Assembly: GCF_023078835.1 (NCBI RefSeq)
Contig: NZ_CP090898.1
Span: 784,045 to 808,044 of the forward strand
DNA from: Synechococcus sp. NB0720_010
GTDB lineage: Bacteria; Cyanobacteriota; Cyanobacteriia; PCC-6307; Cyanobiaceae
Length of the DNA stretch: 24,000 nt
Direction of reading: 5' to 3'
Made by a program: the position numbers and the translations under genes
The notes under the pieces: generated by a model
Databases searched by the model: none
Told to the model about the DNA's origin: nothing
The model's input: only the letters and a program-made list of their open reading frames with translations
Shown: piece by piece, positions 1 to 24,000 of the stretch
How the letters are laid out: the number at the start of each line of letters is the position of its first letter
Numbering within the stretch: the first letter of the stretch is position 1

Positions 1-1
1 A

Positions 2-3000
2 ACCATATTTGCATTTAAGAGCGCACAAATCAATGAGCTCGAAATATTCGAAGTGCCTGGCCTCCAAATCGAAGGAGATGGATCCTGGTCCTTCGATCCA
101 GGAAACGCTGCTTACAATTCTCTACCTACAGGCGAAGAACTCACTATTCAGGTAACCTACTCAGCGACTGATGCAGATGGGCTAGTCGCCACTAACTCGT
201 TCACAATAACCGTTGAGGGCACGAATGATGATCCGTACTTGACGGATGAGGACTCACTTACTGAATTACTGGATAACGCAATCGAAGATCAAGGCAGAAA
301 CGGGAATCCATACACAATTGACCTCGATTTGCTAACATCTCCATTTGAGGATTATGACTACGCAGGAGGGACGAGTGAATCTCTAGAAGTCAAGGGACTT
401 AATGCATACAAACAAAACGGCGACGTCGCTGGCACTTTCGAAAGGATTGGCAACACATTCGTTTTCAGCCCCTTTAAGGATGTAGAAGGACTAATCAAGA
501 TTGAATATATAGTTACCGACAATAATGGAGGAGGAGTCACCGCTGAGACAACTCTCTTCATTGAAGCAGTCAATGATGCTCCAGAACTTGGAGCATTACC
601 CGATGGTGGGTTAGTCATGAAGAACGATGCTCAGGAAGACACTCCATTTACATTCACAGATGTTGACCTCATTAAAGGTTTCATAGATCCAGACAATGCT
701 GCTGATGGACTCGCAGACCTAAGTCTAAATCTCGAAATTACTGCCATTCCGTCAAGTCCCAATGGCACAATCCAGGTTGCTTCTTACTCTGGTCAACTCA
801 CATCCTCTGACGTCGATGCCTCCGGCACCCCCGACTTCTCACTGATCAGCGCTGAAATACCAGGTCTCTCGATCAATTCCGATGGTTCATGGTCATTCGA
901 CCCAACAAATGCCGCCTACGACAGCATCGAAAAAGACGACTCTCAAACGATCACTGTCAGCTACAGCGTCACTGATGATCAAGGCGCAACAGATCAAAAC
1001 TCTTTCACCATCAATCTCACTGGAACTGACTCCACCCCAATTGCGACATTCACTTCAGACCTGGAGGGGCCAATCCAGGCGATAGGGAGCTACATCTTTA
1101 GCCCAGACGAGAACTTCAATGGCACAACACAAGTTGACTTTGAGATAAGTGATAACGCTGGAGCGAAGACTTTCGGTTCAAAGTTTGTTGTCATAGCAGC
1201 AGACAATGATTCCCCAACAATCTCACTGCCCAATAATTCCTATGACGCATCTGTGGTTGCCGGCACGGCGCAGTTCTTAAGTACGAATGCTTTTGGTTAT
1301 CAGGACATCGAGGGGGATCCCATCCAAGGAGTTCGGATTGAGATTCCAAATGCGTCAGTTGGTTTGTTGCAATCGAGCAGCAAGGCATTCAGTGTGGAGG
1401 GATCACAAAGTCTCCCGACCGAAAAGATAGGAGAAAAGACTTACGTTACTGTCAGTCGTGATATATTAGTCAACAACAGGCTGTATTTTGAGGCTAAGAA
1501 TACTGCTATTGGCCTGAGCTCTACCTTGTCGTTCATGGTCAACGATGGAACAAACTGGTCAACTGAGGCAACAATTAAACTATCCGTCACGGGGGCTCCA
1601 AAATCGGCCGCCGAAGCCTTCAAAGAAGCCCAATACAAAGTCAACTTCGAGGAAATACTGGGAGACGATCGCTATTGGGCGATCAAACCAGTTGTTGCGG
1701 CAGCAGGCCTCACCAATGATGAAGCCATTACAGCTCTAAAGAAAGCTCCGAGCTACGCTAATTACGCAGCCAACGAAGTCGAGTATCTCAATGATATTGG
1801 TTGGTTCAATATTGTCTATCTCAACGAAGAAGGACTGCGAGAAGAAACGAGCTTGGATGATCTTTCAGCAGTTGATGCGATAAGCCTTGCGAATAGTCCG
1901 TTAGACACTATCTTCAATTCCGAGGAAAAGGAGTTCATCTCCGCACAACTTAACGATTCCCAAAACAAAACTATCGAAAGCACATTCTCTGCGATTGCAA
2001 ATGTCACGATCGAGGGCTTTAGTAATGCAGTTAATTCTGATGGGCTATCCGAAAATGTTATCACTAGTGCCGTAGATAAGATTAGACTTATCGCATCAGG
2101 TTCATTTAGTACAGATGAGCAGTACCTCCAGTTCTCTGCCTCATCCGTTGCGTTACGCGCCACGATTGCATCGCTCAAGTCAGGCTCGCTTCTATCCTCT
2201 ATATCTGATCAAGACCCACAGATTTTCAACCTTCTTGACGGGGTCAAGGAATCGAAGCTCGCCGGAATCGCTCAATCGCTGGGATCCCTTCCTGAGGGAG
2301 TCTCGTACACACCAGATCAATTAACTAGGCTCTCAAAGCTTGCTGACAAGGCAGCGAGTGTCGGAAACACGGAAGCTCTCAAACTCGCAACCCGGACTAT
2401 TGTTGATGGCAAAAAGTATTCTTCACTCGCTGACGGGGATTTGGACGACCTTCCAGCTGACGAGAAAGCTAGAGCCCTTACTCTAAAAGATGAATATTTG
2501 AGCATCCAAGCACTGAAAGTTCAAGCAGGACTAAGCAACCTCAGCGTTAACACTGCAATTAACAGCGGAGCCATTACCTCCCTAGATAACGACGATGCCA
2601 AGCGACTTGTTCTGTCAGAGCTACAAAGTAAGTCTCTTGGTGTAAGCGAGAATTCAAACGAGTTGGCAAGCGTGTCGAACAGTGCTGCATACCTTAATTC
2701 ACTTGATAGCCTGGTTATTGCTGCAACAAAGATAGAAGACAGTGGGAAGGCTGCTGAAATACTTGAACTAGCTCAGACGCTGGACAACGTCGCCCTTAGC
2801 TTCGCAGACAACCCAGAAGAACTAGACAGGGTGGTAGCACTTCAAGAACAGCTAGAAGAGGATTTCAAGTATTCAGTTACATTCAACGAGGATGAAATCC
2901 GCGCTCACTACGCTAAGAACTGGGTGACCATCAGTAGCATCTCCGGAAATGTCATTACTTTGGGAGAAGGTGACAACGCCCTCAAAGATGCCAATGGCAC

Positions 3001-5104
3001 TCCTATCACTACCATAGGAGAAGAATATGTTCTATTCAAGGAAAATGTGAGCCGGGAAGATATTGCACTAGTGCTCATCAACTCACGGAAGTTCCAACCG
3101 AAAGCAATTTCATTGGATGGGAGCAATCCTGCAACAATCACGCGCGCCGACACAGCTATCTACTCAGCAACAGACAAGGATGGAGACTCCTATATCGGAT
3201 CAATGGATGGCTCATATATTCTTAATGGCGAGACGTACTACTACAACACTGAAAACCCGACGGCCAATCGGTTCACTATCACCATTCCCGACGATTACGA
3301 TGAAAATCTGGCCGAAGCTGGTACTCAGATGTCCTATTTGATGAATTACACAGCCGGCGAAATCGACTTCGACAAAAACACCGGAGCATTTACCTTTACC
3401 GCCTCAAGCGGTATAAGCCCGGACAAAGTTGGATACGACCCTGACTCAGTTGACACTGTCCTGAAATATGTCTCAGAAGCAGACCTGCTGAAGTATGGGG
3501 CAACTGCTGGAGATGGAGAAGTTGGTGAAAGAGAGTTCAGCTGGAACAAAACCAATGAGAACCCAAATATCTTCGGCGATGGCGAACCGCTGATTGATTT
3601 AGACGGCAACATCATTACCAAAGCCGGCTGGTACGACTTCACACGCCGTGTCAATGAATTTGGAGTCGCGACAGGCGATGGTGGAGAATACCTCTACGCC
3701 AACTTCTCCAATGGTGTGTGGACTGCAAGTACAGACATCAATCAACTAGGTGAGATCGGAACACTTAGAGTTATTGGTCTAAGGCTTCGTTTTACTGACA
3801 ATAGGTTCGGCGACAAGGATCCAACTGCTGGGACAATTATTGACCCCTTCGGTACCGCAAAAGCAACCGGTAGCGAAGCCGAAGTCCTAGCTGGACGTGC
3901 AGCGATTTCCAATCCGGTCAAAGCCTCAACGATTACACAACAGGTAACACAGGTAACAACGACTCAGACAGTTTCTATCCCTTACAAACCAGAACTTGTT
4001 GATCTGAAGCCTGATTCTTCAGGTGTTGGATATGACGATCCAGGCAATGCACCAGGCCTTGGAATTGATGCCCGTGGAGAAGATCTCGATGCCATGTCTG
4101 TCGGAGATGGTGTCGGCACGGGCTATGGAGAAGGTTCAGGTCAAGGCGTCAACAACTCCAGTGGCTCCGGCGAGGAAGCCATGACCCTCACCCAGGCCCT
4201 CACCGCCTTTGCAGAGGGGGAGGGAGAAGGAAACTCCGAGTCCAACAAAGGTCAAAACGCTGAAGGCCAAGGCGCCGGTACTGGTGGTGAAGCTGCCCTT
4301 GGAGAAGACCAATCACCAAAAACCCAACGCAAGCGCGGTCTACTTCTGCAGCCCCTGGTCGATCAACTCGCCAGCGGCGCCGATGAACTCAAGACCAGCT
4401 CCACCCTGCTCAAGAACCTCAGCGAGGGTTCGGTCATGGGCACCAACCTGCTCGATGCCCTCGCCCTCGGTGCCGGCGTCCTCTACGTGCTCTATGCACC
4501 CAAGGCCGTTGAAACCGGTAAAAAGGGCTTCCGCGGATTGGTCAACCGCGTCATGAAGCGGGGTGGTGTCAATGCCGTCATTCCCGAGCAGAACCTACTC
4601 TCGGTCTTCGTCATGAAGATGCCCAATGGCGGCGAGCGCCTGATGGCCACCCGCGTCGGCTTGGGCGGCATGGAAGTGTTAGCCCAGCAGGATCTGCCGG
4701 CAGATGTCCGTGTCGATGCCGCAGGCAGCCAGACCCAGATCGACTACGCCATGAAGCAGTTGATCGCCAAGCTGGGCGCCCCCAATGCCGACCTGCTGCT
4801 GCTTGGTCCCAAGCTCAAGGGCCAAGCCGCGCTACTCAAGAACATGGCCAAGCAGACCCAACTGCTGAATACCCAGGACCTCACGAGCAGCCTCTCCTCC
4901 TGCAGCGCCACCGAACTGGAGGCCCTGCAGAACTGGCTCAACAAACCCTCCAGCACCCTGCCGGAGACCAGCCCGGTCTACGGCCAGATGCTGCAGCAGA
5001 TCACCGCTTATGCCGGTGCCATGCCGGCAGAGCAGGCCAACATGGCCGGCCTGATTGAGCTCAGCGTCGCCATGGGCTGGAGCCAAACCGGCAAAGCGGC
5101 CTAG
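2..5104 (+). CDS. Giant cell-surface repeat protein, 5'-partial (VCBS/cadherin-like modules, long non-repetitive region, Gly/Glu/Ser linker, hydrophobic segment, unique ~200-aa C-terminal domain)
   Basis: The reading frame is open from nt 2 to the TAG at 5102-5104. My hand translation of nt 2-52 finds no stop. The residues before the track's GTG at 53 (ELEIFEVPGLQIE) match the lead-in of the second repeat copy (ISAEIPGLSIN), so the gene continues upstream of the window. The first ~520 aa contain beta-type modules ending in GTNDDP / AVNDAPE / GTDSTP / AADNDSP plus the motif DGSWSFDP.NAAY, typical of VCBS/cadherin-like repeats in giant T1SS-type adhesins. I saw no GGxGxD RTX nonapeptide repeats. 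Confidence 0.85.
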   Translation, partial: TIFAFKSAQINELEIFEVPGLQIEGDGSWSFDPGNAAYNSLPTGEELTIQVTYSATDADGLVATNSFTITVEGTNDDPYLTDEDSLTELLDNAIEDQGRNGNPYTIDLDLLTSPFEDYDYAGGTSESLEVKGLNAYKQNGDVAGTFERIGNTFVFSPFKDVEGLIKIEYIVTDNNGGGVTAETTLFIEAVNDAPELGALPDGGLVMKNDAQEDTPFTFTDVDLIKGFIDPDNAADGLADLSLNLEITAIPSSPNGTIQVASYSGQLTSSDVDASGTPDFSLISAEIPGLSINSDGSWSFDPTNAAYDSIEKDDSQTITVSYSVTDDQGATDQNSFTINLTGTDSTPIATFTSDLEGPIQAIGSYIFSPDENFNGTTQVDFEISDNAGAKTFGSKFVVIAADNDSPTISLPNNSYDASVVAGTAQFLSTNAFGYQDIEGDPIQGVRIEIPNASVGLLQSSSKAFSVEGSQSLPTEKIGEKTYVTVSRDILVNNRLYFEAKNTAIGLSSTLSFMVNDGTNWSTEATIKLSVTGAPKSAAEAFKEAQYKVNFEEILGDDRYWAIKPVVAAAGLTNDEAITALKKAPSYANYAANEVEYLNDIGWFNIVYLNEEGLREETSLDDLSAVDAISLANSPLDTIFNSEEKEFISAQLNDSQNKTIESTFSAIANVTIEGFSNAVNSDGLSENVITSAVDKIRLIASGSFSTDEQYLQFSASSVALRATIASLKSGSLLSSISDQDPQIFNLLDGVKESKLAGIAQSLGSLPEGVSYTPDQLTRLSKLADKAASVGNTEALKLATRTIVDGKKYSSLADGDLDDLPADEKARALTLKDEYLSIQALKVQAGLSNLSVNTAINSGAITSLDNDDAKRLVLSELQSKSLGVSENSNELASVSNSAAYLNSLDSLVIAATKIEDSGKAAEILELAQTLDNVALSFADNPEELDRVVALQEQLEEDFKYSVTFNEDEIRAHYAKNWVTISSISGNVITLGEGDNALKDANGTPITTIGEEYVLFKENVSREDIALVLINSRKFQPKAISLDGSNPATITRADTAIYSATDKDGDSYIGSMDGSYILNGETYYYNTENPTANRFTITIPDDYDENLAEAGTQMSYLMNYTAGEIDFDKNTGAFTFTASSGISPDKVGYDPDSVDTVLKYVSEADLLKYGATAGDGEVGEREFSWNKTNENPNIFGDGEPLIDLDGNIITKAGWYDFTRRVNEFGVATGDGGEYLYANFSNGVWTASTDINQLGEIGTLRVIGLRLRFTDNRFGDKDPTAGTIIDPFGTAKATGSEAEVLAGRAAISNPVKASTITQQVTQVTTTQTVSIPYKPELVDLKPDSSGVGYDDPGNAPGLGIDARGEDLDAMSVGDGVGTGYGEGSGQGVNNSSGSGEEAMTLTQALTAFAEGEGEGNSESNKGQNAEGQGAGTGGEAALGEDQSPKTQRKRGLLLQPLVDQLASGADELKTSSTLLKNLSEGSVMGTNLLDALALGAGVLYVLYAPKAVETGKKGFRGLVNRVMKRGGVNAVIPEQNLLSVFVMKMPNGGERLMATRVGLGGMEVLAQQDLPADVRVDAAGSQTQIDYAMKQLIAKLGAPNADLLLLGPKLKGQAALLKNMAKQTQLLNTQDLTSSLSSCSATELEALQNWLNKPSSTLPETSPVYGQMLQQITAYAGAMPAEQANMAGLIELSVAMGWSQTGKAA
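74..235 (+). repeat. VCBS-like 54-aa module, copy 1 (GDGSWSFDPGNAAYNSL...FTITVEGTNDDP)
   Basis: This 162-nt in-frame module aligns with copy 2 at 878-1039 at 29 of 54 residues by my hand alignment. The DNA is diverged at many synonymous positions. Confidence 0.7.
878..1039 (+). repeat. VCBS-like 54-aa module, copy 2 (SDGSWSFDPTNAAYDSI...FTINLTGTDSTP)
   Basis: Same length (162 nt) and same motif order as copy 1. It is preceded by EIPGLSIN, compared with EVPGLQIE before copy 1. Confidence 0.7.
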
Positions 5105-5113
5105 GACCACAGC

Positions 5114-5133
5114 GGGGGCTGCACCCAGCCCCC
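5114..5133. terminator. GC-rich hairpin between convergent genes (candidate bidirectional intrinsic terminator)
   Basis: gggggctg (5114-5121) / loop cacc / cagccccc (5126-5133) forms a perfect 8-bp stem. It lies in the 38-nt gap between the giant-gene stop (5104) and the stop of the minus-strand HExxH gene (5143). There is no clear U-tract on either side, so its function as a terminator is not certain. Confidence 0.5.
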
Positions 5134-5142
5134 CCTCAGTCC

Positions 5143-5631
5143 TTAGCGGCAGCGTTCTTTTAAGGCCGCAATGATCAGCGGGAATGCCTTGGGGTTGCCC
5201 TGCATCGCGAATGCCTCACGCTCCACGTCGAACTTGGCGTGGGCATAGTTGCGGTAGAGGATTCCAGCCACCTCGCGGTCAACGGCATTCACCATCGACG
5301 TTGGCCAGCCGATGGTCTCCAGCTTCCCTGTCTTGCAGCCCTGGGCTCCATGGACGGCCTCATGAATCAAGGTTTGGCGGCCAATGCCCAAGTCCACTGC
5401 AATCGGTGCCACCCAAATGATCTTTTTGCGGGAGTTCGTTGCGCCATAGGCCCCCTGAATCGGCGGCTTTTCAAAACGCACTTGATAACCCGCCTGCTGC
5501 AAGGCCTTCACCAAGGGCAGCCAATCAGCCGGCCATTGGGGGGCCGCACTAGCACGGAGGGCCGCAGCACCACACAACAAAGCCAACGCTCCAAATGAGC
5601 AGGCCAGACGCCGAAATGGAATGATTGTCAT
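5143..5631 (-). CDS. Secreted small HExxH-motif protein (putative zinc metallopeptidase-like), last gene of the minus-strand string
   Basis: The 162-aa protein has an N-terminal signal-peptide-like region (MTIIPFRRLACSFGALALLCGAAALRASA|AP, with an AxA site). It contains an HEAVH motif in LIHEAVHGAQGC and a downstream acidic stretch (DVEREAF) that could supply a third ligand. GGAG lies 11 nt upstream of the ATG (5643-5646 on the minus strand). I did not recognise a family beyond the motif. Confidence 0.6.
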   Translation of the reverse strand: MTIIPFRRLACSFGALALLCGAAALRASAAPQWPADWLPLVKALQQAGYQVRFEKPPIQGAYGATNSRKKIIWVAPIAVDLGIGRQTLIHEAVHGAQGCKTGKLETIGWPTSMVNAVDREVAGILYRNYAHAKFDVEREAFAMQGNPKAFPLIIAALKERCR

Positions 5632-5646
5632 GCGGTCATCAGCTCC

Positions 5647-6321
5647 CTACTGAACCGTGAGGTTGCGGCCGGAATTGCCCCAGAAATAGATCGGGTCGTC
5701 CTTGTACCAAGGCTCCCAACCGATCGGCACCTTGTACTCCAGCGCCTTGTTCTTGATGGCTCGGTAGGCCTCAAAGCCATCGTTCTCCAGCACAACAAAC
5801 ACCGCTTTTTTCTCCTTGGCCAAACGCTGCATCGTTTGATCCAGCCAACCTTCTTTCTTTTTGAGATCAGCCGCCAGGACCGTCGGCGGACCATTGCGGC
5901 GAATCAGGCCATTGGCATGGCTCACGCTCATGCCGATCGGTCCGACTTGGGCCTCGCGCTTCCAGCCATCCAATTCCCGATCACAAGCTTCCTTCTCTGG
6001 CGGCAGCAGTTGTTCGCAGCGGTTGACTTCACCCGCCCGCTGCCGGTCGAGCTTCACCATCTGCTCCACCGCAGGTTGCAAATCCCACAGACCCTCCTTC
6101 GCTGCTTGCAGCAGCACGAAGTTGCGGGAGCTTTTTTGCTGCATTGGCGCCTGAATGTTCAGGGCACTCGAGGTGGCGAAGATGCCGGTCAAAGAACCAA
6201 TCAGCGCCATCACCCCCACCACGTTGGAGAGGATGTCCATCAGGCCGTCACTGCTGTCGCTAGTAACTCCTCCGCCACCACGGCGGCTACGGCGTCTCAG
6301 CAGGAGGGAACGCTGACCCAT
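5647..6321 (-). CDS. ExbD/TolR-like single-pass membrane protein, paralog 2 (224 aa)
   Basis: The N-terminus is basic (RRRSRRGGGG). Asp residues sit immediately before one TM helix (DGLMDILSNVVGVMALIGSLTGIF). The periplasmic domain's C-terminal part (AVFVVLENDGFEAYRAIKNKALEYKVPIGWEP) parallels paralog 1 (YLVIGVRPSAFRDFESIRSKAEARRLSIGYEP). Its start overlaps the upstream stop (TAATG at 6319-6323), implying translational coupling. Confidence 0.65.
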   Translation of the reverse strand: MGQRSLLLRRRSRRGGGGVTSDSSDGLMDILSNVVGVMALIGSLTGIFATSSALNIQAPMQQKSSRNFVLLQAAKEGLWDLQPAVEQMVKLDRQRAGEVNRCEQLLPPEKEACDRELDGWKREAQVGPIGMSVSHANGLIRRNGPPTVLAADLKKKEGWLDQTMQRLAKEKKAVFVVLENDGFEAYRAIKNKALEYKVPIGWEPWYKDDPIYFWGNSGRNLTVQ

Positions 6322-6791
6322 TAACCGGCTCCCTCTACTGCGGGCATCCCTACCGGCAGCTGCACTTTCAAGCCAGCCTCGAGGGGCTCATAGCCAATCG
6401 AGAGGCGTCGAGCCTCGGCCTTGGAGCGGATGGACTCAAAGTCGCGGAAGGCACTGGGACGCACGCCGATCACCAAGTACTGGGGCTTGGAGTTCTTGGC
6501 GATGGCATCGAGGAACTGCTCGAGACCCTGGTCTTTGAGATTCCAAGTCCGGCGCTGTCCTTGGCCGATCACCTCGACCTTGCCGCCGCCCTCACAAAGG
6601 ATGTAATTCGCTTCTTTGCCTTTTCCTTCTCCCCCCGCGGGGAGCAATTGAATCGCCTGAACGCCGGGCTTGATCTGCAGCGCGCAGATCACAATCAGCA
6701 GGGACTGCACGCCAATCGTGGCGGCCATGATGTTGAGGAAGGAGAAGAGATCCACTCCCTCGTCATTCTTTTTTCCCCTGCGGCGCCCCAT
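6321..6791 (-). CDS. ExbD/TolR-like biopolymer-transport protein, paralog 1 (156 aa)
   Basis: The layout matches E. coli ExbD. There is a basic N-terminus (MGRRRGKKNDEG), then an Asp preceding the TM (VDLFSFLNIMAATIGVQSLLIVI, compared with ExbD DINVTPFIDVMLVLLIIFMV), then a ~110-aa periplasmic alpha/beta domain. There is no OmpA/MotB-type peptidoglycan-binding region. The ATG lies 3 nt after the MotA-like stop. Confidence 0.7.
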   Translation of the reverse strand: MGRRRGKKNDEGVDLFSFLNIMAATIGVQSLLIVICALQIKPGVQAIQLLPAGGEGKGKEANYILCEGGGKVEVIGQGQRRTWNLKDQGLEQFLDAIAKNSKPQYLVIGVRPSAFRDFESIRSKAEARRLSIGYEPLEAGLKVQLPVGMPAVEGAG

Positions 6792-6794
6792 GAA

Positions 6795-8117
6795 TCAACC
6801 CCGGCCAAACCAGCGCCGGCGGGCCGGTTCCAGCCGGGCCACGCTGGCGTTCAGGGTTTCAATCGAGCGGCGCAGTTCCACCAGCGCCTGCACCTGATCC
6901 ACCCGCTCCGCCTCTGTGTAGCTGCCGGTGGACAGCCGCTCGAGTCGGCTCAACACAGGTTCGAGTGCCCGCAGGGATTGATTGAGCTCCTGGGAGAGAC
7001 CATCCATGCTGCCCCGGATCACATCCGCTTGGTCCTGCAGGCTCAGCCGCGCCTCGGCCACGCCCTCAACCGAATCACGTACAAGATTGGTGAGCGGGGA
7101 GAGCTTCTCCAGCGTCGCCTCCGTCAGCTGATTCGCGTAGGCCTGGGCCGGCTCCACAAGAACCGAAGGATCCGGCAGGTGCTTCTCAAACGCATCACTG
7201 ATCAACGCACCCAGGTCTTCTGAGGCGAGCCCGGTCAGCTGCTCAATCGCTTCAGCTTGGGGTTGCTGCTTCGTCCCCGTTGCTTCGGGGCCATCGGGGA
7301 TCTCGCCATCGCCTGTGGGGCTGAGGGCCATCACGGCTTCGCGCACTTCGCCATCGATTTGGCTGAGCAGGCGATCCTCCAGGCGCTCACAGGCATTGAG
7401 CGGGAAGGTGAAGATCACCGAGACCACCAGAGCCAAATAGGTGGTGTCGAATGCCGTACCCAGACCCGAGGTCACCTTGGTCAAGCCATTCTTCAAACCA
7501 TCGACGTTGTCGGCATTGCTGAGCACCGCATCAAAGGAACCAACGGCCGAGGACATCCCGATCACGGTGCCGATGAAGCCCAGCAACGGAATCGCCCAGA
7601 GCAGCACTTTCGGCAGACTGAAGCTGGATTGACTCGAGAGCTCATAGAGCTCCACGTCGGAATCGGCCGAGCGCTCCAACTGGAACGAGGAACCGGTACT
7701 GCGCCAAACATCCAGCAGCCGCAGCAAACGCTTGCCGACCAGCGAGGCCGAGCGCTCCGCTTGGTTGGTCAAGGCATCGAGGTCGCCACTACGGATCGCC
7801 TGGGCAATCGAGAGATCAAAGGCCAGATAGGCCTTCTTCTCGCGTTGAAGGATCCGCCATTTATTGATGATGAAGGCCAGCAACATCCCGCCCATCGCCA
7901 GCACGAAGACCTGGGTGGGGCCCCGTTGATGCAGAAAATCGTGGAAGGGCATCCCCTGGGGCGTGGCGATGGCCCAGAGCAAGAAGCCCCCAATCCCGCC
8001 CGGCACCAGCCAGCGCAGCAGCTTGGGATCCAGGTCATTGCCCAGGCCCAGGCTGACCGTGGGTGTGGCGGCAACGCTGGTGTTGGTTTGGGTTAAGGGC
8101 GGGAAATTAGCGACCAC
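6795..8117 (-). CDS. MotA/ExbB/TolQ-family ion-channel protein with extended C-terminal helical tail (440 aa)
   Basis: Four hydrophobic helices fall at about aa 36-52, 68-86, 170-189 and 219-240, with an ~83-aa loop between TM2 and TM3 (a MotA-like topology). The family core PLLGFIGTVIGM...GLGTAFDTTYLALVVSVIFTFPLN resembles ExbB GLLGTVWGIM...GIAEALLATAIGLVAAIP. Residues ~265-440 are an extra Leu/Glu/Arg/Gln-rich helical region. The start is a GTG (8115-8117), and the next Met would delete TM1. Confidence 0.8.
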   Translation of the reverse strand: MVANFPPLTQTNTSVAATPTVSLGLGNDLDPKLLRWLVPGGIGGFLLWAIATPQGMPFHDFLHQRGPTQVFVLAMGGMLLAFIINKWRILQREKKAYLAFDLSIAQAIRSGDLDALTNQAERSASLVGKRLLRLLDVWRSTGSSFQLERSADSDVELYELSSQSSFSLPKVLLWAIPLLGFIGTVIGMSSAVGSFDAVLSNADNVDGLKNGLTKVTSGLGTAFDTTYLALVVSVIFTFPLNACERLEDRLLSQIDGEVREAVMALSPTGDGEIPDGPEATGTKQQPQAEAIEQLTGLASEDLGALISDAFEKHLPDPSVLVEPAQAYANQLTEATLEKLSPLTNLVRDSVEGVAEARLSLQDQADVIRGSMDGLSQELNQSLRALEPVLSRLERLSTGSYTEAERVDQVQALVELRRSIETLNASVARLEPARRRWFGRG

Positions 8118-8160
8118 GAGCGGGGACTCAAAGGTTCGGGGAATTCAGGTCAAAGACGGG

Positions 8161-8487
8161 TCAGGCAGAGCGGGTGTTGTCCCACTCCTGCCACTCGACC
8201 TCCACATCACCCACACCAGCGCTGGCCGGGGGCGGGATGCGGGTCAGCAGATCGTTCGGCAAGCCCAGGCGTTGGAACACGGCCTTGCGCTGCTCAACGG
8301 GCATTGCTGAGAAGGAGCGGACGACGTCGCGCACCTTGTGCTCGTTGTACACCAGGCCCATCAACTCCTCCTGGTCCTTGGCCTCGAGGGCCTGGAACCA
8401 GCGCAGAAATTCATCAACGCGGCTGTTGAGATCAGTGGAACCAGTGGTCATGGGAGAGGCGGATGAGGTGAGAGAGGAGTGCTGCAC
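8161..8487 (-). CDS. Small hypothetical protein between the HlyD and MotA-like genes (96-108 aa)
   Basis: The ORF is co-oriented and fills the gap between 8529 and 8117. The track start is a GTG at 8487; an ATG at 8451 (MTTGSTDLN...) is an alternative. It has no signal peptide or TM and I recognised no family. Coding status is supported mainly by position and non-degenerate composition. Confidence 0.45.
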   Translation of the reverse strand: MQHSSLTSSASPMTTGSTDLNSRVDEFLRWFQALEAKDQEELMGLVYNEHKVRDVVRSFSAMPVEQRKAVFQRLGLPNDLLTRIPPPASAGVGDVEVEWQEWDNTRSA

Positions 8488-8528
8488 AGAGCGCTAAGGG
8501 CCGTGCACCAAAAAGGGGAGCGGCTGGG

Positions 8529-9704
8529 TCATTTCGATGAGCGGATGCTGCGCAGGGAATCGAAGGCCTTCTGCACCGCATCGGTGAGCAGGGTGATCAC
8601 CCGCTTGTCGCGCAGGACCAAGTTGGCCTGAACGCTCTGGCCTGCACTGATCTCGTAGCGATCGCGCCCCTTGGTGAGGTAATCGCGATCGAGACTGATG
8701 TAGGCCGGGAAGCGGGGCTGGGGGTTCTGCTGGTCCGGCTCCAGCGGCAAGGTGCCAACGGATTTGAGCTTCCCATCGATCGACCCGAACTGGGTGTAGG
8801 GGAAAGCATCGACGCGGACTTGGGCCGCCATTCCCTTGTTCAAGAAGCCCACATCGCGGTTGGTCACATAGACCTTCGCCTCAAGAATCCCGCCCGGAAC
8901 CACCTTCACCAAGGTCTCGCCAGCCGCCGCGGCGTAGCCCGGGCTTGAGGGGACCAAGCCATAGACCACGCCATCAAGGGGGGCCCGCAGCACCTCTTTG
9001 TTCTGGGTGTCCTGAACCTCCACCAGCTGACGCTCCAGATCCGCCAGCTCCCGCAAAGACTCCTGCTTCATCTTCAGCAGCTGGGCTTGCACCTCCTGGA
9101 GGTTGGCCCGGGCCTGGGCAATCTCCGATTCCAACTGCTCAACCCGGTTGCGCTGCTGAAGCACCTGCATCCGCTGGATCCCCCCTTCACGCGCCAAGGG
9201 AACGATGTTGTTGTAGATCTCCTTTTCAGTGGAGAGGGCACGGCCCAAACCATTCATCCGCTCCCGCAAACTCTGCTCGCGGGACTGGATCGAGCGGCTC
9301 TCTTCGTTAAAGCGGGTGGTCTCGAGTTTGAGCTGTTTCTCGAGGGTCTCCGCCCGCTTTTTGGAGACCTCCGCATCGAGGCGAATCAGCGCTTCACCAG
9401 AGCTGACCTTCTGGCCTTCCTTCACCAGGATGTCCTTCACGACCCCCGCGAATGGCGCCTTAAGCGGGCGTTCCGCACCGAGGGGCTGCAGCTCCCCTTG
9501 GGCCAGCACCACCTCATCAATCTTGGCGAAGCAGGCGAAGACGAAACCAAAGGAGGCGCTGCCAATGATCGTCCAGGCCAAGGCGCGGCTCCAGACCGGT
9601 GCCGGACGCAGACGGACCTCCTGAGGGTCCATCGGCCTGACCACCAGGGCCGACATATTGGCCTTCACAAGATTGGACTTCGAGGGGGGCTTCTGATCCA
9701 TCAC
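8529..9704 (-). CDS. HlyD-family membrane fusion / periplasmic adaptor protein of a type I secretion system
   Basis: The 391-aa protein has a short cytoplasmic N-terminus and one TM (WTIIGSASFGFVFACFA). A lipoyl-like segment follows (VLAQGELQPLG...VKDILVKEGQKVSSGEALIRLD), then a long coiled coil (aa ~110-235), a second lipoyl half and a beta-barrel. It directly abuts the ABC gene stop. The start is GTG at 9704 or ATG at 9701. Confidence 0.9.
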   Translation of the reverse strand: MMDQKPPSKSNLVKANMSALVVRPMDPQEVRLRPAPVWSRALAWTIIGSASFGFVFACFAKIDEVVLAQGELQPLGAERPLKAPFAGVVKDILVKEGQKVSSGEALIRLDAEVSKKRAETLEKQLKLETTRFNEESRSIQSREQSLRERMNGLGRALSTEKEIYNNIVPLAREGGIQRMQVLQQRNRVEQLESEIAQARANLQEVQAQLLKMKQESLRELADLERQLVEVQDTQNKEVLRAPLDGVVYGLVPSSPGYAAAAGETLVKVVPGGILEAKVYVTNRDVGFLNKGMAAQVRVDAFPYTQFGSIDGKLKSVGTLPLEPDQQNPQPRFPAYISLDRDYLTKGRDRYEISAGQSVQANLVLRDKRVITLLTDAVQKAFDSLRSIRSSK

Positions 9705-12700
9705 TCAAACCTCCTGCTGGTGATACAACGTGGCATAACGACCATCGAGAGCCATCAACTCTTCATGGGTTCCCTGCTCAACAAGGGCTCCTTGATCCAT
9801 CACCAAGATGTGATCGGCGGCTTTCAAAGAGGCCAGGCGGTGGGTAATAAAGAAGACCGTGCTGCCCTTGTAGAGCTCCATCAAATTGGCCGTCAGACGC
9901 CGCTCGGTGTCGACATCCAATGCGCTGGTGGCCTCGTCCAGCACCAGAAGGCGCGGACGCCGCAGGATCATCCGAGCAATGGCCAAGCGTTGACGCTGGC
10001 CGCCGCTTAGGCCTGCACCCCGCTCACCTACGGAGCTGCTGTAGCCCGACGGCATCGCCTGGACAAAATCGTGAGCGCAAGCCACCTGGGCGGCCAGAAC
10101 CACCTCTTCGAAGGAGGCATCGGGACGGGTCAGGGCAATGTTGGAGAGGATCGTGCCGTCAAACAGCAGGCTGTCCTGCGGCACCACACCGATTTGAGCA
10201 CGCAGGGAATAGAGGTCCACCTTGCTGATGTCGTTGCCATCAATGCGAATCAGGCCCTCTTCCGGTTCATACAAACGGGTGAGCAATTTGAGCATTGTGC
10301 TCTTGCCCGAGCCCGAGCTGCCGACGACCCCCACAAAGGAGCCGGGGGGAATGTCGCAACTGACATTGCTGAGCTGAAGTTTGCCCTGCTCGGCAAAGCG
10401 GAAGCTGACGCCGGAGTACTCAACCTGGCCGACGATCGGCGGGATCGGTGGTTTCTGCTCTCCAGTGATTTCCAGCTCCTGGGGGTGATCGACGATGTCC
10501 GCCAGGCGCTCCAGCGACAGGGCGGTTTCCTGGAAGTTCTGCCAGAGGTTGGCCATCCGCAGCAGCGGGCTGGTGACATAGCCCGCCAGGATCCGGAAGG
10601 CGATCAGCTGACCCAGGGTCATCTGACCTTTGAGCACCAGCGAGGCACCGATCCAGAGGACGATCAGACCGGAGAGTTGCTCCAGGAACTGACTGGCCGA
10701 TCCGGCTGCCGTGCTGGTGACGACGTTGCGGAAGCCCGACTGGATCTGTCCGCCGTAGAGCTGTTGCCAGCGCCAACGGCTATGGATCTCCATGCTTTGG
10801 CCCTTGATCGTCTCCATCCCGCCGAGGGTTTCCACCAGATGGCTCTGGACCCGTGAATTGGCTTCGGCCTGCTCCCGCAGCTGCTTACGGATGATGGGTG
10901 CCGTCAGGGCGGTTAAGCCGACAAACAGCGGCACCACCGCCAGGGCCCAGAAGGTGAGTTGCACGGAATAGAGCAACATCACCGCGATGTAGATCACCGC
11001 GAAGACCGCATCCAAGATCACCGTCAGGGCCGTGCCGGTAAGGAAGCGTCGGATCTTCTCCAGTTCATTCAGGCGGCTGCTGACTTCACCCACCGGGCGG
11101 TCGGCGAAATAGCCCAGGGGCAGCCGCAACAGGTGATCGATGATCGTCGATCCCAGGCTGATGTCGATTCGATTGGTGGTGTCGGAGAAGAGATAGGTGC
11201 GCAGGGACGAGAGCACCGCCTGGGCCAAAGCCATCGCCACCAGCAGCGTGCCCAGCACGTTCAAGGTGCTGACGTTGCCCTGGCTGATCACCGCATCAAT
11301 GATCTGCTGAATCAGCAGCGGGTTGAGCAAGCCAAACAGCTGCACAAAAAAGCTGGCGATCAGCACCTGAACCAGCACGCCCTTGTGCTGCTTGAGAGCC
11401 GGCAGGAACCAAGCCAGACCAAAGCGCTTTTTGGGGGTCTTGTGGCTGCGCTCAATGCAGAGCACCGGCAGGTTGCCCTCCTCATCGCGCCCCTCCAGGG
11501 CACTGATCGCTACCGGGCCCTGGCCCGAGGCGGGATCACTGATCAGGACTTGCCCGGCCATGTCGCTGGCCCAGATCACCACCGGACCACTGCCGCCCAT
11601 CACCAAGGCTGGAAGCTGCAAGCGCGGGATCTGGGCGTCATTCACGCTCAGCTGCGAAGCGCGCAGCCCCATCAAATCGGCAATGGCCGCCAGCTGCAGC
11701 AGGCCAATGCCCGCTCCGGTGGTGTCCCGCTGGATCTGGTCTTCGAGGATCCGGGTCAGCACGTCCTTGCGGAAGGGCAGATCGAAGTAACGCGCCAGCA
11801 TCCGCAGCGCCGCCATCGGCCCCTCCACAGGCCCCTCGCCGCTGAGATGGGGGAAGGTGCCGTCATCCCCCAGGCGGCCGTACCAGTCCTCAAGAGCCTC
11901 CTGTTGACGCTCCACAGCGACGATCGCGGCGGAGCTTTCCTGCCAGTCGGGCTCCAGGAGTTCAGCTTCAGTGGGCTCGGCCTCTTCCTCGCCGGCCTCC
12001 GGGGCCAGCACCATCACCGGTGGCCGCTCCATCGGCGGCGTGGCGCCCCCCTTGGCCAGCAAACGGGCGGGCAGCTTGCCCTTCACCGTCAGCTTCAGCG
12101 GGCCCAGGAGTTCTTCACCGGGGTTCGCCCCGGCCACATTGCTGCTGCTGACGAGCCAGGGCCCCCAGCTGGAGCCGAATTGATGCTCACCCGGGGGCAA
12201 CAGCAACACCTGCTGCTCACCCGCCGCCTCTTCCAGTTGATTGCTAGCCCAGTCACGAAGGTCCCGGCGCTCGGGCAGCCGCGGCGCTGGGCTCGAAGAC
12301 GCGACGGCGAACAACTCCTCGAGACTGGGCTGGGCCAAGGCCAACTGCAGTGGCGGGTGCTCCATCACCACCTGCAGGAAGACCGCCTGGGGCATCAGCC
12401 AGAGCTGGCTCGGCTGGGAGGCGGCCAAAGCCTGGCCCGTCACACCCCGCAAGAGTCCGATGTCGCCTGCTGTGTCACCCGGGGAAAGCCGGCGCAGCGT
12501 GAAAGGAACGTCCTGCTCATCGAGCGCCAACAGGCGCATCTGCCCCTTGGCCAGCAGGGCCACACCCGGCGGCAGAGCGTTGTAGTCGTACAGCTTCTGC
12601 CCCGGCCTCAGCTGGAGCGCTTGCAAGGACTCAGCAATGCGCGCCTGAGAGCTCTTCGGCAGCTTGGAGAAGGGCTCCCAGCTACTGACCAACCGCAATG

Positions 12701-12716
12701 CAAGGGTCAGCTGCAT
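9705..12716 (-). CDS. Three-part ABC exporter: N-terminal cNMP-binding-like domain, C39-like (apparently non-catalytic) domain, 6-TM ABC transporter with NBD (1003 aa)
   Basis: The NBD motifs are Walker A GVVGSSGSGKST, signature LSGGQRQRLAIAR and Walker B LLVLDEATSALD. The TMD spans about aa 440-720. Aa ~10-125 look like a CAP-effector/cNMP fold (LRPGQKLYDY...GDTAGDIGLLRGVTGQALAAS...LWLM). Aa ~290-425 resemble a C39 peptidase-like domain (GPMAALRMLARYFDLPF...LPALV...VVIW...VLISDP). Confidence 0.9.
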   Translation of the reverse strand: MQLTLALRLVSSWEPFSKLPKSSQARIAESLQALQLRPGQKLYDYNALPPGVALLAKGQMRLLALDEQDVPFTLRRLSPGDTAGDIGLLRGVTGQALAASQPSQLWLMPQAVFLQVVMEHPPLQLALAQPSLEELFAVASSSPAPRLPERRDLRDWASNQLEEAAGEQQVLLLPPGEHQFGSSWGPWLVSSSNVAGANPGEELLGPLKLTVKGKLPARLLAKGGATPPMERPPVMVLAPEAGEEEAEPTEAELLEPDWQESSAAIVAVERQQEALEDWYGRLGDDGTFPHLSGEGPVEGPMAALRMLARYFDLPFRKDVLTRILEDQIQRDTTGAGIGLLQLAAIADLMGLRASQLSVNDAQIPRLQLPALVMGGSGPVVIWASDMAGQVLISDPASGQGPVAISALEGRDEEGNLPVLCIERSHKTPKKRFGLAWFLPALKQHKGVLVQVLIASFFVQLFGLLNPLLIQQIIDAVISQGNVSTLNVLGTLLVAMALAQAVLSSLRTYLFSDTTNRIDISLGSTIIDHLLRLPLGYFADRPVGEVSSRLNELEKIRRFLTGTALTVILDAVFAVIYIAVMLLYSVQLTFWALAVVPLFVGLTALTAPIIRKQLREQAEANSRVQSHLVETLGGMETIKGQSMEIHSRWRWQQLYGGQIQSGFRNVVTSTAAGSASQFLEQLSGLIVLWIGASLVLKGQMTLGQLIAFRILAGYVTSPLLRMANLWQNFQETALSLERLADIVDHPQELEITGEQKPPIPPIVGQVEYSGVSFRFAEQGKLQLSNVSCDIPPGSFVGVVGSSGSGKSTMLKLLTRLYEPEEGLIRIDGNDISKVDLYSLRAQIGVVPQDSLLFDGTILSNIALTRPDASFEEVVLAAQVACAHDFVQAMPSGYSSSVGERGAGLSGGQRQRLAIARMILRRPRLLVLDEATSALDVDTERRLTANLMELYKGSTVFFITHRLASLKAADHILVMDQGALVEQGTHEELMALDGRYATLYHQQEV

Positions 12717-12845
12717 TCAGTGGCTGAGTACTCCGAAAAAACTATCAGAACGTGGGGCTACACCTGGCCGCCTGGGCTACCAACAGCAGACGATCTCAGC
12801 GATCTGCACGAAGCGAAATCATGCAGGTTTTGCATAAGTCCCCGA

Positions 12846-13535
12846 TTACTTGGCCGGCGTAGCGCGCATCTGCTCCTGGAGCCACTGATCACCGAGCTCC
12901 AAAGCCAGGTCCCGGCGGTAGCCCTGGTTGAACACCGCTGGCTGCAGCTCATCCAGGCGAAGCAGCACCCAGCCCCCCTCCGCCGGACGCGGAGGCCAGA
13001 TGTGGCCGGGCTTACTCACCCGCAGCAACTCACTGAGAGCCTCAGGGAGCTGGCCCAAGGGCGTCGGTCCCTGCTTCCCCGTTGGCAGTTGCCCCGTCAC
13101 GCCAGGCAAGGTGCACCAGAGCTGCTCAAAACTGTTTTCCCGCTCTGAGAGCTGAAGAAAGAGCTCCTGGGCCATCGCCTCGTCCTCGACCCAGATCAGG
13201 GAATAGACCACCTGATCGAGTTGGCTCTTGCGCTTCAAAAACAAAGTGGAGGCCTGAGCTCGGAAGCGCTTCTCGCAGAGAAACTGCCAGCGCAGTTGCC
13301 GCTCAGCTAAGGCTTTGAGGTCCTCTTCGGAGAGGCCGTAGGACTGAATCCAGCGTTGGGCCTCGGCCTGGGTCTTCAATCCCTGGCGCTGCAGCCAGAT
13401 GGGGATTGCCTGCTCCTGTTGCTCCGGAGTGAGGCCAGGCTCCTTGGCCAGCAAGGCATCGCGAGTGAGCTCCCGCTGGACCAAAGCGCCATAGCCCCAA
13501 GCCGCCAGCTGCTGCTGCGACTTTTGATCGATCAC
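12846..13535 (-). CDS. Parvulin (PpiC)-like domain protein, probably degenerate PPIase/chaperone (229 aa)
   Basis: The C-terminal ~100 aa follow the parvulin pattern (VVYSLIWVEDEAMAQELFLQLSE..NSFEQL....GP.PLGQLPEALSELLRVSKPGHIWPP...GGWVLLRLDE). The N-terminal half is helical, SurA/PrsA-like. The GTG start at 13535 is uncertain. This is a pattern match by eye only. Confidence 0.45.
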   Translation of the reverse strand: MIDQKSQQQLAAWGYGALVQRELTRDALLAKEPGLTPEQQEQAIPIWLQRQGLKTQAEAQRWIQSYGLSEEDLKALAERQLRWQFLCEKRFRAQASTLFLKRKSQLDQVVYSLIWVEDEAMAQELFLQLSERENSFEQLWCTLPGVTGQLPTGKQGPTPLGQLPEALSELLRVSKPGHIWPPRPAEGGWVLLRLDELQPAVFNQGYRRDLALELGDQWLQEQMRATPAK

Positions 13536-13566
13536 GGTCGAACCCGAAGGTGTCCTTTAACGGTAA

Positions 13567-14559
13567 TTAAGCCGCCAGATAGGCGTGCATCTCCTCGGAG
13601 CGGCGGCGCAGCTCTTCGTGGGCCTTGCGCTCGAGGCTGCGGGCACGGTCGCGGCTCATCTCAAGCGCACGGGCAATGGAGCTCAGGCTCATGGGCTCCT
13701 CAACATCGATGCCGTAGCGCATCTTCAGCACGCGGCCCTGCAGGTCCGGCAGCTGGTCCAAGAGTCCCCGCATGTCCATGCGCAGGCACTCCCCATCCAC
13801 CAGCTCTGACGGCTGGGTGCCATCGGCGGCCAGCAGATCCAGCAGCTCCGTGTCATCGCCGTCGCCCACCTTCGTCTCCAGGCTCACGGGCTGGCGCGCG
13901 CGGCAGAGCAGGTCCTTCACCTCCTCCTCAGGAAGGTCCACAAACTCGGCCAGCTCCGTCACCGTCGGCGTGCGGCCCAGCTCCTGGCTCAGCTCACGCT
14001 GCCCCTTCTTGAGCTTGTTCAGCGTCTCGGTGATGTGGATCGGCAGCCGGATCGTTCGGCTCTTCTCAGCAATCGCCCGCGTGATCCCCTGGCGGATCCA
14101 CCAGTAGGCATAAGTCGAAAACTTGTAGCCCCGGGTCGGGTCGAACTTTTCAACACCCCGCACCAAGCCAATCGTTCCCTCCTGGATCAGGTCCAGAAGC
14201 TCCATGTTCCGCTTGGTGTACTTCTTCGCCACGCTCACCACCAACCTCAAGTTGGCGGCCACCATCCGCTCCTTGGCCCGCTGACCACTCCTCAGGCGCT
14301 TCTTGAGCTGAACCTGCGTCAGACCCGCTTCCTTCGCCAGCACCGCAGGCGAAGGCTTCTCCACACCCTCACGGCTCGCGAGTTCCTGCTCCAGCTCCTC
14401 CAGCGCCACCAGCTCTTGGACCTGGCGACCCAAGGTGATCTCCTGCTCGTGGGTCAGCAGCGGCACCCGGCCGATATCCCGCAGATACGAGCGCACCAGG
14501 TCCGTTCCACCGGCCAGCGCGGTGTCGCGGACAGCACGAAGGATCGGAACAGAGGGCAT
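13567..14559 (-). CDS. Sigma-70 family RNA polymerase sigma factor (group-2-like, 330 aa)
   Basis: Region 1.2/2 reads YLRDIGRVPLLTHEQEITLGRQVQ and GTIGLVRGVEKFDPTRGYKFSTYAYWWIRQGITRAI. Region 3 reads IRLPIHITETLNKLKK. Region 4 reads LKMRYGIDVEEPMSLSSIARALEMSRDRARSLERKAHEEL. I trimmed the track ORF (13567-15030) to the ATG at 14559 (cat at 14557-14559). The upstream 157 aa are Ser/Arg/Pro-rich and antisense to the pseudouridine synthase gene. Confidence 0.9.
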   Translation of the reverse strand: MPSVPILRAVRDTALAGGTDLVRSYLRDIGRVPLLTHEQEITLGRQVQELVALEELEQELASREGVEKPSPAVLAKEAGLTQVQLKKRLRSGQRAKERMVAANLRLVVSVAKKYTKRNMELLDLIQEGTIGLVRGVEKFDPTRGYKFSTYAYWWIRQGITRAIAEKSRTIRLPIHITETLNKLKKGQRELSQELGRTPTVTELAEFVDLPEEEVKDLLCRARQPVSLETKVGDGDDTELLDLLAADGTQPSELVDGECLRMDMRGLLDQLPDLQGRVLKMRYGIDVEEPMSLSSIARALEMSRDRARSLERKAHEELRRRSEEMHAYLAA

Positions 14560-14572
14560 CAGCGAAAACGAA

Positions 14573-14596
14573 TTACGAAACCCAGGTGTTTCGTAA
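14573..14596. promoter_or_regulatory. Perfect 9-bp inverted repeat with 6-nt spacer in the divergent sigma / pseudouridine-synthase intergenic region (candidate operator or 5'-UTR hairpin)
   Basis: ttacgaaac (14573-14581) ccaggt gtttcgtaa (14588-14596). It lies 14-37 nt upstream of the sigma start codon (14559) and ~64 nt upstream of the + strand ATG at 14660. I cannot name a regulator. Confidence 0.35.
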
Positions 14597-14659
14597 AGCT
14601 GTTGCGGAACCGTATCACTTTTTTCTGATGAGCAAAATGCTTTTGGGCACAGCGCTGAG

Positions 14660-15367
14660 ATGGCCGCCGAACGACTGCAAAAGCTGATTGCCCAGGCGGG
14701 GGTCTGCTCCAGGCGCCGCGCCGAGGAGCTGCTCAGGGACGGCCGCGTCACGGTCAATGGCCAGCGGGCCCAGCTGGGGGACAAGGCCGATCCCAACAGC
14801 GATGCCATCAGCCTCGATGGCCAGCCCCTCCGCGCCTCCGCCGAACCGATGGTGCTGCTGCTGAACAAACCCGCCGGGGTCCTCAGCAGTTGCTTTGACC
14901 CCGAAGGCCGGCCGATCGTGCTCGACCTGCTGCCGCCCGAGCTGGCCCGGGGCCAAGGACTGCACCCGGTCGGGCGCCTGGACTTTGAGAGCCGCGGCGC
15001 CCTGCTGCTCAGCAACGACGGGGCCCTCACCCTCCAGCTGACCCATCCGCGCTATGCCCACAGCAAGACCTACCGGGTCTGGGTGCAGGGACAACCCAGC
15101 CAACGGGTGCTGGATCAATGGGCCCGCGGCGTCAGTCTCGATGGCCTGCCCTCCCAACCGGTGCAGGTCAGAAGCCTCAGCAGCGAACAGGGCCGGACCC
15201 TGCTGGAGCTGGTCATGGGCGAAGGGAAAAACCGTCAGATCCGCCGCACGGCCGAGCTTCTGGGCCACCACGTCCTCGATCTGCAGCGCATCGCCATCGG
15301 CCCGATTCATCTCGGAGCACTTCCAGAGGGTCGCTGGAGACGAATAAACGACCAAGAATGGGAATAA
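14660..15367 (+). CDS. RsuA/RluB-family pseudouridine synthase with N-terminal S4 RNA-binding domain (235 aa)
   Basis: The S4 motif reads ERLQKLIAQAGVCSRRRAEELLRDGRVTVNG. The catalytic motif reads HPVGRLDFESRGALLLSNDG, followed by KTYRVWV and GKNRQIRR. Confidence 0.9.
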   Translation: MAAERLQKLIAQAGVCSRRRAEELLRDGRVTVNGQRAQLGDKADPNSDAISLDGQPLRASAEPMVLLLNKPAGVLSSCFDPEGRPIVLDLLPPELARGQGLHPVGRLDFESRGALLLSNDGALTLQLTHPRYAHSKTYRVWVQGQPSQRVLDQWARGVSLDGLPSQPVQVRSLSSEQGRTLLELVMGEGKNRQIRRTAELLGHHVLDLQRIAIGPIHLGALPEGRWRRINDQEWE

Positions 15368-15384
15368 GAAGCTGATCGGCCGGA

Positions 15385-16284
15385 ATGCCTCGGTTCGCCC
15401 TGTCCATCCCAGGTCTGGCCCGTTTGATGGGCCGGGGTAACAGCGGCGGCGATGCCAGCCCTGACAGCCCTGAGGTGGAAGACCCCTTGCTGGAGGTCGG
15501 CCGGCGGCTCAAGAGCGAACGGGAATCCCGGGGCCTGAACCTGCGGCAAATGGCCCTGGAGACCAAGATCAGCACCCCCGTGCTCGAGGCGCTGGAGCGG
15601 GGTTGGCGCGATCGCCTGCCGGAGGGGGCCTACCTCAAGTCGATGCTGCCGCTGCTGGAGGAGTACCTCAACCTGCCCGGCGGAAGCCTGGCCGCAGCAC
15701 TCCCACCGGAGAGCGAGAACGCCGCGGCCAACGCCAATCGTCTGCAGCGCTTCACCCCGGGCTCGATCGATGTCTTCAGCAGCTGGCAGGGAACGGTTCT
15801 CTACGGGGCCGTCACCCTGGGGCTGATCTACGGCCTGAACCTGCAGCAGCGCCAACTTGCCGCGGCCAACCTGCTGACCCTCAATCCGATCCCTGCCCTC
15901 AAACCGAGCGAGCAGGCCAAGGCGGTCCAAGCCGGAGACAACCTGCTGGTGGCCTATCCCGATCTACGCCCCCTCGAGCGCGCCCAGCGCGGCAGCAGTC
16001 AAAGCGCCCTGCGCCAACCACTACCGGCCCCCGAAGGCCCGGGGGTTCTGGAGCTGAACCTCAGTCAGGCCAGTTCCCTCAACCTCAGCAGTGATGGCGG
16101 ACAACGCAGCCAGCTGAGCGGCAGCAAGGGACAGCTGGTGCTGCAGCTGCAGCCGCCCCTGCGCCTCTCCGTCTCACCGGCCCCGAAAACCGGCGAGGTG
16201 ATCTGGAACGGCAAGCCCCTGGCGGCCCTGCCCAAACAGCCAGAGCAGTTTCAAGTGCCGGCTCCTCAGCCGCCGCGCCCGTAG
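15385..16284 (+). CDS. RodZ-like helix-turn-helix membrane protein (HTH, single TM, DUF4115-like C-terminus; 299 aa)
   Basis: The HTH reads VGRRLKSERESRGLNLRQMALETKISTPVLEALERGWRDRLPEGAYLKSML, resembling the RodZ N-terminus. The TM reads VLYGAVTLGLIYGLNL, followed by a Pro-rich linker and a beta-rich C-terminus. An alternative start at Met15 is possible. The 3' end overlaps malQ by 19 nt (convergent). Confidence 0.7.
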   Translation: MPRFALSIPGLARLMGRGNSGGDASPDSPEVEDPLLEVGRRLKSERESRGLNLRQMALETKISTPVLEALERGWRDRLPEGAYLKSMLPLLEEYLNLPGGSLAAALPPESENAAANANRLQRFTPGSIDVFSSWQGTVLYGAVTLGLIYGLNLQQRQLAAANLLTLNPIPALKPSEQAKAVQAGDNLLVAYPDLRPLERAQRGSSQSALRQPLPAPEGPGVLELNLSQASSLNLSSDGGQRSQLSGSKGQLVLQLQPPLRLSVSPAPKTGEVIWNGKPLAALPKQPEQFQVPAPQPPRP

Positions 16285-17744
16285 CGCCGAGCCAACTCGG
16301 CGTAGCCCTGCAGTGGACCCTCCAGCGAAGCAATCGACTGGCCCAGGCGCCATTGCCAATTGCCCTCCGTCGTCCCCGGGGTGTTGAAGCGGGCCTCATC
16401 CCCCAGGTGCAGCAGATCCTGCAGCGGCACCAAGGCCCATCCGGCGCTGGTGGCCAGGGCCAACTCCAACAGCTGCCAACCCGGGGCATGAACCGGGCCG
16501 GTCAGGGCCTCCACCTGGGCCCGTTGCTCAGCGCTCAGCTGCTGCCACCAACCGATACAGGTGGCGTTGTCATGGGTGCCGGTGTAGACGACCCAGCGCT
16601 CTCCCTCGATGTTGCTGGGGAGATAGGGGTTTCCTGGATTGCCATCGAAGGCGAACTGCAGGATCTTCATCCCTGGCAGGGCGAAGCGATCGCGGAGGGC
16701 CTCCACCTCAGGCGTGATCACCCCCAGGTCCTCGGCAATCAAGGGCAGCGGAGCTTGCAACAGGCGCAGCAGGCTGGCTCCAGGGGTGCGCTTCCACACC
16801 CCCCGCTCCGCGGTGTCATCACCACCCGGAACGATCCAGGCGGCCTCCAGGGCCCGGAAGTGATCAATCCTCAGCAGATCAACCACCTGCAGCTGCCGCC
16901 GCAGACGCCGCCTCCACCAGCGGAAACGACTCAGGCGATGCAGGGGCCAGCAGTAAACCGGCGTTCCCCAGAGCTGGCCGGTCTCAGAGAAGTAATCCGG
17001 CGGCACACCGCTCTGCTGAAGCAGGTGTCCGGAGCGATCCAGCGAGAACAGGCGGCGGTGGCTCCAGACATCGGCGCTGTCATGAGCCACATAAAAAGGG
17101 ATGTCACCGATCACCTGCACCCCGCGGTAGCGGGCGTGATCCAGCACCGCCTGCCACTGCTGCTGCAGCTGCCACTGGAGCAAGGCCTCCTGCAGCAAGG
17201 ACGGCCCATGCTCCTGATCGAAGGCCTTCAGGGCCGATCGCTTGCGGCCGGCCAATGCTGCAGGCCAGGACCACCAGGGCTGGCCCCCATGGAGCTGCCG
17301 CAGCACGACAAAGCGGCAGTGATCCACAAGCCAATAGCGCTGCTGAACGCGCCAGGCCGCAAAGGCCTGCTGGGTGGGCTCGTCCCAGCTTGGGTAGTTC
17401 TGCAGGAGCGCGTCTGCCAGGGCTGCGGAGCGGCGCTTAGCAAGATCAAAGTCCAGTCGCCCGGGCTGCCCTCCAGCCGGGATGGCGCTGAGGTCCTGCT
17501 GCGGGAGCAGGCCGGCCTGCACCAGGGCATCGGCATCCAAACACCAGGGGTTCAGGGCGAAGGCGCTGGGGGCGCTGTAGGGGGAGCCCAGGCCGTCGGT
17601 GGGGGCCAGGGGCAGCACCTGCCAGGCCTGGATGCCCTGGCTGGCGAGGGCATCGACCCACTGATGGGCAGCGGCCCCAAAGGTCCCGCAGGCCGGTGTG
17701 CCCGGCAGCGCCGTGACGTGCAGCAGGACCCCAGCGCGCCTCAT
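16266..17744 (-). CDS. malQ: 4-alpha-glucanotransferase (amylomaltase, GH77)
   Basis: The 492-aa protein starts with RRAGVLLHVTALPG..GTFG and continues with WQVLPL, SPYSAPSAFALNP, IGDIPFYV..DSADVW, LRIDHFR, IAEDLG and YTGTHDN. These are the classic MalQ/DPE motifs. The start ATG overlaps the upstream stop (ATGA at 17741-17744). Confidence 0.95.
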   Translation of the reverse strand: MRRAGVLLHVTALPGTPACGTFGAAAHQWVDALASQGIQAWQVLPLAPTDGLGSPYSAPSAFALNPWCLDADALVQAGLLPQQDLSAIPAGGQPGRLDFDLAKRRSAALADALLQNYPSWDEPTQQAFAAWRVQQRYWLVDHCRFVVLRQLHGGQPWWSWPAALAGRKRSALKAFDQEHGPSLLQEALLQWQLQQQWQAVLDHARYRGVQVIGDIPFYVAHDSADVWSHRRLFSLDRSGHLLQQSGVPPDYFSETGQLWGTPVYCWPLHRLSRFRWWRRRLRRQLQVVDLLRIDHFRALEAAWIVPGGDDTAERGVWKRTPGASLLRLLQAPLPLIAEDLGVITPEVEALRDRFALPGMKILQFAFDGNPGNPYLPSNIEGERWVVYTGTHDNATCIGWWQQLSAEQRAQVEALTGPVHAPGWQLLELALATSAGWALVPLQDLLHLGDEARFNTPGTTEGNWQWRLGQSIASLEGPLQGYAELARRYGRGG

Positions 17745-18982
17745 GGGTTGGGGAGCTCGTAGCGGCTGATGATCCGCTGGGCAAAAGCGGGGATATGGGC
17801 CTCCACCTTCTCGGGGTGATTGCGCCGCAGCCAGAGGGCATTGCGGGTGAAGTGCGAATCAATCGAGAAGCGGCCGTACTCCAGGCCCTGGGGTCCAAAG
17901 CGCCCGACGAAGCAGCCAATGATGTTGGCCAGCCAGATCGGCAGCTTCAGCGCCTTGTCGTAGGCCTCGATGCCCTGCTGCACGGCCGCCTGGCGTTGAC
18001 CGCGACTGGTCACCGGAGCCACATCCAGTTCCGCCTCCACCAAGTCCAGCAACTGCTGACCGCGGGGGTTGCGCACCGTGAGCCATTGCCGGCCAAACGT
18101 CGCCCCCATGTAGCCAACCACCAGGTCCGCACCGGCGTTGGTGTAGTCAAAGCAGCTCAGACAGCTCGGCGCGAAGACGTTTTTGAGCTTGGGCGTATCC
18201 AGCCCGAAGAAGGGAACCGTCTCCTCGCGGCCATCGCTGTGGCGGAAGTGGATCCGGAAGTCCTGCATGAACTCGTAGTGGACCACGGTCTCCGGGGAGC
18301 TGACCGTGGTCTCCAGGAAGGTCTGAAGCCCCTCGCGCGAAACGTTGTCAGTGCAGGGAAGCCCCAGCACATAGAGCTGATCGAGGGGCAGGGTGGACTC
18401 CACCGCCCGCAGGGCCTGGATCTGGCAGCCCACACCGATGGCCAGCAGCTTGCGGATGCCACTGCCGGGGAGCTGCTCCAGTACCTCCAGGTTGGGGGAG
18501 AGGGTCGGCTTGTTCACCCGGGCACTCAGCACCTCCTCTGGGGTGCGGGCCAGCCGTGGCACCGGAGTGAAGCGATCGTCCTCGCTTTGCCCCACGCAGA
18601 GCACGGCATCCACTAGCCCGCTCTCGAGGGCCAGGACGCCAATGCGGCTGGCGATTCCGGTCCACTGGGCGCCGGCGATGGGCTGCTGCAAACGGGCGGT
18701 GAGCATCCGCTGCTGCACACCGAAATAGAGCTCGTCCTCGTTCTCCAGGTCGCGGCTGCGGCCATGGGCCGCGGTCTCCATCGCCTCAAAGCGCTGGTTC
18801 AAAAAGGCGCAGCTGTCCTTGACATAGGCCACCCAGCGGCTGTCGCAGAGACCGCATTGGCTGCAGAGGTCCCTCGCTGGATAGGTGCTGCCTTTCGCCA
18901 GGGGCCGGGCCCTGTCATGGGGCAGCGAGGAGCCTGGAGATGAAGCAGCGAGGGACAACGACTTGGCCGGGCGAGGCCACAA
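17741..18982 (-). CDS. Coenzyme F420 hydrogenase/dehydrogenase beta-subunit (FrhB) family Fe-S flavoprotein, BciB/HCAR-like (chlorophyll-metabolism reductase family)
   Basis: The 413-aa protein carries an N-terminal Cys cluster (CSQCGLCDSRWVAYVKDSCAF), then YFGV...AQWTGI....LE.GLVDAVLCV and LAIGVGCQIQALR, LGLPCTDN. From sequence alone I cannot separate the 8-vinyl reductase (BciB) and 7-hydroxymethyl-chlorophyll a reductase subfamilies. The start is uncertain. Confidence 0.8.
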   Translation of the reverse strand: MWPRPAKSLSLAASSPGSSLPHDRARPLAKGSTYPARDLCSQCGLCDSRWVAYVKDSCAFLNQRFEAMETAAHGRSRDLENEDELYFGVQQRMLTARLQQPIAGAQWTGIASRIGVLALESGLVDAVLCVGQSEDDRFTPVPRLARTPEEVLSARVNKPTLSPNLEVLEQLPGSGIRKLLAIGVGCQIQALRAVESTLPLDQLYVLGLPCTDNVSREGLQTFLETTVSSPETVVHYEFMQDFRIHFRHSDGREETVPFFGLDTPKLKNVFAPSCLSCFDYTNAGADLVVGYMGATFGRQWLTVRNPRGQQLLDLVEAELDVAPVTSRGQRQAAVQQGIEAYDKALKLPIWLANIIGCFVGRFGPQGLEYGRFSIDSHFTRNALWLRRNHPEKVEAHIPAFAQRIISRYELPNP

Positions 18983-19063
18983 CCTATCTGGCGTGAGCGC
19001 AACAACGGCGTCAGCCCCAGGCGACCTACGTCAAAGTGGTGCGTCTTTGAACGCCGCCCGTCC

Positions 19064-20002
19064 ATGGCCACCGCTGGGAATCGCCCGCAGCGCAGTGCTC
19101 GCCAACGGGCCGCGATTCGCCTCCTGGCCGCCGGCGCGGGGATCGTCGCGGGCCTGGGTGCCCTGAGCCTGGTCTGGCCCCTGCAGGACCACTCCGCCAA
19201 AGAAGACGGTCCTCCCAGCGCCGAGGCCCTCGCCGAACAACCGAGCCAGCCCCTGAACGTGCTGCTGATTGGCTCCGATGCCGACCGTCAGGGGGCCATT
19301 TCCAACGGAGCCGCCCCGGCTGGCCCCGCCAACAGCGATGCCCTGCTGCTGGTGCATGTCGATCCCAACGGCCCAGTTCAGGTGATGAACCTTCCGATCG
19401 AAGGGGCCGTTCGCTTACCCGGTGACGCCACGCCGGTGCCCCTCGGCAGCCTCTACCGCCGCGGGGGGGCAGCCCTCGTGGCCAGCGCCAGCGCGGAACT
19501 GCTGGGTCTGGCCGATGGAGCGCCCGAGCGTTATGTGGTCATCCCCCGCACGGCCCTGCGGGAGCTGGTGGATGGGATGGGACGGCTGGAGCTGGCGCCG
19601 GATCGGGCGATGGCCTACACGGATCAAAGCCAGAAGCTCACCATCGCCCTGCAGGGGGGCCTGCAGCAGCTCAATGGCACCCAGGTGGAGCAGTACCTGC
19701 GCTTCAGGGACCCGATCAATGGTGAGGAGCGCCGGCGTGATCGCCAAGAGCAGGCCATCGCCACCCTGCTGCGGCAGATGGGTCAGGCCGCCCAGCTCAA
19801 GCGCCTGCCCTCCCTGATTGCCGAACTGCGGCCCCAGGTGGACACGAACCTCACGCCCCAGGAGGTGCTGAGCCTGATGGCGGTGGCCCTGCAGCCGGGG
19901 CAATCCGTGCAGTTCCAGAGCCTCAGCCTGCGGCCGGCCCTCAATGCAAAGGCATCGATGCGGGAGCTGGAGGAGCAGCGGCTGCAACCGCGCTGGCCGT
20001 AA
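19064..20002 (+). CDS. LytR-CpsA-Psr (LCP) family cell-envelope protein (312 aa)
   Basis: The N-terminal TM anchor reads AIRLLAAGAGIVAGLGALSLVW. The LCP core reads LNVLLIGSDADR......NSDALLLVHVDPNG.VQVMNLPIEGAVRLPG, then YVVIPRTALRELVDGMGRLEL and LNGTQVEQYLRFRD. Confidence 0.85.
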   Translation: MATAGNRPQRSARQRAAIRLLAAGAGIVAGLGALSLVWPLQDHSAKEDGPPSAEALAEQPSQPLNVLLIGSDADRQGAISNGAAPAGPANSDALLLVHVDPNGPVQVMNLPIEGAVRLPGDATPVPLGSLYRRGGAALVASASAELLGLADGAPERYVVIPRTALRELVDGMGRLELAPDRAMAYTDQSQKLTIALQGGLQQLNGTQVEQYLRFRDPINGEERRRDRQEQAIATLLRQMGQAAQLKRLPSLIAELRPQVDTNLTPQEVLSLMAVALQPGQSVQFQSLSLRPALNAKASMRELEEQRLQPRWP

Positions 20003-20486
20003 TCAGGCGCAGGCGCAACTCCGCAAGGGCCTCTGGGTCCGCCGGCGAGGACGGCAGGTGCCCCAACCAGGGCAGGCCTTCGGCGCGGCGCTCCGCCGGT
20101 CTCCAGTCCCCGCCCCACTGGATCATCCCGACCAGGGGAACCCGGTAGTGGCGGAGCAGTGCCCAGTGGCTGCGGGCTAGGCCGGCGGCACGGTCCGCCT
20201 CACTGCAGAGCAAGCAGGTGGGTAGGCGCCAGGCGCCCAGCAGTTCCGCCCAGCACTCCACTGCGCCCAGGGGCTGCGCGGGATCGATGTCCAAGGGCTG
20301 GAGCCAGCCTGGCGCTTCTGCGCTGAGGGCCAGCAGGGACGCTTGAGGATCCCGCTGATCGCTGTCCCAGGAATGCATTAGCCGACATCCCGTGAGGTCC
20401 GCCAAGGCGGAGGCCGAGATGCCCATGCGCCCCCCTGGAGCCACCAAACAGACCCCTGAGGCAGCGCTGGAGTTCGAGCGATTCAT
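19941..20486 (-). CDS. Hypothetical protein; weak resemblance to a dethiobiotin-synthetase-like (P-loop NTPase) fold with a degenerate P-loop
   Basis: The ORF fills the ~560-nt gap between the LCP gene and prs. I trimmed the track ORF (to 20606) to the ATG at 20486 because the longer form would overlap the prs start. VCLVAPGGRMGISASALADL loosely aligns with BioD FFVTGTDTGVGKTVVSCALL but lacks GK[ST]. The C-terminal LPTCLLCSE...RVPLVGMIQWGG...LPWLGHLP resembles the BioD C-terminal half. The last ~20 codons overlap the LCP 3' end. Coding status and function are both uncertain. Confidence 0.35.
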   Translation of the reverse strand: MNRSNSSAASGVCLVAPGGRMGISASALADLTGCRLMHSWDSDQRDPQASLLALSAEAPGWLQPLDIDPAQPLGAVECWAELLGAWRLPTCLLCSEADRAAGLARSHWALLRHYRVPLVGMIQWGGDWRPAERRAEGLPWLGHLPSSPADPEALAELRLRLITASAVAAAAPPAPASMPLH

Positions 20487-20566
20487 GAAGGGATCGGGCT
20501 CCAGGGTGCTGACCGCGTGCCGGGCGGCTTCTACGATCAGGGTTCTACCGTCCAGCCAGCGGCCCC

Positions 20567-21562
20567 GTGACCAGTTTCCTGACCGCAGAACGGGTCGATC
20601 AGGCAAGCATGGGCCATGACACCAAGCGCCTGCGGCTGTTCAGCGGCACCTCAAACCAGGCCCTGGCTCGAGAGATCGGTGCCTACCTCGGGGTCCCGGA
20701 TGGCCCGCGGGTCATCAAACGCTTTGCCGATGGCGAGCTCTACATCCAGATCCAGGAATCGATCCGAGGCTGCGACGTCTTCCTGATCCAACCGACCTGC
20801 GCTCCGGTGAACGATCACCTGATGGAGCTGCTGGTGATGGTGGATGCCTGCAAACGGGCCTCCGCCCGCCAGATCACAGCTGTGATCCCTTACTACGGCT
20901 ACGCCCGGGCTGACCGGAAAACCGCGGGCCGCGAGTCGATCACCGCCAAATTGGTGGCCAACCTGCTGGCCAAGTCCGGTGTGGATCGAGTGCTGGCGAT
21001 GGACCTGCACTCCGCCCAGATCCAGGGCTACTTCGACATTCCCTGCGACCACATCTATGGGTCCCCGGTGCTGGTGGACTATCTGCGCGGCCGCGACCTG
21101 GGCGATGTGGTGGTGGTCTCCCCCGACGTCGGTGGCGTGGCCCGGGCCCGGGCCTTCGCCAAGCAGCTCAATGACGCACCCCTGGCGATCATCGACAAGC
21201 GCCGCTCCGGCCACAACGTGGCTGAAAGCCTGACGGTCATTGGTGATGTGGCCGGCAAGACCGCGATCGTGATCGACGACATGATCGACACCGGCGGCAC
21301 GATCTGCGCTGGCGCGCGCCTGCTGCGTCAGAACGGAGCGACCCAGGTGCTGGCCTGCGCGACCCATGCGGTCTTCTCTCCACCGGCGGTGGAACGTCTC
21401 TCCGAGCCCGGCCTGTTCGAGGAGGTGATCGTCACCAACTCCATCCCCCTGAGCGAAGACCGCCGCTTCCCCCAGCTGCAGGTGCTCTCAGTGGCCAACA
21501 TGCTCGGTGAGGCGATCTGGCGCATCCACGACGAGAGCTCCGTTAGCTCAATGTTCCGGTGA
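20567..21562 (+). CDS. prs: Ribose-phosphate pyrophosphokinase (PRPP synthetase)
   Basis: Readable motifs are RLFSGTSNQALAREIGAYLGV, KRFADGELYIQIQESIRGCDVFLIQPTC, AVIPYYGYARADRK, AMDLHSAQIQGYFDIP, VVVSPDVGGVARARAFA and IVIDDMIDTGGT. An alternative start at Met15 (20609) is possible. Confidence 0.95.
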   Translation: MTSFLTAERVDQASMGHDTKRLRLFSGTSNQALAREIGAYLGVPDGPRVIKRFADGELYIQIQESIRGCDVFLIQPTCAPVNDHLMELLVMVDACKRASARQITAVIPYYGYARADRKTAGRESITAKLVANLLAKSGVDRVLAMDLHSAQIQGYFDIPCDHIYGSPVLVDYLRGRDLGDVVVVSPDVGGVARARAFAKQLNDAPLAIIDKRRSGHNVAESLTVIGDVAGKTAIVIDDMIDTGGTICAGARLLRQNGATQVLACATHAVFSPPAVERLSEPGLFEEVIVTNSIPLSEDRRFPQLQVLSVANMLGEAIWRIHDESSVSSMFR

Positions 21563-22692
21563 AGCGCAGGCTGGCCCTTGCCGTCAGCCTGGTGCTCTCA
21601 GGTCTGTTGGCCTCCATCGCCGTTGAGGCGAAAGAACCAGAGCCCCGGCGGATTGGGGTCTGGCTCACCAACAGCCCAAGCCCGCTGTATTACTCCAAAC
21701 AGCGGATTCAGGAAGCTGTCGAAGAGCTCAGCGTGGCTGGCTTCAACACCCTTTACCCCAACGTCTGGAGCCGCGGCACCACCTTCCACCGCAGTCGCTG
21801 GGCGCCCATGGAGCCCGCCCTGCTGCAGAGCAACCCCAACATCGATCCGATTTGCCGCTTCACCGAAGCCGCCCACCGGCGCGGCCTGCGGGTGATCCCC
21901 TGGTTTGAGTACGGCCTGATGGAGCCGGCGGATGCCGCGGTCGTGCGGCAAAACCCGGAGTGGGTGTTGCAGAACAGCTCCGGCATCAGCACGGTCTCGA
22001 TGCATGGCAAGGAGATGGTCTGGCTCAACCCGGCCCACCCCGGGGTCAAGGAACGGTTCCTGGGGCTGATCGGCGAGATCGTCCAGCGCTGCAAGGTCGA
22101 TGGCATTCAGCTCGATGACCACTTCGCCTGGCCGGTCGAGCTGGGCTACGACCCCTACACCCGAGCGCTCTACCGCCAGGAGACCGGGCAAGAACCGCCC
22201 GAGCTGCACACCGATCGGGCCTGGATGAACTGGAGACGGCGTCAACTCACGGGGCTGCTGCGGGAGCTGCGCCGCACCCTGAAAGACAGCGGCCTGGGGA
22301 GCCCCTACGTCAGCCTCTCCCCCGGCCCCTTCCGGTTTGCCTACAACCATTGGCTCCAGGACTGGGAGATCTGGGCCCTGGGCGGCCTGATCGATGAGCT
22401 GGTGGTGCAGAACTACGCCTATTCCCTCAGGGGGTTTGAGAAGGATCTGCAACAACCTGCCCTGACCAAGGCCAGCAGTTGGGGCATCCCGGTGGAGATC
22501 GGCATCCTTGCGGGCTTTGGCGGACGCACGACGGAGTTCCCCGACCTGAGCGAACGGGTGAAATTGGCCATCGCCCGCGGCCACGGCGTCATCTACTTCT
22601 ATTGGGAGGGGCTGTGGGGAGCCCACGCCGGCCCCGAAGGCGGAGCGCTACGGCGCGAAGGGCTGAAGCGGCTCCACCAGTCCCTGCCCTAG
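21559..22692 (+). CDS. Glycosyl-hydrolase-like 10 (GHL10/DUF187, YddW/YngK-like) family secreted protein
   Basis: The signal peptide reads MKRRLALAVSLVLSGLLASIAVEA. Family-like motifs are IGVWLTN, GFNTLYPNVW, RGLRVIPWFEYG, WLNPAHPGV and VDGIQLDDHF. The GTG start overlaps the prs stop (GTGA at 21559-21562). Confidence 0.8.
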   Translation: MKRRLALAVSLVLSGLLASIAVEAKEPEPRRIGVWLTNSPSPLYYSKQRIQEAVEELSVAGFNTLYPNVWSRGTTFHRSRWAPMEPALLQSNPNIDPICRFTEAAHRRGLRVIPWFEYGLMEPADAAVVRQNPEWVLQNSSGISTVSMHGKEMVWLNPAHPGVKERFLGLIGEIVQRCKVDGIQLDDHFAWPVELGYDPYTRALYRQETGQEPPELHTDRAWMNWRRRQLTGLLRELRRTLKDSGLGSPYVSLSPGPFRFAYNHWLQDWEIWALGGLIDELVVQNYAYSLRGFEKDLQQPALTKASSWGIPVEIGILAGFGGRTTEFPDLSERVKLAIARGHGVIYFYWEGLWGAHAGPEGGALRREGLKRLHQSLP

Positions 22693-24000
22693 GCCGGCTG
22701 CAGGCACTGATCCACCACCTCGCGGCTATTCGGGGACAGCGGCGCCTCGGACAACTGCTTCAACGCTTCGCGCATGCGCTCTGAGCGCTCTGGGCCATAG
22801 CTCTGCCAGCGGCTGAAGACCTTCGCCATCCGCGAGGCGGTAATCGGATTGCGTTGATCCACAGCCGCAATCTGCTCGGCCATGAAGCGATAGCCGCGGC
22901 CATCGGCCCGGTGGAACTGGCTGACGTTGCCGGCAAAACCGCCCAGGACCGCCCGCAGGGAATTCGGTGCCGCCGGGTCGAAGCGCGGGTGTTCCAGCAA
23001 CTGCTGCACCCGGGCCACCCCATCGCCAAAGGGGGTGGCGGCCTCCAGGCCAAACCAGGCATCAAGGATCACGGGCTTGTCCTGCCAGCGGTCGTGGAAG
23101 GCCTGGAGTGCCGCGCTGCGCTCCGGACTCTCAATGGACTGCAGGGCCCGCAGGCCAGCGCGGGCCAGCGTCATCGACGGCCCCGACACCGCCTCGGCGG
23201 CCTCGGCGCGGATGGCCGCATCCCCAGCGGCGACCCGCCAACTCCAGACAGTGGCGGTGAGGTCCCGGTCGCCCACACCCTCCGGCCAGCTCTTTTGCCA
23301 TTGGTTGCGGCAGGAGGCCAAGACCGCCTCCAGGGGATCCTTGAGCTCGTCCCCAAAGCGAGCACGCAGGGCCAAGGCCGCCTCAAACAAGGCCGGCGGA
23401 TCCACCTGGCCCTGTTGAGCGAGGGCCGCATCCTCCAGCTCCGGCAGGCCAGGGAAGGCCATCAAGGCACTGCGGTAGGAATCGCCCAGGTCTCCCTCCA
23501 GCAGGATTCGCTCAAAGGCGGCCACCAGGCCTTCTTCCAGCTCATCGTTGATCGAACCGGCCGCCCGCTCCAGCAGGGCCTGACGCAACAACACCTGGCC
23601 GGCATCCCAGCGGGAGAAGGACTCGCTGTCGCAGGCCAGCAGGTGGAGAAGCTCGTTGGTGGGGCGCTCCATCGCGATGCGAACCGGGGCTGAGAAGCCG
23701 CGGGGCAGTGACACCGCCGGTGGATGGGAGTGGGCCTCCAGCCCGACAAACAGCAGCGACTGCTCTTCGCGATCGATCACAAACAGGCGGCTGGCGCTGC
23801 CCCAGGCAGCGGGCAGTTGCGCGGCGGCCACGTCCTGGGCGTGCTCTCCCGGCAACTGCAGTGGCAGCGGATCGCCGCCCTGGCCCACCAGGCCCAGCAC
23901 CAGGGGAATCACGACTGATTCCTTCTGGAGTTGGCCCGGAGTGGCGGGGGTGGACTGGCGAATCGTCAGCTGCAGGGTGCCGGCATCACCATCCCAGTGG
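22689..24000 (-). CDS. pepN: Aminopeptidase N, C-terminal part (5'-partial; continues beyond the window end)
   Basis: The track ORF starts at an internal GTG (23912), but my hand translation shows the frame stays open to nt 24000 (...HWDGDAGTLQLTIRQSTPATPGQLQKESVVIPLVLGL...). This matches the PepN region around E. coli TLSQRTPATPDQAEKQPLHIPF. The downstream all-helical ERAP1-like C-terminal domain (DSESFSRWDAGQ..., FHRADGRGYRF, NPITASRM) is also PepN-like. Confidence 0.9.
   Translation of the reverse strand, partial: HWDGDAGTLQLTIRQSTPATPGQLQKESVVIPLVLGLVGQGGDPLPLQLPGEHAQDVAAAQLPAAWGSASRLFVIDREEQSLLFVGLEAHSHPPAVSLPRGFSAPVRIAMERPTNELLHLLACDSESFSRWDAGQVLLRQALLERAAGSINDELEEGLVAAFERILLEGDLGDSYRSALMAFPGLPELEDAALAQQGQVDPPALFEAALALRARFGDELKDPLEAVLASCRNQWQKSWPEGVGDRDLTATVWSWRVAAGDAAIRAEAAEAVSGPSMTLARAGLRALQSIESPERSAALQAFHDRWQDKPVILDAWFGLEAATPFGDGVARVQQLLEHPRFDPAAPNSLRAVLGGFAGNVSQFHRADGRGYRFMAEQIAAVDQRNPITASRMAKVFSRWQSYGPERSERMREALKQLSEAPLSPNSREVVDQCLQPA

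Follow-up and report, generated by a model that had tools for sequence, protein, structure and literature searches.

Rhs and CdiA polymorphic toxins, like the central domains of flagellin and pilin, combine a conserved handle with a swapped variable part and show a GC step inside the gene. In picocyanobacteria, the genomic islands of marine Synechococcus contain giant ORFs, SwmB among them, that encode very large surface proteins with cadherin and VCBS repeats. These ORFs are reported to have a deviant tetranucleotide frequency, to be unevenly distributed among strains and to 'rarely share similarities among strains' (PMC2441476; PMC4949707; PMC9387257). A further described system is SiiABCDEF of Salmonella SPI-4, in which a T1SS is combined with a giant adhesin, SiiE, and with SiiAB, a proton channel of the MotAB kind (PMC6272769).

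The window analysed here is a stretch of 24,000 nucleotides from Synechococcus sp. NB0720_010. It begins inside an ORF at 2-5104 on the forward strand (1700 codons without a stop), which runs off the 5' end of the window, so that its true start lies outside. Probably this ORF is one real gene that encodes a giant cell-surface protein, with the edge of a hypervariable region inside the gene and an exodomain that is exchanged by recombination. Its parts are as follows.

2-4060, forward strand: hypervariable exodomain of low GC3 (GC 0.468, GC3 0.456, 1348 codons without a stop)
44-1048, forward strand: VCBS, cadherin-like and bacterial Ig repeats (extender domains), from Pfam and NCBIfam matches
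1562-3031, forward strand: near-orphan middle region (aa 521-1010) with few matches
3032-3961, forward strand: pre-linker 'domain X' (aa 1011-1320), family-wide and fast-diverging
4022-4339, forward strand: low-complexity linker rich in Gly, Glu, Ser and Ala; homology onset and composition switch mark a junction zone at ~4055-4300
4283-4354, forward strand: highly conserved motif GGEAALGEDQSPKTQRKRGLLLQP, start of the conserved module
4442-4561, forward strand: membrane-helix-like hydrophobic segment TNLLDALALGAGVLYVLYAP, which contains an invariant Asp and precedes a region rich in Lys and Arg (alignment and hydropathy)
4583-5092, forward strand: C-terminal alpha/beta domain of ~170 aa (AlphaFold2 model)

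By its description the protein resembles SwmB and the other island giant ORFs, being a very large picocyanobacterial surface protein with cadherin/VCBS repeats. Unlike in the descriptions of these ORFs, which treat the gene as atypical throughout, the boundary here is intragenic and a C-terminal module of ~310 aa is host-like and conserved. The host differs as well: the preliminary description had assumed a marine setting, whereas the organism looks like a Vulcanococcus-type (freshwater/brackish) picocyanobacterium. With Rhs, CdiA, flagellin and pilin genes the ORF shares the union of a conserved, host-like part with a strain-specific part of other base composition. A further common trait would be the recombinational replacement of the variable part at a defined junction. 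A single fixed junction motif is absent here, however, and the variable part comprises thousands of codons and is a divergent allele of the same architecture. The polarity is also reversed, with a variable N-terminal bulk and a conserved C-terminus. Assignment to the Rhs/CdiA polymorphic toxins was rejected on this position of the variable part and on the lack of Rhs/YD, FHA, VENN and toxin/immunity features; the DPFGT sequence differs in spacing and position from the Rhs demarcation motif (PxxxxDPxGL). What the locus has in common with mosaic surface proteins is a conserved part that strains share, a variable part that is non-homologous or discordant and a composition break at the junction.

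The composition switch had been noticed from seven 60-nt lines, and all seven G+C counts were exact (24, 25, 25, 32, 38, 37 and 39). The value of 40-42% GC given for the low-GC part was too low, the mean of nt 1-4020 being 28.1/60 or 46.8%; the lines counted by hand happened to be on the low side of this mean. The GC content of 4141-5104 is 62.0% and that of the remainder of the window 64.6%. GC3 amounted to 0.457 upstream versus 0.825 downstream of the switch, and host genes within the window have a GC3 of 0.68-0.82. The maximum-likelihood change point in GC3 was found at nt 4346 (2-log support interval 4328-4391). Its LLR of 62.8 compares with a permutation mean of 2.5 and a maximum of 7.3, which rules out chance as the source of the step. 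The switch is mainly synonymous. Amino-acid composition was discarded as its main cause, as the third-position step is by far the largest (from 0.46 to 0.83), GC1 rising by ~0.1 and GC2 being essentially flat. The GC3 profile was step-like, as predicted. Total GC climbs from ~nt 4020 because the Gly/Glu/Ala-rich linker lifts GC1 and GC2, a first patch of high GC3 is present at ~4140-4230, the low-complexity stretch 4232-4340, which is conserved among relatives, has a low GC3, and from ~4346 GC3 is high throughout. The switch is thus confirmed, as a step that extends over ~200-300 nt inside or on the 3' side of the linker.

About 50 related loci (designated L001 and so on) were compared with the window. 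Conservation covered the 3' ~1 kb of the gene together with the entire cluster downstream of it, and the 5' part was unalignable at the nucleotide level, as the mosaic interpretation had foreseen. Ten relatives showed 74-91% nucleotide identity over the downstream 3-10 kb (L008 91.4%; L005 and L016 80%; L007, L021, L014, L002, L022, L026 and L024 75-77%) and no nucleotide alignment upstream of the linker. The onset of homology fell within 4055-4412 (4055-4301 in all but L024), and homology extended to 13.3 kb. In blastn, which is independent of the composition profile, the onset was at 4127 for L008, 4086 for L005/L006, 4160 for L007, 4301 for L002 and 4265 for L003. Homology thus ends within the linker, at a distance of 45-292 nt on the 5' side of the C-domain core start; the suggested recombination junction at the low-complexity linker stands in this respect, but not as a single fixed breakpoint. 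At the protein level the C-domain was 81% identical to that of L002, versus 31% for the 390 aa directly upstream.

The histories of the exodomain and the C-domain were decoupled. For the window against other loci the identities of domain X and of the C-domain were not correlated (Spearman rho -0.07, p 0.75, n=24). Domain X was 54% identical to that of the window in L016, 52% in L034, 50% in L010 and L011 and 44% in L001. Three among L016, L034, L010 and L011 are low-GC hosts, and the C-domains of these three are just 49-57% identical to that of the window. For L014, L018, L002, L024 and L026 the identity of domain X was 30-35%; most members of the window's own clade have domain X in this range, yet their C-domains are 79-83% identical. 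Together with the GC3 step and the comparison of loci, this supports the view that the gene is mosaic.

The base composition of the two parts was compared with that of their hosts. The GC3 of the C-domain followed that of the host (slope 1.00, r 0.95), versus a slope of 0.51 (r 0.63) for the exodomain. In high-GC hosts exodomain GC3 was below that of the host, and in low-GC hosts it was above it (0.61 versus 0.375 in L010, 0.62 versus 0.36 in L011, 0.49 versus 0.38 in L004); L003, with an exodomain GC3 of ~0.62, and these three loci are frameshift-rich long-read assemblies in which GC3 was obtained by greedy ORF picking. Third-position base spectra are nearly equal among the window's exodomain and those of L016 and L034, whose hosts have a GC3 of 0.77, 0.73 and 0.39, respectively. 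The L016 and L034 exodomains are 68% identical, which is near the flank level for that distance as estimated from the L016-L010 flanks (67.9%), the downstream sequence of L034 being too short for a direct flank comparison with L016. This pair would fit equally well if old alleles had been kept by balancing selection or if synonymous composition were constrained. In the distant high-GC loci L044, L045, L053 and L047 exodomain GC3 was 0.75-0.85, and in L038 and L039 it was 0.68-0.72 versus 0.74-0.83 in the host. The switch is thus small or absent in these distant clades, and the pattern does not hold everywhere. A uniform exodomain GC of ~45-57% in every host was rejected: L001 and L030 have host-like low values and several distant high-GC clades host-like high ones.

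Judged by its sequence, the exodomain is not unrelated foreign DNA: it keeps the domain order of the gene family and represents a very divergent allele of it. The repeats at 44-1048 matched Cadherin_5 (1.3e-16) and Big_9 (1.5e-8) in Pfam and VCBS_repeat (2.2e-14), tandem-95 (2.3e-20) and T1SS_rpt_143 (2.4e-6) in NCBIfam; relatives bear dozens of domains of these kinds. The middle region (aa 521-1010) had no Pfam match, gave merely a few matches of 32-38% identity against 1.84 billion cluster representatives and, in tblastn, matched L016, L034, L001, L021, L010 and L011 only (23-46%). Within the exodomain only domain X has many relatives; among the same cluster representatives the best was 50% identical. 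It carries three motifs, KYVSEADL..YGA, AGWYDFTRR and RFTDNRFGDKDP..IIDPFGT, of which the third lies at nt 3788-3856. A donor of the window's exodomain was found neither by a word-index search nor by a scan of JGI metagenomes, and in an exhaustive search with HMMER identity did not exceed 50%, a level reached only over the last ~300 aa. Viral contigs had no matches for the C-domain or the pre-linker domain. The differing pre-linker sequence of L008 was considered as proof of module shuffling; this is weakened by L001 and P0109, which have QKAVD-type repeats between domain X and the linker, so that the difference in L008 may be an insertion.

In the mosaic interpretation, the last ~310 codons (3' linker, RKRG motif, membrane-helix-like segment and ~170-aa domain) would form a vertically inherited, host-adapted segment, which would also carry the genes for the HlyB-type ABC transporter, the HlyD protein, the MotA/ExbB-like protein and a number of small conserved products. 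The whole region 5' of the linker, with its repeats, middle region and pre-linker domain, would be an allele from a pool of very divergent exodomain versions. These would recombine among picocyanobacterial lineages that differ in genomic GC, and the crossovers would lie within the linker or close to it. With such an exchange the exodomain keeps its own GC3 (~0.46 here) and the C-terminal module that of the host (~0.8). The module would be kept because it has to fit the co-inherited export and anchoring machinery, and the exposed exodomain may be diversified by phage or grazer pressure.

Fast divergence in place, without any transfer, was considered as an explanation of the same pattern. The exodomain would then be under diversifying selection and its synonymous composition held intermediate by some intrinsic property of the giant repeat gene, for example by selection on the mRNA, by the translation of a very long transcript or by the absence of GC-biased gene conversion for lack of a homologous partner in the population. 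This agrees with the same domain order of all exodomains, as expected of alleles of one family, with the failure to find a donor for the window's allele, with the depressed exodomain GC3 in every member of the window's clade (0.39-0.65 versus 0.70-0.80 in the host) and with the grouping of exodomain GC3 at ~0.4-0.6 in many hosts. However, in three locus pairs the exodomain was 12-15 points more identical than the flanks (L012-L003, 78.3% versus 66.6%; L053-L051, 84.0% versus 69.7%; L047-L051, 82.7% versus 68.8%), with breaks 377-640 nt upstream of the C-domain core, which faster local divergence cannot yield. Besides, distant low-GC lineages have exodomains nearer to that of the window than most members of its own clade do, a loss of GC-biased conversion cannot lift GC3 above that of the host in low-GC hosts, and the fully host-like exodomains of some high-GC clades argue against a universal constraint near 0.5. 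Divergence in place is therefore considered unlikely. As neither a donor nor a near-identical copy of the window's exodomain was found, transfer is inferred for the window and was seen directly only in other pairs.

A single frame is open through the junction, in keeping with the absence of a frame change reported before. The frame is likewise open across it in L001, L005-L008 and nearly all short-read loci. The abruptness of the step, and the frequent end of metagenome contigs near the junction, would also be expected if the join at ~nt 4000-4350 were an assembly chimera of two organisms. The check for mis-assembly was answered indirectly only, by a matching assembly and by the recurrence of the open frame across short-read loci. 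The Logan assembly of run SRR18042580 (L009) is 100% identical to the window over 1-13742, and thus over the join, although this match tests the assembler and not the sample because the reads are possibly the same. Furthermore, cadherin/VCBS repeats, pre-linker domain, linker and C-domain occur as a single ORF in dozens of independent samples and the same architecture is present in a single-cell genome; the genome scan returned nothing but one single-cell genome, AG-670-A05. The protein homology of the pre-linker domain also ties both sides of the join to one family. Altogether, a chimera is hardly credible.

The ORF might also consist of two genes, a giant secreted-protein gene that runs by accident or read-through into a gene for a membrane protein of ~309 aa with an internal ATG at ~nt 4175. 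In several metagenomes gene callers have placed the start of a 309-aa protein at this Met, the onsets of high GC3 and of nucleotide homology lie slightly upstream of the ATG, and a 17-nt linker deletion in L002 shifts the frame and splits it into a giant ORF and an ORF of 271 aa. However, L005-L008 (up to the contig start) and nearly all short-read loci are open upstream of the ATG, the Met lacks conservation in more distant homologs, and no promoter-like site was found near the junction, the promoter scan being a weak test. The 309-aa calls stem from contigs that end just upstream; these database entries reflect gene-caller starts on contigs whose upstream frame is open, and a separate 309-aa gene was rejected. 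Two genes are thus very unlikely. Rfam, tRNA and promoter/terminator scans gave nothing relevant.

The C-terminus is the most conserved part of the giant protein and is co-inherited with the transporter. In the GGEAALGEDQSPKTQRKRGLLLQP motif, which is kept in all aligned homologs, R7, G8, L11 and P13 are invariant. In the TNLLDALALGAGVLYVLYAP segment G42, L45, L46, D47, A48, L49, L51, G52, G54, L56, Y57, Y60 and P62 are invariant, and the Kyte-Doolittle mean is ~1.7 over 18 residues (hand calculation), from which it is predicted to span the membrane. The C-terminal ~170-aa domain belongs to an undescribed family. It was modelled by AlphaFold2 with a pLDDT of mostly 80-94 (range 71-94) over query residues 90-259 and matched no Pfam, NCBIfam or PADLOC family. 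Foldseek against the PDB gave nothing significant, the best match (E 1.6e-3, TM 0.25) being one of RNase-H-like topology only. A profile search with the C-domain returned 79 protein clusters, all derived from metagenomes or MAGs. The conservation of the module and its co-inheritance with the transporter suggest that it may carry a putative T1SS secretion signal.

The genes listed here, downstream of the giant ORF, are all on the reverse strand.

5143-5631, reverse strand: small protein with a signal-peptide-like N-terminus and a HEAVH (HExxH) motif, conserved beside the 3' end of the giant gene
5647-6791, reverse strand: two single-pass membrane proteins of 224 aa (5647-6321) and 156 aa (6321-6791), alignments A5 and A6
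6795-8117, reverse strand: MotA/ExbB/TolQ-family protein of 440 aa with a long coiled-coil-like C-terminal tail (Pfam MotA_ExbB)
8161-8487, reverse strand: small conserved ORF, recognized by its position between the MotA-like and HlyD genes
8529-9704, reverse strand: HlyD-family T1SS membrane-fusion protein (Pfam HlyD_3 2.8e-19; NCBIfam type_I_hlyD 4.9e-52)
9705-12716, reverse strand: HlyB-type T1SS ABC transporter with N-terminal cNMP-binding and C39-like domains (NCBIfam type_I_sec_HlyB 4.9e-209)
12846-13535, reverse strand: PpiC-like protein, the last of the conserved cluster (weak Rotamase_2 and TIGR04500 matches)

Nucleotide homology with L002 and L003 reaches window position 13307. The adjacent HlyB-type and HlyD-type genes are syntenic in all related loci. 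Pfam matches of the transporter were ABC_membrane, ABC_tran, cNMP_binding and Peptidase_C39; no Cys was visible at the expected catalytic position of the C39-like domain when the sequence was read by eye. The HEAVH protein and the 8161-8487 ORF had no family match (Pfam and NCBIfam for the former), and both have syntenic counterparts, of 156-181 aa in L002, L004, L005, L007, L008 and L012 and of 90-96 aa in L002, L003, L004, L005, L007, L010 and L012, respectively.

As in other T1SS giant-adhesin loci, HlyB-type ABC and HlyD-type adaptor genes lie beside a substrate gene with a long array of Ig-like, cadherin and VCBS extender repeats. RTX nonapeptide repeats were not found: neither Pfam nor NCBIfam gave an RTX or HemolysinCabind match to the complete ORF or to its last 262 aa. 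SiiE is likewise without RTX repeats, so that this does not exclude T1SS export. The arrangement resembles that of SPI-4, in that the gene for a giant adhesin with Ig-like repeats adjoins those for an ABC transporter, an HlyD-type adaptor, a MotA/ExbB-family protein and small single-pass partners, and a MotA/ExbB/TolQ-family membrane protein is part of the secretion cluster in every related locus. Unlike in SPI-4, no outer-membrane component was found in the window; a TolC-like gene was not seen among the scanned window ORFs and may be unlinked. SiiE has a secretion signal of ~60 aa, where the module of the present protein combines a folded domain with a membrane-helix-like segment. The Sii proteins are homologous at the family level only.

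The MotA-like protein, whose gene is syntenic in all related loci, matched PF01618 (MotA_ExbB) at 1.7e-8, above the cut-off. It differs from its SPI-4 counterpart in its long tail and in having ZorA as its nearest match: its best matches were ZorA models (PADLOC ZorA1, 1e-8) and the ZorA structure 8vvn (chain C, E 4e-4), part of the tail included. Membership of Zorya (ZorAB) was rejected, as the ZorA score was far under the cut-off (NCBIfam 20 bits versus 100). PADLOC found no ZorB, ZorC, ZorD or ZorE and, unlike in Zorya, the MotA-like gene keeps a fixed syntenic place beside T1SS genes throughout the family. The two single-pass proteins had no HMM match. Their C-terminal parts are paralogous (hhalign of A6 versus A5, probability 84%) and in both an Asp opens the hydrophobic segment. 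It may be that they partner the MotA-like protein in the manner of ExbD or TolR; this MotB/ExbD character is putative only, the hhalign probability against Escherichia coli TolR being 8%.

A more speculative reading, which we consider improbable, is that the C-terminal module is a membrane-embedded coupling device tethering the giant protein to a proton-driven ZorA/ExbB-like unit and a cNMP-regulated T1SS. The helix with the invariant Asp and the ~170-aa inner domain would act as the tether. If so, picocyanobacteria would hold an energised system to retain, tension or move a surface protein, an analogue of SPI-4 SiiAB that is possibly relevant to non-flagellar motility or grazer defence, and the outer part would be freely swappable from a group-wide pool of alleles with a base composition of its own.

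The locus is a clear case of surface-protein swapping by recombination, which is of a precedented kind, with a module family that is undescribed. Giant surface proteins are thought to govern the recognition of picocyanobacteria by phages and grazers, and they are mostly absent from assemblies because contigs break within them. Here, the hypervariable region ends at a defined intragenic linker, beside a module of ~310 aa that travels with the secretion cluster. The C-domain profile (A4) is therefore a practical anchor to find and compare giant-protein loci in metagenomes, and work on the export and cell retention of giant proteins could be aimed at the module together with the MotA/ZorA-like proteins encoded beside it, which are uncharacterised and form a well-delimited target. 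The two-way mismatch between exodomain and host GC3 indicates that alleles move between lineages more than 20 points apart in genomic GC, which bears on the reach of gene flow in picocyanobacteria.

The window opens inside a giant ORF (2..5104, forward strand) of 1700 codons without a stop, the 5' end of which lies beyond the window edge. The preliminary description had proposed an abrupt switch of base composition in this ORF after ~4 kb at 40-42% GC. Its seven hand counts of G+C in 60-nt lines were all exact on recount; the mean of nt 1-4020 is actually 46.8%, the estimate being too low because the counted lines happened to lie on the low side. GC amounts to 62.0% in 4141-5104 and to 64.6% in the remaining window. 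At the third codon position (GC3) the change is step-like and without a change of frame, from 0.457 to 0.825 at a maximum-likelihood change point at nt 4346 (support interval 4328-4391; log-likelihood ratio 62.8 versus at most 7.3 across 300 permutations), and the genes adjoining the ORF have a GC3 of 0.68-0.82. The change is mainly synonymous, GC1 being likewise somewhat higher 3' of the switch. Total GC rises from about nt 4020 because the Gly/Glu/Ala-rich linker lifts GC1 and GC2. In the fine GC3 profile the first high-GC3 patch lies at ~4140-4230 and is followed by a conserved low-complexity stretch of low GC3 (4232-4340), 3' of which GC3 is uniformly high. This confirms the abrupt switch, with its GC level corrected and its position sharpened. 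Intragenic GC steps also occur in Rhs and CdiA toxins and in flagellin, where a conserved handle meets the swapped part.

The part 5' of the linker (2..4060) is referred to as the exodomain and the last ~310 codons as the C-terminal module. The encoded protein comprises (forward strand):

N-terminal part within the window: VCBS, cadherin-like and bacterial Ig repeats
aa 521-1010: near-orphan middle region
aa 1011-1320 (3032..3961): domain X, motifs AGWYDFTRR and RFTDNRFGDKDP..DPFGT, many distant relatives
Between domain X and the conserved motif (4022..4339): Gly/Glu/Ser linker
C-terminal side of the linker: strongly conserved motif GEDQSPKTQRKRGLLLQP
After this motif: hydrophobic helix-like segment with an invariant Asp, then a Lys/Arg-rich stretch
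C-terminal end, after the Lys/Arg-rich stretch (4583..5092): alpha/beta domain of ~170 aa (C-domain)

The predicted structure of the C-domain is a confident model (pLDDT mostly 80-94), for which a PDB search gave no significant neighbour and Pfam, NCBIfam and PADLOC gave no family. The positive-inside rule suggests that this domain is cytoplasmic. Such a predicted location fits poorly with the export of SiiE, which was described to start from the C-terminus (PMC6272769). Short tandem 'xxQKAVDxxAVVLxE'-type repeats separate domain X from the linker in some alleles (related loci L008, 128-500, and L001, about 3900-4700; related proteins P0063, P0064 and P0109), not in that of the window.

The giant ORF is judged to be a single, genuine gene. 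The Logan assembly of SRR18042580 is 100% identical over window 1-13742 and its open frame is 164 nt longer. An open frame also spans the junction in L001 and L005-L008, and in nearly all short-read loci the C-domain frame is open up to the contig start. A separate 309-aa protein was rejected, as the many database entries of this length reflect gene-caller starts at an internal Met and contigs ending just upstream. The exception is L002, where a 17-nt deletion in the linker breaks the frame; here (6450-6560, = L023) the giant ORF stops at the deletion and the C-terminal module lies on a 271-aa ORF. L022 is 99.3% identical to L002, yet its frame is open, and the deletion is therefore recent pseudogenisation, phase variation or an assembly error. 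No more than ~900 nt of contig precede the C-domain core in 16 of the 49 loci (L005-L008, L025, L027, L031, L032, L035-L037, L041, L043, L046, L049 and L052). The start of the hypervariable part is thus a point at which assemblies of metagenomes are prone to break, a tendency that fits the coexistence of several alleles per sample.

Relatives were found in metagenomes, Vulcanococcus MAGs and one marine Synechococcus single-cell genome, and in no other source. The idea that the 3' part is kept while the 5' part is replaced was borne out: blastn homology starts in the linker and spans the entire downstream cluster, with none upstream.

Start of blastn homology (window nt) and identity
L008: from 4127, 91.4%
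L005 / L006: from 4086, 80% / 78%
L007: from 4160, 77%
L002: from 4301, 75%
L003: from 4265, 67-72%

Forty further loci, collected by a C-domain profile, were added to the pairwise comparison. All pairs of the window's clade showed the same pattern, with a downstream identity of 74-91%, and with few exceptions homology extended no further than ~300 nt 5' of the point where the C-domain core starts. Between clade pairs no long collinear nucleotide alignment was found further upstream, except where an allele is wholly or partly common (L002/L022, L014/L018, L002/L026 and L026/L022). At the protein level, window and L002 are 81% identical in the C-domain and 31% in the adjoining upstream 390 aa.

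That the two parts have separate histories, as had been supposed, is seen from the identities of domain X and C-domain, which are uncorrelated (Spearman rho -0.07, p 0.75, 24 loci). The closest domains X are those of L016, L034, L010/L011 and L001, most of the window's own clade reaching merely 30-35%.

Identity to the window (domain X; C-domain)
L016: 54%; 88%
L034: 52%; 49%
L010 / L011: 50%; 57% / 49%
L001: 44%; 46%
L014, L018, L002, L024, L026: 30-35%; 79-83%

Three locus pairs are clearly more alike in the exodomain than in the cluster beside it (L012-L003, 78.3% over 2.8 kb versus 66.6%; L053-L051, 84.0% versus 69.7%; L047-L051, 82.7% versus 68.8%), and their breaks lie 377-640 nt 5' of the C-domain core. 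These pairs directly show that exodomains are exchanged within the family; for the window's own gene we infer it.

C-domain GC3 follows host GC3 (slope 1.00, r 0.95, 25 loci), and exodomain GC3 does so weakly (slope 0.51, r 0.63, 25 loci). Within the window's clade, GC3 is 0.70-0.80 in hosts and 0.39-0.65 in exodomains. In low-GC hosts the polarity is reversed and the exodomain lies above the host (L010, 0.61 versus 0.375; L011, 0.62 versus 0.36; L004, 0.49 versus 0.38), a reversal that no one-way mutational cause, e.g. loss of GC-biased conversion, can explain. The window, L016 and L034 carry exodomains of one allele class with nearly equal third-position spectra (A 0.25, C 0.30-0.37, G 0.13-0.16, T 0.26-0.28), behind which stand host GC3 values of 0.77, 0.73 and 0.39, respectively. 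Not every locus shows the mismatch: exodomain GC3 is low and host-like in L001 and L030, and high and host-like in several distant clades of high GC.

The genes of the cluster 3' of the giant ORF lie on the opposite strand, and their order is kept in each related locus examined:

5143-5631 (-): small HExxH (HEAVH) protein, signal-peptide-like N-terminus, directly beyond the giant gene's stop
5647-6321 (-) and 6321-6791 (-): two single-pass membrane proteins, C-terminal parts paralogous (hhalign probability 84%)
6795-8117 (-): MotA/ExbB-family protein, 440 aa, long C-terminal coiled-coil-like tail, closest to ZorA
Between the MotA/ExbB-family and HlyD genes (-): small ORF
Between the small ORF and the HlyB-type gene (-): HlyD
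9705-12716 (-): HlyB-type ABC transporter, N-terminal cyclic-nucleotide-binding domain and C39-like domain
12846-13535 (-): PpiC-like protein, weak match to the TIGR04500 'peptide maturation' family

The HEAVH protein is syntenic in L002, L004, L005, L007, L008 and L012, and family searches with it gave no match; by analogy with LapG one might speculate that it is a periplasmic metalloprotease with the adhesin as its target. Both single-pass proteins carry an Asp where the hydrophobic segment begins and look ExbD/TolR-like by eye only, the hhalign probability against TolR being 8%. The top matches of the MotA/ExbB-family protein are ZorA models (PADLOC 1e-8) and the ZorA structure 8vvn (E 4e-4); the constant neighbours of its gene are type I secretion system (T1SS) genes, not Zorya partners. 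The C39-like domain apparently has no catalytic Cys, and the domain make-up of the transporter suggests control of export by cNMP. The PpiC-like protein, whose gene closes the cluster in each of the related loci, may be a folding helper of the exported protein. GC in the cluster (5100-13500) is 0.58-0.63 in most 500-nt windows versus 0.64-0.70 in the housekeeping genes (15000-24000), and GC3 is lowest (0.68-0.74) in the three small genes closest to the giant gene. Housekeeping genes follow from ~13.5 kb onward. Among them is a sigma-70 ORF of 487 aa (13567-15030, -), the sigma-domain match of which starts only at residue ~175. Because the N-terminal extension without a match overlaps an oppositely oriented ORF for a pseudouridine synthase (14660-15367, +), the true start of the sigma-70 gene is probably much further downstream than that of the listed ORF.

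From marine Synechococcus, strain-specific giant ORFs of deviating oligonucleotide composition are already known (PMC2441476, PMC4949707). At the system level, the closest analogue of the giant gene with its T1SS and MotA-like cluster is Salmonella SPI-4, where a T1SS is found together with the giant adhesin SiiE and the MotAB-like SiiAB (PMC6272769). The family of the C-terminal module, an island boundary inside a gene of this kind, the decoupling of GC3 from the host in both directions and the T1SS and ZorA-like cluster of picocyanobacteria all seem to have no earlier description in the literature that was searched.

The mosaic interpretation of the giant gene, put forward in the preliminary description, is supported by the GC3 step, the linker-bounded homology and the decoupled identities. 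A boundary within the gene separates the vertically inherited, host-adapted C-terminal module and secretion cluster from a hypervariable exodomain, whose alleles cut across host phylogeny and retain their own composition. Homologous recombination would exchange one allele for another, with a single crossover within or close to the linker; the 3' homology for this would come from the conserved module and from the low-complexity linker itself. The C-terminal module would be kept constant by the need to fit the dedicated T1SS and MotA-like machinery, and the exposed part would be diversified through phage or grazer pressure.

Follow-up and report, generated by a model that had tools for sequence, protein, structure and literature searches.

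The closest described counterpart of the locus analysed here is Salmonella SPI-4. In this operon, a MotAB-like proton channel (SiiAB) is encoded together with a type I secretion system (T1SS; SiiCDF) and the giant adhesin SiiE. SiiAB uses the proton-motive force, carries an essential membrane Asp and controls the surface retention and release of SiiE; it is reportedly dispensable for secretion itself. Retention is also regulated in the Lap system, where a nucleotide second messenger and a protease of the periplasm take part. To our knowledge, most T1SSs for giant adhesins have no MotA/ExbB-type motor. The early steps of HlyA secretion need proton-motive force. In MotA/ExbB-type motors, the gene order of A subunit followed by B subunit is universal, and for motors that work with vWA proteins it has been suggested that a large protein may bring an Asp-bearing helix of its own, which docks into the pentamer. 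Among cyanobacteria, Synechocystis sll0477-sll0479 is an iron-induced unit of an ExbB-like gene and, after it, two hypothetical genes, later named exbD3/exbD4. In marine Synechococcus, swimming has been reported for clade III alone and requires a giant surface protein; its motor is unknown, and models postulate MotAB-like motors.

The window, a 24,000-nt stretch of DNA, comes from Synechococcus sp. NB0720_010, a small estuarine cyanobacterium of subcluster 5.2, clade CB5. An initial annotation described eight co-oriented minus-strand ORFs spanning 13535-5143, and all were recovered from the ORF list of the window with the gaps it gave (in order, 129, 0, 41, 43, 3, -1 and 15 nt). The GC-rich hairpin that it placed between this string and a convergent giant gene was also seen, at 5114-5133. 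Its letters, GGGGGCTG-CACC-CAGCCCCC, form an 8-bp stem and a 4-nt loop between two convergent stop codons, the TAG of the giant gene (5102-5104) and the stop of the string's last gene (5143-5145). The hairpin was not called as an intrinsic terminator in a terminator scan because a T-tract is missing, and the scan found no terminator-like site above chance inside the string. The motor and secretion genes therein are likely to form one transcription unit. Profile searches of the window found no TolC-like gene, TonB or TonB-dependent receptor, as had been annotated.

The secretion core comprises two adjoining genes. The first (9705-12716, minus strand) encodes a 1003-aa ABC exporter that matches TIGR01846 (type_I_sec_HlyB) at 696 bits, against a cut-off of 725.55. 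Its domains are, in order, an N-terminal cNMP-binding-like domain, a C39-like domain, a transmembrane domain and an ATPase, with Pfam matches to PF00664, PF00005, PF00027 (29.1 bits) and PF03412 (23.2 bits). The annotated Walker A (GSSGSGKS), signature (LSGGQ) and Walker B (LLVLDE) motifs are all present. On reading its sequence, the C39-like domain appears to have neither Cys nor His at the catalytic positions and is probably inactive. The second gene (8529-9704, minus strand) encodes a HlyD-type membrane-fusion (periplasmic adaptor) protein, matched by Pfam HlyD_3 at 70 bits; its TIGR01843 score of 177 bits does not reach the cut-off (208.65). By the TIGR01846 and HlyD_3 matches, the pair can be classed as type I secretion-type, which bears out the earlier assignment.

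Three further genes accompany this core. The string opens with a gene for a 229-aa cytoplasmic protein related to PpiC/rotamase (12846-13535, minus strand), whose Rotamase_2 score of 21.8 bits falls short of the cut-off (27) and which matches TIGR04500 far below its cut-off (E 9e-10); its position is kept in all loci with enough upstream sequence. A small soluble acidic protein is encoded at 8161-8487 (minus strand), probably as a 96-aa product from an internal Met start. Its orthologs, found in all loci at 55-95% identity, are 90-98 aa long by gene callers, and no family match was found for it in Pfam or NCBIfam. The string closes with a putative small periplasmic metallopeptidase (5143-5631, minus strand), an exported HExxH protein of 162 aa with an N-terminal hydrophobic signal-like segment. 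Its HEAVH motif, E137/E139 and a Cys pair are invariant in nine orthologs. The putative metallopeptidase family PF20573 was weakly matched by five of the nine (best E 0.0018), and no Pfam match was found for the window's own protein.

Between the adaptor and the HExxH protein lies the presumed motor. Its A subunit, a 440-aa protein encoded at 6795-8117 (minus strand), belongs to the MotA/ExbB/TolQ family, as proposed: it matches PF01618 (MotA_ExbB) at 34.7 bits, above the cut-off of 22.9, and contains both quoted core motifs, PLLGFIGTVIGM and GLGTAFDTTYLALVVSV. In the family alignment, the ion-path threonines T184 and T225/T226 are invariant and a C-terminal PRRxxLxE motif is conserved. Among PDB sequences the closest is ZorA (8vvn, E 4e-4), and PADLOC matched ZorA1 (E 1e-8) and ZorA3; the NCBIfam ZorA score is far below its cut-off (20 against 100). 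The protein ends in a coiled-coil-like tail of about 175 aa that matches coiled-coil proteins.

[quoted passage not shown] The two are mutually paralogous (hhalign 99.4%). Both had been annotated as ExbD/TolR-like with an Asp just before the single transmembrane segment, and this description held in part. Each protein has an Asp beside its lone hydrophobic segment. In D2, a candidate Asp-bearing B-type subunit, Asp29 in the membrane helix is invariant, being present in all 33 sequences that the motif matched (it missed 6 of the 39), and was aligned by hhalign with ExbD D25 and TolR D23. D1 has Asn at the canonical position, where its family has N in 13 members, D in 8 and S in 29. The AlphaFold model of D2 has a confident periplasmic alpha/beta domain, and a Foldseek search with the confident model found no ExbD, TolR or MotB. 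Likewise, Pfam, NCBIfam and PDB sequence searches with the window's D1 and D2 gave no match. An hhalign comparison of D1 with E. coli ExbD and TolR together gave 52% probability (E 1.4e-4) and another alignment 6%, while Pfam ExbD was weakly matched by 2 of 18 D1 family members. These results are weakly in favour of an ExbD/TolR-like identity for D1 and D2.

The convergent ORF (1-5104, plus strand) covers the 3' portion of a gene for a giant surface protein with cadherin/VCBS repeats. No stop was met in translation from nt 2, and the ORF runs on past the left edge of the window; the protein is therefore longer than 1683 aa. It reaches at least 1755 aa on NB0720_010's own read assembly and, from a matching domain description, is probably LY254_04120 of this strain (10,749 aa). 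It matches Cadherin_5 and Big_9 in Pfam, and VCBS, tandem-95 and, weakly, the T1SS-143 repeat in NCBIfam; a motif search of the part in the window found no RTX repeats. The protein varies between loci except for a conserved C-terminal module of about 330 aa (4040-5101, plus strand), which is 46-78% identical in all orthologous loci. Near its start, at nt 4050-4100, GC content rises from 47% to about 60%. The module consists of a Gly/Ser/Glu-rich linker, a basic patch, an invariant hydrophobic helix and a folded domain of about 170 aa, alpha/beta plus helical, with AlphaFold pLDDT of 86-95 over module residues 181-354. The helix (4433-4501, plus strand; GxNLLDALxLGxGxLYxLYxP, with an invariant Asp) is the sole segment among the 1683 aa with a Kyte-Doolittle score of at least 1.5, and its flanking charges are 0 before and +6 after. 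It is a candidate membrane anchor and bears little likeness to a classical T1SS signal. All 62 homologs of the module come from picocyanobacterium-like sequences.

The annotated adjacency of motor, ABC/HlyD pair and giant cadherin-repeat gene proved to be conserved. About 20 syntenic picocyanobacterial loci carry the eight-gene string with the C-terminal module, down to 42% motor identity. The full order is found in Vulcanococcus/Cyanobium MAGs, in marine Synechococcus MIT S9452 and SAG AG-670-A05, and in the clade at 42% motor identity. The arrangement is not a matter of chance. All related picocyanobacterial loci with sufficient flanking sequence show the same gene order. Gene order and gene families are conserved and co-vary with the C-terminal module: in picocyanobacteria the motor trio (A, D1 and D2) never occurs without the ABC/HlyD pair and the giant module, and it keeps its position in the string at 42-100% identity. 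In more distant relatives, the trio occurs alone, without secretion genes, often on mobile elements and in defence islands. For instance, it adjoins type III-B CRISPR/CARF-HEPN and viperin genes on Anabaena cylindrica pANACY.03, and SNF2/HKD helicase, SLATT and methylase genes on Microcystis NIES-2481 p1. Other stand-alone trios lie on elements carrying integrase, primase-helicase and resolvase genes, and in one distant locus a BatA/vWA gene is directly upstream. These neighbourhoods are highly variable. Since the trio occurs alone in many other bacteria, it can work without a T1SS.

The explanation that we favour, at somewhat better than even probability, is a picocyanobacterium-specific operon that works like Salmonella SiiABCDF-SiiE. 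The type I secretion core would export the giant cadherin-repeat protein encoded convergently alongside, with the outer-membrane channel supplied by a gene elsewhere. Within the same transcription unit would sit an ion-driven motor, a divergent member of the MotA/ExbB/TolQ/ZorA superfamily, composed of the A subunit with its cytoplasmic coiled-coil tail and the presumed B subunits D1 and D2, perhaps as a 5:2 assembly. Ions would flow past an Asp carried by D2 and absent from D1. The motor could then couple physically to the secretion complex or the giant protein and turn ion-motive force into mechanical work on it, thereby controlling the giant protein's surface retention, tension, display or release, while translocation itself, driven by ATP, would not require it. 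Release of the giant protein by cleavage may fall to the exported HExxH protein, in a LapG-like role. In favour of this explanation are the family matches of the ABC, HlyD and MotA_ExbB proteins, the invariant ion-path threonines and D2 Asp, the A-then-B gene order usual for such motors, the recurrence of the full string with the C-terminal module in about 20 loci, the lack of internal terminator-like sites above chance and the SiiAB precedent. Against it stand the weak ExbD/TolR likeness of D1 and D2, the lack of a TolC-like gene in the window, a giant protein that has no RTX repeats and carries an Asp-bearing hydrophobic C-terminal helix, and the stand-alone trios of other bacteria.

The resemblance of the A subunit to ZorA, both in its best specific matches (8vvn; PADLOC ZorA1 and ZorA3) and in its C-terminal coiled-coil tail, raises the alternative that the trio works autonomously as a Zorya-like envelope sensor, or as an anti-phage or anti-grazer module, captured beside secretion genes. 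Such a module could take two forms, with the trio acting independently or recruiting the giant surface protein for sensing or as an effector. Trios beside defence genes in pANACY.03 and NIES-2481 p1, or on integrase-, primase-helicase- and resolvase-bearing elements with shifting neighbours, fit this alternative. However, the NCBIfam ZorA score is only a fifth of its cut-off, the window has no OmpA-type ZorB and no ZorC/D/E, and the picocyanobacterial trio always accompanies the ABC/HlyD and giant module, unlike shuffling defence cargo. We consider it unlikely. That the motor energises secretion itself, a very long substrate needing ion-motive force plus ATP, is an improbable reading. The tight packing of the genes in one string, the joint conservation of ABC, HlyD and motor and the requirement of HlyA for proton-motive force would agree with it, but SiiAB is credited with surface retention and release of SiiE rather than export, and most giant-adhesin T1SSs lack such a motor. 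Furthermore, in one locus (L098) the motor proteins have diverged much faster (42-51% identity) than ABC (81%) and HlyD (78%).

It is very unlikely that the trio simply energises nutrient (e.g. iron) uptake in the manner of an ordinary ExbB-ExbD pair and that its position is functionally meaningless. The iron-induced Synechocystis genes do have the same three-gene layout, but the window encodes neither TonB nor a TonB-dependent receptor, the trio remains strictly syntenic with the T1SS and giant module over deep divergence, and the A subunit's long tail is absent from ExbB. The initial annotation had suggested that non-flagellar motility is powered by the motor through movement of the giant surface protein. 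Both the missing swimming motor, for which MotAB-like candidates have been postulated, and the need for a giant surface protein speak for this, as does a conserved, possibly membrane-embedded, Asp-bearing helix in the giant protein. Yet swimming is confined to clade III, to which this clade CB5 strain does not belong, and many freshwater and estuarine lineages for which no swimming is known carry the locus. A link to SwmB also failed, as the 62 C-terminal-module proteins include none with the name SwmB and none above 612 aa. We regard motility as the least probable of these readings.

The initial annotation knew of no described system with a stator unit inside a T1SS operon, a claim overturned by SPI-4, which is a direct precedent with SiiAB, SiiCDF and giant SiiE. 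Because an arrangement of the same kind has been described in Salmonella, the locus represents a new variant and not a new principle; the combination of a motor with a T1SS and giant adhesin is best read as a variant of a known one. Both loci appear to cluster an ABC exporter, a HlyD-type adaptor and a giant repetitive adhesin with a MotA/ExbB-like and MotB/ExbD-like pair. They differ in several respects. SiiA has a MotB/OmpA-type peptidoglycan-binding domain, whereas D1 and D2 have neither such a domain nor a PDB match. Here two heterologous B-type genes are present, with the Asp in one alone, and the A subunit bears a ZorA-like tail. The cyanobacterial cluster also has an extra PpiC-like gene, the 96-aa protein, the HExxH protein and a cNMP-binding-like domain on the ABC protein, but no outer-membrane channel gene. 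Its giant protein has a conserved hydrophobic helix and a folded domain at its end rather than a short signal.

Other systems share individual features with the locus. Zorya ZorAB is the source of the A subunit's closest PDB and PADLOC match and shares with it a long C-terminal coiled-coil tail, and stand-alone relatives of the present motor lie in defence islands. The A subunit nevertheless scores far below NCBIfam cut-offs, its tail is about 175 aa long as opposed to about 500 aa in ZorA, OmpA-type ZorB and the ZorC/D/E effectors are missing, and in picocyanobacteria the motor is fixed within a secretion operon. The vWA-protein motor systems of the PVC group, Proteobacteria and Bacteroidetes likewise have two non-identical B-type genes behind their A gene, but they use vWA proteins and have no secretion system or giant adhesin. 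The Lap system (LapBCE T1SS, LapA, LapG, LapD) also combines a T1SS-exported giant adhesin with regulated surface retention. LapG is a cysteine protease, whereas the candidate protease here is the HExxH protein; LapD is a separate c-di-GMP receptor, whereas here the ABC exporter itself carries a fused nucleotide-binding-like domain; and a motor is absent from Lap. Synechocystis sp. PCC 6803 sll0477-sll0478-sll0479 is comparable by layout, with three genes in one transcription unit, but it is iron-induced, has been discussed as a Ton-type energiser, and no adjoining T1SS or giant protein has been reported. To conclude, the locus is real, uncharacterised and specific to its lineage, and represents a variant among motor-assisted type I secretion/adhesin systems.

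The gene string that faces the giant-protein gene was found as it had been predicted. Eight minus-strand open reading frames were confirmed between 13535 and 5143, separated by gaps of 129, 0, 41, 43, 3, -1 and 15 nt. In order, they encode a PpiC-like protein, an ABC exporter, a HlyD-type adaptor, a protein of about 96 aa, a MotA/ExbB-like A subunit, two small membrane proteins (D1 and D2), and an HExxH protein. The convergent plus-strand gene (1-5104), which encodes cadherin/VCBS repeats, runs open at the left end of the window. The neighbour is therefore really a larger protein, as proposed. The hairpin GGGGGCTG-CACC-CAGCCCCC was also confirmed at 5114-5133, between both convergent stop codons. 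It carries no T-tract and was not called by a terminator scan. Within the string, a scan returned no terminator-like or promoter-like sites above chance, and an Rfam search of the window gave zero matches.

Upstream of the first gene of the string, at a distance of 31 nt and in the same orientation, lies a gene for a sigma-70-family protein with regions 1.2, 2, 3 and 4 (13567-14562, minus strand). This gene could be a dedicated regulator of the string or a mere neighbour. The same placement of such a gene was seen in a Vulcanococcus MAG locus (L008), but not in a further related locus (L011) or in marine Synechococcus MIT S9452. The right half of the window (14660-23912) holds ordinary chromosome genes, encoding a pseudouridine synthase, an HTH_25 protein, a 4-alpha-glucanotransferase, an FrhB-like protein, a LytR_cpsA_psr protein, a PRPP synthetase and a GHL10 protein, and ending with the end of an aminopeptidase N-like gene. 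The same chromosomal neighbours lie beside the string in L008 and L011, and thus the chromosomal site is conserved in the subcluster. Synechococcus sp. NB0720_010 itself is an estuarine strain of subcluster 5.2, clade CB5; D2 is 100% identical to one of its proteins, and its reads assemble into the same locus.

A type I secretion core in the string was borne out by Pfam and NCBIfam matches to two adjoining genes, encoding a HlyB-type exporter and a HlyD-type adaptor. The 1003-aa exporter matches PF00664 (176 bits) and PF00005 (114 bits). Its score against the HlyB-type model TIGR01846 is 696 bits, just under the curated cut-off of 725.55. A cNMP-binding-like domain is located at its N-terminus together with a C39-like domain, in which the catalytic Cys and His positions appear not to be conserved. 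C39 domains that lack the catalytic residues are typical of exporters of large substrates that are not cleaved. The 391-aa adaptor, encoded with a gap of 0 nt to the exporter gene, matches PF13437 (70 bits) and scores 177 bits against TIGR01843, below the cut-off of 208.65. As the initial annotation had noted, a TolC-like outer-membrane factor is missing from the window: none of the ORFs tested in the 24 kb matched an OEP/TolC family. Such a factor may be encoded elsewhere in the genome. Among the accessory proteins, the 162-aa protein has orthologs in which a HEAVH motif and a Cys pair are invariant; of nine compared, five are weak matches to a putative metallopeptidase family. Family searches gave no clear assignment for the PpiC-like protein and the protein of about 96 aa.

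The 440-aa protein encoded at 6795-8117, the A subunit of a presumed A5:B2 ion-conducting motor, belongs to the MotA/ExbB family. It matches PF01618 over residues 143-254 with 34.7 bits against a gathering score of 22.9, and a precomputed PF01618 match is present on all 120 of the homologs listed for it. When 26 family sequences were aligned (24-67% identity), T184 and T225/T226 were invariant. We take these residues to be the equivalents of T148 and T181, the ion-path threonines of ExbB. The same alignment showed that the family keeps a C-terminal tail of about 175 aa that ends in a PRRxxLxE motif. This tail matches coiled-coil proteins, and owing to it such proteins also dominate the matches of the family profile to the PDB. 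The A family is large, with 2732 cluster representatives at E <= 0.001.

The assignment of the next two genes as ExbD/TolR-like, each with an Asp just before its TM, received weak support. D1 (156 aa, 6321-6791) and D2 (224 aa, 5647-6321) are paralogs (hhalign 99.4%) that share a basic N-terminus, a single membrane helix and an alpha/beta domain. In D2, three alignments show Asp29 without exception. A motif search that placed 33 of 39 sequences (6 escaped the motif) found this residue in each of the 33, and its column aligns with D25 of ExbD in hhalign. At the same column, D1 carries Asn22 in the picocyanobacterial lineage, and Ser or Asp elsewhere. Placement by family profiles succeeded for the A subunit and failed for the region 5647-6791: the window's D1 and D2 have no match in Pfam, NCBIfam or PADLOC. 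When the PDB was searched with profiles of both families, no significant match resulted, and Foldseek of a D2 model against the PDB returned unrelated folds at a best E of 0.014. Within the D1 family, two of 18 members weakly match Pfam ExbD (best E 0.0066). Compared with E. coli ExbD and TolR by hhalign, the D1 family reached a probability of 52% (E 1.4e-4, 116 columns) in one alignment and 6% over 55 columns in the other, and D2 reached 11%. Canonical ExbD/TolR genes were not found among the fetched loci. Mainly because of their position, architecture and Asp, D1 and D2 are probable but unproven B-type subunits.

The adjacency of motor, pump and giant protein is conserved. Provided that the contig extends far enough, every locus with an A subunit at least 41% identical to that of the window has the same string, and its convergent gene ends in the same C-terminal module. 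About 20 related loci share this order, including Vulcanococcus and Cyanobium MAGs, marine Synechococcus MIT S9452, the SAG AG-670-A05 and a deeper clade. A genome scan, which used a single-protein query, returned five close loci. In the most divergent syntenic locus (L098, JGI 3300045413), the ABC exporter and HlyD adaptor are 81% and 78% identical to those of the window, the motor proteins 42-51%, and the C-terminal module 34%. At this distance, the motor and the substrate end have evolved much faster than the pump. About 60 more distant loci (A subunit 26-36% identical) keep the A-D1-D2 trio, with no ABC/HlyD pair nearby and no recurrent neighbour. Therefore, the fusion with secretion genes is specific to picocyanobacteria, and the trio is an independent module.

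The stand-alone trios have been placed in several settings. The closest relatives without secretion genes, at 33-34% identity, are found in two metagenome loci (L022, 3710-11299; L023, 4968-7598). On their flanks lie a phage-type integrase, a PriCT-2/AAA_25 primase-helicase and a resolvase, and they are cargo of integrative mobile elements. On a 103-kb contig (L099, Logan SRR18577679), a MotA-like gene with genes for 118-aa and 159-aa proteins (10001-12195) is surrounded by dozens of very small ORFs in one and the same orientation, as well as by two IS605 OrfB genes and an EF-Ts gene. The gene content suggests a plasmid- or phage-like element; a search of a phage collection gave no match. In a PVC-like locus (L085, 7815-12967), a 604-aa BatA + vWA protein is encoded immediately upstream of a trio of the long type (452, 270 and 366 aa), an arrangement that resembles the clusters of vWA force transducers with TolQ-like motors reported in 2025. 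An iron-induced unit of Synechocystis consists of an ExbB-like gene and two hypothetical genes. Compared by layout only, it may belong with the trio family.

The giant gene probably corresponds to the 10,749-aa protein listed in the NB0720_010 genome paper, because both have the same mix of cadherin-like, Big and VCBS domains. Its last 330 aa or so form a module that is conserved among loci, and the repeats before it are variable. Within the interval 4000-4200 of the window, the GC content of the gene climbs sharply from 47% to about 60%; the step falls at nt 4050-4100 and coincides exactly with the beginning of the module. This jump suggests a mosaic gene, in which low-GC repeat passengers have been swapped onto a fixed, host-like 3' end. 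No GGxGxD (RTX) repeats were found in the giant protein, and a T1SS-143 repeat match is weak. The module contains an invariant, Asp-bearing helix (GxNLLDALxLGxGxLYxLYxP), the sole strongly hydrophobic segment in 1683 aa, followed by a flank with a charge of +6 and by a domain that is folded with confidence in an AlphaFold prediction. The helix shares the spacing D-x-[LM]-x4-G-V with the helices of D1 and D2. The module was considered as a third paralog of these proteins, and the strand-helix order looks alike, although the idea was rejected at the sequence level because the hhalign probability is below 1%. The helix is a candidate membrane anchor that meets the motor, or a candidate part of an unusual secretion signal. 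In marine strain MIT S9452 (L006, CP138956.1; 13051-21338), the module is carried by a 1,334-aa protein, and a separate gene for a 21,365-aa protein lies 127 nt upstream on the same strand. Thus, the protein that bears the module and the truly giant protein can be encoded by different genes.

Taken together, the locus is read, with slightly more confidence than doubt, as a picocyanobacterial form of a motor-assisted type I secretion and giant-adhesin system, one that is real, conserved and so far uncharacterised. The main rival is a Zorya-like role of the motor in sensing or defence. The nearest specific relatives of the A subunit are indeed ZorA models. Two stand-alone trios, each a MotA-like gene with genes for proteins of 153 and 231/236 aa, are located in cyanobacterial defence islands and are possibly an unrecognised Zorya-like system. 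In Anabaena cylindrica (pANACY.03, 6959-9538), the trio comes after a type III-B CRISPR module that includes a CARF-HEPN gene and before viperin, with a deoxynucleoside kinase as another neighbour. In Microcystis NIES-2481 (p1, 6956-9556), it follows SNF2/HKD helicase, SLATT and methylase genes, with NUDIX and HNH also nearby. However, the A subunit of the window scores far below the ZorA cut-offs (NF033915, 20.3 bits against 100; PADLOC ZorA models, weak matches at 1e-8), and the window holds no match to ZorB or to Zorya effectors. A defence role is considered unlikely here.

Swimming was a further proposal of the initial annotation. The literature agrees with its statement that no motor has been identified for the swimming of marine Synechococcus. 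Swimming and swmA/swmB are confined to clade III, but NB0720_010 and most carriers of the locus lie outside this clade. The 62 proteins that share the C-terminal module are no longer than 612 aa, SwmB is not among their names, and MotA/ExbB goes unmentioned in the supplements of Dore et al. It is unlikely that the locus powers Synechococcus swimming. A bolder idea makes the giant protein a moving part of the motor, with its C-terminal helix docking into or onto the MotA-like pentamer, beside D1 or in its place. If so, a filament more than 10,000 residues long, passing through a type I secretion channel, would be pulled, rotated or put under tension directly by ion flow. Some of the most abundant phototrophs would then possess an ion-driven cell-surface machine of a new kind, which could serve in surface movement, in shedding, or in defence against grazers and phages. 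We regard this idea as a long shot.

For the preferred reading, a motor-assisted secretion system, a known counterpart exists. The initial annotation knew of no described system of this kind, but in Salmonella SPI-4 siiA and siiB share one operon with siiCDF and siiE. SiiE is a 595-kDa adhesin exported by the type I secretion system SiiCDF. SiiAB forms a MotAB-like proton channel, in which an Asp is essential, and depends on the PMF to regulate how SiiE is retained at the surface and released. A limited literature search found no description of the picocyanobacterial locus. Picocyanobacterial genome islands characteristically carry genes for giant surface proteins, which are presumed to influence how a cell interacts with grazers, phages and other cells. 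The locus offers a concrete, conserved and testable candidate machinery for exporting, holding and releasing one class of them. Two further leads have emerged: a widespread, unannotated family of putative B-type subunits in heterologous pairs with a single Asp, and a mobile, defence-island-associated motor trio that deserves its own study.

As with SiiAB, the genes for A- and B-type channel subunits share a cluster with a type I secretion system and a giant adhesin, in the window as in about 20 related loci, and judged by its genes the locus would work in a similar way. In contrast to SiiAB, D1 and D2 match no OmpA/MotB family or peptidoglycan-binding chain in the PDB, and the picocyanobacterial locus has two heterologous B-type genes with a single Asp. 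Its A subunit bears a ZorA-like tail, the exporter bears a cNMP-binding-like domain, an HExxH protein is added, and the substrate has a C-terminus distinct from that of SiiE. Motor-assisted type I secretion, with SiiAB as its one known case, is now extended to a distant phylum with what appears to be a different motor lineage, which suggests that ion-motive control of giant adhesins has evolved more than once.

What the first reader, a model, noticed from the sequence alone, without database searches (positions are those of the whole stretch)
6795..8117. MotA-topology channel protein carrying a ~175-aa C-terminal helical tail
Seen in the sequence: there are four predicted TM helices with a large TM2-TM3 loop, which is a MotA/PomA-like rather than a 3-TM ExbB-like layout. 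After the family core ends at about aa 262, a further ~175 residues follow (nt 6798-7325). They are rich in Leu/Glu/Arg/Gln/Ser with heptad-like spacing (LSLQDQADVIRGSMDGLSQELNQSLRALEPVLSRLERL...VDQVQALVELRRSIETLNASVARLE) and end in a basic RRRWFGRG.

Established knowledge: ordinary ExbB/TolQ/MotA end shortly after the last TM. Long cytoplasmic tails on a MotA-like subunit are the hallmark of ZorA in Zorya anti-phage systems, where the tail transmits the signal.

Inference: the tail is probably cytoplasmic and is a plausible output lever or adaptor. It could act toward the cytoplasmic parts of the ABC exporter or toward the C-terminal domain of the giant protein.
Basis: partly seen in the sequence, partly recalled or inferred. 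Interest (0 to 1): 0.68.

Follow-up and report, generated by a model that had tools for sequence, protein, structure and literature searches.

The report
Tailed MotA-like motor beside giant adhesin
This gene encodes a membrane ion-channel/motor subunit with a conserved, helical cytoplasmic tail; it belongs to a widespread, unstudied three-gene module that small planktonic cyanobacteria always keep inside the operon that exports a giant cell-surface protein.

Summary
ORF 6795-8117 (-) is a real 440-aa MotA/ExbB-superfamily protein with four TM segments, a large TM2-TM3 loop and a ~175-aa C-terminal extension.

The extension has three parts: a variable disordered linker (aa 266-298), a block more conserved than the channel core (aa 299-370, AFEKHLPDPSVLVEPAQAYA...), and a 73-residue amphipathic helix with ~3.55-residue periodicity. 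It ends in RRRWFGRG.

The tail is a family hallmark. Of 134 distant representatives, 91% carry 100 aa or more beyond the core.

The protein is the A subunit of a conserved three-gene module. The two partners are paralogous single-pass proteins (156 aa and 224 aa); only the second has an invariant TM aspartate.

- In all 11 related picocyanobacterial loci the module sits between a HlyB/HlyD type I secretion system and a convergent giant cadherin-like protein.
- In Anabaena and Microcystis plasmids, and in Planctomycetes/Verrucomicrobia, the same module with the same tail motif occurs without them. On the two plasmids it lies in defence islands.

The closest solved relative by sequence is ZorA, but Zorya membership fails. 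The closest by context is Salmonella SiiAB.

The tail is most likely a cytoplasmic coupling or assembly element. Its partner is unknown.

The parts
6795..8117 (-). A subunit: 440-aa MotA/ExbB-superfamily (ZorA-like) protein; the stop codon is 6795-6797
   Evidence: ORF and translation. Pfam PF01618 at 34.7 bits. 426 homologues. Foldseek hits to TolQ/ExbB/PomA/ZorA at prob ~1.0.
7968..8021 (-). TM1 (aa 33-50), an extra N-terminal TM compared with ExbB/TolQ
   Evidence: Hydropathy. AF2 helix 33-50. Relatives carry a cytoplasmic zinc ribbon before it.
7617..7916 (-). TM2 (aa 68-86) plus the cytoplasmic loop (aa 87-167)
   Evidence: The loop holds 11 K/R.
7389..7616 (-). TM3 (aa 168-190, signature WAIPLLGFIGTVIGM), periplasmic loop, and TM4 (aa 222-243, AFDTT)
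   Evidence: Invariant across phyla: P177, G180, F181, I182, G183, T184, V185, G187, A222, F223, D224, T226. This region aligns to ZorA 8vvn.
7224..7322 (-). Variable disordered linker (aa 266-298), Gly/Pro/acidic
   Evidence: pLDDT below 50 for aa 268-294. Conservation 0.47 with length variation.
7008..7223 (-). Most conserved tail block (aa 299-370): ISDAFEKHLPDPSVLVEPAQAYA...VRDSVEGVAEARLSLQDQ
   Evidence: Conservation 0.84, above the core. The motif is shared with Anabaena and Microcystis plasmid homologues and with one Verrucomicrobia homologue.
6930..7148 (-). Long amphipathic helix (aa 324-396) with 3.55-residue periodicity
   Evidence: 0 of 2000 shuffles reach the observed power. AF2 helix 317-396.
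6798..6914 (-). Terminal helix (aa 402-433) and basic-aromatic end RRRWFGRG
   Evidence: End motifs KKGWFGR and RRWGLFGRK are found in Planctomycetes/Verrucomicrobia relatives. A second end type, KPRxITLxEE, occurs in others.
6321..6791 (-). B1: 156-aa single-pass protein (basic N-terminus, TM motif VDLFSFLNIM, small periplasmic alpha/beta domain)
   Evidence: The gap to A is 3 nt. It is conserved in all related loci. It is a paralogue of B2 (hhalign prob 98.1%). The Asp is not invariant.
5647..6321 (-). B2: 224-aa single-pass protein with invariant Asp29 at the TM start (LMDILSNVVGV); periplasmic domain with two invariant Cys
   Evidence: It overlaps the B1 stop by 1 nt. D29, C102 and C113 are invariant. 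The LxDxxTNVVG motif is kept in PVC and plasmid homologues. The AF2 periplasmic domain has pLDDT 80-94.
5143..5631 (-). 162-aa secreted protein with an HEAVH motif; last gene of the operon
   Evidence: A signal-peptide-like N-terminus and the conserved HEAVHxxQxC and EREAF motifs are seen in five loci. No Pfam hit.
8161..8451 (-). Small (~96-aa) soluble protein just upstream of A
   Evidence: Conserved in all picocyanobacterial loci. No TM segment. No family hit.
8529..12716 (-). Type I secretion system: HlyB-type ABC exporter (9705-12716; N-terminal cNMP-binding domain plus a Cys-less C39-like domain) and HlyD adaptor (8529-9704)
   Evidence: TIGR01846 at 696 bits and TIGR01843 at 177 bits. 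Pfam hits. No Cys in the C39-like region. The two genes are separated by a 0-nt gap.
2..5104 (+). 3' part of a convergent giant cadherin-like/Big_9 surface protein (runs off the window). It has a conserved ~680-aa C-terminal region, and its last ~260 aa (queried separately) have homologues only in picocyanobacteria
   Evidence: Conserved downstream of the module in L004, L005, L006, L008, L028 and L031.

Best explanation
**What it is.** The ORF encodes the A subunit (MotA/ExbB/ZorA-like) of an ion-driven inner-membrane complex. The other parts are the two genes translationally coupled to it, B1 (156 aa) and B2 (224 aa).

**How the complex most likely works (inferred by analogy with solved 5:2 motors).** Five A subunits surround a B1-B2 heterodimer. 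Ion flow past B2 Asp29 and the A-subunit TM3/TM4 polar residues (T184, T225/T226) drives relative rotation or a conformational cycle.

**The tail (topology and helicity shown; oligomeric state inferred).** The C-terminal ~175 aa of each A subunit lie in the cytoplasm. A flexible ~30-aa linker tethers a strongly conserved helical domain: the AFEKHLPDPSVLVEPAQAYA block, then a 73-residue amphipathic helix likely to bundle, then a basic-aromatic end. The tail is an intrinsic, ancient part of the module. I read it as the module's cytoplasmic coupling or assembly element, comparable to the ZorA tail.

**Role in this organism (inferred from invariant operon linkage and from the Salmonella SiiAB precedent).** In picocyanobacteria the module has been built into the operon of a HlyB/HlyD type I secretion system that faces a giant cadherin-like surface protein. 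It most likely uses membrane potential to control a post-secretion step of that protein, such as retention, release or tension. The tail would link the motor to a cytoplasmic partner. Candidates are the ABC exporter's cytoplasmic domains or the small protein encoded just upstream.
For: **Superfamily membership and ion-path signature**
- Pfam MotA_ExbB above its cutoff.
- P177-G180-G183-T184 and AFDTT are invariant from cyanobacteria to PVC bacteria.
- Foldseek matches TolQ/ExbB/PomA/ZorA at prob ~1.0.
- The nearest PDB sequence is ZorA.

**B subunits**
- The A-B1-B2 gaps are 3 and -1 nt.
- B1 and B2 are paralogues.
- The TM aspartate is invariant in B2.
- Periplasmic Cys pair in B2.

**Tail**
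- Conserved in all homologues.
- More conserved than the core, and amphipathic at 3.55 residues with 0 of 2000 shuffles matching.
- Cytoplasmic, because relatives carry N-terminal zinc ribbons.
- The median tail is 186 aa across 134 representatives, and 91% have 100 aa or more.
- The motif is shared with Anabaena and Microcystis homologues.

**Linkage to the T1SS and the giant protein**
- The gene order is identical in 11 picocyanobacterial loci spanning 58-90% identity.
- The genes are tightly spaced on one strand.

**Precedent**
- SiiAB is a MotAB-like proton channel encoded with the SPI-4 T1SS and the giant adhesin SiiE.
- It is dispensable for secretion but needed for surface retention and adhesion.
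- SiiB binds the ABC protein SiiF.
Against: - No sequence or fold link between B1/B2 and ExbD, TolR, MotB or ZorB was found, so the 5:2 architecture is an analogy.
- B1/B2 have no recognisable peptidoglycan-binding domain, unlike SiiA, MotB and ZorB.
- The same module with the same tail motif exists without any T1SS or giant protein, on Anabaena and Microcystis plasmids among defence genes and in PVC bacteria. The tail therefore cannot be dedicated to the exporter or the giant protein.
- The disordered linker argues against a rigid torque-transmitting rod.
- Homology to SiiB could not be tested.
- The AF2 monomer has only moderate confidence (pLDDT 67; tail about 50-65).
Confidence: 0.5

Rival explanations
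1. Zorya-like defence sensor. The three-gene module senses envelope perturbation, for example phage DNA injection, and its tail relays the signal to cytoplasmic effectors or triggers membrane depolarisation. Under this reading, its position beside the T1SS and giant-protein genes reflects a shared surface/defence island rather than one machine.
For: - ZorA is the nearest solved relative.
- Only ZorA models hit in PADLOC.
- In Anabaena cylindrica pANACY.03 the module directly follows type III-B Cmr genes and a CARF-HEPN gene, near a viperin gene.
- In Microcystis NIES-2481 p1 it lies between an HKD+Snf2 helicase-nuclease (weak ZorD1 hit) and a DUF559 protein, next to a CBASS-like NTase plus 2TM effector.
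- All ZorA tail truncations abolish defence.
Against: - There is no nuclease or helicase effector in the picocyanobacterial operon.
- The PADLOC scores are weak (E 1e-8 at best) and the NCBIfam ZorA cutoff is missed.
- No ZorB-type peptidoglycan-binding domain is present.
- PVC neighbourhoods show no defence genes beyond a generic UvrD-like helicase.
- Cyanobacterial plasmids are rich in defence genes anyway, so two adjacencies are weak evidence.
- The invariant single-strand operon with the T1SS in 11 loci points to a functional tie.
Confidence: 0.2
2. Surface-motility or adhesin-transport motor. The module drives movement of the giant surface protein along or through the envelope, as GldLM does for SprB and AglRQS does for Glt. 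The tail would anchor the motor to a cytoplasmic track.
For: - One A subunit with two different B-type subunits recalls AglR/AglQ/AglS.
- The B subunits lack a peptidoglycan anchor, as GldM does.
- A giant repetitive surface protein sits adjacent.
- Giant proteins such as SwmB are needed for non-flagellar swimming in some marine Synechococcus.
Against: - The giant protein's C-terminal domain has only 75 homologues, all unnamed and all from picocyanobacteria, with no SwmB link.
- Vulcanococcus and Cyanobium are not known to be motile (general knowledge).
- No cytoskeletal or track genes are in the cluster.
- The module also occurs alone on plasmids.
Confidence: 0.1
3. The tail has no output role. 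It is an assembly or autoinhibitory element that is needed for pentamer formation or that gates ion flow. The working output would then be periplasmic, through the B1/B2 domains.
For: - Complete deletion of the ZorA tail abolishes motor assembly.
- The tail is conserved whatever the genomic context.
- The basic N-termini of B1 and B2 could dock on the net-acidic tail, which has 29 D/E against 17 K/R.
- The B2 periplasmic domain is well folded and conserved.
Against: - The invariant AFEKHLPDPSVLVEPA block is more conserved than the channel core. That pattern looks more like a specific binding surface than a generic bundling segment.
- The two alternative conserved C-terminal end motifs suggest partner-specific docking.
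Confidence: 0.15

Closest known systems
ZorA of Zorya anti-phage systems (Shewanella ANA-3 type I, PDB 8VVN; E. coli ZorAB, 8QYD)
   Same: - It is the best solved match by sequence: E 4e-4 with the full protein and 0.0055 with a core-only profile, ahead of MotA and TolQ.
- The long periplasmic TM3-TM4 loop aligns.
- A helical, amphipathic C-terminal cytoplasmic extension is a family hallmark.
- Relatives on two cyanobacterial plasmids lie in defence islands.
   Different: - The tail is 175 aa and hangs on a disordered linker. ZorA tails are 280-507 aa and, in E. coli ZorA, form a helical coiled coil running on from the TM domain.
- There is an extra N-terminal TM segment, and often a zinc ribbon.
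- The partners are two paralogous B proteins without a peptidoglycan-binding domain.
- No ZorC/D/E/F/G is present.
- The NCBIfam ZorA model scores far below its cutoff.
SiiA/SiiB of the Salmonella SPI-4 type I secretion system (giant adhesin SiiE)
   Same: - A MotAB-like ion channel is encoded in the same cluster as a HlyB/HlyD-type T1SS, with a C39-like domain on the ABC protein, and a giant Ig/cadherin-repeat adhesin.
- The B-type subunit has a critical TM aspartate.
- The known role is control of adhesin retention rather than secretion, and SiiB binds the ABC protein.
   Different: - SiiA carries an OmpA-like peptidoglycan-binding domain; B1 and B2 do not.
- The Salmonella system has one B subunit; this one has two.
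- The picocyanobacterial cluster adds a secreted HExxH protein, a small soluble protein and a cNMP-binding domain on the exporter.
- Sequence homology to SiiB could not be tested here.
ExbB-ExbD / TolQ-TolR
   Same: - Same superfamily domain (PF01618).
- TolQ and ExbB give the best Foldseek matches for the core.
- The B-type partners are small single-pass proteins without an OmpA domain, and their predicted beta-alpha-beta C-terminal pattern recalls ExbD/TolR.
   Different: - Four TM segments with the N-terminus inside, against three with the N-terminus outside.
- ExbB and TolQ have no long C-terminal tail.
- B1/B2 give no PF02472 hit even at E 10 and no hhalign match to E. coli ExbD.
- No TonB or TolA gene is in the cluster.
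AglR/AglQ/AglS (Myxococcus gliding) and GldL/GldM (Bacteroidetes T9SS/gliding)
   Same: - One A-type subunit works with two different B-type subunits, as in AglRQS.
- The motors serve a large surface adhesin.
- The B subunits lack a peptidoglycan anchor.
- GldL also has a cytoplasmic C-terminal region.
   Different: - No detectable sequence relationship beyond the superfamily level.
- TM number and domain layout differ.
- No Glt or T9SS genes are present.

Membership tests
MotA/ExbB/TolQ superfamily (Pfam PF01618) | HMM match above the curated gathering score | tested here: met
   34.7 bits against a cutoff of 22.9, over aa 143-254.
MotA/ExbB/TolQ superfamily (Pfam PF01618) | Conserved P-x-x-G-x-x-G-T motif in the penultimate TM and polar Thr residues in the last TM, which line the ion path | tested here: met
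   P177, G180, G183, T184, A222, F223, D224 and T226 are invariant (T225 in 90% or more) across cyanobacterial and PVC members.
MotA/ExbB/TolQ superfamily (Pfam PF01618) | Adjacent single-pass B subunit with a conserved TM aspartate | tested here: met
   B2 (5647-6321) has invariant D29 at the TM start and is translationally coupled. Homology of B1/B2 to ExbD, MotB or ZorB was not detected.
MotA/ExbB/TolQ superfamily (Pfam PF01618) | 5:2 stoichiometry of the A and B subunits | not testable with these tools
   Only monomer prediction was available.
Zorya ZorA | Match to curated ZorA models at family threshold | tested here: not met
   NCBIfam antiphage_ZorA_2 scores 20.3 bits against a cutoff of 100. 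The best PADLOC ZorA hit is E 1e-8 at 32 bits.
Zorya ZorA | Long helical cytoplasmic tail that bundles into a pentameric coiled coil running on from the last TM (280-507 aa) | tested here: inconclusive
   The tail is helical and amphipathic. It is only ~175 aa and is separated from TM4 by a disordered, variable linker. Bundling could not be tested.
Zorya ZorA | ZorB partner with a C-terminal peptidoglycan-binding domain | tested here: not met
   B1 and B2 give no OmpA/PGBD or ZorB hit. Foldseek finds no significant match for the B2 domain.
Zorya ZorA | Adjacent soluble effectors (ZorC/ZorD, ZorE or ZorF/ZorG) | tested here: not met
   None are in the operon. The neighbours are a T1SS, a secreted HExxH protein and a giant adhesin.
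SPI-4-type SiiAB T1SS accessory channel | Encoded in one cluster with a HlyB/HlyD-type T1SS and its giant adhesin substrate | tested here: met
   Seen in the window and in 11 related loci.
SPI-4-type SiiAB T1SS accessory channel | MotB-like subunit with a TM Asp and an OmpA-like peptidoglycan-binding domain | tested here: not met
   The Asp is present in B2, but no peptidoglycan-binding domain was detected.
SPI-4-type SiiAB T1SS accessory channel | Sequence homology of the A subunit to SiiB, and interaction with the ABC protein | not testable with these tools
   No SiiB sequence or structure was reachable in the available collections, and interaction needs an experiment or a multimer model.
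ExbB/TolQ | Three TM segments with a periplasmic N-terminus, an ExbD/TolR (PF02472) partner, and a TonB/TolA partner | tested here: not met
   There are four TM segments with the N-terminus inside. No PF02472 hit appears even at E 10. hhalign against E. coli ExbD finds nothing. No TonB/TolA-like gene is in the operon.
Flagellar MotA/PomA | Four TM segments with a large TM2-TM3 cytoplasmic loop, plus a MotB/PomB partner with plug and OmpA domain and a flagellar context | tested here: not met
   The topology is MotA-like. The partners lack an OmpA domain, and no flagellar genes are present. C. jejuni MotA scores only E 0.15 with the core profile.

The most novel reading that the evidence does not exclude
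The A+B1+B2 module is a previously undescribed class of ion-driven 5:2-type motor. It is sister to ZorAB, with a heterodimeric axle that has no peptidoglycan anchor and a short tethered cytoplasmic tail. Evolution has plugged it into different outputs. In picocyanobacteria it would mechanically or allosterically couple membrane potential to a type I secretion machine and its giant surface protein, controlling retention, shedding or tension of a cell-surface shield. In other cyanobacteria it would act as a stand-alone anti-phage module.
Probability: 0.3. Interest if true: 0.8.

Novelty: new variant of a known kind. Interest (0 to 1): 0.62.

Why it matters
- **Motor diversity.** Ion-driven 5:2 motors (MotAB, ExbBD, TolQR, GldLM, ZorAB) are a small set of machines that carry membrane energy to other cell compartments. 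This family is large: 1727 clusters at 50% identity score E below 1e-10. It has no Pfam or PDB match for its B subunits or its tail, and no literature on it was found.
- **Giant surface proteins.** The invariant link to a T1SS and a giant cadherin-like protein in globally abundant picocyanobacteria offers a route to how these proteins are held, released or regulated. They are thought to matter for grazing and phage resistance.
- **A second, distant example.** How SiiAB-type channels assist T1SS adhesins is still unsolved even in Salmonella. This cluster gives an independent, evolutionarily distant case.
- **Defence.** The plasmid copies in defence islands raise the possibility of a new Zorya-like defence type.

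Tried and rejected
- **Read-through or fusion artefact.** Rejected. All homologues keep the tail in frame.
- **C-terminal domain of the giant protein as a separate 309-aa gene.** This was suggested by repeated 309-aa gene calls. Rejected: in L026 the frame is open to the contig edge, so these are edge or start-choice artefacts.
- **Link to SwmB and Synechococcus swimming.** No support. The giant C-terminal domain has 75 unnamed picocyanobacterial homologues only, and the papers read mention no MotA-like gene.
- **B1/B2 as ExbD/TolR homologues.** hhalign against E. coli ExbD gave prob 0.4% (my recalled ExbD sequence was checked against PDB). Profile searches against PDB found nothing. Foldseek with a good B2 model placed TolR at rank 24 with prob 0.3. 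Pfam at E 10 found nothing. The result is inconclusive and not claimed.
- **Full-length family profile against PDB.** The search was swamped by apolipoprotein and coiled-coil proteins because of the tail, so I repeated it with a core-only profile.
- **Structure prediction of B1 with alignment A2.** B2 was predicted instead.
- **Promoter and terminator scan.** No more sites than chance.
- **Context of more distant representatives.** P0137 is not on record.
- **Defence genes around PVC copies.** Only a generic UvrD-like helicase.
- **Tail against Pfam at E 10.** Only sub-threshold coiled-coil noise.
Full report
**1. The observation**

The minus strand of 6795-8117 holds a 440-codon ORF with a GTG start. 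It is a real gene, for three reasons.
- Pfam MotA_ExbB matches aa 143-254 above its gathering score.
- A search of 5.8 billion proteins returns 426 homologues. Nearly all of the best 120 span the whole query (about 420-460 aa) at 58-97% identity; the shorter ones are truncated.
- The N-terminus (MIANFPPL...) is conserved, which fixes the start codon.

Hydropathy finds four hydrophobic segments, at about aa 33-51, 65-90, 164-196 and 217-246, with an ~80-aa basic loop between the second and third. The AlphaFold2 monomer (pLDDT 67) places helices at the same positions.

About 175 residues follow TM4. The commonest are L, A, E, S, R, G and Q, and the sequence ends in RRRWFGRG.

**2. Anatomy of the tail**

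The tail has three parts.
- **aa 266-298.** A Gly/Pro/acidic linker that varies in length and sequence across the family (conservation 0.47). It is predicted disordered.
- **aa 299-370.** The most conserved stretch of the whole protein (0.84, against 0.78 for the channel core). It contains the invariant block AFExHLPDPSVLVxPA and VRDSVEGxxEARLxLQxQ.
- **aa 324-396.** One long predicted helix whose hydrophobic periodicity peaks at 3.55-3.57 residues. None of 2000 shuffles reached this value. A turn follows, then a last helix (aa 402-433, periodicity not significant), then the basic-aromatic end.

The tail is net acidic (29 D/E against 17 K/R). It matches no Pfam family even at E 10.

**3. Topology**

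Many relatives in Planctomycetes, Verrucomicrobia and Schekmanbacteria carry an N-terminal CxxC...CxxC zinc ribbon (alignment; 61 of 134 representatives). A zinc ribbon must be cytoplasmic. With four TM segments the tail is therefore cytoplasmic as well. The positive charge of the TM2-TM3 loop agrees.

**4. The gene is part of a three-gene module**

Two genes follow the ORF directly: a 156-aa gene (B1, 3-nt gap) and a 224-aa gene (B2, 1-nt overlap).
- Both have a basic N-terminus, one TM segment and a periplasmic alpha/beta domain.
- They are paralogues (hhalign prob 98.1%).
- B2 has an invariant aspartate at the start of its TM segment (LMDILSNVVGV) and two invariant cysteines.
- B1 has the motif (D/S/N)LF(S/P)F(L/M)xI(M/L), with no invariant acid.

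This A-B1-B2 triplet, with the same TM motifs, recurs in several groups.
- Planctomycetes, Verrucomicrobia and a Schekmanbacteria MAG.
- Two cyanobacterial plasmids.

An A subunit followed by single-pass subunits with a TM aspartate is the layout of MotAB, ExbBD, TolQR and ZorAB.

Homology of B1/B2 to known B subunits could not be shown. Profile searches against PDB, hhalign against E. coli ExbD, Pfam at E 10, and Foldseek with a confident model of the B2 periplasmic domain (pLDDT 80-94) all found nothing significant. The 5:2 architecture is therefore an inference.

**5. Size of the family, and the tail as its hallmark**

A profile search of 1.84 billion cluster representatives finds 3150 proteins at E up to 1e-3 and 1727 at E up to 1e-10. 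Among the 134 best representatives with a complete core:
- the region beyond the core has a median of 186 aa (IQR 137-232, maximum 719);
- 91% have 100 aa or more.

Two conserved C-terminal endings recur.
- A basic-aromatic type: RRRWFGRG, KKGWFGR, RRWGLFGRK.
- A KPRxITLxEE type.

The AFEKHLPDPSVLVEPAQAYA block is recognisable in Anabaena (AFQKHLPSPEVLIKPAQEYA), Microcystis and one Verrucomicrobia homologue. The tail is thus ancient and belongs to the module, not to any one genomic context.

**6. Genomic context**

In the window the operon on the minus strand contains, in order:
- a PpiC-like gene;
- a HlyB-type ABC exporter with an N-terminal cNMP-binding domain and a cysteine-less C39-like domain;
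- a HlyD adaptor;
- a ~96-aa soluble protein;
- A, B1 and B2;
- a 162-aa secreted protein with an HEAVH motif.

Converging on this operon is the 3' end of a giant gene that runs off the window (at least 1683 codons). It has Cadherin_5 and Big_9 repeats, a body of 46% GC in a 60-69% GC genome, and a conserved C-terminal region of ~680 aa.

The same order is found in all 11 related picocyanobacterial loci examined: Vulcanococcus, Cyanobium, marine Synechococcus MIT S9452 and AG-670-A05, and metagenomic contigs. A-subunit identity across these loci is 58-90%.

Outside picocyanobacteria the module stands without a T1SS or a giant protein.
- In PVC bacteria the neighbours are not conserved.
- On Anabaena cylindrica pANACY.03 the module directly follows type III-B Cmr genes and a CARF-HEPN gene, near a viperin gene.
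- On Microcystis NIES-2481 p1 it lies between an HKD+Snf2 helicase-nuclease and a DUF559 protein, beside a CBASS-like NTase with a 2TM effector.

**7. Comparison with known systems**

*By sequence.* The nearest solved protein is ZorA of Shewanella type I Zorya (8VVN).
- E 4e-4 with the full protein, with the alignment running from TM3 into the first ~140 tail residues.
- E 0.067 with the single-sequence core and 0.0055 with a core-only family profile.
- This is ahead of C. jejuni MotA (0.15) and TolQ (0.5).

*By fold.* The core matches TolQ, ExbB, PomA and ZorA.

*Zorya membership fails.*
- The NCBIfam ZorA score is far below its cutoff.
- No partner has a peptidoglycan-binding domain, and no ZorC/D/E is present.
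- ZorA tails are 280-507 aa, and the E. coli tail is a 70-nm pentameric coiled coil. This tail is 175 aa and hangs on a flexible linker.

*By context.* The closest system is Salmonella SPI-4. SiiA and SiiB form a MotAB-like proton channel encoded with the SiiCDF T1SS and the giant adhesin SiiE. They are dispensable for secretion but required for surface retention and adhesion. Retention depends on the proton-motive force. SiiB binds the ABC protein SiiF in two-hybrid assays. The differences are that SiiA has an OmpA-like domain and there is only one B subunit. I could not obtain a SiiB sequence, so homology is untested.

No paper describing the picocyanobacterial cluster or this family was found. 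Database names are generic: 'MotA/TolQ/ExbB proton channel family protein' or 'hypothetical protein'.

**8. Most likely mechanism**

*Shown:*
- a MotA/ExbB-superfamily A subunit with an intact ion-path signature;
- two coupled single-pass partners, one with an invariant TM aspartate;
- a cytoplasmic, conserved, largely helical tail;
- invariant operon linkage to a T1SS and a giant adhesin in picocyanobacteria.

*Inferred:*
- The three proteins form an ion-driven complex of the 5:2 type.
- The tails act as the cytoplasmic coupling or assembly element.
- In picocyanobacteria the complex serves the T1SS/giant-adhesin machine as SiiAB does, probably at the level of retention or release rather than export.

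The small soluble protein encoded just upstream is a third candidate. Because the tail motif is kept where these partners are absent, its primary contact is more likely within the module, or with something universal such as the membrane surface or the B-subunit N-termini. Any exporter contact would then be a secondary adaptation.

*Rivals.* I give the best explanation 0.5 and the rivals the following weights.
- A Zorya-like defence role: 0.2.
- An adhesin-moving motility motor: 0.1.
- A purely structural or autoinhibitory tail: 0.15.

**9. Verdict**

- The finding is a new variant of a known kind of machine, in a large uncharacterised family with two contrasting genomic contexts.
- It is worth experimental follow-up. 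Function remains inferred.

Noticed in passing
window 2-5104 (+): The giant cadherin-like/Big_9 gene runs off the left edge of the window. Its repeat body is 46% GC, while its last ~1.1 kb and the rest of the genome are 60-69% GC. The visible part has one weak TM-like segment (aa 1461-1485 of the visible ORF), followed by a basic stretch and a ~200-aa conserved domain found only in picocyanobacteria. A C-terminal membrane anchor would be hard to reconcile with C-terminus-first type I secretion.
   Followed up: partly
window 5143-5631 (-): The last gene of the operon encodes a 162-aa protein with a signal-peptide-like N-terminus and the conserved motifs HEAVHxxQxC and EREAF. It could be a small periplasmic metalloprotease, which would suggest LapG-like proteolytic control of the adhesin. 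It matches no family in any library.
   Followed up: partly
window 9705-12716 (-): The HlyB-type ABC exporter carries an N-terminal cyclic-nucleotide-binding domain (aa 35-120), a ~170-aa acidic linker, and a C39-like domain with no catalytic cysteine. This suggests that a second messenger controls export of the giant protein.
   Followed up: partly
window 8161-8451 (-): A small soluble protein (~96 aa; the ORF list extends it to 108 aa from an upstream GTG) is conserved immediately upstream of the MotA-like gene in every picocyanobacterial locus. It has no family match. It is a candidate cytoplasmic partner of the tail.
   Followed up: partly
L029 11959-14538 (Anabaena cylindrica pANACY.03); L030 11956-14556 (Microcystis NIES-2481 p1): Orthologous A+B1+B2 modules lie on plasmids inside defence islands. 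The Anabaena copy follows type III-B Cmr and CARF-HEPN genes, near a viperin gene. The Microcystis copy is flanked by a CBASS-like NTase with a 2TM effector, an HKD+Snf2 helicase and a DUF559 protein. This may be an unrecognised Zorya-like defence type.
   Followed up: partly
L010, L011, L012, L014, L015, L017 (N-termini of the A-subunit homologues): Many non-cyanobacterial family members carry an N-terminal zinc ribbon (CxxC...CxxC), 61 of 134 representatives in all. The picocyanobacterial proteins lack it.
   Followed up: partly
L008 11128-18906: A Synechococcus UW140-like MAG shows two separate matches to the conserved C-terminal module of the giant protein. This suggests two tandem giant proteins that share the same C-terminal handle.
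   Followed up: no
window 12846-13535 (-) and 13567-15030 (-): A PpiC-like protein heads the cluster; it has a weak hit to TIGR04500, a putative peptide-maturation family. Upstream lies a group-2-type sigma factor with a ~170-aa N-terminal extension. The sigma gene is adjacent only in the freshwater and brackish relatives (L006, L008).
   Followed up: no
window 5105-5142: The 38-nt gap between the two convergent stop codons contains a GC-rich inverted repeat (GGGGGCTG-CACC-CAGCCCCC). It could act as a bidirectional terminator. The consensus terminator scan did not list it.
   Followed up: no
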